A stretch of 64,000 nt of DNA, taken from a bacterium (GTDB lineage: Bacteria; Patescibacteriota; Gracilibacteria; UBA1369; GCA-2718715). Below the pieces are notes generated by a model. The model saw nothing but the letters and a program-made list of their open reading frames with translations. It had not been told where the DNA came from and searched no databases. Position 1 is the stretch's first letter. The number at the start of each line of letters is the position of its first letter. Position numbers and translations under genes: made by a program. The stretch spans positions 12,447 through 76,446 of the forward strand of contig PBFJ01000014.1 of NCBI GenBank assembly GCA_002718715.1. The letters run 5' to 3'. Of this stretch, positions 1 through 64,000 are shown in pieces.

Positions 1-19
1 TGCAAATTTTTACTAAAAA

Positions 20-28
20 TGTTATAAT
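20..28 (+). promoter_or_regulatory. Extended -10 element (TGtTATAAT) for the 50-418 / 424-2595 unit
   Basis: tgttataat at 20-28, 21 nt before the ATG at 50. A -35 would fall at the window edge (tgcaaa, 1-6) and cannot be judged. Confidence 0.4.
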
Positions 29-49
29 TAAAGGAATTTAACCCATACA

Positions 50-418
50 ATGAAGTCTAGAGTTGAAATGCAACAGTTTTTGATTTCAGAAGTTCAGAAG
101 CAATTTGAAGCCCAAAAAATTTCGGTGGTAGAATTGGCTGAGATTTTGTATATGATTTCAAAAGCCGATGATTCGGAAGAATTTGTGCTGATTTTGGATT
201 TGTTTAAGGATAAATTTGATGTGTTTTTTGCTATCCTAGATAGCTTGAAAATTGAAGATCAAGAAACTTTTGAAGAAGTGATTACAAAAATCATTCCTTT
301 GATTATAAAAGATGATCCCCTTTTGGCATCCCAAGTTTCTAGCCGAGCTACCCAAAGCGGGGTTACAATGGAATCATTAGTAAATGAATTCCCGAACATT
401 AAAAAATATTTAAATTAA
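50..418 (+). CDS. Hypothetical small acidic helical protein (122 aa), upstream partner of the 723-aa gene
   Basis: Intact ORF whose stop lies 5 nt before the next ATG (operonic). D/E-rich, no TM or signal peptide. No family recognised by eye. Confidence 0.65.
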   Translation: MKSRVEMQQFLISEVQKQFEAQKISVVELAEILYMISKADDSEEFVLILDLFKDKFDVFFAILDSLKIEDQETFEEVITKIIPLIIKDDPLLASQVSSRATQSGVTMESLVNEFPNIKKYLN

Positions 419-423
419 TTATT

Positions 424-2595
424 ATGGTTAAAAATGCACAATTAGGATCAATGCTATCTGCAGAGCAGGAGAAAAGCTTAAAACAGCAAACAATTGGAGC
501 TGTTAAAACTGATTTAACTGATTCTCCAGAGCTTATTGGTAAAGTAGATAAAATGCTTTCGTATCTAAGCACAAAAACAAATAGAGATAAGGAATCAGTT
601 TTGAGAACCACAGATAATGAAAAGATGGAAAGAGGTATGAGAACTGTAAAGTCTAAAACATCAAGTTTAGGGGATGGTCAAGATGAATATGAAAAATTAA
701 GTGGTGCTGACTCGCCTTTTACAAATCTTGTTGGAATATTAAGTGGTTTTGCTAAAGAAAACTTTGAAGGTGATGCATCTGAAGCTGCAAAAAAAAGATT
801 GTTTAATTTTGTGGCTGCAGATATTGCAAAAGCTATTACTGAGCATATCGAAGATATCAAGAAAGACTTCAATGATAAAGTTAATGCCATAAATAATGAT
901 GATTTAAAAACTTTTCTTCAAGGTGACTTTTTAATAGGTAAAACTGAATTCGACCATAATGGTAAAACTTACAGCTTAACAAGATCGGAAGAGTTTGAAA
1001 AATTGTTTAGTAAATTTAAAATTACTGATACTGAAACTCAAGCGGTGATTGAAAAAATGGCGATTTTGTTAGATATGAAAGATGATTTCAATAGTAATAA
1101 CGGGGTTATTAGGTTTAATTCAAGTGAAATCATGACTCTTGAGGAAAGAAGAGAGAGATACATTGTGGAAGATGGAGTTTTATATGACATCAATGTTAAA
1201 AATGATTTAAGTGTAGAAAAGGCTGATGTAATAAACCTTCAAAGTGAAGAATATGCTGATTTAGTAAGTGACTTTGCTAATGGCAAATTAAGCTTGGCAT
1301 CAAATCCTAATTTAAAAGGTTTTTTAGATGATCAAGTTGATGCAATTCGACAAAGTCAAGAATTTAAAAATGTAATTAATTACAAATTTGAATCAAAGGA
1401 TAGTTATACTGTAAATAAAAATAATTTTTTAAAGAAAGTTTCTGACAGTATTAATGCGTTATCTAGTGCTACTGAAACTAAGGATAAGGCAGCTTATGCT
1501 TTGATATGTAAAAAATTTAATATAAAGCCAGATGAAAAAGAGGCAAAAGAAGAGCTTTCAAAAAAAATTCAAGATTATTATTTAAGTGTTGTGGTGCCAT
1601 ATGATGAAGAGGCTGAAACAGACGATGTGCAGGGGCACTTGGATAAATTTTTAAAAAAAGGAAATAAATTTACAACTTTTTTATTTGAAGGTTCAAAGAA
1701 AGAAGAACAAAATCACTTAATAAGTTATTTAGAAGCTAAGCAAAATCAGATTCGACATAAACTTGCAAAAAAGTATGCCGATTTAGATTTAAGTGAACCG
1801 AAAAATTTTAATAATTTTAGAAATGAACTGATGGATGAGATCATTGCTGCTAGAACTGAAGTTTATCAAAGAAAAGAAGAGATGATGAAAGATAATTTTG
1901 CGTTAAAATACACGAAAATGTTTTTCAAAAACAAATGGATTCAAAGAACTATGTTTGCCGGAGCAGCTTTTGCTAGTTTGCCAGCTTTAGCAAGTATTGG
2001 TGTAGCTGCCGCTACTGGTGGAGGTGTGGCTGCGGCTACTGGTATTTGGGGGGCAGCAAATTCGGCTTATGCAGCTTCTACTGGTATTATTGGAACAACT
2101 TCAGCACTTGGTTTACTTGGAACAGGAGGTGTTGCTGGTGGGATCGCTGGTGGAATACTTTCTAAACTCTCTAGTTTTGGGGCTGATAAGTATAAAAAGA
2201 ATAAATTAATCTGGGGTAAAAAAAGACCATCTGCAATGATTGGTAGCGATTTAAGAAAATCGTTAATGTCTAAGATTACTTATAATCCAAATGGAGATTT
2301 TGAAACTGTTATTGGACATGCTTTTTCGGAAACACAAGATTTACTTTCAGATGAAATGATGGAAATTAAGTATGCTAAAAGTATTCCGGGTAAAATTGTC
2401 AGTGAAAACGTTTTAATTCCTTTTATGAAAAGTAAATTTATTAAGACTATGTTGCCTACGTTTGGTTGTACAGCAATGCTGGGAGCTGGTGCGGCTGCCT
2501 TGCCAGCTGCTGTTGCACTTGGTGGAATTATGCAAGCTAAGAAAACTCTATTTGGGGGCGATGATCAAAATTCTTCTCAACCTATTCCAGTTTAA
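424..2595 (+). CDS. Hypothetical large protein (723 aa) with Gly/Ala-zipper membrane segments
   Basis: Long ORF. The K/E/D-rich N-terminal ~500 aa have no signal peptide. They are followed by FAGAAFASLPALASIGVAAATGGGVAAATGIWGAANSAYAASTGIIGTTSALGLLGTGGVAGGIAGGIL (nt ~1951-2160) and a C-terminal GCTAMLGAGAAALPAAVALGGIM. Confidence 0.85.
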   Translation: MVKNAQLGSMLSAEQEKSLKQQTIGAVKTDLTDSPELIGKVDKMLSYLSTKTNRDKESVLRTTDNEKMERGMRTVKSKTSSLGDGQDEYEKLSGADSPFTNLVGILSGFAKENFEGDASEAAKKRLFNFVAADIAKAITEHIEDIKKDFNDKVNAINNDDLKTFLQGDFLIGKTEFDHNGKTYSLTRSEEFEKLFSKFKITDTETQAVIEKMAILLDMKDDFNSNNGVIRFNSSEIMTLEERRERYIVEDGVLYDINVKNDLSVEKADVINLQSEEYADLVSDFANGKLSLASNPNLKGFLDDQVDAIRQSQEFKNVINYKFESKDSYTVNKNNFLKKVSDSINALSSATETKDKAAYALICKKFNIKPDEKEAKEELSKKIQDYYLSVVVPYDEEAETDDVQGHLDKFLKKGNKFTTFLFEGSKKEEQNHLISYLEAKQNQIRHKLAKKYADLDLSEPKNFNNFRNELMDEIIAARTEVYQRKEEMMKDNFALKYTKMFFKNKWIQRTMFAGAAFASLPALASIGVAAATGGGVAAATGIWGAANSAYAASTGIIGTTSALGLLGTGGVAGGIAGGILSKLSSFGADKYKKNKLIWGKKRPSAMIGSDLRKSLMSKITYNPNGDFETVIGHAFSETQDLLSDEMMEIKYAKSIPGKIVSENVLIPFMKSKFIKTMLPTFGCTAMLGAGAAALPAAVALGGIMQAKKTLFGGDDQNSSQPIPV

Positions 2596-2652
2596 AAAAA
2601 TTATTTTTTTAAGCTATAATAAATATAACTATAATAATTTAACCTTTAATAT

Positions 2653-3024
2653 ATGAATCAAGAAAATACAAATTTAACTCCTTTATTGAAAGAAATTTAT
2701 CAAAATCTATTTCAAGAATTAGGTGTAGATGAAATGGGTGAGGATGTAAAAGATAAAGTAACAGATACCCTTGAAAAACTTGCAATGAGTAAGTTTAAAC
2801 TAGTGATTTTGGAACTTTTTGCAGATAAACCAGAAGTAATCCAAGCTTTAACAGAAGTTTCAGATATGAAAGCTTTAGAGGAACTTTCAAGTCAATATGA
2901 TTTTAATCCTCAAGCTTTAATGAATGCTTGCTTTAATGAAGCTAAGTTGGAACTTGCAAAAGACATTGCTTTTATTCAAGGTAGCTTGTCGGCTCTTAAA
3001 AAAGAAGTTGGAGCTGATGAATAA
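2653..3024 (+). CDS. Hypothetical small acidic helical protein (123 aa)
   Basis: Intact ORF with TATAAT hexamers at 2615-2620 and 2630-2635 upstream and a strong terminator downstream. No TM or signal peptide. No family recognised. Confidence 0.6.
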   Translation: MNQENTNLTPLLKEIYQNLFQELGVDEMGEDVKDKVTDTLEKLAMSKFKLVILELFADKPEVIQALTEVSDMKALEELSSQYDFNPQALMNACFNEAKLELAKDIAFIQGSLSALKKEVGADE

Positions 3025-3055
3025 ATAAGTTCTTATATTTACTAAGATATATCTT

Positions 3056-3086
3056 AAAAGCCAAGACATAAAGTCTTGGCTTTTTT
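3056..3086. terminator. Bidirectional rho-independent terminator between convergent genes
   Basis: aaaagccaagac-ataaa-gtcttggctttttt: 8-bp GC-containing stem (3060-3067 / 3073-3080) flanked by an A-run and a T-run. Confidence 0.8.
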
Positions 3087-3137
3087 AGTTTATAATTACC
3101 ACTTTACCCGCAGTACTTAGACCAGCTTTGATACGGC

Positions 3138-6100
3138 TTAATCTTCTGATTTTACAATGGAGTATAAAGTTCCTCCTCCTTCTTTATTTTCGGTGATTTT
3201 ATAGCCATCTGGAAGATTGTCTTCAGCAGGTGCTCCTGTTAAATTAGTTAATTTCGTCTTATCATCTAAAATAGCTCCGCTTAAATTAGCTCCTGCTAAA
3301 TTGGCTCCGTAAAATTTGGCTCCTGTTAAATCTACTCCTTTTAAATCGGCTCCTTTTAAATCTGCTCCTTCTAAATTTAAGTTTGGACCTATTATGGTGT
3401 AATAAAATATTCCGTTAATTCTTCGCCTCCCCCCCCAGTAGACTTCTGGAACGTTTTTGGGTCTACCTATAAAATTTACTAGTCTTGTATGTTCTAACTT
3501 AGTGTTAGTTAGATCAACACCTTCTAAGTTGGCTCCTGTTAAATCTACTCCTTTTAAATCGGCTCCTTCTAAAATGGCTCCTTCTAACTTGGCTCCTTCT
3601 AAAATGGCTCCTTCTAACTTGGCTCCGCTTAAATTGGCTCCGCTTAAATTAGCTCTGTATAACCTGGCTCTTTCTAAAATGGCTCCTTCTAACTTGGCTT
3701 CGCTTAAATCCGCTCTGTGTAACCTGGCTCTTTCTAAAATGGCTCCTTTTAAGATGGCTCCTTCTAAGTTGGCTCTGTAAAACCTGGCTCCTTCTAAATT
3801 GGCTCCGCTTAAATTGGCTCCTTTTAGGTTGCATCTTTCTAAAATGGCTCCTTCTAACTTGGCTCCGCTTAAATTGGCTCCGCTTAAATTGGATCCTTCT
3901 AAATTGACTCCTTCTAAATTGGCTCCGCTTAAATTGGCTCCTTTTAAAACAAGATACGGGCCTACTATTGTATAAAGTTTTTTACCATCTACTTCTCTTT
4001 CAATAACTTGATATCCTTCTGGAATGTTTTTGGGTGGAGCTATTAAATCTACTAGTCTTGTAAGTTCTAACTTAGTGTTACTTAGATCAACACCTTCTAA
4101 GTTGGCTCCTTCTAAATTGACTCCTTCTAAATTGGCTCCTTCTAACTTAACACCTCTTAAATCTGCTCCTGCTAAATCTGATTGTGATAGATTAGAATTT
4201 CTTAAATCAGAGTTTGTAAAATTAGCTTCTCTCAATAAATTTTTACTTAGATCTGTATGGTTTAGTAATGAGTTTGAAAAATCAGTATCTTTTAAAGACA
4301 AATAGCTCATAACTAAATTTCTCAGATCTAAATTAGTTAAATTTTTACCTTGGAATGCACTTACATTAACTTCACCAATTAATTTGATATTTTCAGTTAA
4401 TTGATTAGGTTTTTTCTTTGATATTATTGGAAGTAGTGGTTTTTTAAAAGATTGAAGCTTTTCTATAATTTCACCTGATCTATCGTCATCTTGGGATTCA
4501 TTTGATTTAGTTTCTAAATCGATCCAGATTTCTTGAGCTGCAGAGTATAAATCATATAAATCACTTTGATTTTCTTGAGATGGAGATTCATTAAGTGAAT
4601 TTGGAGGTGAATCCTGCTGCTGGATTTGTCTTTCTATTTCAACAGATTCTGAATTTTCCTTTGGTATTTGATCTGTATTTACTTCTTGTGATTGAGGTTC
4701 TGGTGGTACAGATGCTGGTTGAAGATTTACATTTTCTTGATTTAAATCTAATGGAATATCTTGGATTTGAGATGGCTGAGGTTGCTCAATAACTTCTTCA
4801 CCTGATCCTTCTGGAACGCTTTCTGCTTGTGAATCTGTTTCTAGCACTTGAGGTTCTACATATGTTGAAGGAGTTTGGGTTTCTTTTGTTGTATTTAAAT
4901 TTTGATTTTGATCTATATCTAAGGGTTGATCTTGTGTTTGTTGATCTTGAGATTCAGTTAATTGAATATTAAAAGTTCCATCTTTATTCGATTGAATTTC
5001 GTAACCTTCTGGTAGCTTATCTTTATCAGGAACTCCTGTTAAATTAGTTAATTTCGTCTTATCATCTAAAATAGCTCCGCTTAAATTAGCTCCTGCTAAA
5101 TTGGCTCCGTAAAATTTGGCTCCTTTTAAATCTACTCCTTTTAAATCGGCTCCTTTTAAATCTGCTCCGGTTAAAATTAACTTTGGGCCTACTATTGTAT
5201 AAAGTTTTTTACCATCTACTTCTCTTTCAATAACTTGATATCCTTCTGGAAGGGTCTCTTTAATTGGTACTCCTGTTAAATCTACTAAGGTGGCAAAGTC
5301 TAAATACGCTCCGCTTAAATCGGCTCCTCTTAAATCGGCTCCTCTTAAAATAGCAAATAATAACGTCGATCCTCTTAAATTAGCTCCTTGCAATTTGGCT
5401 CCTTTCAAATTGGCTCCTGATAAATCCGCTCCTGATAAATCCGATCCTGACAAATCCGATCCTTCTAAATTGGTTTGGAATAAACGTACTCCTGGGCCTA
5501 TTATCGCATACAATGTCTTCTCTTTCTTCTCTTTTTTCTTGTATTCAATAACTTGATACCCTCTTGGAAGCTTTTCTTTATTTGGCGCTCCTTCTAAATC
5601 AAATAAACTAGCACGCTCTAACTTGGCTCCTTCTAATTTCGCTCCGCTTAAATCCGCTCCTTCTAAGTTCGCTCCTTCCATTTCTACATTTTGTAAGATT
5701 GCTCCTCTTAAATCGGCTCCTGATAAATCGGCATCTTTTAAATTGGCTCCATGAAATATGGCTCCTTGCAATTTGGCTTCTTGCAATTTGGCTCTGCTTA
5801 AATTGGCTCCATAAAATATGGCTCCTTGCAATTTGGCTTTTTGCAATTTGGCTCTGCTTAAATCTAAATTTGGGCCTACTATTGTATAAAGAGTCTTACC
5901 ATCTTCTGTTCTTTCAATAACTTGATATCCTTTTGGGATGTATTCCGGTATATATTCTGAATCTACAAATCTTTGTAATGGAGCTTTACTTGTTTTTAGA
6001 TTTTCTTCATTACTTATGGTTTCTATCTCAGTATTATTTTTAGATGTTTGAGCTTCATTAATAAGTTCTGGATCTTGTATTTCTGAAGCGTTTTCTGGGG

Positions 6101-9100
6101 TATTTACTTGATCTGGAGCCTCTTGTGTTTGTTGATCTTGAGATTCAGTTAATTGAATATTAAAAGTTCCATTACTATTTTCGTGAACTTTGTAACCATC
6201 TGGTAGTTTATCTTCTTCTGGAACTCCTATTAAGTTAACAAGTTTAGAATTTGTTAACTTGGCTCTTGTTAAATTGGCATTTGTTAAATCAGCTCCGGAC
6301 AAGTTAGCATTTGTTAAATCTGCTTCTTCTAACTTTGCTCCTGTTAAATTAGTATTTCTTAAATCAGCTCCTTCTAAATTAGCATTTGTTAAATCTGCTC
6401 CTTCTAATTTGGTATAGCTAAGAATTGCGTAGCTTAGATCTGAATTGCTAAAATTTGCATTTGTTAAATCCTGCTTTCTAAGATGTGCTCTCCTTAGATT
6501 TGCTTTTTCTGTAGCAGTTTTTTTAAATATATCTTTAATTTCATCATCTCTTAAGATCGGGGAAATATCGATATGATTATCATTATTGGATTCTAATGAT
6601 TCTGAAATCTCCAATGTTAGATTGGCTCCTTCTAGATTGGCTCCTTCTAAATTAGCATTTGTTAAATCTGCTCCTGCTAAATTAGCATTTCTTAAATCAG
6701 CTCCTGCTAAATTGGCACTTCTTAAATCAGCTCCCGCTAAATTGGCATTTCTTAAATCAGCGTATAACAAGCTGGTACCCTGTAAGTTGGCTCCTTTTAA
6801 ACTGGCATTTCTTAAATCAGCGTATAACAAGTTGGCTCCTCCTAAGTTTGCTTCCTCTAACTTAGCGAATATCAGATTACTTCTGGATAAGTTTGCTTGT
6901 CTTAAATCAGAATTTTCAAATTCTGCATAATATAAATCACATGAAGATACATTTGCCCCAATTAAAGATGTGTTTTTAAATTCGCAATTAGATAAGATTG
7001 AGCCTTCAAAATTGATATAATCTAAACCTAATTTATTGAATTCAACTGATTCTGCCTTGATATTTTCACAGTTTAAAGCTTTTCCTACAACTAAATAAAG
7101 TGATTGATGACCATCCGTACCTTCATTAATAGTAATTAAGGTATTGGGAGAGAGATCTAAATTAAGGCGTGGATCTGCATAAAAATAATTTCTAGAGCCA
7201 GTTAGGTTAAGACCTGGACCAATTAAAGTCTTATCAACACGGAAAAATCCATTTGGAATAGTACATCTATTATCAAACTCAGCGTTTGAAATTTTAGATC
7301 CAATAAAGTTTGAATTAGAAAGATTGCATTCTTCAAAAATTGCATTTTGAAAATCTATTGGTGAATTTTGAATTGCTATATTTCCTTTGAATGTAGGGTT
7401 ATCCTTAAATAAAATATCACTAGAGTTTATAATACTGGCATTTTCTACTGTTTTTAAAGATGGAAAATTAATATTGCTAGAGTTTATAATACTGGCATTT
7501 TCTACTGTTTCTAAATATGGAAAATTAATATTTGTTTTAGAGTTTTCAATATTTAATTTTTTCAAACTTTTAAGATTTTCTAAATCAAGAGTACAGCTTA
7601 AAGTAGCTTTTAAAATAAATGAATTTAAATGTTCATCTTTAAAAATTATAGTACCTTTAAAATCCCTGAAGGCTTCCTTGTTTTTAGCTACACTTGCGTA
7701 TGAAATATGAATATTTGAATATTTATTTATATTTTCATAATCAATAACTTCTGATTCAGCATCTATAATTGTATCATTTTGAGGTTCATCTTCTTCAAAT
7801 TGTAAGTTTCTTTCACCTAGAAGGGTAAAACTGTTTGGAAGGTCAATATTGAATTTATCTTTTAATAGTTTATGCGTAAGAAAATCTATATTAGTTGGTT
7901 CTGAGAATAATTTAAATAATTCGTTGACTCTTAGTAGTGCAAAATTATATTGAACTTGCTGATTTTCTTGAGTGTAGTCAATTGTACTAGAGATGATTTT
8001 ATGAAAATTAATATATTCTCGAAGAGTGATTGGATATTTGTGATACTTAATATATGAAATAATTAAAGGGTCTTCAAATATACTTTTACACACGTTGGTG
8101 TGAATTTGATCCTTAGAGAGTTGATTTATAGTTCCTAAATTAGGATGTTTTTGCAATAAGAAAAGTTGGTTTGTAAGAGAAAAATTTAAACCTTGTACAT
8201 TAAGAGTTCTTATAGATTTTGGAAGAGTATTCAGCAAATAGCTTGAAAGTAATTTTAGTTGTTCTTCAGACAAAGAGCTAGCCTCTAATTCTAAATCTTG
8301 AATATTTGTAAATTCTAGATTGAAAAAATTGCTTAAATTATCCTCTGTAAGGCTTAATTTTACCTGTCTTTCTTCGATTTTGTGTTTTGTATCAAGTTTA
8401 TGTAAAACACTTTGTAAATTAATTCCCATTATATTACTTCTGGTAAAAGATGTAGTATGATCCCCAACTACATTTATCTTTTCAAGTTTGGGGTTGTTGT
8501 AAAATATTAAGGCTGCTTGCGCATCAATTTCTTGGTCTGGTTTAATATTTAAGACCGAGTTTTTTATGCCTTTAATATTTGAAATGTCATCATTATGGAC
8601 TTCTAAAATCAAGTTGTCGAAAATCTGATGATTACGAAGGGGTAAATGCTTTAAAAAATGAGTTGAAATATTGTGAGGTAAAATTTCAGTCTTGTTAGGA
8701 TCTTTAATTTTATAACAAGAATGAAAGTGATAACGTAAATCAGGAATATTAAAAAATTGATCTACTAAATCTGCATTTGATTCGAAAACTTTAATCAATG
8801 TATTGAAATCATCGAAAGTTTGAAAGTATTCCATGAAGATATGGTTTGCTTCATAAGAAAAACCCGCGTATTTTTTACCATCTTTTTTATACTTTATGTT
8901 TACCTTTTCGGTAGGTCCAATGTATTTATGAGACGTAGTATTAAAAAAATCGAGCGGTTCAAATTCTTTTGGATGATTTACGTGAAGGTCGATTTCAGGA
9001 TAATTTTTAAGATATCCATGTAAGTATGACAAATCAATATTCACTAATTGGGGGATACCCTTTTTAAAGGTAATGTGCTTAGATCCATAAATTTTAGATT

Positions 9101-10859
9101 TAAATTCTAGTAGATTATTAGAACCTTTATCCGTAAATACTTTAAGTTGTGGGTGGGCTTTACAAATTTTATAAATATCTAAAGGATCAATATTTAGAAC
9201 TTTTATTTTTTCTCCTTTGACATTAATAGCAGATTCAAATTCTATTTCATTTCCGTCCTTATCCTTAAGATTATTTTTAAGTTCAATTGTTTGAATTTGA
9301 AAGTTATTTAGTTCTTTTGATAAATCTAAGATTTCTTTAAAAGTGATATCTTGATCGATAACTAATTTTTGAATTTTAATGCTTGCAAAAATATCTTTAT
9401 TGCTTACTTTTTTATAGTCGGAATACTTAACTTCATTAAATTTAATGTTTTCAAATTCATTCACTGTATAACCTGCTGCTATATCTTCTAAAAAAAGAAG
9501 ATCTTTATTGGATTTAGATTTAGATTTGGATTCTAGGATATCAAAAATATGTTGGGAAATTTTTATCGATTCTCCTGTAAGTTTGATTGAATTAACCTTT
9601 TTTAATTGATCGGATTGAATTTTATTTAATTGGTCGGTACTACAGGTCAAAGTTTCAACTCCAGGAAAGCCTGAAGGGAGATTTTCAAAACCACTTATAT
9701 TTAAATCTATTAATTTATCCTTTAGTCTACTAATAATTGAGTCCGGGAGTTTATGATGAATGTTATCAAGAATATTTAAAGCTTCTTGCTGATCTATTGT
9801 ATCCAAATCGATGGCTTTTTGAAATTCAGAATCTTTTGTAGTTTCTTGAGACCGAAATAAGGATAAAATCTTAAGTTTATCTTGGATTGAAAAATCAGTA
9901 TTTTCAAAATCTAATTTACCTTCATCTATTATAATTTCTTGAGTACCATTTTTAAATTGTGTAACTCCATTTGGAATCAAAGACTCTAGAATTTGCAAAG
10001 TGCTTGGGTTTTCGATTTCAAAATTTAGTTTTAAAACTTGCTGTACAGCCTTAGATAAAAATTTTTCAAAATTGAATAAGTTTAGTTCAATCTTAACTGG
10101 ATTATAAGTTTTGGGTGCTTTGTTCATGGATCTAGGTAAAATGTAGAATTTGTCTTCTTTTTTTGCGCAAACCACATCACCTGAATTTAAGTATTGCTTA
10201 TATAAAAATTCTGGAACTTCGGCGTAAAGTGAATGTGTTTTTAAATATTCAACATCTCCAGTAAGTAAAAAATAGTCATTAACACTAATCTCACCTTCTT
10301 TTGATTCAAGAGAAGTTGATACAAGTTTTTTTAATTTTTCGTGATTTAGTTTTTCAGCATACTGAGTTTTAATCTGTTCAAGTGTTTTTTGATCTGGTTT
10401 GGATTTTAATACTGAGCAGATTAATTGATTAAAATTTACATTAAATTTATTTGCAAAATCCTGTAATTCAGGGAGTTGAATTTCTCCATTCTTTAGTAAT
10501 ATATTTAAGAGTTCAAGTTTAAGTTCTGAAATATCTGTTAAAGATGTATCTTCGCTTGAAAGTTTGGAAATTAAAAGCTGGAGTCTTTTACGAATTTCAG
10601 CTTGCTGGGCGATTTCACTTTTAAAAACTTTTGGATCAACCTTAAAAAGTGCCTCTAACATATCTTCAGCTACGTGTAGAAAAAGTCCGGATTCTAACGT
10701 ATCTTCGGTATCAATATTGATGGCATTGTCTAAAATTTCACTTATCTTGTCCTCTTCAGGTGATTTAACTAATTTGGTGTCTAAGAGATTTAGATCTAAT
10801 TTTGGTTCTGGGTTTTCTGTATTTTCTGGCGGTAGATTGTTCTGATTTGTTATGTTCAT
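3138..10859 (-). CDS. Giant pentapeptide-repeat protein (2573 aa) with an LRR-like N-terminal half
   Basis: Uninterrupted 7,722-nt ORF. The C-terminal ~1,350 aa are dominated by A(D/N)LxG pentapeptide repeats (e.g. [43 protein letters not shown]) in about eight blocks. These blocks are separated by 8 copies of a conserved linker (LPxGYxV..DGKxLYTIVGP). The N-terminal ~1,150-1,200 aa are non-repetitive with LRR-like stretches. No signal peptide or TM was seen. Confidence 0.95.
   Translation of the reverse strand: [2573 protein letters not shown]
3233..3368 (-). repeat. Intragenic repeat A, copy 1 (partner 5033-5168)
   Basis: 136 nt aligned by eye to 5033-5168 with a single mismatch (3325 vs 5125). 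Encodes the ...[9 protein letters not shown].P / [15 protein letters not shown]... segment. Confidence 0.9.
3429..3436 (-). repeat. G8 homopolymer on the coding strand of the giant gene
   Basis: Plus strand cctccccccccag, which is tgg ggg ggg agg on the minus strand (..YWGGRRR..). One of only two 8-nt G/C runs I found in the window. Confidence 0.9.
3958..4024 (-). repeat. Intragenic repeat B, copy 1 (partner 5175-5241; diverged third copy ~5873-5935)
   Basis: Identical 67-nt string gggcctactattgtataaagttttttaccatctacttctctttcaataacttgatatccttctggaa, encoding [22 protein letters not shown]. Confidence 0.9.
4930..4981 (-). repeat. Intragenic repeat C, copy 1 (partner 6121-6172)
   Basis: Identical 52-nt string tcttgtgtttgttgatcttgagattcagttaattgaatattaaaagttccat, encoding [16 protein letters not shown]. 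Confidence 0.9.
5033..5168 (-). repeat. Intragenic repeat A, copy 2 (partner 3233-3368)
   Basis: See copy 1; 135/136 identity read directly. Confidence 0.9.
5175..5241 (-). repeat. Intragenic repeat B, copy 2
   Basis: Identical to 3958-4024. Confidence 0.9.
6121..6172 (-). repeat. Intragenic repeat C, copy 2
   Basis: Identical to 4930-4981. Confidence 0.9.
7420..7533 (-). repeat. 2 x 57-nt tandem duplication inside the giant gene
   Basis: ctagagtttataatactggcattttctactgttt.. starts at 7420 and again at 7477. Encodes [17 protein letters not shown] / [17 protein letters not shown] (LRR-like). Confidence 0.85.
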
Positions 10860-10889
10860 GGGACTTTAGGTTAAATTTGAGGTTTTAAT

Positions 10890-11261
10890 TTAAATATTTT
10901 TAATTAATTGATTGATTTGAGCTTGGAGCTCTAAAGGTTCTTGAGCTTTGGCTTGGTTATCTAGGATCTTTTCGACCTCTTTGCTTAGTTTTGGATCATT
11001 GCGTTCTTGCAGAGTATGAGAAAGATCTTCTAAGAAGTCGATGTTCTTAGTCATTTTATCTTTGAAGGCAAATTCAATCAAGACAGGATACTTAGTACAA
11101 AGTTGATTTATCTCTTGCTTAAGAGCTTTTAGATCACGTGCAGAGCCAAGTTCAAAAAGAATTGCAGTAAGAGTAATTTGATCCAAAAAATTTTGGTTAT
11201 AATCCTCTTTCAATTTTAGTAAAAGATTTTGGGCGTAAACAATGGCTTTTTCAGCTAGCAT
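10890..11261 (-). CDS. Hypothetical small acidic helical protein (123 aa), upstream partner of the giant gene
   Basis: Intact ORF whose stop lies 30 nt upstream of the 2573-aa ORF on the same strand. No TM or signal peptide. No family recognised. Confidence 0.65.
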   Translation of the reverse strand: MLAEKAIVYAQNLLLKLKEDYNQNFLDQITLTAILFELGSARDLKALKQEINQLCTKYPVLIEFAFKDKMTKNIDFLEDLSHTLQERNDPKLSKEVEKILDNQAKAQEPLELQAQINQLIKNI

Positions 11262-11360
11262 TAAATCAATTTAATTATCATTTATTATAGCAGAAATTGC
11301 TTTTTTAAGCAAGGTTTTTGTTGTTATTTACTTACTTTCTTGTATGATTTATTATGTATT

Positions 11361-11388
11361 TTACAGTATTGATTAAATGTGATATAAT
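11361..11388 (+). promoter_or_regulatory. Sigma70-like promoter with extended -10 for the 793-aa gene
   Basis: TTACAG (11361-11366), 16-nt spacer, TGaTATAAT (11380-11388); 24 nt upstream of the ATG at 11413. Confidence 0.5.
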
Positions 11389-11412
11389 TAACAGATTAAA
11401 ATAATTTAAAAC

Positions 11413-13794
11413 ATGGTTAAATTCAAAAGTAATTTAGAGAGAAATAAATTCAATCCACATCAGTATATTAAGTTTATAAAAGAACCTAATAATCGAAGAT
11501 TCCATGACTTAGATTGTCTGTTGTGGTCAAAACTTTTTAATACAGATAAAAGGTTAAATGAAATTGTAAAAGATCTAGTAGTAGACTACTCTTACAATGA
11601 AAACGATGAAGCAAATAGAGTATTGATTTATAGATCTGATCCAAGTGGAGAATATCAAGATATAAGAATCTTTATTAGTAAAATGATTAGCGACAAATTT
11701 AAAATTCTTGAAAGTCATAATTTAAATGAATTTCAAATTTTTGAAATTTTTAAAGCGTCTAAGTTTAAATATTTAACATCAATTTCTAAATTTATTAGAG
11801 ACCCTGAAGCGAAAAAATATGCAGAAACTCAAGCTGAAATTGCAAACATCAAGGAACCTAGTTTAAGTGGAGATGACCATCCTGTTTTAGTTAATAATGA
11901 CCCAAGTTTAAGTGGAGACGACAATCCTGCTTACAACCCAGATTTAGAACCTAGACTGACTGACAAAACACCTATTCACGAAAGAAGTACAGTAGAAACT
12001 CCTAAAAATGTAGTTGCAGATGTAGAACTAACAAGAAGATTTGTGCTTAAGGGACTATTAGCTGCCGCTGTCGCCGGCTCAACAATAAAAATTTTAGAGC
12101 CCACTGATGAACTGGTATCAGATTCTAATACTATTCCCGGTTTTGATTCAGTACCTAGCCCGGTAACTCCCCCCCCTGCTGACCATCAAATAAATCATGA
12201 GCCTTTACCTGGTCCAATTAATCCTTCAGAAGAACCTGAAGCAAATGAAAATGCTCTCGAGACTCTGAGTAGAAATCAACTAATAGAGAAGTTAAAAGAG
12301 GTAACTGAAAGTTACAAAGATGCAACTAAGAAGGCTTCTACTTTTATGCTGACCGAAAGCCCAGAAAATGAATTTTTTATAAAAGCCATAGATTTAATAA
12401 GTAAAATCAACCTAAGTGCAGAAGAATTCCTAGAATTAAAGCTAATTGAAAGTTGTAATCTTGTGAAATTTAAATCTGATAAAACTAGAATTGATAATCT
12501 TGCAGGTAAAGCGATGGTCCAAAGTGATAAGTGGTTGATAAAACTTCTTCAAAGAGCTTATGATACTAGAAGAGAAAGAGAAGAAAGAGCTAATGATTTT
12601 GGTGATGGAAACTTTTACAATGCAATTACTTCAGTATGTTCTGAATTAGAAAACGAAGTACATACTGGCACTAAAGATACAGTGGATTTATTTCCAGAAA
12701 TTAAGGATGTTCTTTTTGATCCAAACGTTATTGAATCAATCTTGATGATAGAAGGTGGTTTTAGAGCTGATGATTTAATGAATTCTACAGCAGTTTTAGC
12801 AATCACAAGGTCTTTGATAAATAGCGGTGAATTTAATCCAAATTTTGGTTCTGCAGATGTATATAGTGGTAAACATAGAATGAAAATTGCTCTTAATCAC
12901 ATTCTAACAAGTGTATTTATTCAAAAAGGAAAATTTAACAATAAACATGTTAAAAGATATTTTGATGATCTAGGTATCTTAGAATCTTTTAAAGATAGCA
13001 ATGATAACACTGAAAGAACTTGGACATCTTATCGATTAAAAAAATGTAGCCCTTTCTCTTCTTATAAGCTACGTAACAATCCAGCAAGACATGCTCCTAC
13101 AGAAACTAAAATAGCTGAAATTTTAATTGATCCACAAGCTTCAGTTAAATTAGCGTTAATGTCCTACAGAGAAAATTTACATTATTGTAGATCAGCCCTA
13201 GTAAATAACATTGATAACCTAAGAGAATTTGCAAATCCTCAAGCTGTGTCTAACTTTTGGTTAAAAATTGTAGCTTCTACTAATATTTGTGGAGGACCTA
13301 GAGTAGGAAAATTTTTAAGAGAGTTAGCTAAATACCCTGGATTTATATCAGATGATGAATTTGAAAATTTAAATTTAGAACAAGAACGACAGACTCTTCA
13401 AAAATTTGCAAAACTTATCAAGTTCTCAGAACTAAAAAGTAAAAGACAAATTAGGGCGATGTCTAGATCTGAAAGAAATGATTACTACAATTCTATAAAA
13501 GCTGAATTTCAAAATACCGAAAAATACCCGAAGAAAAAAACTGAAGAAGAACTAAATGAAATGAGTTTAGAAGATCTACAAAAACATATTGCAAATTATA
13601 ATAAAGCTTTAAAAAATTGGTATGAAACTATCTTGAATCAAAAAAGACGTAATAAGTTAATATATCATCCTGAATACTCTGAAAAGGTAGATAATATAAT
13701 GAGTACAATTAACTTAACTCCTCATATTGAAACTCAATTAGACCTAAGTAAAGCTCAAGCCTTAAGCAATCCACTGAACACTGATAATCTTTAA
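11413..13794 (+). CDS. Hypothetical membrane-anchored large protein (793 aa) with an internal Tat-like signal-anchor
   Basis: Long ORF. aa 207-228 read TRRFVLKGLLAAAVAGSTIKIL (nt ~12031-12096). Duplicated motif EPSLSGDDHP / DPSLSGDDNP at aa ~148-172. The ~560-aa C-terminal domain has no recognised family. Confidence 0.85.
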   Translation: MVKFKSNLERNKFNPHQYIKFIKEPNNRRFHDLDCLLWSKLFNTDKRLNEIVKDLVVDYSYNENDEANRVLIYRSDPSGEYQDIRIFISKMISDKFKILESHNLNEFQIFEIFKASKFKYLTSISKFIRDPEAKKYAETQAEIANIKEPSLSGDDHPVLVNNDPSLSGDDNPAYNPDLEPRLTDKTPIHERSTVETPKNVVADVELTRRFVLKGLLAAAVAGSTIKILEPTDELVSDSNTIPGFDSVPSPVTPPPADHQINHEPLPGPINPSEEPEANENALETLSRNQLIEKLKEVTESYKDATKKASTFMLTESPENEFFIKAIDLISKINLSAEEFLELKLIESCNLVKFKSDKTRIDNLAGKAMVQSDKWLIKLLQRAYDTRREREERANDFGDGNFYNAITSVCSELENEVHTGTKDTVDLFPEIKDVLFDPNVIESILMIEGGFRADDLMNSTAVLAITRSLINSGEFNPNFGSADVYSGKHRMKIALNHILTSVFIQKGKFNNKHVKRYFDDLGILESFKDSNDNTERTWTSYRLKKCSPFSSYKLRNNPARHAPTETKIAEILIDPQASVKLALMSYRENLHYCRSALVNNIDNLREFANPQAVSNFWLKIVASTNICGGPRVGKFLRELAKYPGFISDDEFENLNLEQERQTLQKFAKLIKFSELKSKRQIRAMSRSERNDYYNSIKAEFQNTEKYPKKKTEEELNEMSLEDLQKHIANYNKALKNWYETILNQKRRNKLIYHPEYSEKVDNIMSTINLTPHIETQLDLSKAQALSNPLNTDNL
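12169..12176 (+). repeat. C8 homopolymer in the coding sequence of the 793-aa gene
   Basis: act ccc ccc cct (..VTPPPA..), just downstream of the membrane anchor. Confidence 0.9.
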
Positions 13795-13819
13795 GATTGT
13801 ATTAAGTTTTAAAGTAAAA

Positions 13820-13854
13820 AGTGTGATGCTAGATGGTTGGCTCACGCTTTTTTT
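13820..13854 (+). terminator. Rho-independent terminator after the 793-aa gene
   Basis: agtgtga / tcacgct 7-bp stem (one G-U pair) followed by T7 (13848-13854). The loop is rather large. Confidence 0.5.
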
Positions 13855-14056
13855 ATAAAAATATTTGGATACTAATTTGGAAGTTTTATTTAATTGATTT
13901 TGAATCTGTTGTAGTTTCTTTTAAAACTTTCAATACTGATTTACGAATTAAATTACAAGAGCTGGTGAGTGTTAAGGTTGCAACAATAGTTCCAGTAATT
14001 ACAGCTTTATTTAGCCTATGTAAATCATTGGGTTTGAGTTCTTTCATATTAATTAA

Positions 14057-14974
14057 TTAAAAAAATAGCATTATTGTTGGAATGTAAAATAAAGCAAAAA
14101 TGGTACTTATTAAAACTGCGATAGCTGCTTTGTCGGGGTGAACTTTTAGTTCCGTTGCAAGAGCTACAGTGTTTGCAGCTAATGGAACAATCGACATTAA
14201 AATCAAAATACTATGAACCTGTGCACTATAAAAATTTAAATATAAGTTATCAATTACAATAATTGATAAAACTACTGCAGGCCATATTAAAAATTTAGCT
14301 AAGAAAGTTAAACTCATGAATTTAAAGTCGATATGGCTTCTTTTAACACTTGATAGACCCATTCCAATTAACATCATACCCAATAGAGTATAAGCACCTT
14401 TAAAACTTTGAATTGTTGTTACTGCTAATTCTCCTAGATTGAATCCTAGATAATTCAGAGTTAAACCTGCAAAAAAAGCATATACTGTTGGTAATTTAAG
14501 TACTTTTTTAAAACTTTCGTAAGCTGTGTGACTGCCCTTTGCTGTAATAAAAAAACCTAAAGTATTTTCATAAAGTACAAAACCTAAAATCGATAAAACA
14601 GCTAAACTAAAAGCTTCTTCTCCAAGAACACCCATAACAACCGGCAGTCCAAAATAACCTGTATTACCTGTACCGGAAGTAAAGGCCAGAATGTTTTTTG
14701 TAGAGTCATTTTTAAATATTTTATTTCCGATCCAAAGAAAAAGTAAGCAAATCAAACAAGAAATAATTAAAAACAAAAGTGGTAATGTTAAATTGGCAAA
14801 ATTTAATTGTACAGTATAAGTACCATAAAAAATTACAACTGGACCAATCATGTAAATTAAAAGTTTAGCAATTCCTTCTTTTCCAACCTCTAGATATTTT
14901 GTAGCTACAAAACCCAAATAAATCATTAAATAAAGAGGAATTATCTTTAGTAAGATCGTCATAAAAATACTCAT
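14057..14974 (-). CDS. AEC (auxin efflux carrier / Mem_trans) family permease
   Basis: 305 aa and polytopic. The N-terminus MSIFMTILLKIIPLYLMIYLGFVATKYL and overall ~10-TM layout are typical of the AEC family. Confidence 0.7.
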   Translation of the reverse strand: MSIFMTILLKIIPLYLMIYLGFVATKYLEVGKEGIAKLLIYMIGPVVIFYGTYTVQLNFANLTLPLLFLIISCLICLLFLWIGNKIFKNDSTKNILAFTSGTGNTGYFGLPVVMGVLGEEAFSLAVLSILGFVLYENTLGFFITAKGSHTAYESFKKVLKLPTVYAFFAGLTLNYLGFNLGELAVTTIQSFKGAYTLLGMMLIGMGLSSVKRSHIDFKFMSLTFLAKFLIWPAVVLSIIVIDNLYLNFYSAQVHSILILMSIVPLAANTVALATELKVHPDKAAIAVLISTIFALFYIPTIMLFF

Positions 14975-15081
14975 AATAATTAGTTAACAAGTAACATATA
15001 TAATCCTTTTACCAGGTATTGTCAAGAATGCAAAACTGTTCTAATTAAAATAATTTTAACTCTAAATAGATTTAGATTTCT

Positions 15082-16632
15082 TTAAATCTTCTTTAGAACT
15101 AAAAGCGTAATATCATCTTGTTGGCGCGCGCTCTTTGAAAATTCTTTGATGTCGTTAAGAATCAAATCTTGGATTTGTTTAGTATCATGGTTTGCAGCAG
15201 CTTTGGTTAATGATTCTTGAAAGCGAATAAAACCATAGGTTTCTTTGGATTCATTCCAACACTCAGGAATTCCATCACTGTAAATAACCAGGACATCATC
15301 TTTTTGCATATCAATTGTGTGTTGGGTTAATTTATCTTTGATTCCTGGAAAAAGTCCAACTGCAATTCCCCCACTGTCTAAAACTTCAGTTTTTCGACTA
15401 GAATTTCTGTAAATTATAATCTGTTCGTGACCGGCTGAAACATATTGAATTTGAGATTCGTTAATAATTTTAAGCAGAACTAAAGTGATGAAAAAATTAG
15501 GATTGGTTTTAAGTCTTAAAACTTCATTTAAAGAATCAATCAAATCTATTAAATTTTGATTAGATACATTAGCTGAAATAAGTGCATTTGAGATTGCAGC
15601 AATCAAAGCAGCTGGAACTCCATGCCCTGTTACGTCTCCAACATAGAAATAAGTTTGCTGGTTTTGGGTTTGAATTACATCATAAACATCTCCTCCAATT
15701 TCCTCGGCCGGAATTATGATGGAAGACATTTGGAATCCAGATATTTCTGGAAGACTTTGTGGTAATAATCTTTCTTGGATATTACTTGCAATTTCGAGTT
15801 CTTTTTTGACTCTTTCTTTGTAAATTCGATCCTCGGTAGCTTTATTTAAATCATCCGCCATTTTGTTAACATCGGTAGCTAAAAGCTCAAGTTCGTCGTT
15901 AGTATGAACGTTGGCTTTGGTATCAAAATACCCAAGTGCAATTTTTTTAACTACCTCGGTGATACTTAAAATTGGCGATGAAATTTTAGAGGCTAAAAAG
16001 AAGGCCATTAGAACTCCCGATAAAAGAGCAATTGCCAAAATAAAAGTGGAAGCTTTTAAAGCTTGGTAAACAAGAGAATTTAAATTTTCATAATTCATAT
16101 GATAAACCAGCGCATATTGCTGCTCGAGTGGAACTACAAAATTGGTGTATTGTTTTCCATCTGGGAAAAAATTACTTAATGAAAAATCTTTCTCTAAATA
16201 CTGATATTCCCCTACACCGACTTTATCAATATAAAAAATATCTTTGTTTTTTGTTAGTTGAATAGACGGTTTTTGAGCCTTTATTCTATCAATACTGATG
16301 TCTATGTTAATCGAAGATGGAGATAATGTTTTGGATTGATACAATAATTCTCCATTGAAATCATACAAAGAAAACCCATCAGCATTTTGATTTTTAGCTA
16401 AAGTTTCGGCTAAGTCTCTTTCGAAATATATTTCATTTTCTTGTAGATAATAAGTTTTATAACTTTCTAAAATCGATTGATTAGTAAGCTCAGAGTAGGA
16501 TCTGAAATTGTGAAAAATTTCGGTTTGTACATTTATAAGTTCGCCTTTGATTAAAAGCACTCCTGTTCCGATAATAACACCCATTACAAGGAGTGAAATA
16601 TAAACAATAAATTTGGAGCGAATCGAACGCAT
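15082..16632 (-). CDS. Membrane sensor with HAMP domain and PP2C/SpoIIE-type Ser/Thr phosphatase domain
   Basis: Two TM segments flank a ~170-aa outside domain. HAMP-like linker (..DELELLATDVNKMADDLN..). PP2C motifs IGGDVYDV and GDVTGHGVPAALIAA, and a C-terminal QQDDITLLVL. Confidence 0.85.
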   Translation of the reverse strand: MRSIRSKFIVYISLLVMGVIIGTGVLLIKGELINVQTEIFHNFRSYSELTNQSILESYKTYYLQENEIYFERDLAETLAKNQNADGFSLYDFNGELLYQSKTLSPSSINIDISIDRIKAQKPSIQLTKNKDIFYIDKVGVGEYQYLEKDFSLSNFFPDGKQYTNFVVPLEQQYALVYHMNYENLNSLVYQALKASTFILAIALLSGVLMAFFLASKISSPILSITEVVKKIALGYFDTKANVHTNDELELLATDVNKMADDLNKATEDRIYKERVKKELEIASNIQERLLPQSLPEISGFQMSSIIIPAEEIGGDVYDVIQTQNQQTYFYVGDVTGHGVPAALIAAISNALISANVSNQNLIDLIDSLNEVLRLKTNPNFFITLVLLKIINESQIQYVSAGHEQIIIYRNSSRKTEVLDSGGIAVGLFPGIKDKLTQHTIDMQKDDVLVIYSDGIPECWNESKETYGFIRFQESLTKAAANHDTKQIQDLILNDIKEFSKSARQQDDITLLVLKKI

Positions 16633-16637
16633 AAAAA

Positions 16638-18104
16638 TTATTTAGCTTTTAAAAATTTTATATCAATTAAGCCATCTAATCTAGTTTTTAATGAAAAATC
16701 TTTTGACAAAGCATAGTAATTTTGATTTTCAAAAAGAGGAATTCCTAGCCTTTTTTGGTTTACAAGCTCAGCTAAAGTTTGGAGTTTTTGGATCTTTTGG
16801 TTTTCATCTTCAATAGATTTTAACTCTTCTAAAATTTGATCTATTTTGGAATTTGAATATTGGCTAAAATTTAAGTTAGAATCACTTTTTGCAAATGCAT
16901 TGTAAAAGCTTGTTCCATCTGCAAAATCTGCTTTAAATCCAAACATAATCAAATCAAAATCCGCTAATTTTTCTTGATTGTATTCTGCAAATTCTAAGGG
17001 TTGAATTAGAACGTTTAAATTTAAAGTTTGGAATAATTCATTTAAAAATATTTTAAATTTAGAGAATGGTGCTGGAATTGCTAAACTAATTTCTTTACCT
17101 TGAAGTTTTTTAATCTTAGCTGAATCTTTAAGATCTTTTAAACTTTGAAGTTCAAAATCAATATTGGGATTGTATCCAAATACACCTTTAGCTAGGAACT
17201 GATTGGTGTTTTTCCCCATTTTGGAAGTTAAAACTTCAAAATCAATTGATTTAAATATTTGATAAAAGGTATCTTGAAAAGATTTATCTTTAGCAAGTTT
17301 AGATCCGTAATTAAAAAGAATAAAATTACTTGATTGATCTGAATTATTTAAGAGTTGAAATTTTTCAGAATTTAAAATTTGGGTTTCAGGAGAAATTCCA
17401 TAAAGTGCAACTACTTGATTTTCAAGATTGGCATACTCGATTCTTTTAGCAAATTCGGGAATTGCAAGTAAGTCTAGAAATTTAAAATCTGGTTGAGTTG
17501 AATGGTAATTTTGATTGATTTCTAATGCAATTTTATTATCACTTTGTTCAACAAACTTATAATACCCTGTTCCATTTGGAGCGATCTCTAAATTGTCTAT
17601 TTTTTGGAATTTAGCAATTGGAATCAAAGTAAATTTATGAAAAACAAAAGGATCTTCTTGATTTAAATTTAATCTAAAAGTTAGATCGTCAATTACCTCT
17701 ATGGACTTAAAAGTGCTTAAAATTTCCGATAAATTGCTTTGAGTTTTAAGAACTTCAAAAATATCCTTGATACTTCGAGAAGTTAAATCGGCATCATTAT
17801 GAAACTTCACATTTGGTTTTAATTTAAACTCAACTGTTAGAGGATCAATTTTCCCATAAGAAGTTGCTAAAACTGGAAGTAAATTTAAATTTTGATCATA
17901 GGAAATCAAACTTTCGTAAATGTAATTTAATCGAGAAGTATTAAAATCTGAATAAGTATATGGATTTAAAGAATTTAAAGGAGAATCGTAGACAATTTGG
18001 ATCTTAGAAGGTTGGGAAAAAAATTGTAAATAAATTACAGCTACTAAAACTATTAAAATAAGGATTGGAGCTGTAAAAATTTTAAGATTATCTTTAAATG
18101 CCAT
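16638..18104 (-). CDS. Family-5 (peptide/nickel type) extracellular solute-binding protein, N-terminally membrane anchored
   Basis: TM anchor IFTAPILILIVLVAVIYLQFF, then LNPYTY..RLNYIYESLISYDQNLNLLPVLATSYGKIDPLTVEFKLKPNVKFHND, typical of SBP_bac_5. Stop lies 5 nt before the sensor phosphatase. Confidence 0.7.
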   Translation of the reverse strand: MAFKDNLKIFTAPILILIVLVAVIYLQFFSQPSKIQIVYDSPLNSLNPYTYSDFNTSRLNYIYESLISYDQNLNLLPVLATSYGKIDPLTVEFKLKPNVKFHNDADLTSRSIKDIFEVLKTQSNLSEILSTFKSIEVIDDLTFRLNLNQEDPFVFHKFTLIPIAKFQKIDNLEIAPNGTGYYKFVEQSDNKIALEINQNYHSTQPDFKFLDLLAIPEFAKRIEYANLENQVVALYGISPETQILNSEKFQLLNNSDQSSNFILFNYGSKLAKDKSFQDTFYQIFKSIDFEVLTSKMGKNTNQFLAKGVFGYNPNIDFELQSLKDLKDSAKIKKLQGKEISLAIPAPFSKFKIFLNELFQTLNLNVLIQPLEFAEYNQEKLADFDLIMFGFKADFADGTSFYNAFAKSDSNLNFSQYSNSKIDQILEELKSIEDENQKIQKLQTLAELVNQKRLGIPLFENQNYYALSKDFSLKTRLDGLIDIKFLKAK

Positions 18105-18112
18105 TATTAAAT

Positions 18113-18961
18113 TTAATTAGAAATTTGTTTTTCATAGGCAATAATCGTGTTTTCAATTAGGCAAGCAACAGTCATTGGTCCGGCCCCGCCTGGAACTTTG
18201 GAAATGTATGAAACTTTATCTTTTACATTTTCAAAATCAATATCACCTTTAATTCCATTTTCGTCTTTATAAAATCCAACGTCAATAATTACAGCTTGAT
18301 CTTTAACCATATCTTTTTTGATTAAATTTGGAACTCCTGTAGCTGAAATTAAAATGTCGGCTTTTAAGGTTTCGGCTTTAAGGTCACTAGTGTATACATT
18401 GCAAACTGTAATCGTAGCATCTCTGTTTAAAAGCATAACTGCTAAAGGTTTTCCAACAATGTTAGAGTGTCCAACAACTGTAACATGTTTTCCTTTAATT
18501 GGAATTTGATAATGCTCTAGCATTTTAATTACACCTTTTGGAGTGCATGGAGCCATTTCTTCTAAGTCTTTATTTGTAAAAACATGGCCAACATTAAAAG
18601 GATGAAAGCCGTCTACGTCTTTATCGGGGTCAATTGCATCAATAATTTTTTCTGGATTTTCAACAGGTAATGGTAATTGCACTAAAATTCCATGTACGGT
18701 GTTATCATAATTTAATTTTTCAACTTCGTTTACAATTTGAGCTGTTGATAGATCCTGGCTTAAATTTAAAACTTCAGTTAAAAGTCCGACTTTGGCTGCG
18801 GATTTTTGTTTTTGTTTAATATAACTAATACTTGCTGGATTGTCTCCAACCATAACCATTACTAGCTTTGGTGGAATGGTATTTTGATTATAAGAGTCTA
18901 TTTTAGATTTTAAGTCATCTAAAATTTGTTTTGATAAACTACGACCGTCTAGAATTTTCAA
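18113..18961 (-). CDS. folD: Bifunctional methylenetetrahydrofolate dehydrogenase/cyclohydrolase
   Basis: MKILDGRSLSKQI.., VGDNPASISYIKQKQKSAAKVGL, HGILVQLPLP, and Rossmann GHSNIVGKPLA. Confidence 0.95.
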   Translation of the reverse strand: MKILDGRSLSKQILDDLKSKIDSYNQNTIPPKLVMVMVGDNPASISYIKQKQKSAAKVGLLTEVLNLSQDLSTAQIVNEVEKLNYDNTVHGILVQLPLPVENPEKIIDAIDPDKDVDGFHPFNVGHVFTNKDLEEMAPCTPKGVIKMLEHYQIPIKGKHVTVVGHSNIVGKPLAVMLLNRDATITVCNVYTSDLKAETLKADILISATGVPNLIKKDMVKDQAVIIDVGFYKDENGIKGDIDFENVKDKVSYISKVPGGAGPMTVACLIENTIIAYEKQISN

Positions 18962-19529
18962 GTTTTTGAGAGATTAAATTACGAAGCAAGTTTTGAGTAT
19001 CTATCATATCTTCTTGCCTTTGGATTATATTCCAATTTAGCTTATCTGCCAAATTTAACAATGTATTTTTAACATTATCAACAAGTTGATTATCATTTTC
19101 ATGAATATGGCCTTCTTCAATTGAATCCATGGATCTTTGACCATCAATTAAAATCGCTACGTCTTCTTGGAGAAGTTTAGAATTTATACTTTCTAGAAAT
19201 TCTAAATCTTCTCCTTTAGAGCTACCCCAGGCCAAAGCAGTACCAGTGTAGTCTTCTGCGATTATCAAATCATATTCCGATAGCATATTTTTGAGTGTAG
19301 GTTGGAATTGATATCTATTGATTGCAAACCACATTTGCAGCTCAGTTTCAGTGATAGTTTGAACTTTTGACCTTAAAGAAGTATGTAAAAAAACTCCAGA
19401 TGGTGTAATGTCATAGATTGGAAATTTTAAATACTTAGCTTTAAGTCCAATCGAATTGTAGTAATTCACCAGCATTTTGGCTTGGGTTGATTTTCCAATA
19501 TTATTTATTCCATATAAAGTTACAAACAT
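18939..19529 (-). CDS. tmk: Thymidylate kinase-like P-loop nucleotide kinase
   Basis: N-terminal P-loop YGINNIGKSTQ. The NRYQF..DLIIAEDYTGTALAW core resembles the dTMP kinase family. Overlaps folD by 23 nt and lies next to dut. Confidence 0.6.
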   Translation of the reverse strand: MFVTLYGINNIGKSTQAKMLVNYYNSIGLKAKYLKFPIYDITPSGVFLHTSLRSKVQTITETELQMWFAINRYQFQPTLKNMLSEYDLIIAEDYTGTALAWGSSKGEDLEFLESINSKLLQEDVAILIDGQRSMDSIEEGHIHENDNQLVDNVKNTLLNLADKLNWNIIQRQEDMIDTQNLLRNLISQKLENSRRS

Positions 19530-19554
19530 TTTTCTTAGGTTAAATTAATTGTGT

Positions 19555-19989
19555 TTATCCTGTAGATCCAAATCCTCCCCTGTTTTGGTCCTGGGGATTA
19601 AATTCTACAAAATTTGCTTTAAGAACTGGTAAAAAAATTCCTTGCGCAATACGATCTAATTTTGAAATTACGATATCTTGATCTGTAAAGTTGTAGACCT
19701 GCAATAAAATTTCATCGGTTTGGCCGCAATAATCTTGATCAATAACTCCAATTGCATGCGGTTTTAAAAGTCCTTTTTTGCGAGGTGTTGAAGATCTAGA
19801 TACAACTGCCAGCATGTATCCATCTGGAACTTTACAAATTAGATTACTTGGGATCAAGGCAATTTCTTTGGGTTTGACAACTGTTTCTTGTCTAGCATAA
19901 AGATCAAAACCAACGCTGCCTGAAGTTTCGTATTTGGGCATTGGTAGAGTTTTGTCTACTAGAGAAATTTGAACGTTAGGATTTTGCAT
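19555..19989 (-). CDS. dut: dUTP diphosphatase
   Basis: Motifs GSVGFDLYA, GVIDQDYCG and C-terminal RGGFGSTG. Confidence 0.9.
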   Translation of the reverse strand: MQNPNVQISLVDKTLPMPKYETSGSVGFDLYARQETVVKPKEIALIPSNLICKVPDGYMLAVVSRSSTPRKKGLLKPHAIGVIDQDYCGQTDEILLQVYNFTDQDIVISKLDRIAQGIFLPVLKANFVEFNPQDQNRGGFGSTG

Positions 19990-20929
19990 TTTCTTCTATT
20001 TTAAAGGCTTGATCAAGTGCATGAATAGCAACTTCAACTTGTGAAGCATCTGGTTGTTTGGTTGTAAGTCTTTGAAAGGCTAAACCTGGAACTGAAATTA
20101 ATTTGAACATCCAGGTGTGGGAGTATTTACCGGCAAGCTTTAAAATTTCATATGAAAACCCTACTAAAAGCGGTAGAGCTAAAATTCTAGAACCTAGATT
20201 CACCCAAAAGCTTGGGTTTTTAGGAATGAATGTATAAAAAAGTACTGAAAATAAAAATACAAAAACCAAAAATGAAGTTCCGCATCTTGGATGCAGGGTA
20301 GTTTGATTTTGAACATTTTTAACTGTTAAATCTAAGTCTTTTTCATAGGCATGAACGGCCATGTGCTCTGCACCATGAAACTGAAAAACTCTTCTAAGTG
20401 AACTAGATAAAGTTAAAAGTGTAACATATAAAGCGAAGATAGAAATTTTCACTAAAGAATCAATAAAATTAAACAGGACATAATTTTCGGAAACTGAAAC
20501 AAAATTATTAGATAAAATTTCACTGCTTAAAAGTGGAATATATTTAAACAAAAACATTGCAAAAACAAAACTGAAAATCACTGAGAAAATTTGTAAAGTC
20601 GAATGTAAAATTTTTTCAAATTTACTAGCATTTTCTTTGGGTTCTTCATCTAATCCAATGTCTACAGAGTAGTTAATAGCCTTAGTTCCAAGCTTTGTCA
20701 TTTCTACTAAATTAATCATTCCTCTTAGAATTGGTAGATTTAGAAATTTATATCTTTGAGTAAGAGTTTTGTATGGAAAACTCATATTTTGAATTTGTTT
20801 TTTGGGATCTCTAACCGAAATTGAAACTGCATTTGGGGTTCGCATCATCACTCCTTCAAAAACTGCTTGGCCTCCAACTGCTAAATCTTGATACTTTTCT
20901 TTTGCCATAAATTTGCTTATAATTTTCAT
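19976..20929 (-). CDS. DUF1385 family membrane protein
   Basis: GGQAVFEGVMMR and HGAEHM motifs plus TM segments. The start could alternatively be the internal Met (MAKEKY, 20908). Confidence 0.75.
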   Translation of the reverse strand: MKIISKFMAKEKYQDLAVGGQAVFEGVMMRTPNAVSISVRDPKKQIQNMSFPYKTLTQRYKFLNLPILRGMINLVEMTKLGTKAINYSVDIGLDEEPKENASKFEKILHSTLQIFSVIFSFVFAMFLFKYIPLLSSEILSNNFVSVSENYVLFNFIDSLVKISIFALYVTLLTLSSSLRRVFQFHGAEHMAVHAYEKDLDLTVKNVQNQTTLHPRCGTSFLVFVFLFSVLFYTFIPKNPSFWVNLGSRILALPLLVGFSYEILKLAGKYSHTWMFKLISVPGLAFQRLTTKQPDASQVEVAIHALDQAFKIEENAKS

Positions 20930-20949
20930 ACACTATAACAATTCCCCCT

Positions 20950-21675
20950 ATGGAATTCAACTTGCTATTTTTGGGTGAACATGAATCAAGCCAGACCGAT
21001 AGAATTTATCATATAGCAAATCACACAAGTTCTGTGGCTTTAATAACTGACTTTAAAAACCATTATGTTTTACTTGATACCGGTTCAGTGTGGGCTCAGG
21101 ATAAATTACTAGAAAAACTAAAAGATTTAAATGTTAAACCAGAGCAAATTACGCATTTAGCATTGACTCATGGACACTTAGACCATGTTGGAAACATAGG
21201 ACTTTTTAAAAACGCTTTAGTGCATATTCATGCTTGTCATATGGATAGTAAGACAGGATTAACTTCTCTTTACAAAGATATGCATGAAAAACCACTTCCG
21301 TTTGGAATTGAAGTTTTTCCATCAAGGGGTCACACCTACGAACATGTAAGTTATTTCTTTGAATACGAAGGACTTCGATATTGCTTTGCAGGAGATGCGG
21401 TTCGCGAAAATCATTTTACGGATAAAGTGCCAGAATATTATTCTATGGAACGTAGATTAAGATATTTAGATTCAGCAAGGCATATATTTGAAAGCTGTGA
21501 TGTAATCATCCCTGGACACTTTGGAGTAATTGAGGGTGAACAGAAAACTTTTTTGTATAAAAATCTTTTAAAACAAGAAGAAGAGATTTTAAAAAGGCTC
21601 TCCATATATGATAAATTCAAATATAGAAAGCTCTTAAAAGAAATTTATTACAGAAGAAAATTCCTACAAAATTAG
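20950..21675 (+). CDS. MBL-fold metallo-hydrolase
   Basis: HxHxDH motif (THGHLDHVGN) with later His/Asp ligands (GHTYEH, GD, PGH). Confidence 0.8.
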   Translation: MEFNLLFLGEHESSQTDRIYHIANHTSSVALITDFKNHYVLLDTGSVWAQDKLLEKLKDLNVKPEQITHLALTHGHLDHVGNIGLFKNALVHIHACHMDSKTGLTSLYKDMHEKPLPFGIEVFPSRGHTYEHVSYFFEYEGLRYCFAGDAVRENHFTDKVPEYYSMERRLRYLDSARHIFESCDVIIPGHFGVIEGEQKTFLYKNLLKQEEEILKRLSIYDKFKYRKLLKEIYYRRKFLQN

Positions 21676-22004
21676 TCTTTTCTTTTTATATAATATAAAA
21701 CTGGTAGACCAATTAATAATGCAGATAAAGACCAAGCATATTCGTATTTAACATCTGTTTCTAGTCTTTCGGTGGCTCGTTTGAATTCTCGTTCTTCGCA
21801 TTCGCTTATTTCTTGCGGCGTAAGTATTCTTGTGTTTTCATCCGGATATCTTGAATTTTCACATTGATAATAGTCAACATTTCTTGGAGGTAACTCTAGC
21901 AATTCGTGAGATATAAGATTGTAAGCTAAATTAACTGAACTAAAAAAAACTGTTATGCTTAAAACTAAAACAAACAGATCTTGGAATAAATCTTTAAATT
22001 TCAT
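21672..22004 (-). CDS. Hypothetical small membrane protein (110 aa)
   Basis: Two hydrophobic segments at the N- and C-termini flank a Cys-containing acidic loop. No family recognised. Confidence 0.55.
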   Translation of the reverse strand: MKFKDLFQDLFVLVLSITVFFSSVNLAYNLISHELLELPPRNVDYYQCENSRYPDENTRILTPQEISECEEREFKRATERLETDVKYEYAWSLSALLIGLPVLYYIKRKD

Positions 22005-22030
22005 AATTTTGGGTTATAGATAGATAATAC

Positions 22031-22056
22031 AAAAAAAAGCTGGGATTTTCCAGCTT
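22031..22056 (-). terminator. Rho-independent terminator after rplA
   Basis: Minus strand reads agctgg-aaaatc-ccagct followed by T8. Confidence 0.75.
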
Positions 22057-22062
22057 TTAAAT

Positions 22063-22755
22063 TTATTTAAGTTCTGCGACATCAAGTTGAATACTTGGTC
22101 CCATAGAAGTTGTAAGGTAAATGGATTTAAGGTATTGACCTTTAGCACCTTCTGGTTTGTTTTTCTTAACTCCAGTAATTAAATCTAAGATATTTGCTTC
22201 TAATTTTTCTGAACCGAAAGAAACTTTACCAACAATATTGTGAGTTGAACCAAATTTATCAGTTCTAACTTCAATTTGTCCTCCCATAAGATTTCCAATT
22301 GCTTCTACTACATTTTGGGCAACTGTTCCATTTTTTGGAGTAGGCATTTTTCTTGCTTGTCCTAATTGTTTTGCAATCTTACCAAGATTTTTCATTACAG
22401 ATGGATGAGCAACAGCTAAATCGAAATCCATAAATCCTCCAGAGATTTTTGCAACTAAGTCTTCAAGACCAGCTTCAATAGCTCCAGCTTTTTTAGCTTC
22501 AGCAACCATTTCATCAGGTACAAAAGCTACGATTTTAACTTTTTTACCAGTTCCATTAGGAAGTAAAGTTGTAAATCTTAGAATTTGATCAGCGTGTTTT
22601 GGATCTAATCCAGTATTAATATGAGCTTCTACTGAAGCATCAAATTTTACTTTTGAAGTTTGTGGAAGTAATTCCAAAGCTTCTTTTAGACTGTAAAAAT
22701 CTTTAGTTACAAGACTTTTAGCAGCTAACATGTTTTTACTTGTTTTATTTGCCAT
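22063..22755 (-). CDS. rplA: 50S ribosomal protein L1
   Basis: Strong L1 similarity (..DASVEAHINTGLDPKHADQILR.., ..VAHPSVMKNLGKIAKQLG..). I place the start at MANKTSKN (ATG 22755), not at the ORF-track start 22803. Confidence 0.93.
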   Translation of the reverse strand: MANKTSKNMLAAKSLVTKDFYSLKEALELLPQTSKVKFDASVEAHINTGLDPKHADQILRFTTLLPNGTGKKVKIVAFVPDEMVAEAKKAGAIEAGLEDLVAKISGGFMDFDLAVAHPSVMKNLGKIAKQLGQARKMPTPKNGTVAQNVVEAIGNLMGGQIEVRTDKFGSTHNIVGKVSFGSEKLEANILDLITGVKKNKPEGAKGQYLKSIYLTTSMGPSIQLDVAELK

Positions 22756-22810
22756 TTTAATTTTGGTTAGTGGTACGAGCCTGACCAAGTTAGTCAGTCC
22801 CACGTTTGCT

Positions 22811-22838
22811 ATTATATAGAGTTTTTGCTTTTTTGCAA
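22811..22838 (-). promoter_or_regulatory. Sigma70-like promoter for rplA
   Basis: Minus strand TTGCAA (22833-22838), 16-nt spacer, TATAAT (22811-22816), located between the rplK terminator and rplA. Confidence 0.5.
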
Positions 22839-22864
22839 GCTGTTTTTAGCTTAATTTAAATACT

Positions 22865-22887
22865 AAAAAAACCTCCGGAGTGGAGGT
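22865..22887 (-). terminator. Rho-independent terminator immediately after rplK
   Basis: Minus strand reads acctcc-actcc-ggaggt followed by T7. Confidence 0.75.
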
Positions 22888-22895
22888 TTATATAT

Positions 22896-23327
22896 TTAGT
22901 CTAAATCTGGAGTTTCAATTCCCATTCTTTTGGCTGTTCCAGCAATAATTTTTACTGCAGCTTCAAGTGTATTAGCATTTAAATCAGGCATTTTAGCTTT
23001 AGCTACGTTTTCAAGTTGTTCTACTGTAATTGAACCAACTTTATCCTTTTGAGGAACTCCTGAACCTTTTTTAAGACCAAGTTCTTTTTTAATTAAGAAA
23101 GAAGCTGGTGGAGTTTTACAAATGAAAGAGAAAGATCTATCAGTGTAAACTGTAATTTCTACTGGGATAATTTCACCCATTTTATCACGAGTTTTATCGT
23201 TGAACTGAGTACAAAAATCTTGAATTGGAATACCGTGTTGACCAAGTGCAGGACCTACTGGAGGTGCTGGATTAGCTTTACCAGCTTGGATTTGCAACTT
23301 GATGACAGTTTGAATTTCTTTGTTCAT
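22896..23327 (-). CDS. rplK: 50S ribosomal protein L11
   Basis: [25 protein letters not shown].. is the L11 signature. Confidence 0.97.
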
Positions 23328-23404
23328 CTTAAGTTTTTAATTTTAAGTAAGCTGATTTTACAGTATCATGCTAAATAAAGTCAAGAGAATAAATAGATAA
23401 ATAT

Positions 23405-24187
23405 CTAAAGAAGGATTTCGTAGAAACCTTTGAAGCTCTCATGGATGTCTTTATGGTATGAAAAACAATAGATTTTTTGATTGTCCATAATAACTAAACT
23501 CACAAAAAAAGGTTTAGATGGATTGTTAATATAAAAAGACTCTTGGAATTGATTGTTTTTATTAATTTGGATTCCTTCATATGATTTTGTAACAGCTTGT
23601 AAAAGAGTATAAAAATAATCAGCTTTTTGAGAGTCTTCAAAAGTAATTTCTGTACCTTTGGCCATTAAACTATTTTGCTTAGTGTACTTATAATTTTTGA
23701 ATGACTGAAAATCCTCTTTTGATAAATCGATCGTGTCAAAAATCAAGGTTTGATTTTCATCTAAAGAAATTTCTAAGTCTTGAATATCGATAGAGGCAAA
23801 ATATTTTATAAGTTTAGACTCAACTTCTTGTGTTTTTGAAAGTGAAACTTCTTCTTGTGATGAGTCTTCTTGATCTGAACTTTTTAAAAAGTCTTTAAAA
23901 AATTCGGTGTTAAAACTTACCTCTTGGGATTCCTGGTTTAAATTTAAAGATTCTGAATCCTGGGAGATTTGAGAATCATTATTTTTTTGCTCTAAAGCTT
24001 GCTCTTGGAAATCTTGAACTTGAGAGCCTTGAGGCTCTGAAGTTTTAGAGTTTGAGGTTTGAAAGAAAGCTGAATTGGCTTGCAGTTGATTAGCTGGAGC
24101 CGATGGAGCTGTATTGAACTGGCTTTCTAGCAAAATTGTGATTGAAAAGAAGGCAAATATTGCCAAGAAAATTGTACTTTTGTGCAT
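23405..24187 (-). CDS. Hypothetical secreted Q/S/E-rich protein (260 aa)
   Basis: Signal-like N-terminus MHKSTIFLAIFAFFSITILLES. A low-complexity acidic region is followed by a ~130-aa globular C-terminus. Confidence 0.7.
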   Translation of the reverse strand: MHKSTIFLAIFAFFSITILLESQFNTAPSAPANQLQANSAFFQTSNSKTSEPQGSQVQDFQEQALEQKNNDSQISQDSESLNLNQESQEVSFNTEFFKDFLKSSDQEDSSQEEVSLSKTQEVESKLIKYFASIDIQDLEISLDENQTLIFDTIDLSKEDFQSFKNYKYTKQNSLMAKGTEITFEDSQKADYFYTLLQAVTKSYEGIQINKNNQFQESFYINNPSKPFFVSLVIMDNQKIYCFSYHKDIHESFKGFYEILL

Positions 24188-24218
24188 GTTTTTTCTTTAT
24201 TATAAAAAAAAATTCAAA

Positions 24219-24247
24219 GAAAAAAAAGGCTTGATGAGCCTTTTTGA
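24219..24247 (-). terminator. Rho-independent terminator after nusG
   Basis: Minus strand reads aaaggct-catca-agccttt followed by a T-run. Confidence 0.7.
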
Positions 24248-24270
24248 ATATTTTTGCTGAAAAAATAAAA

Positions 24271-24816
24271 TTATTTCTTTTTAACTTGGTTAAAATCAAG
24301 TTCAACAGGAGTTTCTCTTCCGAACATTGAAATAAGAACAACAACCTTACCTTTATCTTGTTCAATTTTTTCAATTTCACCTTCGTAATTTTGAAAGGGA
24401 CCTTCAAGAACAGTAACTTGATCACCTTCTTCAACAGAAATTTGGAATTTTGCATCTTTTTTACCCATATGTTTTTCTACAATTTGCCATTCTTCTACTG
24501 ATACTGGTACAGGAATTGTTCCAGATCCAACGAAACCAGTTACATTTGGAGTATTTCTAACCATAAACCAAGAATCATCGTTTACATCCATTTTCACACA
24601 AACGTAACCTGGGAAAATTACCTTTTCTACTTCTTTAGGCTCCCCTTTTTTCATTACAATTTGTTTTTCTTTTGGAACAACTACATCAAAAATGTAATCT
24701 TGCATATTCATAGTGTCGATTCTTTGTAGTAAGGCTTCTCTTACTGCATCTTCGTATCCAGAATAGGTGTGAATCACATACCAATTTGTTCCTGTGTTTT
24801 GAGCTTGTCTAGACAT
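24271..24816 (-). CDS. nusG: Transcription termination/antitermination factor NusG
   Basis: NWYVIHTYSGYEDAV.. NGN domain and a C-terminal KOW (GDQVTVLEGPFQNYEGEI). Confidence 0.95.
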   Translation of the reverse strand: MSRQAQNTGTNWYVIHTYSGYEDAVREALLQRIDTMNMQDYIFDVVVPKEKQIVMKKGEPKEVEKVIFPGYVCVKMDVNDDSWFMVRNTPNVTGFVGSGTIPVPVSVEEWQIVEKHMGKKDAKFQISVEEGDQVTVLEGPFQNYEGEIEKIEQDKGKVVVLISMFGRETPVELDFNQVKKK

Positions 24817-24838
24817 TTATATAAAATTAATTTTTGAA

Positions 24839-25159
24839 TTATTCAGCAGAAGCTTCTAGAGCGTCTGTTGATACTGGGTTAATTTGAATTGCACTTGAAT
24901 CAATTTCGTTACCGTCTTGATCTGTTAACTTGATTGCAGATGTATCAATTTGGGGTTGAATTGGAGCTACAGCTTGAGATTTAGGAGAAATATCAATTAG
25001 ATAGTTGTAGAATTCTTTAAATCCACCATCTACTACTGTTAGAAAACCAGTTGCGATAACTGTAAACACAACTGTTAATACAGTTATTGAAATGGCATGA
25101 TTTTTAGTCGGCCAAGTTACTTTTTCTAATTCTTTGTAACTATCTTTAAGAAATTTCAT
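24839..25159 (-). CDS. secE: Preprotein translocase subunit SecE (with C-terminal extension)
   Basis: ELEKVTWPTKNHAISITVLTVVFTVIATGFLTVVDGGF, and a position directly upstream of nusG. Confidence 0.8.
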   Translation of the reverse strand: MKFLKDSYKELEKVTWPTKNHAISITVLTVVFTVIATGFLTVVDGGFKEFYNYLIDISPKSQAVAPIQPQIDTSAIKLTDQDGNEIDSSAIQINPVSTDALEASAE

Positions 25160-25331
25160 GGGGTTTGATTTAAATTTAAATACCTTTAAAAAGCAGGTCT
25201 TTTTTTTATATATTATTAGAATTCACCAAAATTGCAAGCAAAAAATCAATTTCTTAAAGCTTAATTTATGCTGGTAATTAAATTGCAGAAAAATTATAAT
25301 TAGTGTATAATTATAGGAATTAAATGTATTT

Positions 25332-26255
25332 ATGAAATTTTTAAAGAAATTAGTAATTTTAGTTGGTGTTTTATTAATGGGTTTGAATCTAGCTTTTGCC
25401 GAGGAAGTTAATGAAATTCCTGCAAGACCTTTTTTACCAATTAATAACGAAGCTTTTGAGGAAGATTTTGTGAATATTTCAGATACCGAAAAGGAAGATT
25501 TCTTTGGTAAGTCTAGTATTTTACTAAAAGATGTAACTTTTATTATTCAACTATTAATTGGAGCCTTAGCTAGTATACTGACCATATCTTCTGTTTTATC
25601 TATGCTTACTGCTGGTATGGATAGTGAGGAAGGCATGACGAAATTAAAAGATACTATATTATATATAGTAATGGGTATTGGTCTTGTTTTCTTAGCTGGA
25701 GAAATTGGATCTTTATTAAGTCTGCAAAAAGGTGGGGTTATTGGATCTAAAACGGATGTGCTAAAAAGAGTTCAAATTTTTGATCAAAATGTAGAAGTGT
25801 TGATTGCTCTGATAAGATATACTTTAGCCGGACTTGCCGTTTTATTTATAACAATTTCAGGAGTTAAAATGGTAGCTGGGGCTGGAAGCGAAGAAGATGC
25901 AGCTAAAGAAAAATCTTACATTACTTATGCAGCAATGGGTTTGATATTATTTTTAATCTTCGACAATATATTAGGTAACATAATATATAGTATAGGTTCG
26001 CCTTTTACGGATCCGACTATTTCACCAAGCGGAGCTAAGATGGAGCTAATTGGATTTACTAATTTGGTAGTTTCCTTTGTAGGACCGGTTGCAATACTTT
26101 CAACTGTAATTGGTGGAGTTATGTATGCCTCAAGCGGATTTGATGAAGAACAAGCTGCGAAAGCCAAAAGAATGATTGGAGTTTCTTTAGCTGGAATTAT
26201 CTTAATCTATGCGGCTTATAGTATTATTGCAACTGTAGTTGCTGGACAATTTTAA
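25332..26255 (+). CDS. Secreted membrane protein made of three tandem VirB2/TrbC-like 'T4SS pilin' hairpin units (307 aa)
   Basis: Signal peptide MKFLKKLVILVGVLLMGLNLAFA. Then three copies of [TM - (A/S)G..(S/D)EE...K.K - TM]: LTAGMDSEEGMTKLKD, VAGAGSEEDAAKEKS, ASSGFDEEQAAKAKR. Confidence 0.75.
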   Translation: MKFLKKLVILVGVLLMGLNLAFAEEVNEIPARPFLPINNEAFEEDFVNISDTEKEDFFGKSSILLKDVTFIIQLLIGALASILTISSVLSMLTAGMDSEEGMTKLKDTILYIVMGIGLVFLAGEIGSLLSLQKGGVIGSKTDVLKRVQIFDQNVEVLIALIRYTLAGLAVLFITISGVKMVAGAGSEEDAAKEKSYITYAAMGLILFLIFDNILGNIIYSIGSPFTDPTISPSGAKMELIGFTNLVVSFVGPVAILSTVIGGVMYASSGFDEEQAAKAKRMIGVSLAGIILIYAAYSIIATVVAGQF

Positions 26256-26264
26256 CCTTTAAAT

Positions 26265-27248
26265 ATGCTTTCTTTTATAAAAAAATTTTTAATCTCACTT
26301 GGACTAATTAGTACCCTACTTTTTACAAACCTAGCTTTTGCTGAAACTCCTGATTCAAGTAACCCTCAAGGTTTCTTAAAAGATAGATTAGACTTAATTT
26401 TCGAAAAGTATTCAGCAGAAACTGGATTACTTCCTGTGTCTGATACCTCGTCGAAATTTGTTCTTGAAGAAAGAGGTTACTTTAATATAACATCTGTAGT
26501 TTATGCAATTATTGGTCTTATGAAATATGTAGCTTATGCCATAATGTCTATTACTATTGTGATTTCGATTGTTAAATTAATAACCGCTGGAAGCGAAGGG
26601 GCTGAAGAAGTTTGGGGGAATATGAAAAAGTACTTACTGCAAATTTTAATTGCAGTGGGGGTTATATTAACCGCTGAGTTTATTTTTAATAAAGTAATAA
26701 TGCCATCAGCTGTAAGTTCGATCGCAGGAGCCAAAGAGGCTGCCGGGCAAATTGGTGGAGAACTAGCTGGAATTGTTGGAATCATTCAAGGTTTAATTGT
26801 GATATTCTCAATCTGTATGCTAATTTTTGCTGGGAGTAAAATGGTTGCAAATATGGGAGATGAAGAAGCTATGAGTAAAGCTAAAAATCAAATTTTCTGG
26901 GGAGCTGGTGGTCTACTTGTAGTAATGTTGGGTGGAACTTTAGTTAATGAAATAATTTTTGTAAATGCCGAGTCGGTAGACCCAATAGCTGGATCTAGAT
27001 TGATTGTAAATATTACTAATTTTATTTCAGGAATAATTGGAACTATAAGTTTAATGGCATTCTTTTATGCCGGCGGCCAATACATTGTGGGTGGATTTAC
27101 AGAAGTCAACCAGGACTCAATTAAAAATGCGATATTTGGTGGAATAATTGGACTTGTGATAGCTCTTGGAGCATTTGCGATTGTTAACACTGTAATTGAC
27201 TTAGATAATCCAAGTGTACAGGTTTTTGATCAACAGCCAGAGTTTTAG
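26265..27248 (+). CDS. Second triple pilin-hairpin protein (327 aa), paralogue of 25332-26255
   Basis: Signal peptide ..LLFTNLAFA. Units ITAGSEGAEEVWGNMKK, VANMGDEEAMSKAKNQ and VGGFTEVNQDSIKNA, each flanked by TM helices. Ends with ..AFAIVNTVIDLD. Confidence 0.75.
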   Translation: MLSFIKKFLISLGLISTLLFTNLAFAETPDSSNPQGFLKDRLDLIFEKYSAETGLLPVSDTSSKFVLEERGYFNITSVVYAIIGLMKYVAYAIMSITIVISIVKLITAGSEGAEEVWGNMKKYLLQILIAVGVILTAEFIFNKVIMPSAVSSIAGAKEAAGQIGGELAGIVGIIQGLIVIFSICMLIFAGSKMVANMGDEEAMSKAKNQIFWGAGGLLVVMLGGTLVNEIIFVNAESVDPIAGSRLIVNITNFISGIIGTISLMAFFYAGGQYIVGGFTEVNQDSIKNAIFGGIIGLVIALGAFAIVNTVIDLDNPSVQVFDQQPEF

Positions 27249-27274
27249 TTTTTCAATCACAATATAATTTTTAT

Positions 27275-27302
27275 AACTAAGTTTTAGGACTTAGTTTTTT
27301 TT
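27275..27302 (+). terminator. Rho-independent terminator after the two pilin-like genes
   Basis: aactaagt-tttagg-acttagtt followed by T8. Confidence 0.65.
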
Positions 27303-27438
27303 ATTGAAAAAACTTTGTGCAAGATTTTTCAAAACCATGTATAATATACTTGTTAAAATTGTGCATTTCTGTGGTTTTTTGTTGTCAAAAAGCCCAAAAT
27401 TTGATACAATATAGGGAATAATAATTAATTAATTTTAA

Positions 27439-30400
27439 ATGGCGAAATTTAATAGAATTAAAAATTGTTTAAAAGCTGTATTTGTAGGCTTTTTTGCGAT
27501 TTTACTACTTGGAGCTTTAGGAGGCTCAAGTTATACAACTCATGCGGATTTTTGTTCGGATGTATCTTCTGAATTCGGAGGATTTTTGGAGTGTGATGAA
27601 AAATTTTCATCTTTTTCAAGTTTCCGAGGAGGAATCAAAGCTCCAACTGGAGATGGTCTTGATCCAAGTTTAACGCAAACTGACAGTGCTCAGGATTTTG
27701 TTTTAAATATTGCAAACTTTGCTCTTGGATTTTTAGGAACGATTGCAATTTTAGTAATTGTTTATTCTGGATTCTTATATGTGACTTCTGCGGTGGATGA
27801 CTCAAATATTGAATCTGCAAAAAACAATATAAAATACTCAATCTATGGAATCTTAGTAATCTTAGGTTCATACGCCATTGTGAACACAGTTATTCAAGCT
27901 CCAGGTGGAGACAGCTCTTCTCAACTAGCCAACCAATCAAACTTAGAACAATTAGATAGATTTAATTCAGTTGCTTTTGAATTAAAAGATATTGCAAGAG
28001 ACATGACGCAAGCCTATGAAATCTATCGCCAGGATACTACTAACCTTCGAAGTTTATTAGCTACCAAACCATCGGAGTTTAATACGAGAAAAAATACTAT
28101 TACACAACTGCAAAGAATGCGTAATGCATTTATTAACCTTGAAAAACAAAGAGGTGCACTTTCTAACACAGGATTTCTAGCAAGAGATGTAGTCGAATTT
28201 GGTATAGACCCTACAATTACTACCTTAAATGGTATTATTACTGCCGAAAGAGAAAGTGAATTGGAAAATCGATATAAAGATTCACCTGCGGCAAATTTAA
28301 TAGAAAACATCGCAGGAGGTGTAGCTAACTTTTTCGCAAATCTATTTGAAAAAGACGATGAAATGCTTTTTTATGTATGTTCATTAGAACCTGAAGATAG
28401 GCCTATAAGCTATAAAGTAGAAGACTGTGAAAATGCCTTTAGACCTCAAGCTCAAGGAATTGAATTAACTATTGATTTCAATCCAAATAGTAATATCGAC
28501 CCAGATGATGATAAATCAAAAACTCTTGGTGATTTGTATCCACTAACAAGTAAACTTGTAAAAGATTACAACGATATGAAAAACGATGATAACGATAACT
28601 CTGGAAATAAAATTCATGATTTTGTCTATTATAGAAATGCTATATTGATAGCTTACACTCTTGAAGCTGGTGTTAAAGAAGATTTTGATCTACAACTTTC
28701 AAATATTAAAACTAGAATGAAAGTGATAAAAGACTTGGTTTCTTCTTACCCAGAATTAAAAAATAATCTACAAGCTTTAATTGATGATCTTCCAGATGTA
28801 GTTGATGCCTCAAACAATGCAACTGCTGATTTTAAAGATGACGATGGAGCTGGATCTGATTGGCACGTATTTGATTTGAAAACAAGTGCAAAATCAACTC
28901 TTAGTTTTTCAGGTGAATCTACTCAAAAGAAAGTGGCAGGATTTATTCAATCCTTATCAGAAATTCATACTAAAATTGAAAATGCTAAATTCACTGTACC
29001 GGTGATTGATGTAAATGTAGTTGAAGGTTCAGCACCACTTGTTGTGACTTTTGATGCAAGTGGAAGTTATGATCCAAGTAATAGATCTGTGCTAACAGAT
29101 AGTCAAGATTCGGGAGTTAATGATAATGTAAATAGATTACTGTGGGACGTAAATGGAAATGGAAAATTTGAGTCTTCGGTAGGAGTTACTAGTAATACAG
29201 AGCCTTTCTCTGCTATTAATTCTGAGCAAATTAGCTGTAGTAATTATGAGTCTGAAAGCGTTTCTTTTACATGTACATTTAAACAACCTGGATCTTTTAG
29301 AGTAGGGTTAATGCTTAAATCCCTTTCGCAAACTTCAACAGTTGATGCTGCTCCGTGGGTAGAAGCAATGAGTGATCAACCAGTTACTGGTCCTATTCTA
29401 CTTGATGTGGAATCTGAGCTGAAAAATATTCTGACTGGGATTGCTTATCAAACAATTAGAGTAAAACCTCCGACTTCGAGGATTAACCTGCTTGGATACT
29501 CCTCTACAAATAGTGCTTTTAGTGGAGATATGTTAATGAACTCTCTAAATTCAATTGATACAATTGGTGACAAGGGTTTAAGATGGCATTCAGAGAGTGG
29601 AATTTTATTATATGACAATCCTGAAATTAAATTTACCTTAGCTGAAGCTAGCTCTGGGATTACTTTTGATGCTTCATTTTCTGAACCAAGCGAAAATTTA
29701 AATAGGTTTTCATGGAGATTTTCAGATAAAGCTGGTAACTTTTCTGGAACTACTGGTACACCAGAGAATTTACCTGATAATCTAATTAATGATTCAAATA
29801 CAGAGATTATTCAAGATAATCTTTTGGGGCCGAAAATCACGCGGAATTTTGACAAGAGAGGTCGAGTGCAAGTGCAACTTGAAGTGGAAGATAATAATGG
29901 AAACTTAGATAGAAAAATGTTTGATGTTGTGGTTGGAAGCTTGGTTGCAAGATTAAGAACCAATAAAACTTCTGGATTTATTGGTGAAGAGTTTACATTA
30001 AGTGCAGAAGACTCAAGATCAGACTTTGGATCAATTACTTATAAATGGACAGTAGATGGTGAAGAAAATGCCTTGGATTGTAATGCTGATAACGATGATT
30101 TTGTATGTTCTTTCAATGAAGATGGAGATGTTTTAAGATTTAGAGCTTTGCAACCTAAAGATTTTAATATTTCGGTAGAAGTTTCTTCGGAAAGTGCTGA
30201 GGGTGTATCTGAATCGGCTTCGGTGAATTTGGATGTGAATCCAAGACCGCTTGAACCGCTAATTGTGATTGATCAAAATAGTCTGTTTGATCCGGCTAAA
30301 TTTACTTTAAATGCAAGTTTAACTTCTGATCCAGATGAGCAAATTGATAATTTTAATCCAGCTGCAAGCTATACCACTGAATATGAATGGAAAGTTTTAA

Positions 30401-33400
30401 ATGGAGTTGAAAATACTGATTATCAAGAATTAATTCCTGATAATCAAGAAGAAACAGAAATAACTTTCTTAAAACCGGGAACTTACCGAATTGGTTTGAA
30501 GGCTAGTAAAGTTTCTACTGATGAACCTAATGAGGTTTTAGTGAGTAGTACTGCGGAAAGCTCGTTGCTGGTAAGTGGTGTTATGAACTTAGTATTAGAT
30601 AATCCTGGAGCTGGAACGCTTGAAGCCAATGTAGAAACTGGATTACTTGAAAGTGGTGAAGTAGTTGTGACTGTGACTTCAAGAACTGCGAATCGAGTTA
30701 CTTTGGACTTTGGAGATGGAACTCGTGAATCATTAAAAAGACCTGCAGGTATAGCTTCAGGTCAGGATCATAGATTTGAGTTTACACATACTTATGCCTT
30801 AGCTGGTTCATATAAAATTGGGGTTTTTGCAGAAAGTGAAACTGAATCAAAAGCTTTAAGTAGTACGATTATTATTGGTGGTGGAGATACTCCTACTGCG
30901 GTAATTGCGGCTACTGTGGGTGGAAACACTTTCTTAAGTGGAGCTAATGATCTGCCTGATGTATTTAGAAAAACTAGAATTGAGTTTGATGCTTCGAAAT
31001 CTTTGAACTTAGATGGGACAAATAAAGGTCTTAAATATTCATGGGATTTAGGAGATGGTACTACTAGAACTCAAAAGAAATTTATTTATAACTATAAAGA
31101 TTATCCGCCTCTTGGGGAACCTGGATTTGATGTTACTTTAACTATTACGGATGCCAAAGATCCGGAAGTTACAAATACTGCAAATTTATTTGTACCACTT
31201 GGTAAAGCGAAACCTTCGATTGAAAATATCTCAGCTGAAAGTATTAATGGTCCAGTTACACCTTTTGATGTAAGAGTTAAAGCTGTGGGTCCTTATGATG
31301 CTGATGGTAGAATCGAAACATTTAGATACTACTACTTCCCTCTTGATGATCCAGATGAACAATTAGGAGTGAGAGTTTCTAAATCAGCAACTGAAGTACT
31401 TAGAATAGGAACTAGGGGTGATGAAGGCGAAGAAGTTGACTATGGAATTTGTATTGATGTGATTGATAACGAAGGAATTGAAAGAAAATGTGAAGTTATG
31501 TTCTTAGAAGGAACTCCGGCTGTGATTACAGCAATAAATGGAGAAAATAAATTACCTTCTTCTAAATTTAGAGCTGATAAAACTTCGGTGAAAATTGGAG
31601 AAAGCGTGACTTTCTTTGACCAATCTTTCGATCCAGATGGAACAGTAGTTGAAAGAAAATATGATATTTTAGGTGATGGAAGTTTTGCGAACGATGAAGT
31701 TTTTATTTCTAGAGCTTCTGTAATTAATTACGATACTATTTCTCCTAGAAAAGGATTTAGAGTTGTGCAACAAGTTGTGGATGACAAAGGTGGAGTTGCA
31801 GTTAGTAATCCTATCTTTATATATGTAGAATCAAATTTTGAACCACCTGAAGCTGCCTTTGTGGTTGAAGTAGATGGAATGGATATTTCTATCCAAAATA
31901 ATTCTCAAGCGGACGTAAATGCAAATATTGCGAGTTATGGATGGGATTTTGATATTAAAACAGATTCAGATGGAAATGATGTTGCAGATGACGACTTGGA
32001 CTCTACTGAAAACGAACCAAACTTTACTTATACAAGAAGTGGTCAAAAAACTATTAAACTAACTGTTACTGATAATGAAGGAAATGTGGATACAGCTACT
32101 GAAACTATTGAAATTGGTGGAAAATTAGCCCTTCCAAGAGCAGCCTTTAATTTCTCGAGAGATAAATTAAAAGTTGTTACAAAAAACAATTCTGAAGCGG
32201 ACTTTATTAACGGTGGTGAAATTGTTTCATATGAATGGGATTTTGATATTGCTACGGATTCCAAAGGTGGAAAAGATCCGGCAAACAATGTTGATTCAAC
32301 TAGTAAAAATCCAGTTATAAATTACGATAAGCCAGGAACTTATACAGTTGCATTAACTGTGGAAGATAACGAAGGTAACCGTGATAGAATTGAAAAAGCA
32401 ATCGCGGTTCAAGAAGAAAAAACTGCTAAACCCCAAGCTGCCTTTACCTATGAAGTTTTAGAGGATAAAACTGTGAAATTCACCAGCAATGCAAAAGTTG
32501 CTGAAGGATCTAATTTAACAATTCGAGAAATTTATTGGGATTTTAATATAAATCCAAATGATCCAAATGCGGATGCAGATGGAAATGGATTTGCAGACGA
32601 TGATCAAGAAGAAGTTGGAAACAACTCTCCTTCTTTCACTTACGATAGTTATGGAGTAAAAAGAGTTTCATTAACTGTTACTGATTCGGCTTTAAGTACA
32701 GATACTGTTGAAAGAATAATTGAGATTCCTTTTCCTCAGGCTGCAACTCCCACTCAACAAGCTATAAATGATTTAAGTAATAGTGGACAAGCTCCTCAAA
32801 ATGCAACAAATGTTCCAACTAATCAGCAAATATTTCCTGGAAATATTAATCCTAATGCAAGCGGACTTTCTGCTGACAATAATAGAATTTTTCAAAAAAC
32901 TCCTGAACAAATTGCAATCGAAAGAGAACTTGGAATTGGACAAGATTCACAAGATGACTCTAGTACAGTTCAAGATAGTTTAGATTCATCGCAAAGCTTA
33001 ACGGATTTTAATCCAAATAAATTTATTATTACTGAGCCTGCCTACAATGAGTTTACAGATAAATTAACTTCAACTGAAAACTCTCAAGTTGTGACTTTTA
33101 AATTTGATCATCTTCCAAGTGAAATTATTGAAATTCAAGTTGATTCTAATGTTTATGTAGATACTAGTAACGATGGGATTTTTAACAACGATGTGGATTT
33201 TAGAACTATAAGTAAACAAGATTTCACAACAACTTATACATCTACATCAAGCGATATTAGAGCCAGAGTTACTTTAATTGATAACACTGGAGTCAAATAC
33301 TATGATTCGATTGATATTGAATTTAAAGGGTTGGATTTCTCTGCATCTTTAAACTTAGATGGAGATAAAACTATGCAAACTGCTTCAGTTGCTGTTTTTC

Positions 33401-33447
33401 TAACAGGAGCTTCAGCATTATTAGTTCGTTTGATAAGACTTTTTTAG
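27439..33447 (+). CDS. Giant surface protein (2002 aa): signal peptide + one pilin-like hairpin + helical stalk + long PKD/Ig-like array + C-terminal TM anchor
   Basis: N-terminus ..LGFLGTIAILVIVYSGFLYVTSAVDDSNIESAKNNIKYSIYGILVILGSYAIVNTVI shares the AIVNTVI end motif with 26265-27248. There are >=12 PKD-type modules with WDF/WDL..GDG signatures (YSWDLGDGT, YGWDFDIKTDSDGN, YEWDFDIATDS, IYWDFNINPND). C-terminus ..ASVAVFLTGASALLVRLIRLF. Confidence 0.9.
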   Translation: MAKFNRIKNCLKAVFVGFFAILLLGALGGSSYTTHADFCSDVSSEFGGFLECDEKFSSFSSFRGGIKAPTGDGLDPSLTQTDSAQDFVLNIANFALGFLGTIAILVIVYSGFLYVTSAVDDSNIESAKNNIKYSIYGILVILGSYAIVNTVIQAPGGDSSSQLANQSNLEQLDRFNSVAFELKDIARDMTQAYEIYRQDTTNLRSLLATKPSEFNTRKNTITQLQRMRNAFINLEKQRGALSNTGFLARDVVEFGIDPTITTLNGIITAERESELENRYKDSPAANLIENIAGGVANFFANLFEKDDEMLFYVCSLEPEDRPISYKVEDCENAFRPQAQGIELTIDFNPNSNIDPDDDKSKTLGDLYPLTSKLVKDYNDMKNDDNDNSGNKIHDFVYYRNAILIAYTLEAGVKEDFDLQLSNIKTRMKVIKDLVSSYPELKNNLQALIDDLPDVVDASNNATADFKDDDGAGSDWHVFDLKTSAKSTLSFSGESTQKKVAGFIQSLSEIHTKIENAKFTVPVIDVNVVEGSAPLVVTFDASGSYDPSNRSVLTDSQDSGVNDNVNRLLWDVNGNGKFESSVGVTSNTEPFSAINSEQISCSNYESESVSFTCTFKQPGSFRVGLMLKSLSQTSTVDAAPWVEAMSDQPVTGPILLDVESELKNILTGIAYQTIRVKPPTSRINLLGYSSTNSAFSGDMLMNSLNSIDTIGDKGLRWHSESGILLYDNPEIKFTLAEASSGITFDASFSEPSENLNRFSWRFSDKAGNFSGTTGTPENLPDNLINDSNTEIIQDNLLGPKITRNFDKRGRVQVQLEVEDNNGNLDRKMFDVVVGSLVARLRTNKTSGFIGEEFTLSAEDSRSDFGSITYKWTVDGEENALDCNADNDDFVCSFNEDGDVLRFRALQPKDFNISVEVSSESAEGVSESASVNLDVNPRPLEPLIVIDQNSLFDPAKFTLNASLTSDPDEQIDNFNPAASYTTEYEWKVLNGVENTDYQELIPDNQEETEITFLKPGTYRIGLKASKVSTDEPNEVLVSSTAESSLLVSGVMNLVLDNPGAGTLEANVETGLLESGEVVVTVTSRTANRVTLDFGDGTRESLKRPAGIASGQDHRFEFTHTYALAGSYKIGVFAESETESKALSSTIIIGGGDTPTAVIAATVGGNTFLSGANDLPDVFRKTRIEFDASKSLNLDGTNKGLKYSWDLGDGTTRTQKKFIYNYKDYPPLGEPGFDVTLTITDAKDPEVTNTANLFVPLGKAKPSIENISAESINGPVTPFDVRVKAVGPYDADGRIETFRYYYFPLDDPDEQLGVRVSKSATEVLRIGTRGDEGEEVDYGICIDVIDNEGIERKCEVMFLEGTPAVITAINGENKLPSSKFRADKTSVKIGESVTFFDQSFDPDGTVVERKYDILGDGSFANDEVFISRASVINYDTISPRKGFRVVQQVVDDKGGVAVSNPIFIYVESNFEPPEAAFVVEVDGMDISIQNNSQADVNANIASYGWDFDIKTDSDGNDVADDDLDSTENEPNFTYTRSGQKTIKLTVTDNEGNVDTATETIEIGGKLALPRAAFNFSRDKLKVVTKNNSEADFINGGEIVSYEWDFDIATDSKGGKDPANNVDSTSKNPVINYDKPGTYTVALTVEDNEGNRDRIEKAIAVQEEKTAKPQAAFTYEVLEDKTVKFTSNAKVAEGSNLTIREIYWDFNINPNDPNADADGNGFADDDQEEVGNNSPSFTYDSYGVKRVSLTVTDSALSTDTVERIIEIPFPQAATPTQQAINDLSNSGQAPQNATNVPTNQQIFPGNINPNASGLSADNNRIFQKTPEQIAIERELGIGQDSQDDSSTVQDSLDSSQSLTDFNPNKFIITEPAYNEFTDKLTSTENSQVVTFKFDHLPSEIIEIQVDSNVYVDTSNDGIFNNDVDFRTISKQDFTTTYTSTSSDIRARVTLIDNTGVKYYDSIDIEFKGLDFSASLNLDGDKTMQTASVAVFLTGASALLVRLIRLF

Positions 33448-33467
33448 TTTTTAATCAAAGTTTATTT

Positions 33468-33476
33468 TGCTATAAT
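33468..33476 (+). promoter_or_regulatory. Extended -10 element (TGcTATAAT) upstream of the 713-aa PKD gene
   Basis: tgctataat at 33468-33476, 23 nt before the ATG at 33500. The -35 is weak. Confidence 0.4.
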
Positions 33477-33499
33477 TTGTTTGTAATAATTTTTACTTT

Positions 33500-35641
33500 A
33501 TGAATGAGAACGAAAACTTTAATGAATTTAACGATAGTAACGAAATCCATAATGATTTTGAAGACTTTGATGAAATCTTAATTGATAACGATTTTAAGAA
33601 TGATGCTGAGCCATCAAAAGATAAAAAAAAGAAAAAATCTGCCAATAAAGGCCTGACTCTAATGATGATTTCTATCGCTGGAGTTTTGGTTTTATCTTTT
33701 GTATTAACTGGACTTCTATTTGGATTATCCTCTGGAGAAGATAATGCAATTTTAGCTTCAATTGGAATCTCAGCTTTGAATGCTGTTAACTTTTTAAAAC
33801 TAAGTCTTACTTTAGTATTCGGACTTTCAAGTTTGGTGGGTCTTTTGTTTTTCTTAATTAATTTATTTTCATATACACAAATTGATTTTTTGGAAGTAGA
33901 AGAAAGAAAACTCAAATTTAAAAATGTAATTTTTGGTGGAGTGACCTTTTTTGTATCGGTTGTACTAGCATTATTAATCGCTGTATTTTGGAATACAGGT
34001 CCTAAAGAAGAAGTTAAAATTGAATATATTGGAACTAATTTAGAATCGACTTTAAACTTAACTGCTCCAATTGAAATTGAATTTTCTGCTAAAAATTTAC
34101 CTATAGATACATCCAAAGCTCAAATTGTATCATATAATTGGAACTTTGGTGATGGTGACTCTGGAACTGGACAAACTATTTTTAAGACTTATAAAGATAA
34201 ACCAGCAACTGGAGTTTATGAAGTTAAACTTGGAGTGAGTTATTTTGAGGTAGCTGATAAATCTCAAGAAATTAAAACTCTGGAATTTACAAGATTAGTT
34301 GGAATCGACAATGTAGAGGTTACTGCAGACTTTGAAATGCAACCTAAAACAGGATTTGCTCCTTTATTAGTAGAATTTGATGCTTCAAGTTCTGTGGATC
34401 CAGATGGTTCAATTATTTTATATGAATGGGATTTTAATGGAGACTCAGTAGTTGATAGCGAAGGAGTTAAAGGTGAGTTTACTTATGAAAACGTAGGTTT
34501 ATTTAAACCAACTTTGATTGTAACTGATAACAATGGAAGAAGTTCAAAAGTATCTAAAGATTTAATTGTTAAGACGGATGAAGTTTTTACACCAAGAATT
34601 AAAGTTAGTCCTAGTGATGATGTTTTGACTCCGAATAGAAGTTATCAATTTGATGCCTCTGATTCATTAAGCCTAGAAGGTGAAATTACAAATTACAAAT
34701 GGAACTTTGGTGATGGAAAAGAAAGAGTTGGAAGAAAAGTTTCTTACAGCTTTGAAAACGAAGGTATTTATGAAATAACTTTAGAACTTTTAGATGATGC
34801 AGGAAACAAGACTCAATACTTTGAAAACTTTACTGTGTCTTCCTCCCCTTCTGGATTATTTCCAAAGATTACTTCAATCCCTGAAATTGTAGATGGAAAA
34901 ATTGAAGGTCAAATTCCTTTTAAAATACAACTTGATGCTGGAGCTTCATCGGGAGCTAAAATTGTTGAGTATTCTTGGGATTTTGAAAACGATTCAGTTT
35001 TGGATGCTTCTGGTCAATTAGTTGAGCATGTTTATACTGTTCCAGGTAAATATGATTTGAAACTTACTATAACTTCAGCAGCTGGAAAAACAGCAAGTAA
35101 AATTGTAGAAGTTGAAGTATTTGATTCAGATTTAAGACCTGAAGTAAGTGCTAACCCTAGCCTTGGAAATGTACCTTTAGAAGTAACTTTTGATGCATCT
35201 GCAACTAAAGCACCTGTAGGAGCTAATATTGTACAGTTTAGATGGAATTTTGATGATGGAACTCCAGTTTTAAGAGCTGGTTCGACTGTAACTCACCTCT
35301 TTACAAGAACTGGAGAATTTAATGTTGAAGTTACAGCTGTAACTGATGAGAATGAAATAGCTTCGACTAACATTTTAGTATTTGTAAATGAAATCCCTTT
35401 GAAAGCTTGTTATAAATCTTCAAGAATTGAAGGTCCTGCGCCTTTGACTGTATTATTTAATCCTAATTGTACTACTGGAAATGTAGCTAGATTTGAATGG
35501 GATTTTGCAGGTCTGGGAGACTCTGAAGATAGAAAGCCAAGCTTTACATTTGAAGAAGCTGGAGAATTTGAAGTAATTTTAAAAGCTTTTGATCCAGATA
35601 ATAACCTTTCAACTTTCAAAGAAACTATTAAAGTAAAATAA
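33500..35641 (+). CDS. Membrane protein (713 aa) with N-terminal TM hairpin(s) and ~7 PKD domains
   Basis: Acidic N-terminus, then TM segments around ..GLLFGLSSGEDNAILASIGISAL.. Repeated PKD signatures follow: YNWNFGDGDSG, YEWDFNGDS, YKWNFGDGKE, YSWDFENDS, FRWNFDDGT, FEWDFAGLG. Confidence 0.9.
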   Translation: MNENENFNEFNDSNEIHNDFEDFDEILIDNDFKNDAEPSKDKKKKKSANKGLTLMMISIAGVLVLSFVLTGLLFGLSSGEDNAILASIGISALNAVNFLKLSLTLVFGLSSLVGLLFFLINLFSYTQIDFLEVEERKLKFKNVIFGGVTFFVSVVLALLIAVFWNTGPKEEVKIEYIGTNLESTLNLTAPIEIEFSAKNLPIDTSKAQIVSYNWNFGDGDSGTGQTIFKTYKDKPATGVYEVKLGVSYFEVADKSQEIKTLEFTRLVGIDNVEVTADFEMQPKTGFAPLLVEFDASSSVDPDGSIILYEWDFNGDSVVDSEGVKGEFTYENVGLFKPTLIVTDNNGRSSKVSKDLIVKTDEVFTPRIKVSPSDDVLTPNRSYQFDASDSLSLEGEITNYKWNFGDGKERVGRKVSYSFENEGIYEITLELLDDAGNKTQYFENFTVSSSPSGLFPKITSIPEIVDGKIEGQIPFKIQLDAGASSGAKIVEYSWDFENDSVLDASGQLVEHVYTVPGKYDLKLTITSAAGKTASKIVEVEVFDSDLRPEVSANPSLGNVPLEVTFDASATKAPVGANIVQFRWNFDDGTPVLRAGSTVTHLFTRTGEFNVEVTAVTDENEIASTNILVFVNEIPLKACYKSSRIEGPAPLTVLFNPNCTTGNVARFEWDFAGLGDSEDRKPSFTFEEAGEFEVILKAFDPDNNLSTFKETIKVK

Positions 35642-35651
35642 CCCTAAAAAA

Positions 35652-35735
35652 ATGATGAAACAAGTAATGTCAATTTTAGTAATTGTTGGTCTTCTAAGCA
35701 TGATGATTCTACCTGCTTTTTTATTTGCTACTTAG
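35652..35735 (+). CDS. Candidate 27-aa hydrophobic micro-protein
   Basis: Below the ORF-track cutoff. ATG lies 10 nt after the PKD gene stop. MMKQVMSILVIVGLLSMMILPAFLFAT is a single TM helix. No homology evidence. Confidence 0.35.
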   Translation: MMKQVMSILVIVGLLSMMILPAFLFAT

Positions 35736-35815
35736 GTTATACAATATTTACTAATTCACACAATTTTAAGACTTAGTAAAGTTAGTTATAATTTAAATGT
35801 TAATAATTTTCTACT

Positions 35816-36682
35816 GTGCCAACTAATTTAATGGACAACTCGAATTTAGACTCAAATGATCAATCTTCGAACTCTACAAACCCTATAACTTCAAGTAAAG
35901 TTTCTGAAATAAAACTATCTGATCCTAAAAGTTCAGATATGGGTTTTGTGGATGACTTTAAACTTTTCCTAGCAGAAAACTCTAATTTAGTAATTGGAGT
36001 TAGCGTTGGTACATTAATTTTAGTTTTTGGAGTATTGTTTGCACTAAGTTCAAATCAATCAATCGAAAACCAAAATACACTTTCAGAAATTGCATCAAGT
36101 GCTACTGGGGCCTTGATTGTAGATGAACCATCAAGTTCTGCCAGTGATAAACCTCCAACTTTAGTTGCAAAAACTGATACCAACTCAGGAACTTCAAATA
36201 CAAATTCTAGTAAAGACTCCTCTACTTCTTCGAATAAAAAACCGATTACATTGCCGCCTTTGAGTATCAATGAATTGCAAGATAGTCAAAATAGTAATAA
36301 TACTTTGAACGTAAATGATATTAGTTCAGGAAATTTATCTAACCAAGCTCTAAGCAATCAAAATCCAAATGGACAAAGTCCGTTTGCTGGAGGCTCTTCA
36401 TTTTTAGGAGCTAATACTCAGGCTGCTAATCAAGTTGGATCTCCGGCTGGAGGAATTCAAAATTTATCTGCAAATATTCCTGCGGCTTCTGCTAATACAG
36501 CTAATAGTTTGGGAGCTAATCCAAATATGAATCGAACTGGTGGATTTTTATCGAATACACAATCTCAGGTTTTACAATCTAGAAATGTTCAAGGAAACAC
36601 AGGTCCTGCTGTTTACTATACTTTAGCGTTTAGCTTTTTAGCTTCCTTTTTGTATAGACTAAGAAAAAAGAAGACTGATTAG
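35816..36682 (+). CDS. Ser/Asn/Thr-rich low-complexity membrane protein (288 aa) anchored at both ends
   Basis: GTG start (or ATG at 35831). TM LVIGVSVGTLILVFGVLFAL, a long S/T/N/Q-rich region, and a C-terminal hydrophobic segment plus basic tail (VYYTLAFSFLASFLYRLRKKKTD). Confidence 0.7.
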   Translation: MPTNLMDNSNLDSNDQSSNSTNPITSSKVSEIKLSDPKSSDMGFVDDFKLFLAENSNLVIGVSVGTLILVFGVLFALSSNQSIENQNTLSEIASSATGALIVDEPSSSASDKPPTLVAKTDTNSGTSNTNSSKDSSTSSNKKPITLPPLSINELQDSQNSNNTLNVNDISSGNLSNQALSNQNPNGQSPFAGGSSFLGANTQAANQVGSPAGGIQNLSANIPAASANTANSLGANPNMNRTGGFLSNTQSQVLQSRNVQGNTGPAVYYTLAFSFLASFLYRLRKKKTD

Positions 36683-36936
36683 TCCTCTTTTTTGCTAGAT
36701 TTTTTAGCTTCTTTAACTTCTTCTTTAAGTTCTTTTTTTAGATCATCGAATTCTTCTTTGAGTTCTTTTCTTAAATCTTTAAAGAAACTTTTGGCTTTAT
36801 CAATCCATTTTTCTTTCTTGATTTTCGACTTTATGTTTTTTCTGATGTTTTCACCTTTATCTGGAGAAAATAAAACGCCTACAGTTGCACCTGTGATAAC
36901 TCCGAGAATCAGGGAAATTATTCCTTTTTTCTTCAT
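36679..36936 (-). CDS. YtxH-like small membrane-associated protein (85 aa)
   Basis: MKKKGIISLILGVITGATVGVLFSPDKGENIRKNIKSKI.. matches the YtxH G-x3-G..FAP/FSP..G motif. I use the internal ATG at 36936 rather than the ORF-track start 37095. Confidence 0.7.
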   Translation of the reverse strand: MKKKGIISLILGVITGATVGVLFSPDKGENIRKNIKSKIKKEKWIDKAKSFFKDLRKELKEEFDDLKKELKEEVKEAKKSSKKED

Positions 36937-37056
36937 ATTAATTGTGTTATTTATTACATTATACAGCAGAATTAATTTAATAAAAACATATTTTTTAAAT
37001 TGAATTGACTTTTGCTTTGAATATATGTAGTCTTTTGTTACTAATAATGAAAATAT

Positions 37057-37323
37057 ATGCCAATTATTAAATCTGCTAAAAAGAGAGTAAAACAAGCTTT
37101 AAAAAGAAAGCTTAATAACAATAGATTTAAAAGAAGATTACACGATTTACAAAAATCTTTCTACGATGCTATTAAAGCCAATGATATGAAAAAAGCTGAA
37201 GGTGAACTTTCAGGTGTTTATAAAATCATTGATACTTGCGCAAAGAAAAATATCTTACCAAACAACAGAGCTAACAGAATGAAATCTAAAGCTCAAAAAT
37301 CTGTAAGCCCTAAAGCTAAATAA
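37057..37323 (+). CDS. rpsT: 30S ribosomal protein S20
   Basis: MPIIKSAKKRVKQALKRKLNNNRFKRRL.. is typical of S20. Confidence 0.9.
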   Translation: MPIIKSAKKRVKQALKRKLNNNRFKRRLHDLQKSFYDAIKANDMKKAEGELSGVYKIIDTCAKKNILPNNRANRMKSKAQKSVSPKAK

Positions 37324-37326
37324 TTT

Positions 37327-37635
37327 ATGACTCAAGACAACAAATGTAAAGTTGTTTTTCGTAAAGATGGTGAAAAAATTCAACTTGACGACATAGATAC
37401 AGGAAAAACTCTACTTGAAATTGCAAATGAAAATGATGTTCAAATAGATCAAGCATGTGGTGGAAATGGTGTTTGTACAACTTGCATGGTAAAAGTAAAA
37501 TCGGGATCTGAGAACCTAAATGAAATGACAGAAAAAGAAGAAATGATGGGACTTGACCCAGAGCAACCAGAAGTAAGACTTGGATGCCAATGCATTGTAA
37601 ATGGTGGATGCTGTGATGCAGAAATTGCATTCTAA
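37327..37635 (+). CDS. 2Fe-2S ferredoxin (adrenodoxin/putidaredoxin-like spacing)
   Basis: CGGNGVCTTC (C-x5-C-x2-C) and a later LGCQC. 102 aa. Confidence 0.8.
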   Translation: MTQDNKCKVVFRKDGEKIQLDDIDTGKTLLEIANENDVQIDQACGGNGVCTTCMVKVKSGSENLNEMTEKEEMMGLDPEQPEVRLGCQCIVNGGCCDAEIAF

Positions 37636-37647
37636 ATTAAAAACTTA

Positions 37648-37675
37648 AACTCTCTAAATCTAGAGAGTTTTTTTG
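37648..37675 (+). terminator. Rho-independent terminator after rpsT-ferredoxin
   Basis: ctctcta-aatc-tagagag followed by T7. Confidence 0.75.
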
Positions 37676-37723
37676 TTTTGTTTAGCTTTTAGTAGATTTA
37701 TTTTTTTAAAATGTTTTAATAAT

Positions 37724-37751
37724 TTGACAATTCCCAATGCCCTGTTATAAT
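37724..37751 (+). promoter_or_regulatory. Near-consensus sigma70 promoter with extended -10
   Basis: TTGACA (37724-37729), 16-nt spacer, TGtTATAAT (37743-37751); 25 nt upstream of the ATG at 37777. Confidence 0.7.
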
Positions 37752-37776
37752 TAAAACATATTATTAATAAAAACAA

Positions 37777-39150
37777 ATGAAAACCCTACAAAAATTTGCT
37801 ATGAGCCTTTCTTTAATGTCTGCTGCTTGTAGTGTAAATCCTAGGATTCAACTCCCTAGTGATTTAAGAGACTCACATAGTTTGATTGAATCAAAAAGTG
37901 ATCCGATTAATAAAGCTCTGCACTCAGTATATTCTGTTGCTTATTCGACCGTAAACGCGTTTACCTTAAGTTCCTTGATTAAAACTCACGAAGGATTTGA
38001 CACAACAAAACCTGGAGCTTATAGAATTGGAAATTCTGTTGTTTACTTTAAAGATATAGAAGATGGTTATAAACTTAGTATTGAAAACGAAGGTAAATCT
38101 GATCAAGAGGTAAATATAGAAGCAAATGAATTACTATCAACAATTTATGAGATTTACTATGCATCTTTTGGATTAAAAGTAATTGGACTTTCATTTGATG
38201 AAAATATGAAACCACAAATTAAAAAGTTAACTGGAGAAAATATTTCTAATAAAATTATAACAACTGGTGTGGAAGAAATAGAACTTACTACTTCAGAAAG
38301 TGTTAGCTTAAGGTATATAAGACAGTTCACAGGAAAAGTTTCACTACCAAATGCTACAGATTTACATACCGTAATTGATCCTTTATTTTTCCAAGAATTT
38401 TCAGCACCAAGCGTAACTGAAATTATTTTCTCTTTAACCCTACCTTTTGCAAGCCAAGTAAACTTAATTAACTTAAAAGATATAAGAGCTATATTGGTAC
38501 CTAAAATCCAAGAACTAAGACTTCCTAATCTAAAAAATGCAAAAAATATAGAGGCTTCAAGCGCAAAGTTAGTTGAAATCCCATCATTAGAAACTATGGA
38601 TGGCGTTTTAGATATTAGATCTTGTGAAGAATTAACAATAAATGAAAAAATTGAAAAAACTTTTACTAATATATGGAAAATTGGATTTGCAGTAAAAAGA
38701 GTTGGGGACTTTCCTAATTTTCCAAAAGTAATTCTTGGTCCGGAGAATTTTGAAACTTTGAAATCTAAATTCAATTTAGATGAAAAATTTATCTATCCTT
38801 ATGCAAGTAGGACTAACTCGAATCAAAAAATTGCAAGATTTGAATCTCATGATCCTCTAAAAGAAATTGAGTCTATTAATATAGGATCTTCAGATTACCC
38901 TTACGAAGGTTCAAGCATTGAATTGGAGCAGATCATAAAAGAATTAAGTCAAAATGACTTACCTGAAGGAAAAACTATCAAAGTCTTTATTTCAAGAAAT
39001 AACTTTGACTCAGTAACAAATATTTTTAGAAATGAAATTGAAAAGCTACCTGATCATAATCATCTTAAAACTGTAAAAATTATTATTAACGGAATAGAAT
39101 ACATCTTCAACAAGGATGAAAAAAGAAGATACTTTGAGATGATAAAATAA
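37777..39150 (+). CDS. Hypothetical lipoprotein (457 aa) with LRR-like segment
   Basis: Lipobox-like LSLMSAACS. The central region (..LRLPNLKNAKNIEASSAKLVEIPSLETMDGVLDIRS..) resembles BspA-type LRRs. Confidence 0.75.
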   Translation: MKTLQKFAMSLSLMSAACSVNPRIQLPSDLRDSHSLIESKSDPINKALHSVYSVAYSTVNAFTLSSLIKTHEGFDTTKPGAYRIGNSVVYFKDIEDGYKLSIENEGKSDQEVNIEANELLSTIYEIYYASFGLKVIGLSFDENMKPQIKKLTGENISNKIITTGVEEIELTTSESVSLRYIRQFTGKVSLPNATDLHTVIDPLFFQEFSAPSVTEIIFSLTLPFASQVNLINLKDIRAILVPKIQELRLPNLKNAKNIEASSAKLVEIPSLETMDGVLDIRSCEELTINEKIEKTFTNIWKIGFAVKRVGDFPNFPKVILGPENFETLKSKFNLDEKFIYPYASRTNSNQKIARFESHDPLKEIESINIGSSDYPYEGSSIELEQIIKELSQNDLPEGKTIKVFISRNNFDSVTNIFRNEIEKLPDHNHLKTVKIIINGIEYIFNKDEKRRYFEMIK

Positions 39151-39154
39151 ATAA

Positions 39155-39189
39155 ATAAAAAACTCTCCTTACTTGGAGAGTTTTTTTTA
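39155..39189. terminator. Bidirectional rho-independent terminator
   Basis: aaaaaactctcc-ttactt-ggagagtttttttt between convergent genes. Confidence 0.8.
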
Positions 39190-39192
39190 GGT

Positions 39193-40251
39193 CTATCTTT
39201 TTAACTTATTTATATCATCACCACAAAAAATATTTATTTTATATTCATCCTCTATTGTATCGGGATTAACAATTCCAACGAAGCATGTACTTTTTTCTGC
39301 AATTTTTAATAGTTCTCTTAACTTTGCTTCAGTATCTAGACTTGATTTTGAAACCAGCATAAATCCACTATTTGGAAGGGATAAAAATTCAGCTCTTAAT
39401 TCCTCAATTTCTTTCTGACTACCTCCATTCAAGTGTGCATACATAGGATTAATAAAACTTTCATAGGAATGGATTTCAAAACCAGCTGACTCTAAATTAA
39501 TTATGAAATCCTCTAATGGATCAATCCCGTATGAATCTAATTCTAAATCTAGCTGTTTGCAAGTTTGAGCAGAAGTTTCAGAAGTGATTTGATTTACATC
39601 TGAATGATCGATAGGATTTACAACTTCTGAAATATCAACTGCAATAGCGATTAATCTTTGATTATCAGAATCATTAAATACAATAGGTGTATATTTTGTC
39701 TGAGTAAGAATATCCTTTAGTAAAGTTTCTAAGTTTGGATATCTCACGATTTTTTTATAAACCTCAAAATAAAATGAATTTATCGTAAACTGTGAGTCAA
39801 TTTGAAAATTATCTGTATCACCTACGTATATTTTTTGCCTCTCAAAGTGATAATGAAGATCATCTTCATCAATTAAACAAGGATTTGAATTCTTTAAAGA
39901 TAAGAACTCAGATTTGTTAAGTGCAATATAAAATGTCTTTTGATCTGTATTTATTTCAAGACTAACATAGCCTAATTCTTTGTAAATAGCTTGAAGGTAA
40001 TCTTTATCAAGTTTTGAGTAATTTGAACTTGTGAAAACAAAAGATGCTTTTGAAGTTTCTGATGCAATTTGTAATTTTCTAATCTGACTTATCTCTAAAC
40101 CATTCTCTCTTAATTTATAAAACAATTGATCTGATTTAGATTTAATTCTTTGTTCTAAAACTGAAGGCTTAGTATTGTTTTGATTTGCACTTGTACACGC
40201 ATTTGCAAGTAAAAAACTTGCCCCTAGAGTTATATTTTTTAGTAATTTCAT
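39193..40251 (-). CDS. Hypothetical lipoprotein (352 aa)
   Basis: Lipobox-like SFLLANACTS. No family recognised. Confidence 0.75.
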   Translation of the reverse strand: MKLLKNITLGASFLLANACTSANQNNTKPSVLEQRIKSKSDQLFYKLRENGLEISQIRKLQIASETSKASFVFTSSNYSKLDKDYLQAIYKELGYVSLEINTDQKTFYIALNKSEFLSLKNSNPCLIDEDDLHYHFERQKIYVGDTDNFQIDSQFTINSFYFEVYKKIVRYPNLETLLKDILTQTKYTPIVFNDSDNQRLIAIAVDISEVVNPIDHSDVNQITSETSAQTCKQLDLELDSYGIDPLEDFIINLESAGFEIHSYESFINPMYAHLNGGSQKEIEELRAEFLSLPNSGFMLVSKSSLDTEAKLRELLKIAEKSTCFVGIVNPDTIEDEYKINIFCGDDINKLKR

Positions 40252-40353
40252 ATTTTTTGTTTTTAAATTTTATTTAATTTACTTAATTTTCAACCTTAAA
40301 AAAACTTTTATTTGAATTTAGTTTTATAGGTTTGTAGATTTTAAGAAGTTGTT

Positions 40354-40713
40354 TTATTTTCTAAACTTTTTAGGTGATCGTTTTGCAGATCCTAATTTAA
40401 TAATTATTTTTCTTTTTACCTTAGGTCCGGTATCAATATCACCTACCCCAACCAATTTTGTTGATTTTTGGTAATCATGGTCGACTAAATGATCGATATT
40501 AGATTTTGGATCTTCAATTAATTCAGTTTCTGCATTGGCACCTGTTTTTTTTGGAGCTGGTATTTGATTTGTATCTAAAACTTCGTTCGTTGCATGATTA
40601 ATAGATTTAATTAAAACTGAAAGTTTGCTTTGTTCATTATTTGTCTCGTTTGCATAAACTGTATTTGAGAATAACGATAGACACATTAGAGTATTTAATA
40701 TTTTTTTATTCAT
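40354..40713 (-). CDS. Hypothetical small secreted protein (119 aa)
   Basis: Signal-like MNKKILNTLMCLSLFSNTVYA and a basic C-terminus. Confidence 0.6.
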   Translation of the reverse strand: MNKKILNTLMCLSLFSNTVYANETNNEQSKLSVLIKSINHATNEVLDTNQIPAPKKTGANAETELIEDPKSNIDHLVDHDYQKSTKLVGVGDIDTGPKVKRKIIIKLGSAKRSPKKFRK

Positions 40714-40918
40714 GATATTTTATTTTACTACGCCTATTTTACACATTTGTTAAATTTTGTCAAGCAAATGACGTACGAAGATAGTAATTAATATATCAAA
40801 AAGCATAAAAATAAGATTTGTTTGCTGTTGATACAAATATAATTAATGACTTAGATGTGTACTTTACGGAATTTTATATGATTTCTTTTGTAAAAAATAA
40901 AAGTATAAACTTTTATTT

Positions 40919-40966
40919 GGTGGACCGCGGTGGATTACCCCACACACAGCAAGCTGTAAACGGCCC
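40919..40966. other. Isolated GC-rich island of unknown nature in an AT-rich intergenic region
   Basis: ggtggaccgcggtggattaccccacacacagcaagctgtaaacggccc. Contains the 8-bp palindrome ACCGCGGT and a short ACAGC/GCTGT inverted repeat. It does not fit a tRNA cloverleaf by eye. Confidence 0.3.
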
Positions 40967-41011
40967 ATTTAATGTAAAATCATTTTATCAAACTTTGTCT
41001 TGATTGCAAGT

Positions 41012-41518
41012 TTACCACCAAACATCTTTAATTTTTAGCTTATAGCTAATATAGTTTGTAGCAAAATGTAAAAAAGGAGTTATTATTAAAATCAATAATG
41101 TTTCAAAAAGTGGCAGTTTATAAAATGGTAACGTACAAATAATTGCTCCTAGTATTAAATCAATTTGGTCGAATGGAAACCAGGGTTGTCCAGACTGAAT
41201 CCCCTTTTTTCTTTTAAAATATGATTTTAATGCATCTCCTCCAAGGGCACCTAAAGTCATTAGAAATGATAAGATAAATATATTTTCCTGGCTATAATTA
41301 ATTAAATTAAAGTTTTCTATCAAATAGATTTTTTGAAGATAGACTGTAAGTAAAGCAGCTAAGTATCCAAAAATTAGGCCACGATAAGTTTTGTTTTTTC
41401 CTAGTTTTCTTTCGTTTAGAGATTTATCAAATGGAAGATTAAGCTTCTTTGCTAGTACTGGAGCCATATTTGCAATGTATGCTGGAAGAAAAAAATAAAA
41501 TGTTTGAAGTAATAACAT
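41012..41518 (-). CDS. carS: CDP-archaeol synthase-like (CarS / DUF46 family) integral membrane protein
   Basis: 168 aa. FFLPAYIANMAPVL, GKNKTYRGLIFG, LGALGGDALKSYFKRKKGI, FPFDQID and C-terminal ITPFLHFATNYISYKLKIKDVWW line up with the archaeal CarS pattern as I remember it. Confidence 0.7.
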   Translation of the reverse strand: MLLLQTFYFFLPAYIANMAPVLAKKLNLPFDKSLNERKLGKNKTYRGLIFGYLAALLTVYLQKIYLIENFNLINYSQENIFILSFLMTLGALGGDALKSYFKRKKGIQSGQPWFPFDQIDLILGAIICTLPFYKLPLFETLLILIITPFLHFATNYISYKLKIKDVWW

Positions 41519-41659
41519 TGTAATTTGTTAATTTTTTAAATTATACCAAAATTAAGAGCCTTAAAAAACTTGTGCCTTTTCAAATTGTGATATTTGTTTT
41601 GAAATATAATTGCGTTATGGCAAATCTAGTATATAATCAATATGATTTAAATTTTAAAA

Positions 41660-41824
41660 ATGAAACAAAAAGGATTAAATCTTGGAGATAAAACTTTTGT
41701 TGTAGGTGCAAAAGCATTATTTGCTCTAAATATTGCTGGTGCTATTGTTGTAACTGAAATTGAAGATAAAATAAATACAGCAAGAAAGACTTACAATAGC
41801 TTTAAAAAATCCATGGCTAAATAA
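41660..41824 (+). CDS. Candidate 54-aa small membrane protein
   Basis: Below the ORF-track cutoff. TATAAT at 41632-41637. MKQKGLNLGDKTFVVGAKALFALNIAGAIVVTEIEDK.. It overlaps the 3' end of the convergent NUDIX gene by 34 nt, so this is speculative. Confidence 0.25.
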   Translation: MKQKGLNLGDKTFVVGAKALFALNIAGAIVVTEIEDKINTARKTYNSFKKSMAK

Positions 41825-42318
41825 GCTGATTCCAAATGAGTAAGCTGACCTTTAAATAAATGGGCTCTAAAATCTTTGATATTAAGTAAATCAATTTCTA
41901 AAAATTCAGATTCATCAAGACTAGGCTCCTGATTTTTTGTGGCGTTTTTAGCTACAAATATGTGTCTTTTGATAGTTGAATAAGAATCAGGAAATATAGT
42001 TTGAACGTATATTAAATCCCCCTTAAACCCTGTCTCTTCTAAAAGTTCTCTTTCTGCAGCTTGTAAAGGTGTTTCACCTTCATCTACAAATCCACCAGGG
42101 AGTTCGGTCATTAGTTTTTTAGGCCCTACTCTATATTGAGTAACACAAACTACTTTGTTGTCATTTGTTAAAGGTAGTATTATGACAACCTCTCCCCCTT
42201 TATGAACCTCAAAAGACTTTTGGATGCCATTTGGCATCACAAAAAATTGCTTTACCACATTTAGATACTTTGAAGGATAAACGTTTTCTTCGGATAAAAA
42301 TTTAAAATCTAAATTCAT
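41791..42318 (-). CDS. NUDIX hydrolase (ADP-ribose pyrophosphatase-like)
   Basis: Nudix box GGFVDEGETPLQAAERELLEETGF. Confidence 0.9.
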   Translation of the reverse strand: MNLDFKFLSEENVYPSKYLNVVKQFFVMPNGIQKSFEVHKGGEVVIILPLTNDNKVVCVTQYRVGPKKLMTELPGGFVDEGETPLQAAERELLEETGFKGDLIYVQTIFPDSYSTIKRHIFVAKNATKNQEPSLDESEFLEIDLLNIKDFRAHLFKGQLTHLESAYLAMDFLKLL

Positions 42319-42347
42319 AATTAAAATTACATTTAACTTAAAATAAC

Positions 42348-43310
42348 ATGAAGACTAAATCAATTCTAGCTTTAAGTCTTGCTTTAAATGCCTGTAGTTC
42401 TAGACCTGATAATATTGTGACCACAAACTCTGTAGAGCAGGTAAGAGAGATACAAAGATCATTGAAATTTTCAGCGTTTGTAAATATAGAAACTAGAGAA
42501 GAGTGTAATCGAATGCCTGTTTTTTTAATTGATTTTTTAAATCAAAATAATGTAATAATCAAGCATGATTTTGAAAGATTAAGAAATAGGCCACCTAATA
42601 TGGATTCAGATTCCTCTTTGGAAAGACAGTTAATATCATATAATAACGGGAGCCTTTCATTTCCTCCTTATATTTACCTTACAGATCAAACAGAGTGTCT
42701 GGATGAAGTTTTAAATTTTTATATATCTAGACAAAATTTTAAAACAAGAGATTTTGAGAAAAGACTAGTTTTGGATTCGCAAGGTAGTTTTAATGAAATT
42801 CATAGATTTGATCAACTTGCAATAGATCATGTTTCTTTCTTACTGAGTACTATAGATTTGGTAGCAGAACGCGGAAAAGTTGACGACTCAGAATTACCAC
42901 AAGAAACTATTTTTGATTTTTTAAACTACCTTGAAAATATCTATATGATTTTACATAAGCTTCAGATAAATTCTGAAGATTTAATAATGGAAATTAACAA
43001 TCATAACTATAGTTCTGAATTAAGTATTTTATCTTCGAGTTTGTATAATTTAAATGATTTGATTACTTTGCTTTTAGAGCAAGGTGAAAGTCAAGAAGTG
43101 ATAAATGAGTTTGCCATAGCAACAAGTAGATTTGAATCAGAATTTAGATATTCTTTAGCTTCCAGCTCTTTTTATTATGTCGTGAAAAGTGCTATGAAAT
43201 TTTTGATAAACCCAGCAAGCTTAAACCTTAATGACTTTAGATTTGGATTTGATCCAAAAGTAATTAATTACATTAGAACAAGGTACCAAGATTTTCAAGA
43301 GCTCCCATAA
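42348..43310 (+). CDS. Hypothetical lipoprotein (320 aa)
   Basis: Lipobox-like LSLALNACSS. No family recognised. Confidence 0.7.
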   Translation: MKTKSILALSLALNACSSRPDNIVTTNSVEQVREIQRSLKFSAFVNIETREECNRMPVFLIDFLNQNNVIIKHDFERLRNRPPNMDSDSSLERQLISYNNGSLSFPPYIYLTDQTECLDEVLNFYISRQNFKTRDFEKRLVLDSQGSFNEIHRFDQLAIDHVSFLLSTIDLVAERGKVDDSELPQETIFDFLNYLENIYMILHKLQINSEDLIMEINNHNYSSELSILSSSLYNLNDLITLLLEQGESQEVINEFAIATSRFESEFRYSLASSSFYYVVKSAMKFLINPASLNLNDFRFGFDPKVINYIRTRYQDFQELP

Positions 43311-43354
43311 ACTTGAATTTTCTATATAATACTTTAAAATTAGGCTAATATTTA

Positions 43355-44287
43355 ATGAAAATAAACATGTATATTATTGGACATAAGAACCCTGACACTG
43401 ATGCAATTGTTTGCGCTTTAATTGCCGCTGATTATTTTACTCAGCTTGGAATGGAAGTTACTCCAATCAGGCTTGGTGAATTAAATAAAGAAACTGAATT
43501 TATTCTAAAACACCTAGGAATTCAAGCGCCTGAATTAAAAACTGAACTTGAACAAGATGCTAAAATTTGTTTAGTGGATCACAATGAAAAATCTCAATCC
43601 ATTGATGAATTAGAAAAGTATCAAATTGAATGGATCATTGATCATCATAAATTTAGCTTAAATACTGCTACCCCTTTAAATATTAGAGCTGAAAGTTTAG
43701 CTAGTACAGCGTCTGTTTTGTATAAAATGTATATTGAGAATGATTTAGAAATTTCTAAAAAAATTGCAAAATTAATGATCTGTGGAATTTTATCAGATAC
43801 CTTATATTTCAGATCACCAACAACAACTACTATTGATAAACAAATTGCCTTAGCTTTAAATGAAATTGCTGGATTTGAAGACTTGGAAGCTTTTTCACTT
43901 CAAATGTTTGATGCAAAAAGTGATTTAAGTGATTTTTCAGCTCGAGAAATTGTAACACTTGACTATAAACCATTTGAATTCAATGGAAAGAAAGTAAATA
44001 TTGGTGTAATGGAAACAACTAACCCAAAGTTTGCACTTGATATTAAATCGGATATTTTAGAGGCAATGAAACAAGAAAAACTTGAGCAAGGATTGGATGG
44101 AATTTTGTTTGTAGCTGTAGATATTCTAAATGAAAAAGGTACTGCTTTTACCTTAGATGAATTTGAAATTAATATGATTGAATCTGCATTTGATTCTAAA
44201 AAACTAGAGGATAATTTATTTGATATTGGAAGTGTTGTTTCTAGAAAGAAACAAATTGTACCAAAACTTGAAAGTTACTTTGCATAA
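43355..44287 (+). CDS. ppaC: Family II (Mn-dependent, DHH/DHHA2) inorganic pyrophosphatase
   Basis: IIGHKNPDTDAIVCALIAA, VDHNE and IIDHHK motifs, ~310 aa. The true start may be the Met at 43367 (MYIIGH). Confidence 0.85.
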   Translation: MKINMYIIGHKNPDTDAIVCALIAADYFTQLGMEVTPIRLGELNKETEFILKHLGIQAPELKTELEQDAKICLVDHNEKSQSIDELEKYQIEWIIDHHKFSLNTATPLNIRAESLASTASVLYKMYIENDLEISKKIAKLMICGILSDTLYFRSPTTTTIDKQIALALNEIAGFEDLEAFSLQMFDAKSDLSDFSAREIVTLDYKPFEFNGKKVNIGVMETTNPKFALDIKSDILEAMKQEKLEQGLDGILFVAVDILNEKGTAFTLDEFEINMIESAFDSKKLEDNLFDIGSVVSRKKQIVPKLESYFA

Positions 44288-44295
44288 TTTATTTT

Positions 44296-44321
44296 AAAAA
44301 CCTCCAGCAGGAGGTTTTTTT
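44296..44321. terminator. Bidirectional rho-independent terminator
   Basis: aaaaacctcc-agca-ggaggttttttt between convergent genes. Confidence 0.8.
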
Positions 44322-44322
44322 A

Positions 44323-45237
44323 TTATCTTGATTTTTTGGCTTGCTTTTTAGCGGCTTTCTTTTTAGCTCTTTGGGCTCTTCTTTTTTCAGCTCTGGTGTT
44401 TTTTGGTTTTGTTTTTTTATCGTAAATATCTTGGATTTCAACCCATTGTCCGTATTCGTGAAAATATCTCATGCTGTAAACTTTTACGTCGTAATCATTT
44501 GAAAGAATCATTGGTTTATCTCCGCATAGGTTATAGGAATTTATTAATTCCTTACATTTTGAGACTCTAGCTCTTTCTAGTTCAGACTCCAATTGATCAT
44601 CAGCGATAAATATATCTCTTACTTTATACATAAATTCCTCAAATGATACCTTTGAATCTTCTGAAAGAATACTATGGAAAGTTCTATTGAAAATATTTAC
44701 ATATTCGCTTATGAAATTTTCCTTGAAATTACGTGAGATTCTATTAATCTCTTTATTCATTTGATCAAAGTTAAAAGTGGAAATATCAAATTTAACTTCT
44801 TCTTTAGTTATTTGTGGGTATTCTTCAATAGTTGCATAATATATTTCCTCTACCGTTTCTGCAATATTACTTGTGTGTCCTTGGATTTTTGTAGAGACAG
44901 AAACTTGATGAAGAGTATCTACAAAACCTTTTCCTGTAAACATTTTCGCGAAATTCTCAGATAAAATTTCTTCAAATAAAACTTGTAGAATTACGTAAGA
45001 AATAAAATTAGTCCCATAATCATCTTCTACTGAATATGCTAAACTTGAAAATAACTCTTGTTGAATATGAGTACTAATACCATCATATACAGTTTCATAC
45101 ATTAGTTTATCGTCAGTATAAAGAGTTGAAATTTCTGGTAGTAGCTCAAAAGTTAGCTCTTTGTCTTTTTCGTCTAATTGTTCAGACCATGGTATTAATA
45201 ATTCTTGCATATTTGTATTGTTAAATATCATATGCAA
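44323..45237 (-). CDS. Hypothetical protein (304 aa) with strongly basic C-terminal tail; paralogue of 45265-45879
   Basis: Shares YGTNFISYVILQVLFEEIL / GFVDTLHQVS / ISEYVNIFNRTFHSILSEDSKVSFEEF with the upstream gene. The tail reads KPKNTRAEKRRAQRAKKKAAKKQAKKSR. Confidence 0.75.
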   Translation of the reverse strand: MHMIFNNTNMQELLIPWSEQLDEKDKELTFELLPEISTLYTDDKLMYETVYDGISTHIQQELFSSLAYSVEDDYGTNFISYVILQVLFEEILSENFAKMFTGKGFVDTLHQVSVSTKIQGHTSNIAETVEEIYYATIEEYPQITKEEVKFDISTFNFDQMNKEINRISRNFKENFISEYVNIFNRTFHSILSEDSKVSFEEFMYKVRDIFIADDQLESELERARVSKCKELINSYNLCGDKPMILSNDYDVKVYSMRYFHEYGQWVEIQDIYDKKTKPKNTRAEKRRAQRAKKKAAKKQAKKSR

Positions 45238-45264
45238 CCTAGCATTTATTTACATTGTGTCAAG

Positions 45265-45879
45265 TTATTTTATCGCACTAGATTCTTTTGTAATTTCAAT
45301 AAACTGATTAAAGTCTGATTTAGAGGAATGACTAAGTAATGCGTAAAAAATTTTTGTGAAAACTTCTATATATTGACTTATATAAGCTTGTTTCAGAGCA
45401 AATGGTATATTTAGGGTATAAGCATTAATTTGGCTTAAATTACATTTGTTAATTTGGATTGGATGTATGAAATCTACAGTTATTGCGGGATCAATAGATA
45501 TATAATAATTATACCTTTGAGAAATTAAAGAAGTTAAATCTTCTGAAAAACCTTGATTTTGAATTGCATCTGTTAAAAGCTGGAGAGAATCTACAAAATT
45601 GTTTGTATTTAACATCACAGGAAGAGATCTTAATAAAATATCGTTTGTTAAAACCTCTAAACATACATAAGATAAAAAGTTTGCACCATAAACGTATTCA
45701 AATGTATTAGCAATTTTTTTGTATACTTTGATAGAAATTGATGAAACAATCTTTTCTGCAATTGATCTTAAAATTTCTTGAGACTTTTGATCTGATGCAT
45801 CTAGGCTAATTAAGTTCTCATTAATTTTAAATTCTTTATTTTGAAACTCTTCAGGAAGATTTTGTGACCAAAGATTCAT
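45265..45879 (-). CDS. Hypothetical protein (204 aa), tandem paralogue of 44323-45237
   Basis: YGANFLSYVCLEVLTNDIL / NFVDSLQLLT / ISQYIEVFTKIFYALLSHSSKSDFNQF. Confidence 0.75.
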   Translation of the reverse strand: MNLWSQNLPEEFQNKEFKINENLISLDASDQKSQEILRSIAEKIVSSISIKVYKKIANTFEYVYGANFLSYVCLEVLTNDILLRSLPVMLNTNNFVDSLQLLTDAIQNQGFSEDLTSLISQRYNYYISIDPAITVDFIHPIQINKCNLSQINAYTLNIPFALKQAYISQYIEVFTKIFYALLSHSSKSDFNQFIEITKESSAIK

Positions 45880-45996
45880 TTTTGATATATGTTAAATTTT
45901 ATATAAATTAGCAATTTTTTTTTACCTGTCAAATTCTTTTGTGTTTTTCGTGGTTTTGTTTATAATAAAATTGTCTATTAAAAATAATATAATAAT

Positions 45997-47088
45997 ATGA
46001 AAAAAAGTTTACTTTCAATTTTATTAGTACTTTCTTTAACTGCTTGCTCTAGCTCTGTAGTTGAAGATGAATCAAAAACATCTGAACCTGTGAAAATTGG
46101 CGTTTTACTTCCTTTAAGCGGAGGGGCTTCAGCTTACGGTGAAGAAATGATGATGGTTTTAAATCACCAAAATTCAAATTTAGAAACTCCTGCTGAATTA
46201 TATTTTGAAGATTCTAAGTGTGAAGCTGCTAGTGCAGTAACTGGGTTTCAAAAATTAGTTGATATACAAGGAGTTGACGCTATTTTAGGTGGATTTTGTT
46301 CTTCTGAAACTTTAGCTATTGAGCCTTTATTAGAACAAAATGATATTGTTGCTTTATCTGCAACTTCTTCTAGTCCTGAAATCGAAGGAAAATCTAAAAA
46401 CTTAATGACTTTATCTTATAGTGATAATGTAATTGCTCAAACCATGGCTGAGGACATTATGGAATCTGATAGTATTGCAATCATTTCTGAGCAAAATGAT
46501 TATAATATTGCATTGAAAAATTCTTTAGAGTCTATCCTTGGAGAAAAGATTATTACAAATGAAACTTTTGAGAAAAATTCAACTGATATGAGAAATATTA
46601 TTGAAAAAGTTAAAGCTAGTAATCCTGAAGTATTAATTCTAAATCCTAATGTAGGAGATACTTCTATTAATCTATTGAATCAATTAGCTGAATCTCAAGA
46701 TTTCTTTGCTAATGTAAGATTAGTATCACAAGAAACTTATGTAGCTGATGATAGCCGAACACAAGCTCCTGAACTAGCGGAATCTATGACTTTATTTGCT
46801 GCACCTAATTTAACAAGTCAAGAAGTTGATAGCTTTGTAGCTTCTCTACCTTCTACAATTGATACATTAGGAGTATTTTATTCATCTACTGCTAGTGATG
46901 CTCTTGAAAATTTAGTAAGAAGTATTCAAGACTCAAGAAGTAATGGAACTTCTGTTCAAGAAGAATTATCTTCTAATCCTCTTTCTGGATTAGCTTCAAG
47001 TGGTAAATCTTTTGATGGTAATAATTTCCTTCAAGGAATTAAAGCAGGTAAATATATGATAGTTGATGGTAAAGCGGTTTTACAATAA
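45997..47088 (+). CDS. Branched-chain amino acid (Liv-type) ABC transporter substrate-binding lipoprotein
   Basis: Lipobox LSLTACSS, then VKIGVLLPLSGGASAYGEEM, typical of the LivJ/Peripla_BP_6 family. Confidence 0.8.
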   Translation: MKKSLLSILLVLSLTACSSSVVEDESKTSEPVKIGVLLPLSGGASAYGEEMMMVLNHQNSNLETPAELYFEDSKCEAASAVTGFQKLVDIQGVDAILGGFCSSETLAIEPLLEQNDIVALSATSSSPEIEGKSKNLMTLSYSDNVIAQTMAEDIMESDSIAIISEQNDYNIALKNSLESILGEKIITNETFEKNSTDMRNIIEKVKASNPEVLILNPNVGDTSINLLNQLAESQDFFANVRLVSQETYVADDSRTQAPELAESMTLFAAPNLTSQEVDSFVASLPSTIDTLGVFYSSTASDALENLVRSIQDSRSNGTSVQEELSSNPLSGLASSGKSFDGNNFLQGIKAGKYMIVDGKAVLQ

Positions 47089-47093
47089 TCTGT

Positions 47094-47122
47094 CTAAGGC
47101 CTGCTTTGAGTGGGCCTTTTTA
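47094..47122 (+). terminator. Hairpin/attenuator between the binding-protein gene and the permease genes
   Basis: aaggcc-tgctttgagtg-ggccttttt. Confidence 0.55.
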
Positions 47123-47140
47123 AATATTTAAAATTTATTT

Positions 47141-48022
47141 ATGGAATTCTTTTTACAAATTATTGCAAACAGTTTGGTACTGGGAACTCAGGTTTTATTT
47201 TTATCTTTATCTTTATATTTAATTAAAGCTGTTTCTAAAATTGAACATGTAGCTATTGGAGCTATTGCAACCGCCTGTGGTTATGGATTTTATCAAGGTT
47301 TGCAAATGGGATCTAATATTATGGCCATAATTATAAGTGGATTAGTTGCTATCACTCTGGGCTATATATCATTTTTAACTTTAGAAAAGTTTTATAAAAA
47401 TAAAGAGCCTTTACTAGGACTGATTGTAAGTTTATCGATGGGACTTTTAATTGAGGCCTTAATTGCAATTGTATTTAAGAGTAGTTCAAAATCATTAATT
47501 GAAGGGATACTTCCAATTGTAGAATTTATGGGTGTGAAATTTACCTTGCCTGGAGTTTACACTTTGGCTATTGGATTAGTCTTAGCTTTGACTGCCTTTT
47601 TATTGGTAAACAAAACTCCGATTGGAAGAACACTTAGAAGTGTATCTGAAAATTCCAGTTTAGTTTCAAGCCTTGGAATTAACCAATTAAAAATCAGAAA
47701 AAGTGTATACATTATAAGCTCAATAATTGCAGGTATTGTTGGAGTTTTGACTGCAATGAATACATCACTAACTCCTAATATGGGATTTAACTTAACTATT
47801 ACAGCTTTTATAGCTCTTTTCGTTGGTGGATCTTCGGATATAAAAGGTACAATTGTGGCGAGTTTTTTATTAAGCTTAATACCCGAGTTTTTTATTAACT
47901 ATGCGCCATCAAGTTTTGAATTTACCAATTCGTATAGAATGTTCTTTGTATTTGGATTAGCATTAATTATTTTAAGCTTTAAACCAAGAGGAATTTTTTC
48001 AAAAAACATAAGACAATCATAA
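47141..48022 (+). CDS. livH: Branched-chain amino acid ABC transporter permease (LivH-like)
   Basis: 293 aa and polytopic, with a GRTLRSVSEN-type loop typical of LivH/LivM permeases. Confidence 0.8.
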   Translation: MEFFLQIIANSLVLGTQVLFLSLSLYLIKAVSKIEHVAIGAIATACGYGFYQGLQMGSNIMAIIISGLVAITLGYISFLTLEKFYKNKEPLLGLIVSLSMGLLIEALIAIVFKSSSKSLIEGILPIVEFMGVKFTLPGVYTLAIGLVLALTAFLLVNKTPIGRTLRSVSENSSLVSSLGINQLKIRKSVYIISSIIAGIVGVLTAMNTSLTPNMGFNLTITAFIALFVGGSSDIKGTIVASFLLSLIPEFFINYAPSSFEFTNSYRMFFVFGLALIILSFKPRGIFSKNIRQS

Positions 48023-48031
48023 TTTTTTACT

Positions 48032-48889
48032 ATGGGATATTTATTAACAGTTTTAACTAGATTCTTTTGGGCCACGGTCCAAGGAGTAGCTGGCCAACTA
48101 AGTATTGGGATGGCTGGAATATTTTTACTTTCTTTATCTGTATGCTTTAGCTTTTCAGCTTATAGCTTTGCAATTTTAAGTAAAAATTTTGAATTTAGTT
48201 TTTGGATTACATTTATTTTAAGCTTGGGACTTACTTCTTTAGTTGGTTTTTTATTTAGCTATTTGTATACTAAAGTCTCTAAAGATAGTTTTACCGTTCT
48301 AGCTCTAAGTAGCATTTTAGGGTTTGATGCATTTGTAAAATCATTTGATGGCTTAACTGGAGGGGTTCTGGGGATCTCTGGAATTCTAAGACCTGCGTTT
48401 ATTGGCAAATTATCATCTTTAGTTATATTTTCAGGGATAATTTTCTTGATAGTTTTAACTATGCACTATTTGGTTGTGAAAAGTAGCTTAGGAAGAAAAA
48501 TTAGAGCTTTTAAAGAACATCCAGTTGCACTTGAATCTCTGGGTACAAGTAAAAATAGTGTTTCTAGATTCGTAATTATCTGGGGATCTATGATTAGTGG
48601 AATTGCAGGAACCTTAGAGCTCATGAGACTGCAATTTTTGGATCCTTCATTTGGTGGGATTCCAAATCTGATTTTGTTTGTATCGATTGCTATTTTAGCA
48701 TTAAAACCCAAAGTTAGCTCTGTAGTGCTAGCAAGTATGTTTGTGGTTTTTGTACCGGAAATTATTAGCTTTTTAAATTTCCCTTCACAATTTGTTGGGC
48801 ATTTAAGAAGTATATTCTATTGTGTTTTACTGATTTTCTTGGTGAGACAAGTTTCAGGAAAATTTACAATATCTAAACGTGAAATTTAA
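48032..48889 (+). CDS. livM: Branched-chain amino acid ABC transporter permease (LivM-like)
   Basis: 285 aa and polytopic, with a GRKIRAFKEH loop. Adjacent to livH/livG. Confidence 0.75.
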   Translation: MGYLLTVLTRFFWATVQGVAGQLSIGMAGIFLLSLSVCFSFSAYSFAILSKNFEFSFWITFILSLGLTSLVGFLFSYLYTKVSKDSFTVLALSSILGFDAFVKSFDGLTGGVLGISGILRPAFIGKLSSLVIFSGIIFLIVLTMHYLVVKSSLGRKIRAFKEHPVALESLGTSKNSVSRFVIIWGSMISGIAGTLELMRLQFLDPSFGGIPNLILFVSIAILALKPKVSSVVLASMFVVFVPEIISFLNFPSQFVGHLRSIFYCVLLIFLVRQVSGKFTISKREI

Positions 48890-48897
48890 TAATTATT

Positions 48898-49647
48898 ATG
48901 ACTAAAAAATCTATATTAAAAATCGAAAATTTACATGTTCAACTTGGACAAAGAATGATCAATCAAGATATTTCTTTAGAAGTTTTTGACGGTGAAATCG
49001 TTGGAATAGTAGGACCAAATGGTTGTGGAAAAACTACTTTCTTTAATGCTATTTCTGGTTTTGCACCAATCGATACAGGACTTGTAAGCATTAACGGACT
49101 AGAAGTTAATAATTTATCTCCTTCTAAAAGAGCTAAGCAAGGCTTAGCAAGAGGCTTTCAAAACGTGGGGATTTTTAAAGAAATGACCTTAGAAGAAAAT
49201 TTAATTATGGCAGTTGAGAATGCTTTGGAGCTACCAATGTACTGGATGTTTAGTTCAAAGCAAAAAAAGAAAGTTGATAAATTAGTAAATAAAGCCTTAA
49301 AAGATGTTGAGCTTTTTGAACATAAAAATTCCTTGGCTGGAGTGCTTTCAGGTGGACAGCTAAGACTGCTTGAAATGGCAAAATTAAATCTAAGTAATGC
49401 TAATTTACTTTTAATAGACGAACCTACGGCTGGTGTATCCCCTGTTTTACGAAATCAATTAGCAGACTCAATCAAACAATTGTCTCAAAAACATGGGAAA
49501 ACTATTGTGATTATTGAGCATGACTTAAAGTTCTTATTTAGCTTGGTTGATAGAGTGATTGTACTAGTTGACGGGAAAAAATATATGGAAGGAAAACCAA
49601 AAGAAGTTCAAAATGATAAGCGTTTGAAGGAAGTTTATTTTGGATAA
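48898..49647 (+). CDS. livG: Branched-chain amino acid ABC transporter ATP-binding protein (LivG-like)
   Basis: Walker A GPNGCGKTT, ARGFQNVGIFKEMTLEENL, signature LSGGQLRLLEMA, Walker B LLLIDEP. Confidence 0.85.
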   Translation: MTKKSILKIENLHVQLGQRMINQDISLEVFDGEIVGIVGPNGCGKTTFFNAISGFAPIDTGLVSINGLEVNNLSPSKRAKQGLARGFQNVGIFKEMTLEENLIMAVENALELPMYWMFSSKQKKKVDKLVNKALKDVELFEHKNSLAGVLSGGQLRLLEMAKLNLSNANLLLIDEPTAGVSPVLRNQLADSIKQLSQKHGKTIVIIEHDLKFLFSLVDRVIVLVDGKKYMEGKPKEVQNDKRLKEVYFG

Positions 49648-49710
49648 ATTTCATGATCTTATTTTGACATTTTAATGTAAGATGATATTATTAGGAAAAT
49701 ATTTTTTATT

Positions 49711-50349
49711 ATGAAAAATTTAATTTTAACTACATTAATCGGACTAGGATCTATGGCTTGCTCTGGAATTAACTTTTCAGAGAAAGAAAATATTATAGGA
49801 AATTCAAGTGTAGAAAACCCAGAAGATGTTAATTCTATGGAAAAACATTTTCTAAACACCAACCGGACTCAACTTTTAATAGATTCGTTAAGTCAAGATT
49901 ACTTTAATGCTATTGAAGAAATTGATGACTATGAAAATAACACTGGTATAGAAAATCAAAATTTGCAAGATCAGAATTTATCTGGACCATATAATGATTT
50001 TTTCAGAATGAATTCTATAAAACTAAATAATAGAATACATTCACTTAATAACTATATAGATTATAATTTTGGTTTTTCAGCTGTTGGTTATGAAGTTGTA
50101 AGAGAAGAACCTAATTTGATTACATCCCCTTTTGCTTCTTTTAGATGTTATGGAAGTGGTGATGAAGTCGAATATATAAAACAAGAATTCTCTCAAGCAA
50201 CTGTGATTATTGACGTTATAGAATCCAAAAAATTTATAATTTATAATGGAGGCTTAATTAGTGTTTCTAATTTAGAAATCGAGCAAACAGATGAAATTTT
50301 TGAGATTAACGATGGGGAATTCTTAGGTGAGTTTTCAGCAGAAAATTAA
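49711..50349 (+). CDS. Hypothetical lipoprotein (212 aa)
   Basis: Lipobox-like LGSMACSG. No family recognised. Confidence 0.65.
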   Translation: MKNLILTTLIGLGSMACSGINFSEKENIIGNSSVENPEDVNSMEKHFLNTNRTQLLIDSLSQDYFNAIEEIDDYENNTGIENQNLQDQNLSGPYNDFFRMNSIKLNNRIHSLNNYIDYNFGFSAVGYEVVREEPNLITSPFASFRCYGSGDEVEYIKQEFSQATVIIDVIESKKFIIYNGGLISVSNLEIEQTDEIFEINDGEFLGEFSAEN

Positions 50350-50690
50350 TCTAACAATTTTACTTCAATTGCTAAAACACCATAGGTTTCTTCTTGGGTT
50401 TTTGTGTAAATAGAATAAAGTGACTTTAAAAACTCTTGAATATCGTGGTTTTGGGGATATCCAAATTTTCCCATAGGCGTATTTAATAATAGTTCGTGAA
50501 AATTTGGAAAATTTTTTAAGTTTAAAATTTCAACAATTATCTTTTCTTTCGGATTCTCAAGATTGGTAAATTGAATTAATTCATTGACTTTTAACTTTTG
50601 TCTTTTTTCATCGAATAGCCTAATTTCTACTTTTTTAGAACCATTTTTTATCCTTTCAAATGGAGAAGGATTGAGTTTCATACTGTGCAT
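50346..50690 (-). CDS. ASCH domain protein
   Basis: MKLNPSPFERIKNGSKKVEIRLFDEKRQKLKVNELIQF.. matches the ASCH beta-barrel N-terminal pattern. Confidence 0.7.
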   Translation of the reverse strand: MHSMKLNPSPFERIKNGSKKVEIRLFDEKRQKLKVNELIQFTNLENPKEKIIVEILNLKNFPNFHELLLNTPMGKFGYPQNHDIQEFLKSLYSIYTKTQEETYGVLAIEVKLLD

Positions 50691-50894
50691 TTTTTAATTT
50701 TAATTTTAATTTTTATTACTTTACCTTGTTTTTTGGAATTAGACAAATTATAAAACAATGAATAATCTTGACAAGGGTAGAAATATTAGTTTATTGTGCT
50801 AATGTTGATTTTAATGTTGAAATCGACACGCAAGGTCCTGTTTTAAAATTTAAAACAGAGCTATTTTCTATGTTTATTTTTTAATCCCATAAAC

Positions 50895-52442
50895 ATGCCA
50901 ATTAGAGAAGAGCGTTTGATTACCTTACGTAATCTAAACCCAAAACAAATAAATCCTTATTTAGGAAAGGATAAACTCATCCATTTGAATTCTGATGAAA
51001 TACACAGAGCGGTGCATCTTTGTAATTGGCAAATGTTTGTAGATCTGGGAATATTTACTGAGGAAGAAGCTAAGGGACCATTAGTAGAAAGAAACCTTGG
51101 AATGGGATCTGCTATAACATCTTTGAATCCAAATAGAGGATATCTAGCAAGTGGACTACCTAATGATATTAGCAAACCTATTCGAAATATTTTTAACGAC
51201 ATTTTTGAATTTAATGATCAGTATAACCAAATTACGAATTCTGGACCTATAAATGAAATCACCTATGGCCAAGCAAATAGTCTTACTGGTGCAAGCTCAC
51301 TAACACCTGAAGTTATTGATGAGGTTTTAAATTTAAGAGCGAGTCTTTTCTTTGATAGAAACTCATCTTTGATTGATCATCATTTAGGTTCGCTACAAGC
51401 AGCTTTAGACTTAAATAATAAAGCTTATTTTCACCGACTACTTGAGCAATCAGACTTAAAAGCTCCAGAAACTTTTATGGTTAGTTTAAGTAATTCTGAT
51501 TTAAATATATTACTTGAAGATGAATCCAAAGCAAAAGAAAATTTTTTACAATTATTAATTGCGAAATACCCAAGTTTTTCATTATCTACTAATTACTTCC
51601 TGAAGGTAAGTATTGGAGCTGGTGGAATAGGTTTAATTAGAACTGAATCCTCAAACGAAGATTTTCTAGGAATGCTTAAATTCTATAAAGCTACTAAAGA
51701 AAGAAATAGTGAAGTTGAAATTTTAGTTGCAAAACCTCTAGATATAGTTAGTCTTCCTGAAATTGATCCTTTAGATGTGGAAAATCAAATTGCATTTTCT
51801 CCATGTATGACAATGGTAATGACTCCAGATAATTTCATTTTGAGGCAAGCTGCAGAGCAGGTTTTAAAAAATGGAACTGCCTACATTGGAAGTATGTGGA
51901 ATATTCAAATGCAAGAAAATTTACTTTCTGTATTAGGAGAAAGATTTAATGAATTTGGAAGGTTAATTCAATCAACTGGATATACTGGAATTCTTGGAAC
52001 GGATTATATTTTAACACAAGTTCCAGGTGGACCAACAAGTTTAAGCATGGACGATTTACGCAAAATAAATCAAATGCAAGGAAGTGAAAAAGTTGAAGTA
52101 ATGAGATCTATGTTTGATTACACTTTGATTGGAGATTTAAATGCTCGTCAAAATGGTAATGGAGTAGGTGAAAAGGTTAAAACCTCACTTTTGTTAAGTG
52201 GAGTAAATGTCGAGAAAGCTTTTCAATGCGCAAAAACATTAGAAGGATCAAGTGAAAACACATTAGAACTATTAAATGATTCTTTTGGTAGTATGCAAAT
52301 TCAAAGAGTTGGTGATACTTTTAGTGGTGTTGTAATTCTACCTAGTTTAACACCTGAATTTGAAAATAAACTTGGATTAACAACCGTTTTTGTAAATCCA
52401 CAGCTTAGGCCTCAAGAATTTCAAAAATTACTTGATATGTAA
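50895..52442 (+). CDS. ATP-grasp-like protein of unknown specificity (515 aa)
   Basis: Ordered ATP-grasp-like motifs: DLNNKAYFHRLLEQSDLKAPETF, YFLKVSIGAGGIGLIR, EILVAKPLDI, GYTGILGTDYIL, IGDLNARQNG. The ~170-aa N-terminal domain is unrecognised. Confidence 0.5.
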   Translation: MPIREERLITLRNLNPKQINPYLGKDKLIHLNSDEIHRAVHLCNWQMFVDLGIFTEEEAKGPLVERNLGMGSAITSLNPNRGYLASGLPNDISKPIRNIFNDIFEFNDQYNQITNSGPINEITYGQANSLTGASSLTPEVIDEVLNLRASLFFDRNSSLIDHHLGSLQAALDLNNKAYFHRLLEQSDLKAPETFMVSLSNSDLNILLEDESKAKENFLQLLIAKYPSFSLSTNYFLKVSIGAGGIGLIRTESSNEDFLGMLKFYKATKERNSEVEILVAKPLDIVSLPEIDPLDVENQIAFSPCMTMVMTPDNFILRQAAEQVLKNGTAYIGSMWNIQMQENLLSVLGERFNEFGRLIQSTGYTGILGTDYILTQVPGGPTSLSMDDLRKINQMQGSEKVEVMRSMFDYTLIGDLNARQNGNGVGEKVKTSLLLSGVNVEKAFQCAKTLEGSSENTLELLNDSFGSMQIQRVGDTFSGVVILPSLTPEFENKLGLTTVFVNPQLRPQEFQKLLDM

Positions 52443-52446
52443 TTTT

Positions 52447-52469
52447 AAGGGGGGAAATCCCCCTTTTTT
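52447..52469 (+). terminator. Rho-independent terminator
   Basis: aagggggg-aaat-ccccctttttt. Confidence 0.8.
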
Positions 52470-52505
52470 AGTTTATAATAAATTTATACTATTTAACTTT
52501 TTATA

Positions 52506-53465
52506 ATGAGTAATAAATATGTAATTATGATCCATGGAGGAGCCGGAAATATTAAAGAAATGGATGATGAAAAAAAAGCAAAGTATCACAAAAGTTTAGA
52601 AATTATTTTAAAAAAATCTAGCCAAATTTTGCAAGAAGGTGCAAGCAGCTTAGAGGCTGTTACATTGGCAGTTAAACTACTTGAAGACGATGAACTATAT
52701 AATGCTGGGAAAGGATCGGTTTTGAATCACAAAGGAGAGTTTTCAATGGATGCCTCGATTATGGATGGTAAAAACTTAATGTCTGGTGCTGTAGCTGGAA
52801 TCTCCAAAATAAAAAACCCTGTAATGCTCGCGAAAAAAGTTTTAGAAGAATCTGAGCATGTAATGTTGATCTCGAATGAAGCAATGGATTTTGCCAAACA
52901 ATTTGATTTAGAGGCAAAAGAAAATTCTTACTTTGAAACTGAATATAGAAGAAAACAGTTTGAAGAGGCTTTAAAATCAAATAAAGTTGTCTTGGATCAC
53001 TCCTCTTTTGATAAAAAAGGAATTCAAGGTGATGAAAAGAAATACGGAACAGTTGGAGCTGTGGCTGTAGATAAAGATGGAAATATTGCAGCGGCTACAT
53101 CGACAGGTGGAATTGTAAATAAAAAATTTGGAAGAGTTGGCGACTCCCCTATTGTAGGATCTGGAGTTTATGCAGATAATGAAACTGCGGCTGTAAGTTC
53201 GACAGGTTATGGGGAACAATTTATTCGAACTGTAATTGCCAAGCATTTGGCTGATTTGATTGCAATGAAAGGTTTAAATTTAGTTGATGCAATGAATGAA
53301 TCTATTGAATACTTAACCAAAAAAGTTTCTGGACTGGGTGGAATGATTAGCGTTACTAAAGATTATAAATATGCCTCAAACTATAATACTCCAGGAATGA
53401 TCCATGGTGTTGCTAGCTCAGAAGGTGGAATTAATACTTCTTTAGAAAAGCCCTTAAATGCTTAA
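52506..53465 (+). CDS. Isoaspartyl peptidase / plant-type L-asparaginase (Ntn hydrolase)
   Basis: IMIHGGAGN, NAGKGSVLN, the autoprocessing site GTVGAVAVDKDGNIAAATSTGG, and GRVGDSPIVGSG. Confidence 0.9.
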   Translation: MSNKYVIMIHGGAGNIKEMDDEKKAKYHKSLEIILKKSSQILQEGASSLEAVTLAVKLLEDDELYNAGKGSVLNHKGEFSMDASIMDGKNLMSGAVAGISKIKNPVMLAKKVLEESEHVMLISNEAMDFAKQFDLEAKENSYFETEYRRKQFEEALKSNKVVLDHSSFDKKGIQGDEKKYGTVGAVAVDKDGNIAAATSTGGIVNKKFGRVGDSPIVGSGVYADNETAAVSSTGYGEQFIRTVIAKHLADLIAMKGLNLVDAMNESIEYLTKKVSGLGGMISVTKDYKYASNYNTPGMIHGVASSEGGINTSLEKPLNA

Positions 53466-53484
53466 AACACTTTTTGTACAAAAA

Positions 53485-53514
53485 TACCTACTTTATAAAC
53501 AAGTAGGTTTTTTG
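53485..53514. terminator. Bidirectional rho-independent terminator
   Basis: tacctactt-tataaac-aagtaggttttttg between convergent genes, flanked by A- and T-runs. Confidence 0.75.
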
Positions 53515-56500
53515 TTATTTTTTGTTTTCATTTTCCCAGATCAAGGCTCCACTGTCATAACTATAGGCACCTCCAAGGTGTATATTCTCTCCATATTTGA
53601 TTATTGCTCTGTCTTTTATTCTTTTTTGATTGATAAGATTTGGGAATTCTCCTCCTCTGTTAGTACAAGCCCCTAGAACCGCACCTTCTTTTTCAGGTAT
53701 TACAACTCCGTCAAAATCATTATCTAAAGCAAACTGAGAAACTCTTTCATACATAAAATCTAAACATGCTGAGTCACTAACACTCTCTAAAAAACTTTCA
53801 AATGGATTAGGGCCAAAGAAAAGATATTTTTTCCCATTTTTAAGTTCTATTTTTTGAAGCATAACTACTCCAACACATCGACCTTTTTCAGGATCCATTA
53901 ATACAAATTCAAAATAGTTTGGGTTCTCCCACATTCTTGCATCTCCGGCTATACATAAGTAAGCACCCATTCTGGCATTAGTAGTTTCTTGTGTTTTTGC
54001 AAAATAACCTTTTATAAGTCTTTCTTTTGATGATTTTTTATAAACTTCACCATTTGAATCATTCATTGACCTTTGCTTTTTACCCGTTGCTAATTTCTCT
54101 TGATATTTATTAACCTCCTGAAGAATTTGATTAATATCATATCCAATTGTTTGCTCAACTAGAGACTCTAAATTATTCTTAAACTTAAATCTAAGCTGTA
54201 AAAATTCTGACTTTAGCTCTTGAAATTTTTCAAAGGTGAATTCTCCAGAAAATTTTTCAAAAATAACATTAAACTCTTTATCAAATCTTTCTTTCTCTAA
54301 TTTATCTTTTAGATCTACCGCATTTGAGGATACCAACCTATTTAGAGTTCCTCGAATCATTTGAGGTTTTCTATCAGCAGGAATTTTTGTATTTTCAAAA
54401 GAGGCTTTTAATTTTTTCAATTGGGATTCTTTAAAGTCTTCGACTCCTAGTTTTTCTCCAGCTTGGTTTTCAAAAATTTCTTGAACGGCTGGCATATTAG
54501 GAGATTCTAAGCTCTTTTGAAAAATTTCATTTTGAAAAATATGTTTCATGTTTTCTCCATAGATAACAGATAATTCTTTTAACGTTAGATATTCTTTAGA
54601 TTTCTCATCATCAATTTTATTAACGCTCGTATTACTTTCTAATATATAATCGGCTAAATTTTCTTGAAAAACGTATTTATAAATTACAAGTAAATCCAAA
54701 ATATTTTGATCTCTATCTTTTGCAGGCTTTAAAGATTCGTGAAGAATCATTGAGAGAATTTTTTCATTTAATTCAAGATCTAAGTCTATATATGGATTAT
54801 CTGGATTTGCTAAAAATATTTGATCTACAAGATTATTAAAATCTGAAACTAAAGATTCTTGATTGGCATCCCTAGAGTTTACAAAATCTTTGATTTTATA
54901 AATTCTCTTAGAATAAGCATCAATTACTTCTGGATTAAGAATCATACCCTCTTTAACTTCATACCCAAGTAATCCACTTAAAGTTGTTTCATATCCATTT
55001 CTATCAAATGTGAAGTGGTCAAGATGGGAAGTTTGATCTCCAAGGGTGGCATTTTTTTCATGAGTAGAATAGTTTCCAGGTGGATAAACCATTTTACACA
55101 TTGAAATATAATAAGGAAGAGATCGGTATTCTTCTAGTTGGTCTTGTGACAAATTCAAATCAATAAGATTTCTTGATTCAATTTTAATTTTTTCAATAAT
55201 TTGAAAAGCCTCTTCTTTTGATTGTGATTTATATACGTCAATGAATGAATTAATGATATGTTTATCAATCGGTCCATCTAACTTAGAATACTCGAAGTAA
55301 TACTTTAAATTTTCAACAGGTTGATTTTTAAGATTAGTTTTGTTAAAAAACTCCAAAAGAAGGTCATAACCAAATTGTTCTCTATATTTACAAACAAATT
55401 TGGCGTAGATATGAGTTTGTTCATTTAATCCTAACTCCTCAAAATTAAACTTTGAAAATAAATATCTATTATCTTTATCGCTTAAGTCGTTTTGAACTAA
55501 ATTATTTAAAATATTTATTGACTCAATTGGAGATTCAAAATTAATACAATTAATAAGATGTAAGAAATCAAAATCCAATTTAAAAATTTCTTGTATAGTA
55601 TTCAAATCATGAATATTCTTACAAAGTTTTTCAAAAGCATTTTCTAAATTGTAATCTTTTTTCTGATAAGAGTTTGATAATGCTTTTTCAAGAGTTGTTA
55701 AATTTTGGGTAATAAAATTAACAAGATCTTGTTTATTAGGAAAGTATTTTTCAAGAATAATAATTTCTCCTATAAAATGGGGTTCTTTTAAAACAAACTC
55801 AAAAAGCATTGATGATCTTAAATCCTCTTTTGAAGTTAATTGGGAAATTCTATGAACTTCAATTCTATTTTCAGAAAGTTTTGTGTAGATTTCATCTAAG
55901 TCATTTAAAGAATATTCTAATATTAAATCATTATTAATCAAACACTCTAAAATGCTTTCAAATTTTTGAGGTTGTGTTTCTTCTAAGAAAAATTTAATTT
56001 TTGGATGATCTAAATTAAAATCAACTGAATCTAATAACTTTATTATATTCTTAGATTTAATTTTTTGGATAACAATAATTATTTTATCTAACTTCAGTTT
56101 ATCGAGTTGGGAAATATTAAGTATTTCGTCTAGAATTCCAACTACGAATCTAGAAGTGAAAATTGATGAATTAGTTTTCAAGAAATCAATAAATTCTTCA
56201 GGTTTAAATTGATTAAGGGTATTACAGTTAAATAGCTTTAAGAAAAATCTAACACCCAAAATCGAATTGGATTCGAAAACTGTTTTTAAGTAAATAAAAT
56301 CTTCAACAGTAGCAATTGCAGAAAAAGAAGTAAATTCTGTAGAATCAAAAAGATTTACAAATTCTGAAAAACTATATTTACCAGCTGATGATGTGATGAT
56401 CTCAAAAATTTCTTTATATTCAATACCAGAGTTGGATGCAACTTCTTTTAACTTATCAAAAAGTTTTTGATGTCCAAAATATGCCTTGCTGGATAAAATA

Positions 56501-57918
56501 AAATCTAATTCAAAGACTTCTTTAACATTTGATAATTGTTTTATTCTATTATGAGTCTGAGAGGATGTTGTATTGCCAATAAAGGCGTTTACTCTTTTTA
56601 ATTGTTCCAAAACTTTAGTGGCATCAGAATCGAATTCAACTAAAGAATTTAATAACTCATTGATGAAATCATCAATCAATGTATGTAAAACTGCTCTTCT
56701 AGCTGAACGGTTAGGCTGTGATTTAATTTCTTTTAATTCCTCTAAAATAGCATTAGCATTTTCTTTTGAAATATTTTCTAATCTAAGAATTTGAGTAAAA
56801 ATTTTAAAATTTAAATCTCTTAAATTTGATTGATCTATATTTTCAAATATTTCTACAAAAAGATCGGAATTCGAAAATAAAACTTCTGAATTTTCATCAA
56901 TAATTTGTAGTAGATCAGTATATGACTCAAAATCAAATTTGTTATAAAATTTTATAAAAATAGGAATACTGTTGGTCGATTTGAAATCATAATCATCAAG
57001 AATACTGTAGATATCATCGTTTAAACGAAACCTCATAAATTTTTGAGATAAAGCGTTATTAAATTCACTTAAATAATCCTGATATTTCGGAGAATCTTTA
57101 TACTTGAAAGCTAATGTAAAAGCATCATAATTATTAAATAAATAATCAATATGATTTATGATGAACTGTTCATCGTAAAATTCATTTCGAATAAAAAAGT
57201 TAAGAATAACATTTATTTTTGATGCAAAAGTGCTTCTTTTAAACAGTTCTAAAATTGTATCATTTGAAAAATTATTAAGAATTTCTTCATGTCTTTCCAT
57301 AAATAAACTTAACTTTTCAAATCCACCGTATCTTGGCTGTGGTCCAAAGGACATATCATTCGAATCTAAAATTTGAACACATAATTTTTGAATTTCTGGT
57401 TGATTTGAAAAATTATCAGCAATTAATTTAAATGAATTGTTAAAATAATAATTATTAAGGAGCCTTTCATGTGGCAGAAATAAATTTAAAAAATTATTAA
57501 AACTTTGGGGGGAAGAAAATTGTTCTTGAAGAGATAAAATTTCGAAAAATTGATTAATTTTTTTGTTTTGTTTTTTTACTATTTCAAGACATAAACTTAC
57601 TGATTCCCATTTAAACATATCACTTTTAAGAGTTGAATATAGTTTTTTTACTTGTTGAGATAATTCTTTTTTATCTAGGAAAAATTCATCTTTCAATAAT
57701 TGATTGATTTGAAGTTTGCAGTTTGAAATAAAAGAAGACTCTTGTCTTTCGACTTCCCTTGCTACTCTTAAAATTTCTTTTTCGTTATCATCACCTAGTA
57801 ATCTTTGAATAGAACTTTGAATGAAGGAAGTTGTTTTATTTATTTCTTTAATGTCTTCGATTTTATACCCCAAAGCTTCCGCTCTTTTAATCAATGAATC
57901 ATTATAAATTTCTACCAT
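53515..57918 (-). CDS. Giant soluble orphan protein (1467 aa)
   Basis: Uninterrupted 4.4-kb ORF. N/K/E/F/L-rich, apparently helical for ~1,250 aa, with no TM or signal peptide. A distinct ~200-aa C-terminal globular region (..YLCIAGDARMWENPNYFEFVLMDPEKGRCVGVVMLQKIELKNGKKYLFFGPNPF..GACTNRGGEFP..) has no recognised family. Confidence 0.9.
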   Translation of the reverse strand: MVEIYNDSLIKRAEALGYKIEDIKEINKTTSFIQSSIQRLLGDDNEKEILRVAREVERQESSFISNCKLQINQLLKDEFFLDKKELSQQVKKLYSTLKSDMFKWESVSLCLEIVKKQNKKINQFFEILSLQEQFSSPQSFNNFLNLFLPHERLLNNYYFNNSFKLIADNFSNQPEIQKLCVQILDSNDMSFGPQPRYGGFEKLSLFMERHEEILNNFSNDTILELFKRSTFASKINVILNFFIRNEFYDEQFIINHIDYLFNNYDAFTLAFKYKDSPKYQDYLSEFNNALSQKFMRFRLNDDIYSILDDYDFKSTNSIPIFIKFYNKFDFESYTDLLQIIDENSEVLFSNSDLFVEIFENIDQSNLRDLNFKIFTQILRLENISKENANAILEELKEIKSQPNRSARRAVLHTLIDDFINELLNSLVEFDSDATKVLEQLKRVNAFIGNTTSSQTHNRIKQLSNVKEVFELDFILSSKAYFGHQKLFDKLKEVASNSGIEYKEIFEIITSSAGKYSFSEFVNLFDSTEFTSFSAIATVEDFIYLKTVFESNSILGVRFFLKLFNCNTLNQFKPEEFIDFLKTNSSIFTSRFVVGILDEILNISQLDKLKLDKIIIVIQKIKSKNIIKLLDSVDFNLDHPKIKFFLEETQPQKFESILECLINNDLILEYSLNDLDEIYTKLSENRIEVHRISQLTSKEDLRSSMLFEFVLKEPHFIGEIIILEKYFPNKQDLVNFITQNLTTLEKALSNSYQKKDYNLENAFEKLCKNIHDLNTIQEIFKLDFDFLHLINCINFESPIESINILNNLVQNDLSDKDNRYLFSKFNFEELGLNEQTHIYAKFVCKYREQFGYDLLLEFFNKTNLKNQPVENLKYYFEYSKLDGPIDKHIINSFIDVYKSQSKEEAFQIIEKIKIESRNLIDLNLSQDQLEEYRSLPYYISMCKMVYPPGNYSTHEKNATLGDQTSHLDHFTFDRNGYETTLSGLLGYEVKEGMILNPEVIDAYSKRIYKIKDFVNSRDANQESLVSDFNNLVDQIFLANPDNPYIDLDLELNEKILSMILHESLKPAKDRDQNILDLLVIYKYVFQENLADYILESNTSVNKIDDEKSKEYLTLKELSVIYGENMKHIFQNEIFQKSLESPNMPAVQEIFENQAGEKLGVEDFKESQLKKLKASFENTKIPADRKPQMIRGTLNRLVSSNAVDLKDKLEKERFDKEFNVIFEKFSGEFTFEKFQELKSEFLQLRFKFKNNLESLVEQTIGYDINQILQEVNKYQEKLATGKKQRSMNDSNGEVYKKSSKERLIKGYFAKTQETTNARMGAYLCIAGDARMWENPNYFEFVLMDPEKGRCVGVVMLQKIELKNGKKYLFFGPNPFESFLESVSDSACLDFMYERVSQFALDNDFDGVVIPEKEGAVLGACTNRGGEFPNLINQKRIKDRAIIKYGENIHLGGAYSYDSGALIWENENKK

Positions 57919-57946
57919 TGTCTAAAATATTAACTATAATCATATT

Positions 57947-57975
57947 ATCATAGCATGCTTTTGACTTTTTATCAA
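57947..57975 (-). promoter_or_regulatory. Sigma70-like promoter with extended -10 for the 1467-aa gene
   Basis: Minus strand TTGATA (57970-57975), 17-nt spacer, TGcTATGAT (-10 at 57947-57952). Confidence 0.5.
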
Positions 57976-58002
57976 CTCAGGTATCCTGCTTAGTTGTAAG
58001 TT

Positions 58003-58416
58003 TTACTTTTGTTTAAGAACTGTTAAAAATTGACTTCTTAATTGGTCTAAATTTTCATCTATAATTTCAGGAGAGAAATTGTGAGGCGGGATAGTTTCTG
58101 GAATATCTTCTTCTTTAATTTCTCTATAAGCCTCTTGATCAGCGATTTGCCATCCTTTAATTCCGCTGGTTTTAAAGATATCAATGGTTGTTTTTACAAT
58201 AAAATTATCACGCATTGAAATTAAAAATGCCCTTTGTGAATTTGGTACTTCATTAATTCTTTGATAATCATAGTTAATACCTTCGAGAATTCTAAGCGCT
58301 CTATTTGAATCTACGTTAGATAAAAATTGATTATACCTTTGCTCTGCATCAGCATCGTTTTTTAAAGGGTTAACGTTAAAAGTTAAACCTTCCCTTGAAA
58401 TACTTAGTTTTGTCAT
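58003..58416 (-). CDS. Hypothetical protein (137 aa)
   Basis: Intact ORF upstream of the 1467-aa gene on the same strand. No TM or signal peptide. No family recognised. Confidence 0.6.
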   Translation of the reverse strand: MTKLSISREGLTFNVNPLKNDADAEQRYNQFLSNVDSNRALRILEGINYDYQRINEVPNSQRAFLISMRDNFIVKTTIDIFKTSGIKGWQIADQEAYREIKEEDIPETIPPHNFSPEIIDENLDQLRSQFLTVLKQK

Positions 58417-58454
58417 ATTTTTCTTTAAATGTAAGTATATATATTAAAACTCTA

Positions 58455-58490
58455 TAACAAAAAGTCAAGCATTTGATAACTTGACTTTTA
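58455..58490 (-). terminator. Rho-independent terminator after the DM13-like gene
   Basis: Minus strand reads aaaagtcaag-ttatcaaatg-cttgactttttgtt. Confidence 0.6.
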
Positions 58491-58495
58491 TATCT

Positions 58496-58981
58496 TTAAA
58501 GACTGGCGTAGCTAAAAACTTTTTTAAATGGTACACAATAAACCTGGACTTGATCATATTGATTTAAATCCAAGCTTTCAGGAATTTGATAATTTACATT
58601 TCCCTTAGTAGCTTTGATTGGGCCTAAATCATGATAAATATCTTTGTTTTTAGAATTAACTAAATATATATTCAAACTTGGTCCGTTGATGGTTTCAAAA
58701 TTTTCGAACCTTAAGATTCTTTGATTATTTTGTTGTAGAACTAAGGCTTGACCTTTTACGTCATAAGCAGCTTTTTGAAAGTCATTTTGACTTAAAATCT
58801 CAGGCTGACCTTGAATATTTTTCTGCTTAGGATCTTGTAATTCAGAATTTCCTGGTTTTTCAAACGATATTTCTTCATTTTTTTCAAGTACAATAAAAGC
58901 TGGTAAAACTAGGTAATACCCCAGTACAAAAACTAGTATAAATATTGGAATAAGGAATTTTTTTTGAAGTAATTTTTTCAT
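58496..58981 (-). CDS. DM13-domain-like membrane-anchored protein
   Basis: N-terminal TM, then ..VKGQALVLQQNNQRILRFENFETINGPSLNIYLV.., which matches the DM13 pattern (F.t.nGPdL.vyL). Confidence 0.55.
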   Translation of the reverse strand: MKKLLQKKFLIPIFILVFVLGYYLVLPAFIVLEKNEEISFEKPGNSELQDPKQKNIQGQPEILSQNDFQKAAYDVKGQALVLQQNNQRILRFENFETINGPSLNIYLVNSKNKDIYHDLGPIKATKGNVNYQIPESLDLNQYDQVQVYCVPFKKVFSYASL

Positions 58982-59016
58982 AATATTTTACAAGATTAAT
59001 TTACATCTTCCGATGA

Positions 59017-59838
59017 TTATCGGTTTAGGGGAAGATTGAAAAAAGTTCCAGAATCACTAGATGTAGAATACATTGGAAGTTTTCCATCCCATTTTTCTAT
59101 TGCCTTAAGCTTAACGTAGTTTTCACCACCTTGTTTTGAAATTGATTCGGCTTGAATACGAATTGCCTCTGCTTCAGCTTTAGCATATTGAATTTTTTGT
59201 TCAGCCTCAAATTTCACTCTCTCTAAATCGTTTTTAGCTTTTAAAGCTTGTTGAACGGCTGTTTGCTTTGCCTCTAAAGCATTGTCGAAACTTTCTGAGA
59301 ACTCCAGGTTGTTTACTGAAACCGCTACAACGTTGATGTTGTGTTGAGTTAATCTTTCTTGAAGAATGGCTCTCATCATTTCTCCAACTTCCGCACGATT
59401 TTGTAGGATTTCTACAGCATCATACTTAGCTGTTGATTGTTTAATTGCTTCATTTACGGCAGGGTAAATCACATTGTATTCATAACCTTTAGAAAGAGTT
59501 TGATAGATTTTATCTACTTTTTCTGGTTGGAGTGAATAATTTACTGAAATAGTTGTAAAAACTGATTGTCCATCTTTTGAAGCGGCTTGACTTTTTTGGA
59601 TGTCAAACCTTTGGACTTTCACATCCATTTTTACAACAGAATCAACAATTGGCATTTTAAAATTAAGTCCTTCATTGAAGACTTTTCCTGTTACTTGTCC
59701 CAAACGAACAACTACTCCTCTTTGTCCCGGTCCTACAATTGTGAAAGTCGATCCTACAAAAAGGATTGCAAGTATTATTAAATAAATAAAACTTTTTTTA
59801 ACTGGAAAGCCATTGGAGCTTAAATCAAATTGGTTCAT
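59017..59838 (-). CDS. SPFH/band-7 (prohibitin-like) membrane protein
   Basis: N-terminal TM, GPGQRGVVVRLGQVTGKVFNEGLNFKMPIVDSVVKMDVKVQ, and a C-terminal coiled coil. Confidence 0.9.
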   Translation of the reverse strand: MNQFDLSSNGFPVKKSFIYLIILAILFVGSTFTIVGPGQRGVVVRLGQVTGKVFNEGLNFKMPIVDSVVKMDVKVQRFDIQKSQAASKDGQSVFTTISVNYSLQPEKVDKIYQTLSKGYEYNVIYPAVNEAIKQSTAKYDAVEILQNRAEVGEMMRAILQERLTQHNINVVAVSVNNLEFSESFDNALEAKQTAVQQALKAKNDLERVKFEAEQKIQYAKAEAEAIRIQAESISKQGGENYVKLKAIEKWDGKLPMYSTSSDSGTFFNLPLNR

Positions 59839-59854
59839 TGTATATAGTTAAATT

Positions 59855-60424
59855 TTAGATAAATGGATTTTTAGATTCAAAAGATAAAATTTTTGTTTGA
59901 TTAACTTTATCCCTGGAAATATTATATTTCTTTGCATACTGATAATCAACAGAATCAAAAATTGCATGATTATAATTGAAGCCTAGTTTTTGTGATAGTT
60001 TTTTTACATTTTCTTCATTTGTAGATTCTATCTCAACAAATGGATCTAAAAATGGCCAGGTATCAAGCATGATTTGACAACCATCAATCTCCCAGAGTTC
60101 TCTTTTGGTTTCTTGGAAACTTTTTTGTTTAAATCCTGTAAACTCTAAGAAACTTATAGCTTCTTCAAAAGAATCAATTTTTAATTCTACTTCTTTTTGT
60201 CTATGTATAGAATCATCTTCTTCGAAAACTTTAAGAGTTAAAGTTATTTTATCGAATTCTTTTCTGACTCTAACAAAAGCATTTTTATTTGCAGTTGGTA
60301 AATTAAAATTACTTCGAACTTGTATAAATTCTTTTTGAATTAAAGATGCGCCTAAGCTATTTAATTTTTTTCGTAATTGCTCATGATCAACACATGAAAA
60401 GGTTGCTTCAAATTCAGTTTTCAT
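59855..60424 (-). CDS. CYTH-domain protein (CyaB-like class IV adenylyl cyclase / triphosphatase fold)
   Basis: N-terminal TEFEATF, FVRVRKE..ITLTLK, KEVELKI, and LDTWPFLDPFVEIES at the C-terminal end of the domain. Confidence 0.7.
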   Translation of the reverse strand: MKTEFEATFSCVDHEQLRKKLNSLGASLIQKEFIQVRSNFNLPTANKNAFVRVRKEFDKITLTLKVFEEDDSIHRQKEVELKIDSFEEAISFLEFTGFKQKSFQETKRELWEIDGCQIMLDTWPFLDPFVEIESTNEENVKKLSQKLGFNYNHAIFDSVDYQYAKKYNISRDKVNQTKILSFESKNPFI

Positions 60425-60656
60425 CTTTGTTTTTCTTTAATTTATCATACTCCTTGTAGTAACTTTTTCCCATGTTACCGAAAAAACCTGCAACTTTTCT
60501 TCCATACTCGAAAGCTTTTGGCTCATCTTTAGATGGTTTTTGTTTCTCAAAATTAGCAAGTTTTTTAAAACCTTTAGTTACTAAATTATCAACCGTATTT
60601 TGAACATGAGCAAAGGTTTTACCTATTAATTTTGGGATCTGATTTTTTTTAGTCAT
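60414..60656 (-). CDS. Hypothetical small basic protein (80 aa)
   Basis: Intact ORF overlapping the CYTH gene start by 11 nt. No family recognised. Confidence 0.5.
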   Translation of the reverse strand: MTKKNQIPKLIGKTFAHVQNTVDNLVTKGFKKLANFEKQKPSKDEPKAFEYGRKVAGFFGNMGKSYYKEYDKLKKNKDEN

Positions 60657-60768
60657 GTCATAAAATTATTTAATTTATTATAGCAATATAGTTGTGATTT
60701 ACAAAATTGCAACCTAGTTGCGTTTTGGGATTACACATGTAAAATATAATTGTATATAATATTTTGTT

Positions 60769-61764
60769 ATGAAAAAACTATCAATTGCACTTTTAAGCTT
60801 ACTATTAATTGCATGCTCAAACGGTGTGCAAAACAGCCAAGAAAATTTAGCTGCAGACTCTACTGATGTAAAAGTAGCCACAGTAATATACCCTAATGAA
60901 TATATTTTAAATGAACTTTTAGATAACAATGTTTTAGGATTAGCTGGAGACAAGCACTTACACGAGTACAGTCCAAGCGCAAAAGAATTAAGTAGTCTAT
61001 ATGAACAAGATCTAATTGTGATTCAATCTAGAAATTTAGAGAATTTTGTGTGGGAGCTAAAAGATCAATTAAATGAAAAAGGAGTTGAAATTTTAGAGCT
61101 AGAACCTAATGGAAATTACCATACCTGGCTTGACCCAATACGAACAATTGAAAATGCCGAAATTATTACGAATAAGATAATCGAAGTTAAGCCAGATCTA
61201 AAAAACGATCTTAGTAAAAATCTTGAAACTTTAAAAGGAAAATTAGAAAACATTAACTTCGATTATGTTTCTGCATTAGAAAATTGTGAAAGTAGTAGTG
61301 TTTTAGTTTCTCACAACTTTCTAGAGCCTCTTGCAAATAGTTATGGATTCGAAGTTGATTCACTTGTAAATGAAGACCATTTTGTTGGATTTTCAGCTCA
61401 AAAATTTGTAGAATCAATGAAATCAAAACATGAATTTATTCTTAGCGAACCACAATACAAAGAAGATATTCAAGAAGTATTGGGTGATCACGACAAACAC
61501 AAAGGACATGAGGGGCACCATGATGGACACGAAGAGCACCATGATGAACATGAAGAACATCATGATGAAGAGGAAGGACATGAGGGGCACCATGATGATC
61601 ACCATGGACACGGTCATGAAAGTGTAGAGGAAATTTTAGGTGATGACTTGGCAAACTTTGAAGTTTTAGAGATAATACCTATGGAGGATTCAAAAGTTGA
61701 TTATTTTGAAGCCTTAGATAAGAACATAAAAGCTATTAAGACTGCACTAAAATGTCAGAAATAA
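60769..61764 (+). CDS. znuA: Zinc/metal ABC transporter substrate-binding lipoprotein (ZnuA/TroA family) with a long His/Asp/Glu-rich loop
   Basis: Lipobox LLLIACSNG, the YHTWLDP motif, and the loop DHDKHKGHEGHHDGHEEHHDEHEEHHDEEEGHEGHHDDHHGHGHE. Confidence 0.85.
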   Translation: MKKLSIALLSLLLIACSNGVQNSQENLAADSTDVKVATVIYPNEYILNELLDNNVLGLAGDKHLHEYSPSAKELSSLYEQDLIVIQSRNLENFVWELKDQLNEKGVEILELEPNGNYHTWLDPIRTIENAEIITNKIIEVKPDLKNDLSKNLETLKGKLENINFDYVSALENCESSSVLVSHNFLEPLANSYGFEVDSLVNEDHFVGFSAQKFVESMKSKHEFILSEPQYKEDIQEVLGDHDKHKGHEGHHDGHEEHHDEHEEHHDEEEGHEGHHDDHHGHGHESVEEILGDDLANFEVLEIIPMEDSKVDYFEALDKNIKAIKTALKCQK

Positions 61765-62480
61765 AAATTGAAAATCTAAATTTAAAATTTGGAATAAAAA
61801 CTATTCTAGAAGATATAAACCTTGAAATTAATTCAGGTGAATATGTGGGGCTTATTGGTCCAAATGGGGCAGGTAAATCAAGTTTATTAAAATGTATATT
61901 AGGTTTATTACCCCCTACTTCTGGGAGGATAACCATTGAAGATGGTATTAATTTTTCTTACGTTCCTCAATATTTCTTAGGAGAAACTGGCTTTTCAATA
62001 AGCGTTCTGGAGGTAATAAGTATGGGTCTTGAAAATAAATCTATTTTCAATAAAAGCAAAAATTCAAACGATATAAATACTGCTTTAAAAAAAGTTGATT
62101 TGAATCCGAGTATTTTAAAAGAAAACTTTTTAAACTTATCTGGTGGTCAAAAACAAAGAGTCGTTATAGCAAGAGCTTTGGTAGGAAATCCAAATGTTTT
62201 AATATTTGATGAAGCCTTTAGTAATGTAGATATGATTTCAAAAATTAAAATATACGAGCTTTTAGCAAAAATAAACAAAGAAGATAAAACTACAATTATA
62301 TTTGTATCCCATGAAGTTGACACTATCATTCAAAAATGTAAAAGGATAATATGTTTAAATAAGCATCTTCACGAAGGCTGTCACCCTGTGAAATTTATGC
62401 AAGGAAAACTTCAAAGATCAGAAGATAAGACTTTACAAATAAATCAAATTCACCATCACCATAACCATGAAAAATGTTAG
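61752..62480 (+). CDS. znuC: Zinc/metal ABC transporter ATP-binding protein
   Basis: GPNGAGKSS, LSGGQKQRVVIARAL, LIFDEAF, and a C-terminal His-rich tail IHHHHNHEKC. Overlaps znuA by 13 nt. Confidence 0.9.
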   Translation: MSEIKIENLNLKFGIKTILEDINLEINSGEYVGLIGPNGAGKSSLLKCILGLLPPTSGRITIEDGINFSYVPQYFLGETGFSISVLEVISMGLENKSIFNKSKNSNDINTALKKVDLNPSILKENFLNLSGGQKQRVVIARALVGNPNVLIFDEAFSNVDMISKIKIYELLAKINKEDKTTIIFVSHEVDTIIQKCKRIICLNKHLHEGCHPVKFMQGKLQRSEDKTLQINQIHHHHNHEKC

Positions 62481-63280
62481 AATTTTTAAACTATACCTTT
62501 ATCGTTAGAAGCTTATTAGTCGGAAGTTTATTTTCAGTCTTTGCTGCCTTTTTGGGTAATTTCTTAGTGGCTGGTAAAAGATCCAATATGTCAGATATGC
62601 TATCTCATTTTAGTTTGGCAGGGGTTGGTCTTGGAATATTTCTAGGTAGTGGAGTTGGACTCCTTCCTATAGTATTTTCTTTGTTAGCTGGTTTTTCACT
62701 TTACTTTTTGTCTAATAAAAGTCATTTAAATAAGGAAGCTTTCAACGTTTTAATTTTATCTTTGGGGTTAGCCTTAGCAATATTTTTTGTGAATATGTCC
62801 CCCTCTTCAAACGTTTCTTTAGAAACCTACTTATTTGGTTCTATTCTGACAATATCTAAATCAGAAGTCTGGATAATTTCTTCCTTTATATTAATTGCCT
62901 TTGGATTATTATTATTTAATTACCAAAAGTTGATTGGATTGGTATTTGATCCTGATTTTTTGAAATCGCAATTTAAAAAAGTTAGAAAATACGAATTACT
63001 TTTAATGGCAGTAACAAGTATTTTTGTTGCAATAAGCCTTAAGATTGTCGGTGGTTTACTTGTAAGTGCCTTTTTGATAATTTCAGTTTTAAGTGCTCAA
63101 CAGATTAGTTCAAGCTTTAAAAATTCTATCTTTCTAAGCATTGGATTTAATCTTGTATCTACTATTAGCGGAATAATTTTATCCTTTTACTATAACATCC
63201 CAACCAGTAGTGCTATTATTTTTGTACTATCAGGAATTTTTATATTTACTTTAATTAGCAAGCGTTATGTACAAAACTAA
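62474..63280 (+). CDS. znuB: Zinc/metal ABC transporter permease (ABC-3 family)
   Basis: 268 aa and polytopic. Overlaps znuC by 7 nt. Confidence 0.8.
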   Translation: MLEFLNYTFIVRSLLVGSLFSVFAAFLGNFLVAGKRSNMSDMLSHFSLAGVGLGIFLGSGVGLLPIVFSLLAGFSLYFLSNKSHLNKEAFNVLILSLGLALAIFFVNMSPSSNVSLETYLFGSILTISKSEVWIISSFILIAFGLLLFNYQKLIGLVFDPDFLKSQFKKVRKYELLLMAVTSIFVAISLKIVGGLLVSAFLIISVLSAQQISSSFKNSIFLSIGFNLVSTISGIILSFYYNIPTSSAIIFVLSGIFIFTLISKRYVQN

Positions 63281-63647
63281 AACCAAAGAATTGATCTACA
63301 ATATTATCAAAGACTCAGAGAAACCAATCTCAGCCTTGGAAATTTCACAATTTTTAAAATCAAAAAATAAGAATCTTCACAAAACTACTGTATATAGAAC
63401 TCTAGAAAAATTATTAGATATGGATTTAATAAATAAAGTAAATTCAGTTTCTGGAATTGTTTTTTATGAATCTTTAGATGAACATCATATTCATATTGAA
63501 TGCAGTAAATGTAAATTAGTAAAGTGTGTAAATGACCAGGAAATTGAAAAGAAACTTTATGAGATCGAAGCTTTAATTAAATTAAAAGGCTTCAAGGTTA
63601 AACAAGAAGATTTAAGCTTCCAAGGAGTCTGTAATTCATGTAACTAA
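63267..63647 (+). CDS. zur: Fur-family metalloregulator, probably Zur
   Basis: Winged-helix ISALEISQFLKSKNKNLHKTTVYRTLEKLLDMDLINKV. Metal sites HHIHIECSKCKLVKC and GVCNSCN. Last gene of the znu operon, overlapping znuB by 14 nt. Confidence 0.75.
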   Translation: MYKTKTKELIYNIIKDSEKPISALEISQFLKSKNKNLHKTTVYRTLEKLLDMDLINKVNSVSGIVFYESLDEHHIHIECSKCKLVKCVNDQEIEKKLYEIEALIKLKGFKVKQEDLSFQGVCNSCN

Positions 63648-64000
63648 GATTTGGTCTTGGCTCCGGCTTTGGATTCAAGATTGGTTTTACTTATAGATTT
63701 ATCTTTTGACATGGCAATTGACAACCCTAGTTTATTTTGATGATTATCTAACACTTTGTAACCAAACTTTTTATAAAATTCTACAGCATAGGGGGATGAA
63801 TCTAAAACAACCAGCTGATGATTTTTAAATATTTTGGACTCTGCAAATTCCAGAAGTTTTTTCCCAATCCCAATCCTATGAAATTTTGGATCCACAAACA
63901 AATTGTGAATTTGATTTTCCTTAAATGCTACCGATCCAACAATTTGACTGTTTAATTCACATACGTAAAAATTAAAATCTTTAGAACTTTGCTTTAGCTT
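63644..64000 (-). CDS. GNAT-family N-acetyltransferase (5' end outside the window)
   Basis: Motif A LFVDPKFHRIGIGKKLLEFAE. The frame stays open from 63901 to the window edge (..VCELNSQIVGSVAFKENQIHN..), so the ORF-track TTG start is not the real start. Confidence 0.75.
   Translation of the reverse strand, partial: KLKQSSKDFNFYVCELNSQIVGSVAFKENQIHNLFVDPKFHRIGIGKKLLEFAESKIFKNHQLVVLDSSPYAVEFYKKFGYKVLDNHQNKLGLSIAMSKDKSISKTNLESKAGAKTKS

What the first reader, a model, noticed from the sequence alone, without database searches (positions are those of the whole stretch)
27439..33447. 2002-aa chimera: pilin-like hairpin fused to a helical stalk, a >=12-module PKD array and a C-terminal anchor
Seen: the N-terminus has a signal/TM segment, then one hairpin unit (..VYSGFLYVTSAVDDSNIESAKNNIKYSIYGILVILGSYAIVNTVI). 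This unit ends in the same AIVNTVI heptapeptide as the last unit of the upstream gene. About 350 aa of helical, coiled-coil-like sequence follow, then a long series of PKD/Ig-like modules (WDF/WDL..GDG..T.T..V.D signatures). After an N/Q/S/T-rich spacer come a last beta domain and a C-terminal hydrophobic helix with a basic end (FLTGASALLVRLIRLF). Established: PKD domains are extracellular adhesion and interaction modules. Inference: this may be an adhesin that is incorporated into, or caps, the structure formed by the upstream poly-pilins, like a minor pilin or tip adhesin. I do not recall this architecture being described for T4SS-type pilins.
Basis: partly seen in the sequence, partly recalled or inferred. 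Interest (0 to 1): 0.75.

Follow-up and report, generated by a model that had tools for sequence, protein, structure and literature searches.

The report
Giant surface fibre with pilin anchor
A 2002-residue surface protein of an uncultured ultrasmall (CPR/Patescibacteria) bacterium starts with the membrane hairpin of conjugative-pilus subunits and continues as a helical stalk and about twelve Ig-like modules. It belongs to a large family that I found described in no paper I could search, and every locus examined encodes it beside two triple-pilin genes, which makes it a strong candidate for the host-contact part of these bacteria's pilus-like apparatus.

Summary
ORF 27439-33447(+) encodes a signal peptide, a Cys-pair segment, one T4SS_pilin hairpin (PF18895, above Pfam's cut-off), a helical stalk of about 360 aa, and 11-12 PKD/Ig-like modules. 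These are followed by an N/Q/S/T-rich spacer, a last Ig-like domain and a C-terminal TM helix with a basic end.

The hairpin is 41% identical (E 8e-13) to the last unit of the upstream gene.

It is not a one-off chimera. I retrieved 226 full-length relatives (median 1595 aa), named Peregrinibacteria or Gracilibacteria where a source names them. In 8 of 8 loci the gene sits in the same cassette: secE-nusG | triple-pilin A | triple-pilin B | giant | TM+PKD protein. No VirB4 is nearby in any locus.

The hairpin is the most conserved segment. Part of the stalk is hypervariable.

Best reading (0.42): a modular VirB2-type minor pilin whose hairpin docks it into the assembly made by the two poly-pilins and displays a PKD fibre for host contact. 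The main rival (0.35) is a purely membrane-resident anchor complex, favoured by the C-terminal anchor found in 71% of members.

I found no description in the literature I could search. I rate it a new variant of a known kind.

The parts
25332..26255 (+). Poly-pilin A: signal peptide plus three T4SS_pilin hairpin units in one 307-aa chain. First gene of the conserved cassette.
   Evidence: Pfam PF18895 gives 3 stretches. The family hairpin HMM finds three units at aa 68-120, 165-209 and 240-304. The same gene is present in all 8 loci.
26265..27248 (+). Poly-pilin B: signal peptide plus three hairpin-like units (six TM helices) in 327 aa. The last unit ends in AIVNTVI.
   Evidence: Pfam PF18895. 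Hydropathy shows 6 TM segments after the signal peptide. The HMM finds units at 170-232 and 246-313 here, and three units in the orthologs of L003-L005.
27275..27302 (+). Terminator-like AT-rich hairpin (9-bp stem, 27275-27296) plus a T-run, between poly-pilin B and the giant.
   Evidence: Fold energy -7.6 kcal/mol, z = -2.9. The sequence is conserved in L001. This is a consensus-level inference only.
27382..27410 (+). Best promoter-like site of the region (TTGTCA-17-TACAAT with an extended TG), 29 nt upstream of the giant's ATG.
   Evidence: 10 of 12 matches, conserved in L001. Not evidence of function.
27439..27546 (+). Signal peptide (aa 1-36; predicted cleavage THA|DF).
   Evidence: Hydrophobic segment aa 6-33. 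The A-x-A|DFC junction is conserved in relatives. The cleavage site is inferred, not predicted with a dedicated tool.
27547..27675 (+). Conserved extracellular N-terminal segment with a Cys pair (C39, C52) and the SF..F.GG..AP motif (aa 37-79).
   Evidence: Majority-residue fraction 0.50 and occupancy 0.99. dN/dS 0.05. The Cys pair is present in 108 of 226 relatives.
27676..27897 (+). VirB2-type pilin hairpin (aa 80-153): TM helix, short charged loop, TM helix, ending in YAIVNTVI.
   Evidence: PF18895 at 29.4 bits against a cut-off of 26.6. 41% identity to the last unit of B. AF2 helices 84-116 and 121-153. Most conserved segment of the protein: majority fraction 0.65, 12 of the 40 invariant columns within aa 80-153, dN/dS 0.07. 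The [FY]A[ILVF]VNT motif is in 203 of 226 relatives.
27898..28983 (+). All-alpha stalk (aa 154-515) with a Cys pair (CSLEPEDRP...C).
   Evidence: AF2 helices 159-208, 217-238, 243-279, 285-302, 390-433, 438-450 and 495-514, mean pLDDT 63. No fold or sequence relative in the PDB.
28429..28938 (+). Hypervariable part of the stalk (aa 331-500).
   Evidence: 38% identity and 22 gap positions against an ortholog that is 85% identical overall. dN/dS 0.64, dS 0.96. Lowest family conservation, 0.19.
28984..32721 (+). Array of about 11 PKD/Ig-like modules (aa 516-1761). The last module (aa 1665-1761) is a lineage-specific addition.
   Evidence: Family-trained PKD profile. Pfam on the whole protein and on segments. 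Modules M9-M11 are 31-43% identical to each other. Occupancy of M11 across the family is 0.29.
32722..33048 (+). N/Q/S/T/P-rich spacer (aa 1762-1870), lineage-specific.
   Evidence: Composition. Occupancy 0.32 across the family.
33049..33324 (+). Conserved C-terminal Ig-like beta-sandwich with an acidic D.N.DG...ND.D loop (aa 1871-1962).
   Evidence: AF2 pLDDT 80-90. Nearest folds are Fn3-like and PKD domains, TM about 0.55 on the target. dN/dS 0.03. Conserved across the family, 0.47.
33379..33444 (+). C-terminal TM helix with a basic end (aa 1981-2002, ...LVRLIRLF).
   Evidence: Hydropathy. 160 of 226 relatives end in a TM helix, and 154 of these have at least 2 K/R after it. No known sorting-signal model matches.
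33500..35641 (+). Fourth cassette gene: cytoplasmic N-terminus, three TM helices, then 6 PKD domains (713 aa). TM2-loop-TM3 may be a degenerate pilin hairpin.
   Evidence: Pfam PKD gives 6 stretches. The gene is present in all 8 loci. The hairpin likeness is inconclusive: NCBIfam pilin-like model E 0.0094; hhalign finds the right register but probability is 5%, P 0.0075.

Best explanation
The gene encodes a modular pilin of the VirB2/TrbC type, that is, a pilin hairpin onto which a very long extracellular fibre has been grafted.

Proposed sequence of events:
1. Sec export and signal-peptide cleavage leave the hairpin in the cytoplasmic membrane. Both of its ends face outward, as in VirB2/TraA pilins.
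2. The C-terminal end of the hairpin continues as a helical stalk, about 11 PKD modules, a spacer and a last Ig-like domain.
3. Through the hairpin, which is the most conserved part of the protein, the giant docks beside the hairpin units of the two upstream triple-pilins. It becomes a low-copy member of the same assembly, a pilus-like filament or its base.
4. This holds a fibre of several tens of nanometres (my estimate from module count) at the cell surface for contact with the host cell. The hypervariable part of the stalk is the likely specificity determinant.

What is shown: the architecture and topology signals, the homology of the hairpin to the neighbouring units, the conserved four-gene cassette, the purifying selection and the local hypervariability.

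What is inferred: co-assembly with the poly-pilins, the low stoichiometry (from a terminator-like and a promoter-like site between genes B and the giant), the adhesive role, and any dependence on a VirB4 machine encoded elsewhere in the genome.
For: Hairpin identity. PF18895 scores above its cut-off. The hairpin is 41% and 31% identical to the last units of the two upstream proteins, E 8e-13 and 2e-11.

Topology. The signals are self-consistent: signal peptide, outward-facing N-terminal segment with a Cys pair, TM helix, short charged loop, TM helix, then a long ectodomain.

Conservation.
- All 28 aligned relatives carry T4SS_pilin plus PKD.
- 98 of the best 150 library hits are 1369-2666 aa with the match at the N-terminus.
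- The hairpin is the most conserved segment: majority fraction 0.65 against 0.14-0.56 elsewhere, and dN/dS 0.07. Passive TM anchors are not expected to be this conserved (my inference).

Linkage. The cassette A-B-giant-D is identical in 8 of 8 loci, down to 23% identity. A and B each carry three hairpins in all five cassettes analysed.

Variability. The stalk segment aa 331-500 is 38% identical in an ortholog that is 85% identical overall. This is the pattern expected of a surface specificity determinant.

Possible separate transcription. A terminator-like hairpin and the region's best promoter-like site lie between B and the giant, and both are conserved in L001.

Background from papers.
- VirB2 pilins sit in the membrane and are extracted to polymerise (PMC12624023).
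- CPR bacteria carry essential VirB2-like pilin arrays, and no PrgB-like adhesin was found in them (PMC10633639, PMC12102498, PMC12857230).
- Pilins with grafted adhesive modules exist in type IV pili (PMC8179133).
Against: - No pilus built from PF18895 proteins has been observed. Reviews speak only of a 'potential to elaborate conjugative pili' (PMC12857230).
- No virB4 or other recognisable T4SS gene lies in the 64-kb window or within 10 kb of the cassette in any locus.
- 160 of 226 relatives, this one included, end in a TM helix with a basic tail. That would tie the far end of the fibre to the producer's own membrane unless it is cleaved, which is hard to reconcile with a position at the tip of a long pilus.
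- The stalk has no detectable similarity to VirB5 tip proteins.
- The cassette sits in the core genome beside secE-nusG-rplKA. This fits a housekeeping envelope structure as well as it fits a host-contact organelle.
- PKD domains are generic modules, so an adhesive role is only an inference.
Confidence: 0.42

Rival explanations
1. Membrane-resident anchor complex. In this reading the pilin-like hairpins never leave the membrane. A, B, the giant and D pack side by side through their hairpins into a platform in the membrane. The platform holds PKD fibres on the cell surface as a fibrous coat or fence. The giant is tied down at both ends, by the hairpin at the N-terminus and by the TM helix at the C-terminus, and so forms an arch. 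No VirB4-driven extraction or filament is involved.
For: - 71% of relatives have a C-terminal TM helix plus a basic tail, a natural second anchor.
- No T4SS ATPase gene lies near any of the 8 cassettes.
- The cassette is a core-genome operon next to secE-nusG in every locus. This suits a constitutive envelope component.
- Concatenated triple hairpins are easy to picture as polytopic membrane proteins.
- The fourth protein, D, has a cytoplasmic N-terminus and three TM helices, like an ordinary membrane protein.
- Fibrous cell surfaces attributed to giant membrane proteins are reported for the related Vampirococcus (PMC8080830).
Against: - The hairpin is conserved far more strongly than I would expect for a mere anchor, with invariant N93, F98, L99, G100, Y109, G111, Y114, G137, V148, N149 and T150.
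- The hairpins belong to the VirB2/TrbC-related Pfam family. 6 of 28 relatives also hit PF04956 TrbC.
- 29% of relatives lack the C-terminal anchor, so double anchoring is not required.
- In Gracilibacteria T4SS genes are generally scattered rather than clustered with virB4 (PMC12102498). Distance from virB4 is therefore weak evidence.
Confidence: 0.35
2. The fibre is a structural or self-interaction element rather than a host adhesin. Whatever the anchoring mode, the PKD array would serve cell-envelope spacing, cell-to-cell stacking of the bacterium's own cells, or protection, not recognition of a host.
For: - PKD/Ig-like arrays are generic rigid spacers, and no lectin, integrin-like or other known ligand-binding domain was found.
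- Modules M6-M10 and the last domain are under strong purifying selection, dN/dS 0.03-0.10.
- The cassette has a universal core-genome position.
Against: - A hypervariable segment sits inside an otherwise conserved protein: aa 331-500 at 38% identity, aa 636-727 at 59%, both with raised dS. This is typical of surfaces that meet a changing partner such as a host, a phage or a competitor.
- These bacteria are thought to depend on hosts, and for Saccharibacteria the VirB2-like pilin array is essential for epibiotic growth (PMC10633639).
Confidence: 0.12
3. Artefact: a mis-assembled or mis-called fusion of a small pilin gene with a separate PKD gene.
For: None beyond the unusual size. The B-giant gap shows that the pilin genes and the giant are separate ORFs.
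Against: - The reading frame is uninterrupted for 2002 codons.
- An ortholog on an independent MAG contig shows the same fusion at 84% identity.
- 226 relatives from many sources have the same architecture and similar lengths.
- The hairpin-to-stalk junction (VNT.IQAPGG) is conserved.
Confidence: 0.01

Closest known systems
VirB2/TrbC/TraA conjugative pilins of type IV secretion systems (Pfam PF04956, and the CPR-rich PF18895 T4SS_pilin)
   Same: Signal peptide followed by a two-helix membrane hairpin with a short charged loop. PF18895 hits above its cut-off, and 6 of 28 relatives also hit PF04956. The gene lies next to other pilin-type genes.
   Different: Classical pilins are small, with a mature size that I recall as roughly 70-120 aa. 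This protein adds about 1850 extracellular residues after the hairpin and usually a C-terminal TM anchor. No virB4 lies nearby. Polymerisation has not been demonstrated.
VirB2-like pilin arrays of Patescibacteria (essential array in Southlakia epibionticum; 441 arrays of 2-11 pilin genes; PMC10633639, PMC12102498)
   Same: Same Pfam family, same bacterial radiation, several divergent pilin units side by side, and chromosomal location.
   Different: In those arrays each gene encodes one small pilin and most arrays sit near virB4. Here the units are concatenated three per polypeptide (A and B), one unit is fused to a giant PKD fibre, and the cassette sits beside secE-nusG. The survey reports that no PrgB-like adhesins were detected in CPR and does not mention fusions of this kind.
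VirB5/TraC/CagL minor pilus-tip proteins
   Same: An all-helical extracellular domain associated with VirB2 pilins, with a proposed role in target-cell contact (PMC12624023).
   Different: VirB5 has no pilin hairpin and is small, about 220 aa from memory. Foldseek and profile searches of the stalk against the PDB, which holds VirB5 structures 1R8I and 8RT9, gave nothing.
Modular type IV pilins, such as PilB of Streptococcus sanguinis (PMC8179133)
   Same: The same design principle: a pilin module that directs incorporation into a filament, with an adhesive module grafted on its C-terminal side. Occurs in a monoderm bacterium.
   Different: A different and unrelated pilin superfamily: type IV pilins have a single N-terminal helix, are processed by a prepilin peptidase and are assembled by a PilB/PilC-type machine. 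The grafted part here is far larger.
Cell-wall-anchored adhesins of Gram-positive conjugation systems (PrgB) and LPXTG sortase substrates
   Same: A large surface protein with Ig-like modules and a C-terminal hydrophobic helix followed by basic residues.
   Different: No LPXTG or related motif is present, and no sorting-domain model matches. The N-terminus carries a pilin hairpin instead of a plain signal peptide. 29% of relatives lack the C-terminal tail.
Pam pili of CPR bacteria (bioRxiv 10.64898/2026.03.03.709456)
   Same: A CPR-specific surface filament built from Ig-like folds and thought to reach the host.
   Different: Pam pilins assemble by donor-strand exchange with chaperone-like factors and have no VirB2-type hairpin. 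The only link here is a faint Ig-like hit to PamR, 19.8 bits against a cut-off of 300.

Membership tests
T4SS_pilin (Pfam PF18895; VirB2/TrbC-related) | Match to the family HMM at or above the curated gathering score | tested here: met
   29.4 bits against a cut-off of 26.6, aa 81-149, profile positions 2-69 of 71. All 28 aligned relatives match.
T4SS_pilin (Pfam PF18895; VirB2/TrbC-related) | Signal peptide followed by two TM helices joined by a short charged loop | tested here: met
   Hydropathy segments at 6-33, 86-120 and 134-153. AF2 helices 84-116 and 121-153. No dedicated signal-peptide predictor was available.
T4SS_pilin (Pfam PF18895; VirB2/TrbC-related) | Small single-domain protein (pilin size) | tested here: not met
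   2002 aa, with about 1850 residues following the hairpin.
T4SS_pilin (Pfam PF18895; VirB2/TrbC-related) | Genomic association with virB4 or other T4SS machinery genes | tested here: not met
   No T4SS family hit among the 39 window ORFs scanned, which include every ORF of at least 450 aa (Pfam; NCBIfam). None within 10 kb in 7 other loci. The rest of the genome could not be examined.
T4SS_pilin (Pfam PF18895; VirB2/TrbC-related) | Extraction from the membrane and polymerisation into a pilus | not testable with these tools
   Needs cryo-EM or cryo-ET, surface shearing with mass spectrometry, or genetics.
PKD-domain surface proteins (PF00801/PF18911) | PKD HMM matches above the cut-off, in tandem | tested here: met
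   PKD_4 126 bits and PKD 109 bits. Further modules found on segments and with a family-trained profile.
VirB5-type pilus-tip protein | Sequence or fold similarity of the helical domain to VirB5/TraC/TrwJ | tested here: not met
   Foldseek against the PDB: best E 0.47, no VirB5 entry listed. Profile search of PDB sequences: only coiled-coil noise. The model has only moderate confidence (pLDDT 63), so distant likeness is not excluded.
Sortase/exosortase-type C-terminal sorting signals (LPXTG, PEP-CTERM, GlyGly-CTERM and similar) | Signature motif before a C-terminal TM helix and basic tail, matched by a curated model | tested here: not met
   The TM helix and basic tail are present, but no LPXTG-like motif is. 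NCBIfam gave no hit to the tail of this protein and only sub-threshold noise for one relative.
Modular pilins (concept from type IV pili, PMC8179133) | A pilin module plus a grafted functional module in one polypeptide that is incorporated into the filament | tested here: inconclusive
   The bimodular architecture is met. The pilin module belongs to a different superfamily, and incorporation is untested.

The most novel reading that the evidence does not exclude
Peregrinibacteria and Gracilibacteria would build their host-contact organelle from a core-genome operon that is separate from virB4. Its shaft or base would be made of covalently concatenated VirB2-type units (two triple-pilins). It would be decorated by two proteins in which a VirB2-type hairpin (clear in the giant, only possible in the shorter protein D) is fused to PKD fibres, the giant carrying a hypervariable specificity region. 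This would be the first modular pilins and the first poly-pilins of the conjugative-pilus superfamily, and the adhesin not so far detected in the T4SS-related apparatus of CPR bacteria.
Probability: 0.3. Interest if true: 0.8.

Novelty: new variant of a known kind. Interest (0 to 1): 0.62.

Why it matters
T4SS-related genes and VirB2-like pilin arrays are essential for the epibiotic life of the one genetically tractable CPR bacterium. Nobody yet knows what structure they build or how it touches the host. A recent survey found no PrgB-like adhesin in CPR T4SS loci (PMC10633639, PMC12102498, PMC12857230).

This family offers a concrete candidate for that contact element. It is a pilin hairpin physically fused to a long Ig-like fibre, it is encoded with two poly-pilins in an operon kept across a whole class of CPR bacteria, and it contains a defined hypervariable segment.

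The proposal leads directly to experiments: antibodies or tags against the ectodomain for cryo-ET, binding assays with the variable stalk, and multimer modelling of the hairpins.

It would also extend the 'modular pilin' principle from type IV pili to the unrelated conjugative-pilin superfamily. If the rival reading is right, it would instead show that VirB2-type hairpins have been reused as membrane anchors. That in turn would urge caution in counting PF18895 hits as evidence for pili.

Tried and rejected
1. First word-indexed search with aa 1-556 gave a single fragment hit. The exhaustive HMMER scan was needed to reveal the family.

2. I looked for a VirB5-like or any other known fold in the stalk. 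The AF2 model reached pLDDT 63. Foldseek against the PDB (best E 0.47) and a profile search of PDB sequences returned only generic helical bundles and coiled coils. Rejected as unsupported.

3. I tested whether the downstream protein D also carries a pilin hairpin. Results were NCBIfam E 0.0094, family HMM E 0.045-0.6, and hhalign in the right register but with 5% probability. Left as inconclusive.

4. I looked for a known C-terminal sorting signal. No NCBIfam model matched the tails.

5. The faint NCBIfam hit to PamR of the new CPR Pam pilus is only Ig-like similarity far below the cut-off. The Pam system works by donor-strand exchange and is unrelated.

6. I looked for T4SS machinery in the window with Pfam and NCBIfam on 39 ORFs, including every ORF of at least 450 aa. 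None was found.

7. tblastn of the N-terminal region against 72,556 plasmids gave no match.

It was repeated without that row.

9. A metaproteome supplement lists a PKD-domain surface protein from a Gracilibacteria MAG. I could not link it to this family, so I do not use it as evidence of expression.

Full report
**What is there.**
ORF 27439-33447(+) is intact and encodes 2002 residues. Hydropathy gives four hydrophobic segments: aa 6-33, 86-120, 134-153 and 1981-2002. The first is followed by THA|DF, and relatives conserve 'A|DFC' at this point. I therefore read it as a cleaved signal peptide.

Pfam places T4SS_pilin (PF18895) on aa 81-149 at 29.4 bits, above the curated 26.6, together with PKD families. 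AlphaFold2, run with a 24-sequence alignment, models aa 84-116 and 121-153 as a helical hairpin. It models aa 159-514 as a set of long helices. The mean pLDDT is 63, so this supports secondary structure only, not packing.

A PKD profile trained on the family finds modules at 516-635, 728-830, 836-929, 941-1031, 1069-1144, 1164-1250, 1373-1457, 1470-1557, 1566-1655 and 1665-1761, plus a weak match at 1873-1960. Pfam on separate segments agrees for several of these.

The last domain models confidently as a beta-sandwich nearest to Fn3-like and PKD domains. The spacer aa 1762-1870 is rich in N, Q, S, T and P.

The topology signals are self-consistent. The hairpin has both ends outside, everything after it is extracellular, and the last helix with its RLIRLF end returns to the membrane.

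**The link to the upstream genes.**
The two genes upstream (25332-26255 and 26265-27248) each encode a signal peptide followed by three pilin-type hairpins. The giant's hairpin aligns to the last unit of the second gene at 41% identity (E 8e-13), including the shared AIVNTVI. It aligns to the last unit of the first gene at 31% (E 2e-11). The one soft point is the count of 'at least 12 PKD modules': seven are significant, four are weak and one is recognisable only by motif.

**It is a family, not a chimera.**
An exhaustive HMMER scan with aa 1-560 found 11,087 proteins at E <= 1e-3. Of the best 150, 98 are 1369-2666 aa long (median about 1620) with the match at their N-terminus.

Two word-indexed searches added more, for 226 long relatives in all. 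Nearly all have precomputed PF18895 plus PKD. Where a source names them, they are called 'PKD domain-containing protein' or 'hypothetical protein' from Candidatus Peregrinibacteria, Candidatus Gracilibacteria or the 'Patescibacteria group'. One IMG entry reads 'PKD repeat protein/type IV secretory pathway VirB2 component (pilin)'.

A 28-sequence alignment shows that the whole architecture is shared: the Cys pair, the hairpin, the stalk ending in L..LY..L...F, about ten PKD-like modules and the last domain with its D.NGDG...ND.D loop. All 28 hit both T4SS_pilin and PKD_4. The window's protein is longer than most because of an extra module (aa 1665-1761) and the spacer, which occur in only about 30% of the aligned relatives.

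**Conserved cassette.**
I examined eight loci:
- the window;
- a close relative, MAG contig JABJGM010000003.1 (L001);
- five distant relatives with DNA (L003-L007);
- one further locus with gene calls only.

All eight show the same arrangement. On one strand lie secE (not called in L007), nusG, an unknown gene of 210-285 aa, rplK and rplA; in L004 a 673-aa gene without a Pfam hit follows nusG and rplK/rplA are not in the stretch fetched. Divergently on the other strand lie triple-pilin A, triple-pilin B, the giant, and a protein of 700-880 aa with TM helices and 6-8 PKD domains. The most distant giant is only 23% identical.

No locus has a VirB4 or other recognisable T4SS gene within 10 kb. 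The 64-kb window has none either.

A published survey notes that T4SS genes are unusually scattered in the class Gracilibacteria (PMC12102498). The distance from virB4 is therefore weak evidence either way.

**Selection.**
Against the L001 ortholog, overall dN/dS is 0.26.

| Segment | aa identity | dN/dS | dS |
|---|---|---|---|
| Cys segment | 98% | 0.05 | 0.19 |
| Hairpin | 96% | 0.07 | 0.30 |
| Modules M6-M10 | 93-99% | 0.04-0.10 | 0.11-0.41 |
| Last domain | 97% | 0.03 | 0.41 |
| Stalk aa 331-500 | 38% (22 gap positions) | 0.64 | 0.96 |
| aa 636-727 | 59% | 0.38 | 0.94 |

The raised dS in the last two segments suggests exchange of divergent alleles rather than point mutation alone.

Across the family the hairpin is the most conserved segment, with a majority-residue fraction of 0.65 against 0.14-0.56 elsewhere. 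It holds 12 of the 40 invariant columns.

**Regulatory hints.**
The 190-bp gap between poly-pilin B and the giant holds two features. One is an AT-rich hairpin followed by a T-run (27275-27302; -7.6 kcal/mol, z -2.9). The other is the best promoter-like site of the region (27382-27410). Both are conserved in L001. This would allow the pilin genes and the giant to be expressed at different levels. It is a consensus-level inference only.

**How it most likely works.**
VirB2-type pilins are known to sit in the membrane as hairpins and to be extracted and polymerised (PMC12624023). My own recollection, not checked here, is that both termini of F-type pilins lie on the outer face of the pilus and that short C-terminal extensions of F-pilin are tolerated and displayed.

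A pilin whose C-terminus continues into a fibre could therefore join an assembly of pilin hairpins and project the fibre outward. The strongest support comes from the extreme conservation of the hairpin, its similarity to the neighbouring units, and the invariable linkage to the two poly-pilins. The hypervariable stalk segment would be the partner-recognition region.

I put this reading at 0.42. The co-assembly, the stoichiometry and the adhesive role are all inferred.

**The main rival.**
In the rival reading the hairpins never leave the membrane, and the four proteins form a resident platform that carries PKD fibres. I put this at 0.35.

It is favoured by three things:
- the C-terminal TM helix with a basic tail in 160 of 226 relatives;
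- the absence of T4SS machinery nearby;
- the core-genome position of the cassette.

It is weakened by the strength of hairpin conservation and by the 29% of relatives that lack the second anchor.

A functional rival, a structural fibre rather than a host adhesin, gets 0.12. An assembly artefact is excluded by the family-wide conservation.

**Comparison with what is known.**
The hairpin is a member of PF18895 by score and by topology. The protein fails the size criterion of a pilin and the criterion of linkage to virB4.

The stalk is not demonstrably VirB5-like. The C-terminal tail matches no known sorting signal. The new Pam pilus of CPR bacteria is a different system.

The nearest concept is the 'modular pilin' of type IV pili (PMC8179133), which belongs to an unrelated superfamily.

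The literature available to me describes CPR pilin arrays and states that no PrgB-like adhesins were found in CPR. It does not mention pilin-PKD fusions or multi-hairpin pilins.

The sequences and their Pfam architecture are already public, so the novelty lies in recognising the family, the cassette and their meaning. I rate this a new variant of a known kind, with interest 0.62.

Noticed in passing
window 25332-27248; also library hits P0028, P0031, P0040, P0044, P0047: The upstream genes are 'poly-pilins' with three VirB2-type hairpins per chain. This holds in all five cassettes analysed. The library holds proteins with up to 8 hairpin matches in one chain (P0040, 820 aa). I found no description of concatenated VirB2-type pilins in the papers searched.
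   Followed up: partly
whole window and L001: TGA is never used as a stop. Among ORFs of at least 150 aa, stops are TAA 32 and TAG 8 in the window, and TAA 8 and TAG 5 in L001. More distant relatives (L003, L007) use TGA stops often. TGA therefore appears unused in frame in this lineage, which is related to the lineages that read UGA as glycine. No tRNA gene lies in the window.
   Followed up: partly
window 23405-24187 (-): A gene of unknown function (260 aa, N-terminal hydrophobic segment, no Pfam or NCBIfam hit) sits between nusG and rplK. A gene of 209-285 aa without any Pfam hit holds the same position in the seven other loci where rplK is in view (L004 has a 673-aa gene after nusG instead). 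This interrupts the usual secE-nusG-rplK-rplA block.
   Followed up: partly
C-termini of family members (e.g. P0153, P0204, P0225); window 33325-33444: 160 of 226 relatives end in a TM helix plus a K/R-rich tail. In 69 of these the helix is preceded by a G-[AT]-N-[LIV]-[FL] motif. This resembles a sorting signal, but no NCBIfam sorting-domain model matches it. The window's own tail lacks the motif.
   Followed up: partly
window 35816-36682 (+): An S/N/Q-rich low-complexity protein (288 aa, GTG start) with one internal TM helix and a C-terminal TM helix plus RLRKKKTD tail, like that of the giant. It is present in L001 but not conserved after the cassette in more distant loci.
   Followed up: no
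window 3138-10859 (-): A 2573-aa protein made almost entirely of pentapeptide repeats (Pfam PF00805, 661 bits, 20 stretches).
   Followed up: no
window 424-2595, 11413-13794, 50895-52442, 53515-57918: Four large ORFs (723, 793, 515 and 1467 aa) have no Pfam hit and no meaningful NCBIfam hit (one faint 16.5-bit match, cut-off 152, for the 1467-aa ORF).
   Followed up: no
window 31846-32721 (giant aa 1470-1761): The three best PKD modules carry an acidic insert (for example DSDGNDVADDDLDS) resembling calcium-binding loops. They are 31-43% identical to each other, and the third is a lineage-specific extra copy.
   Followed up: partly
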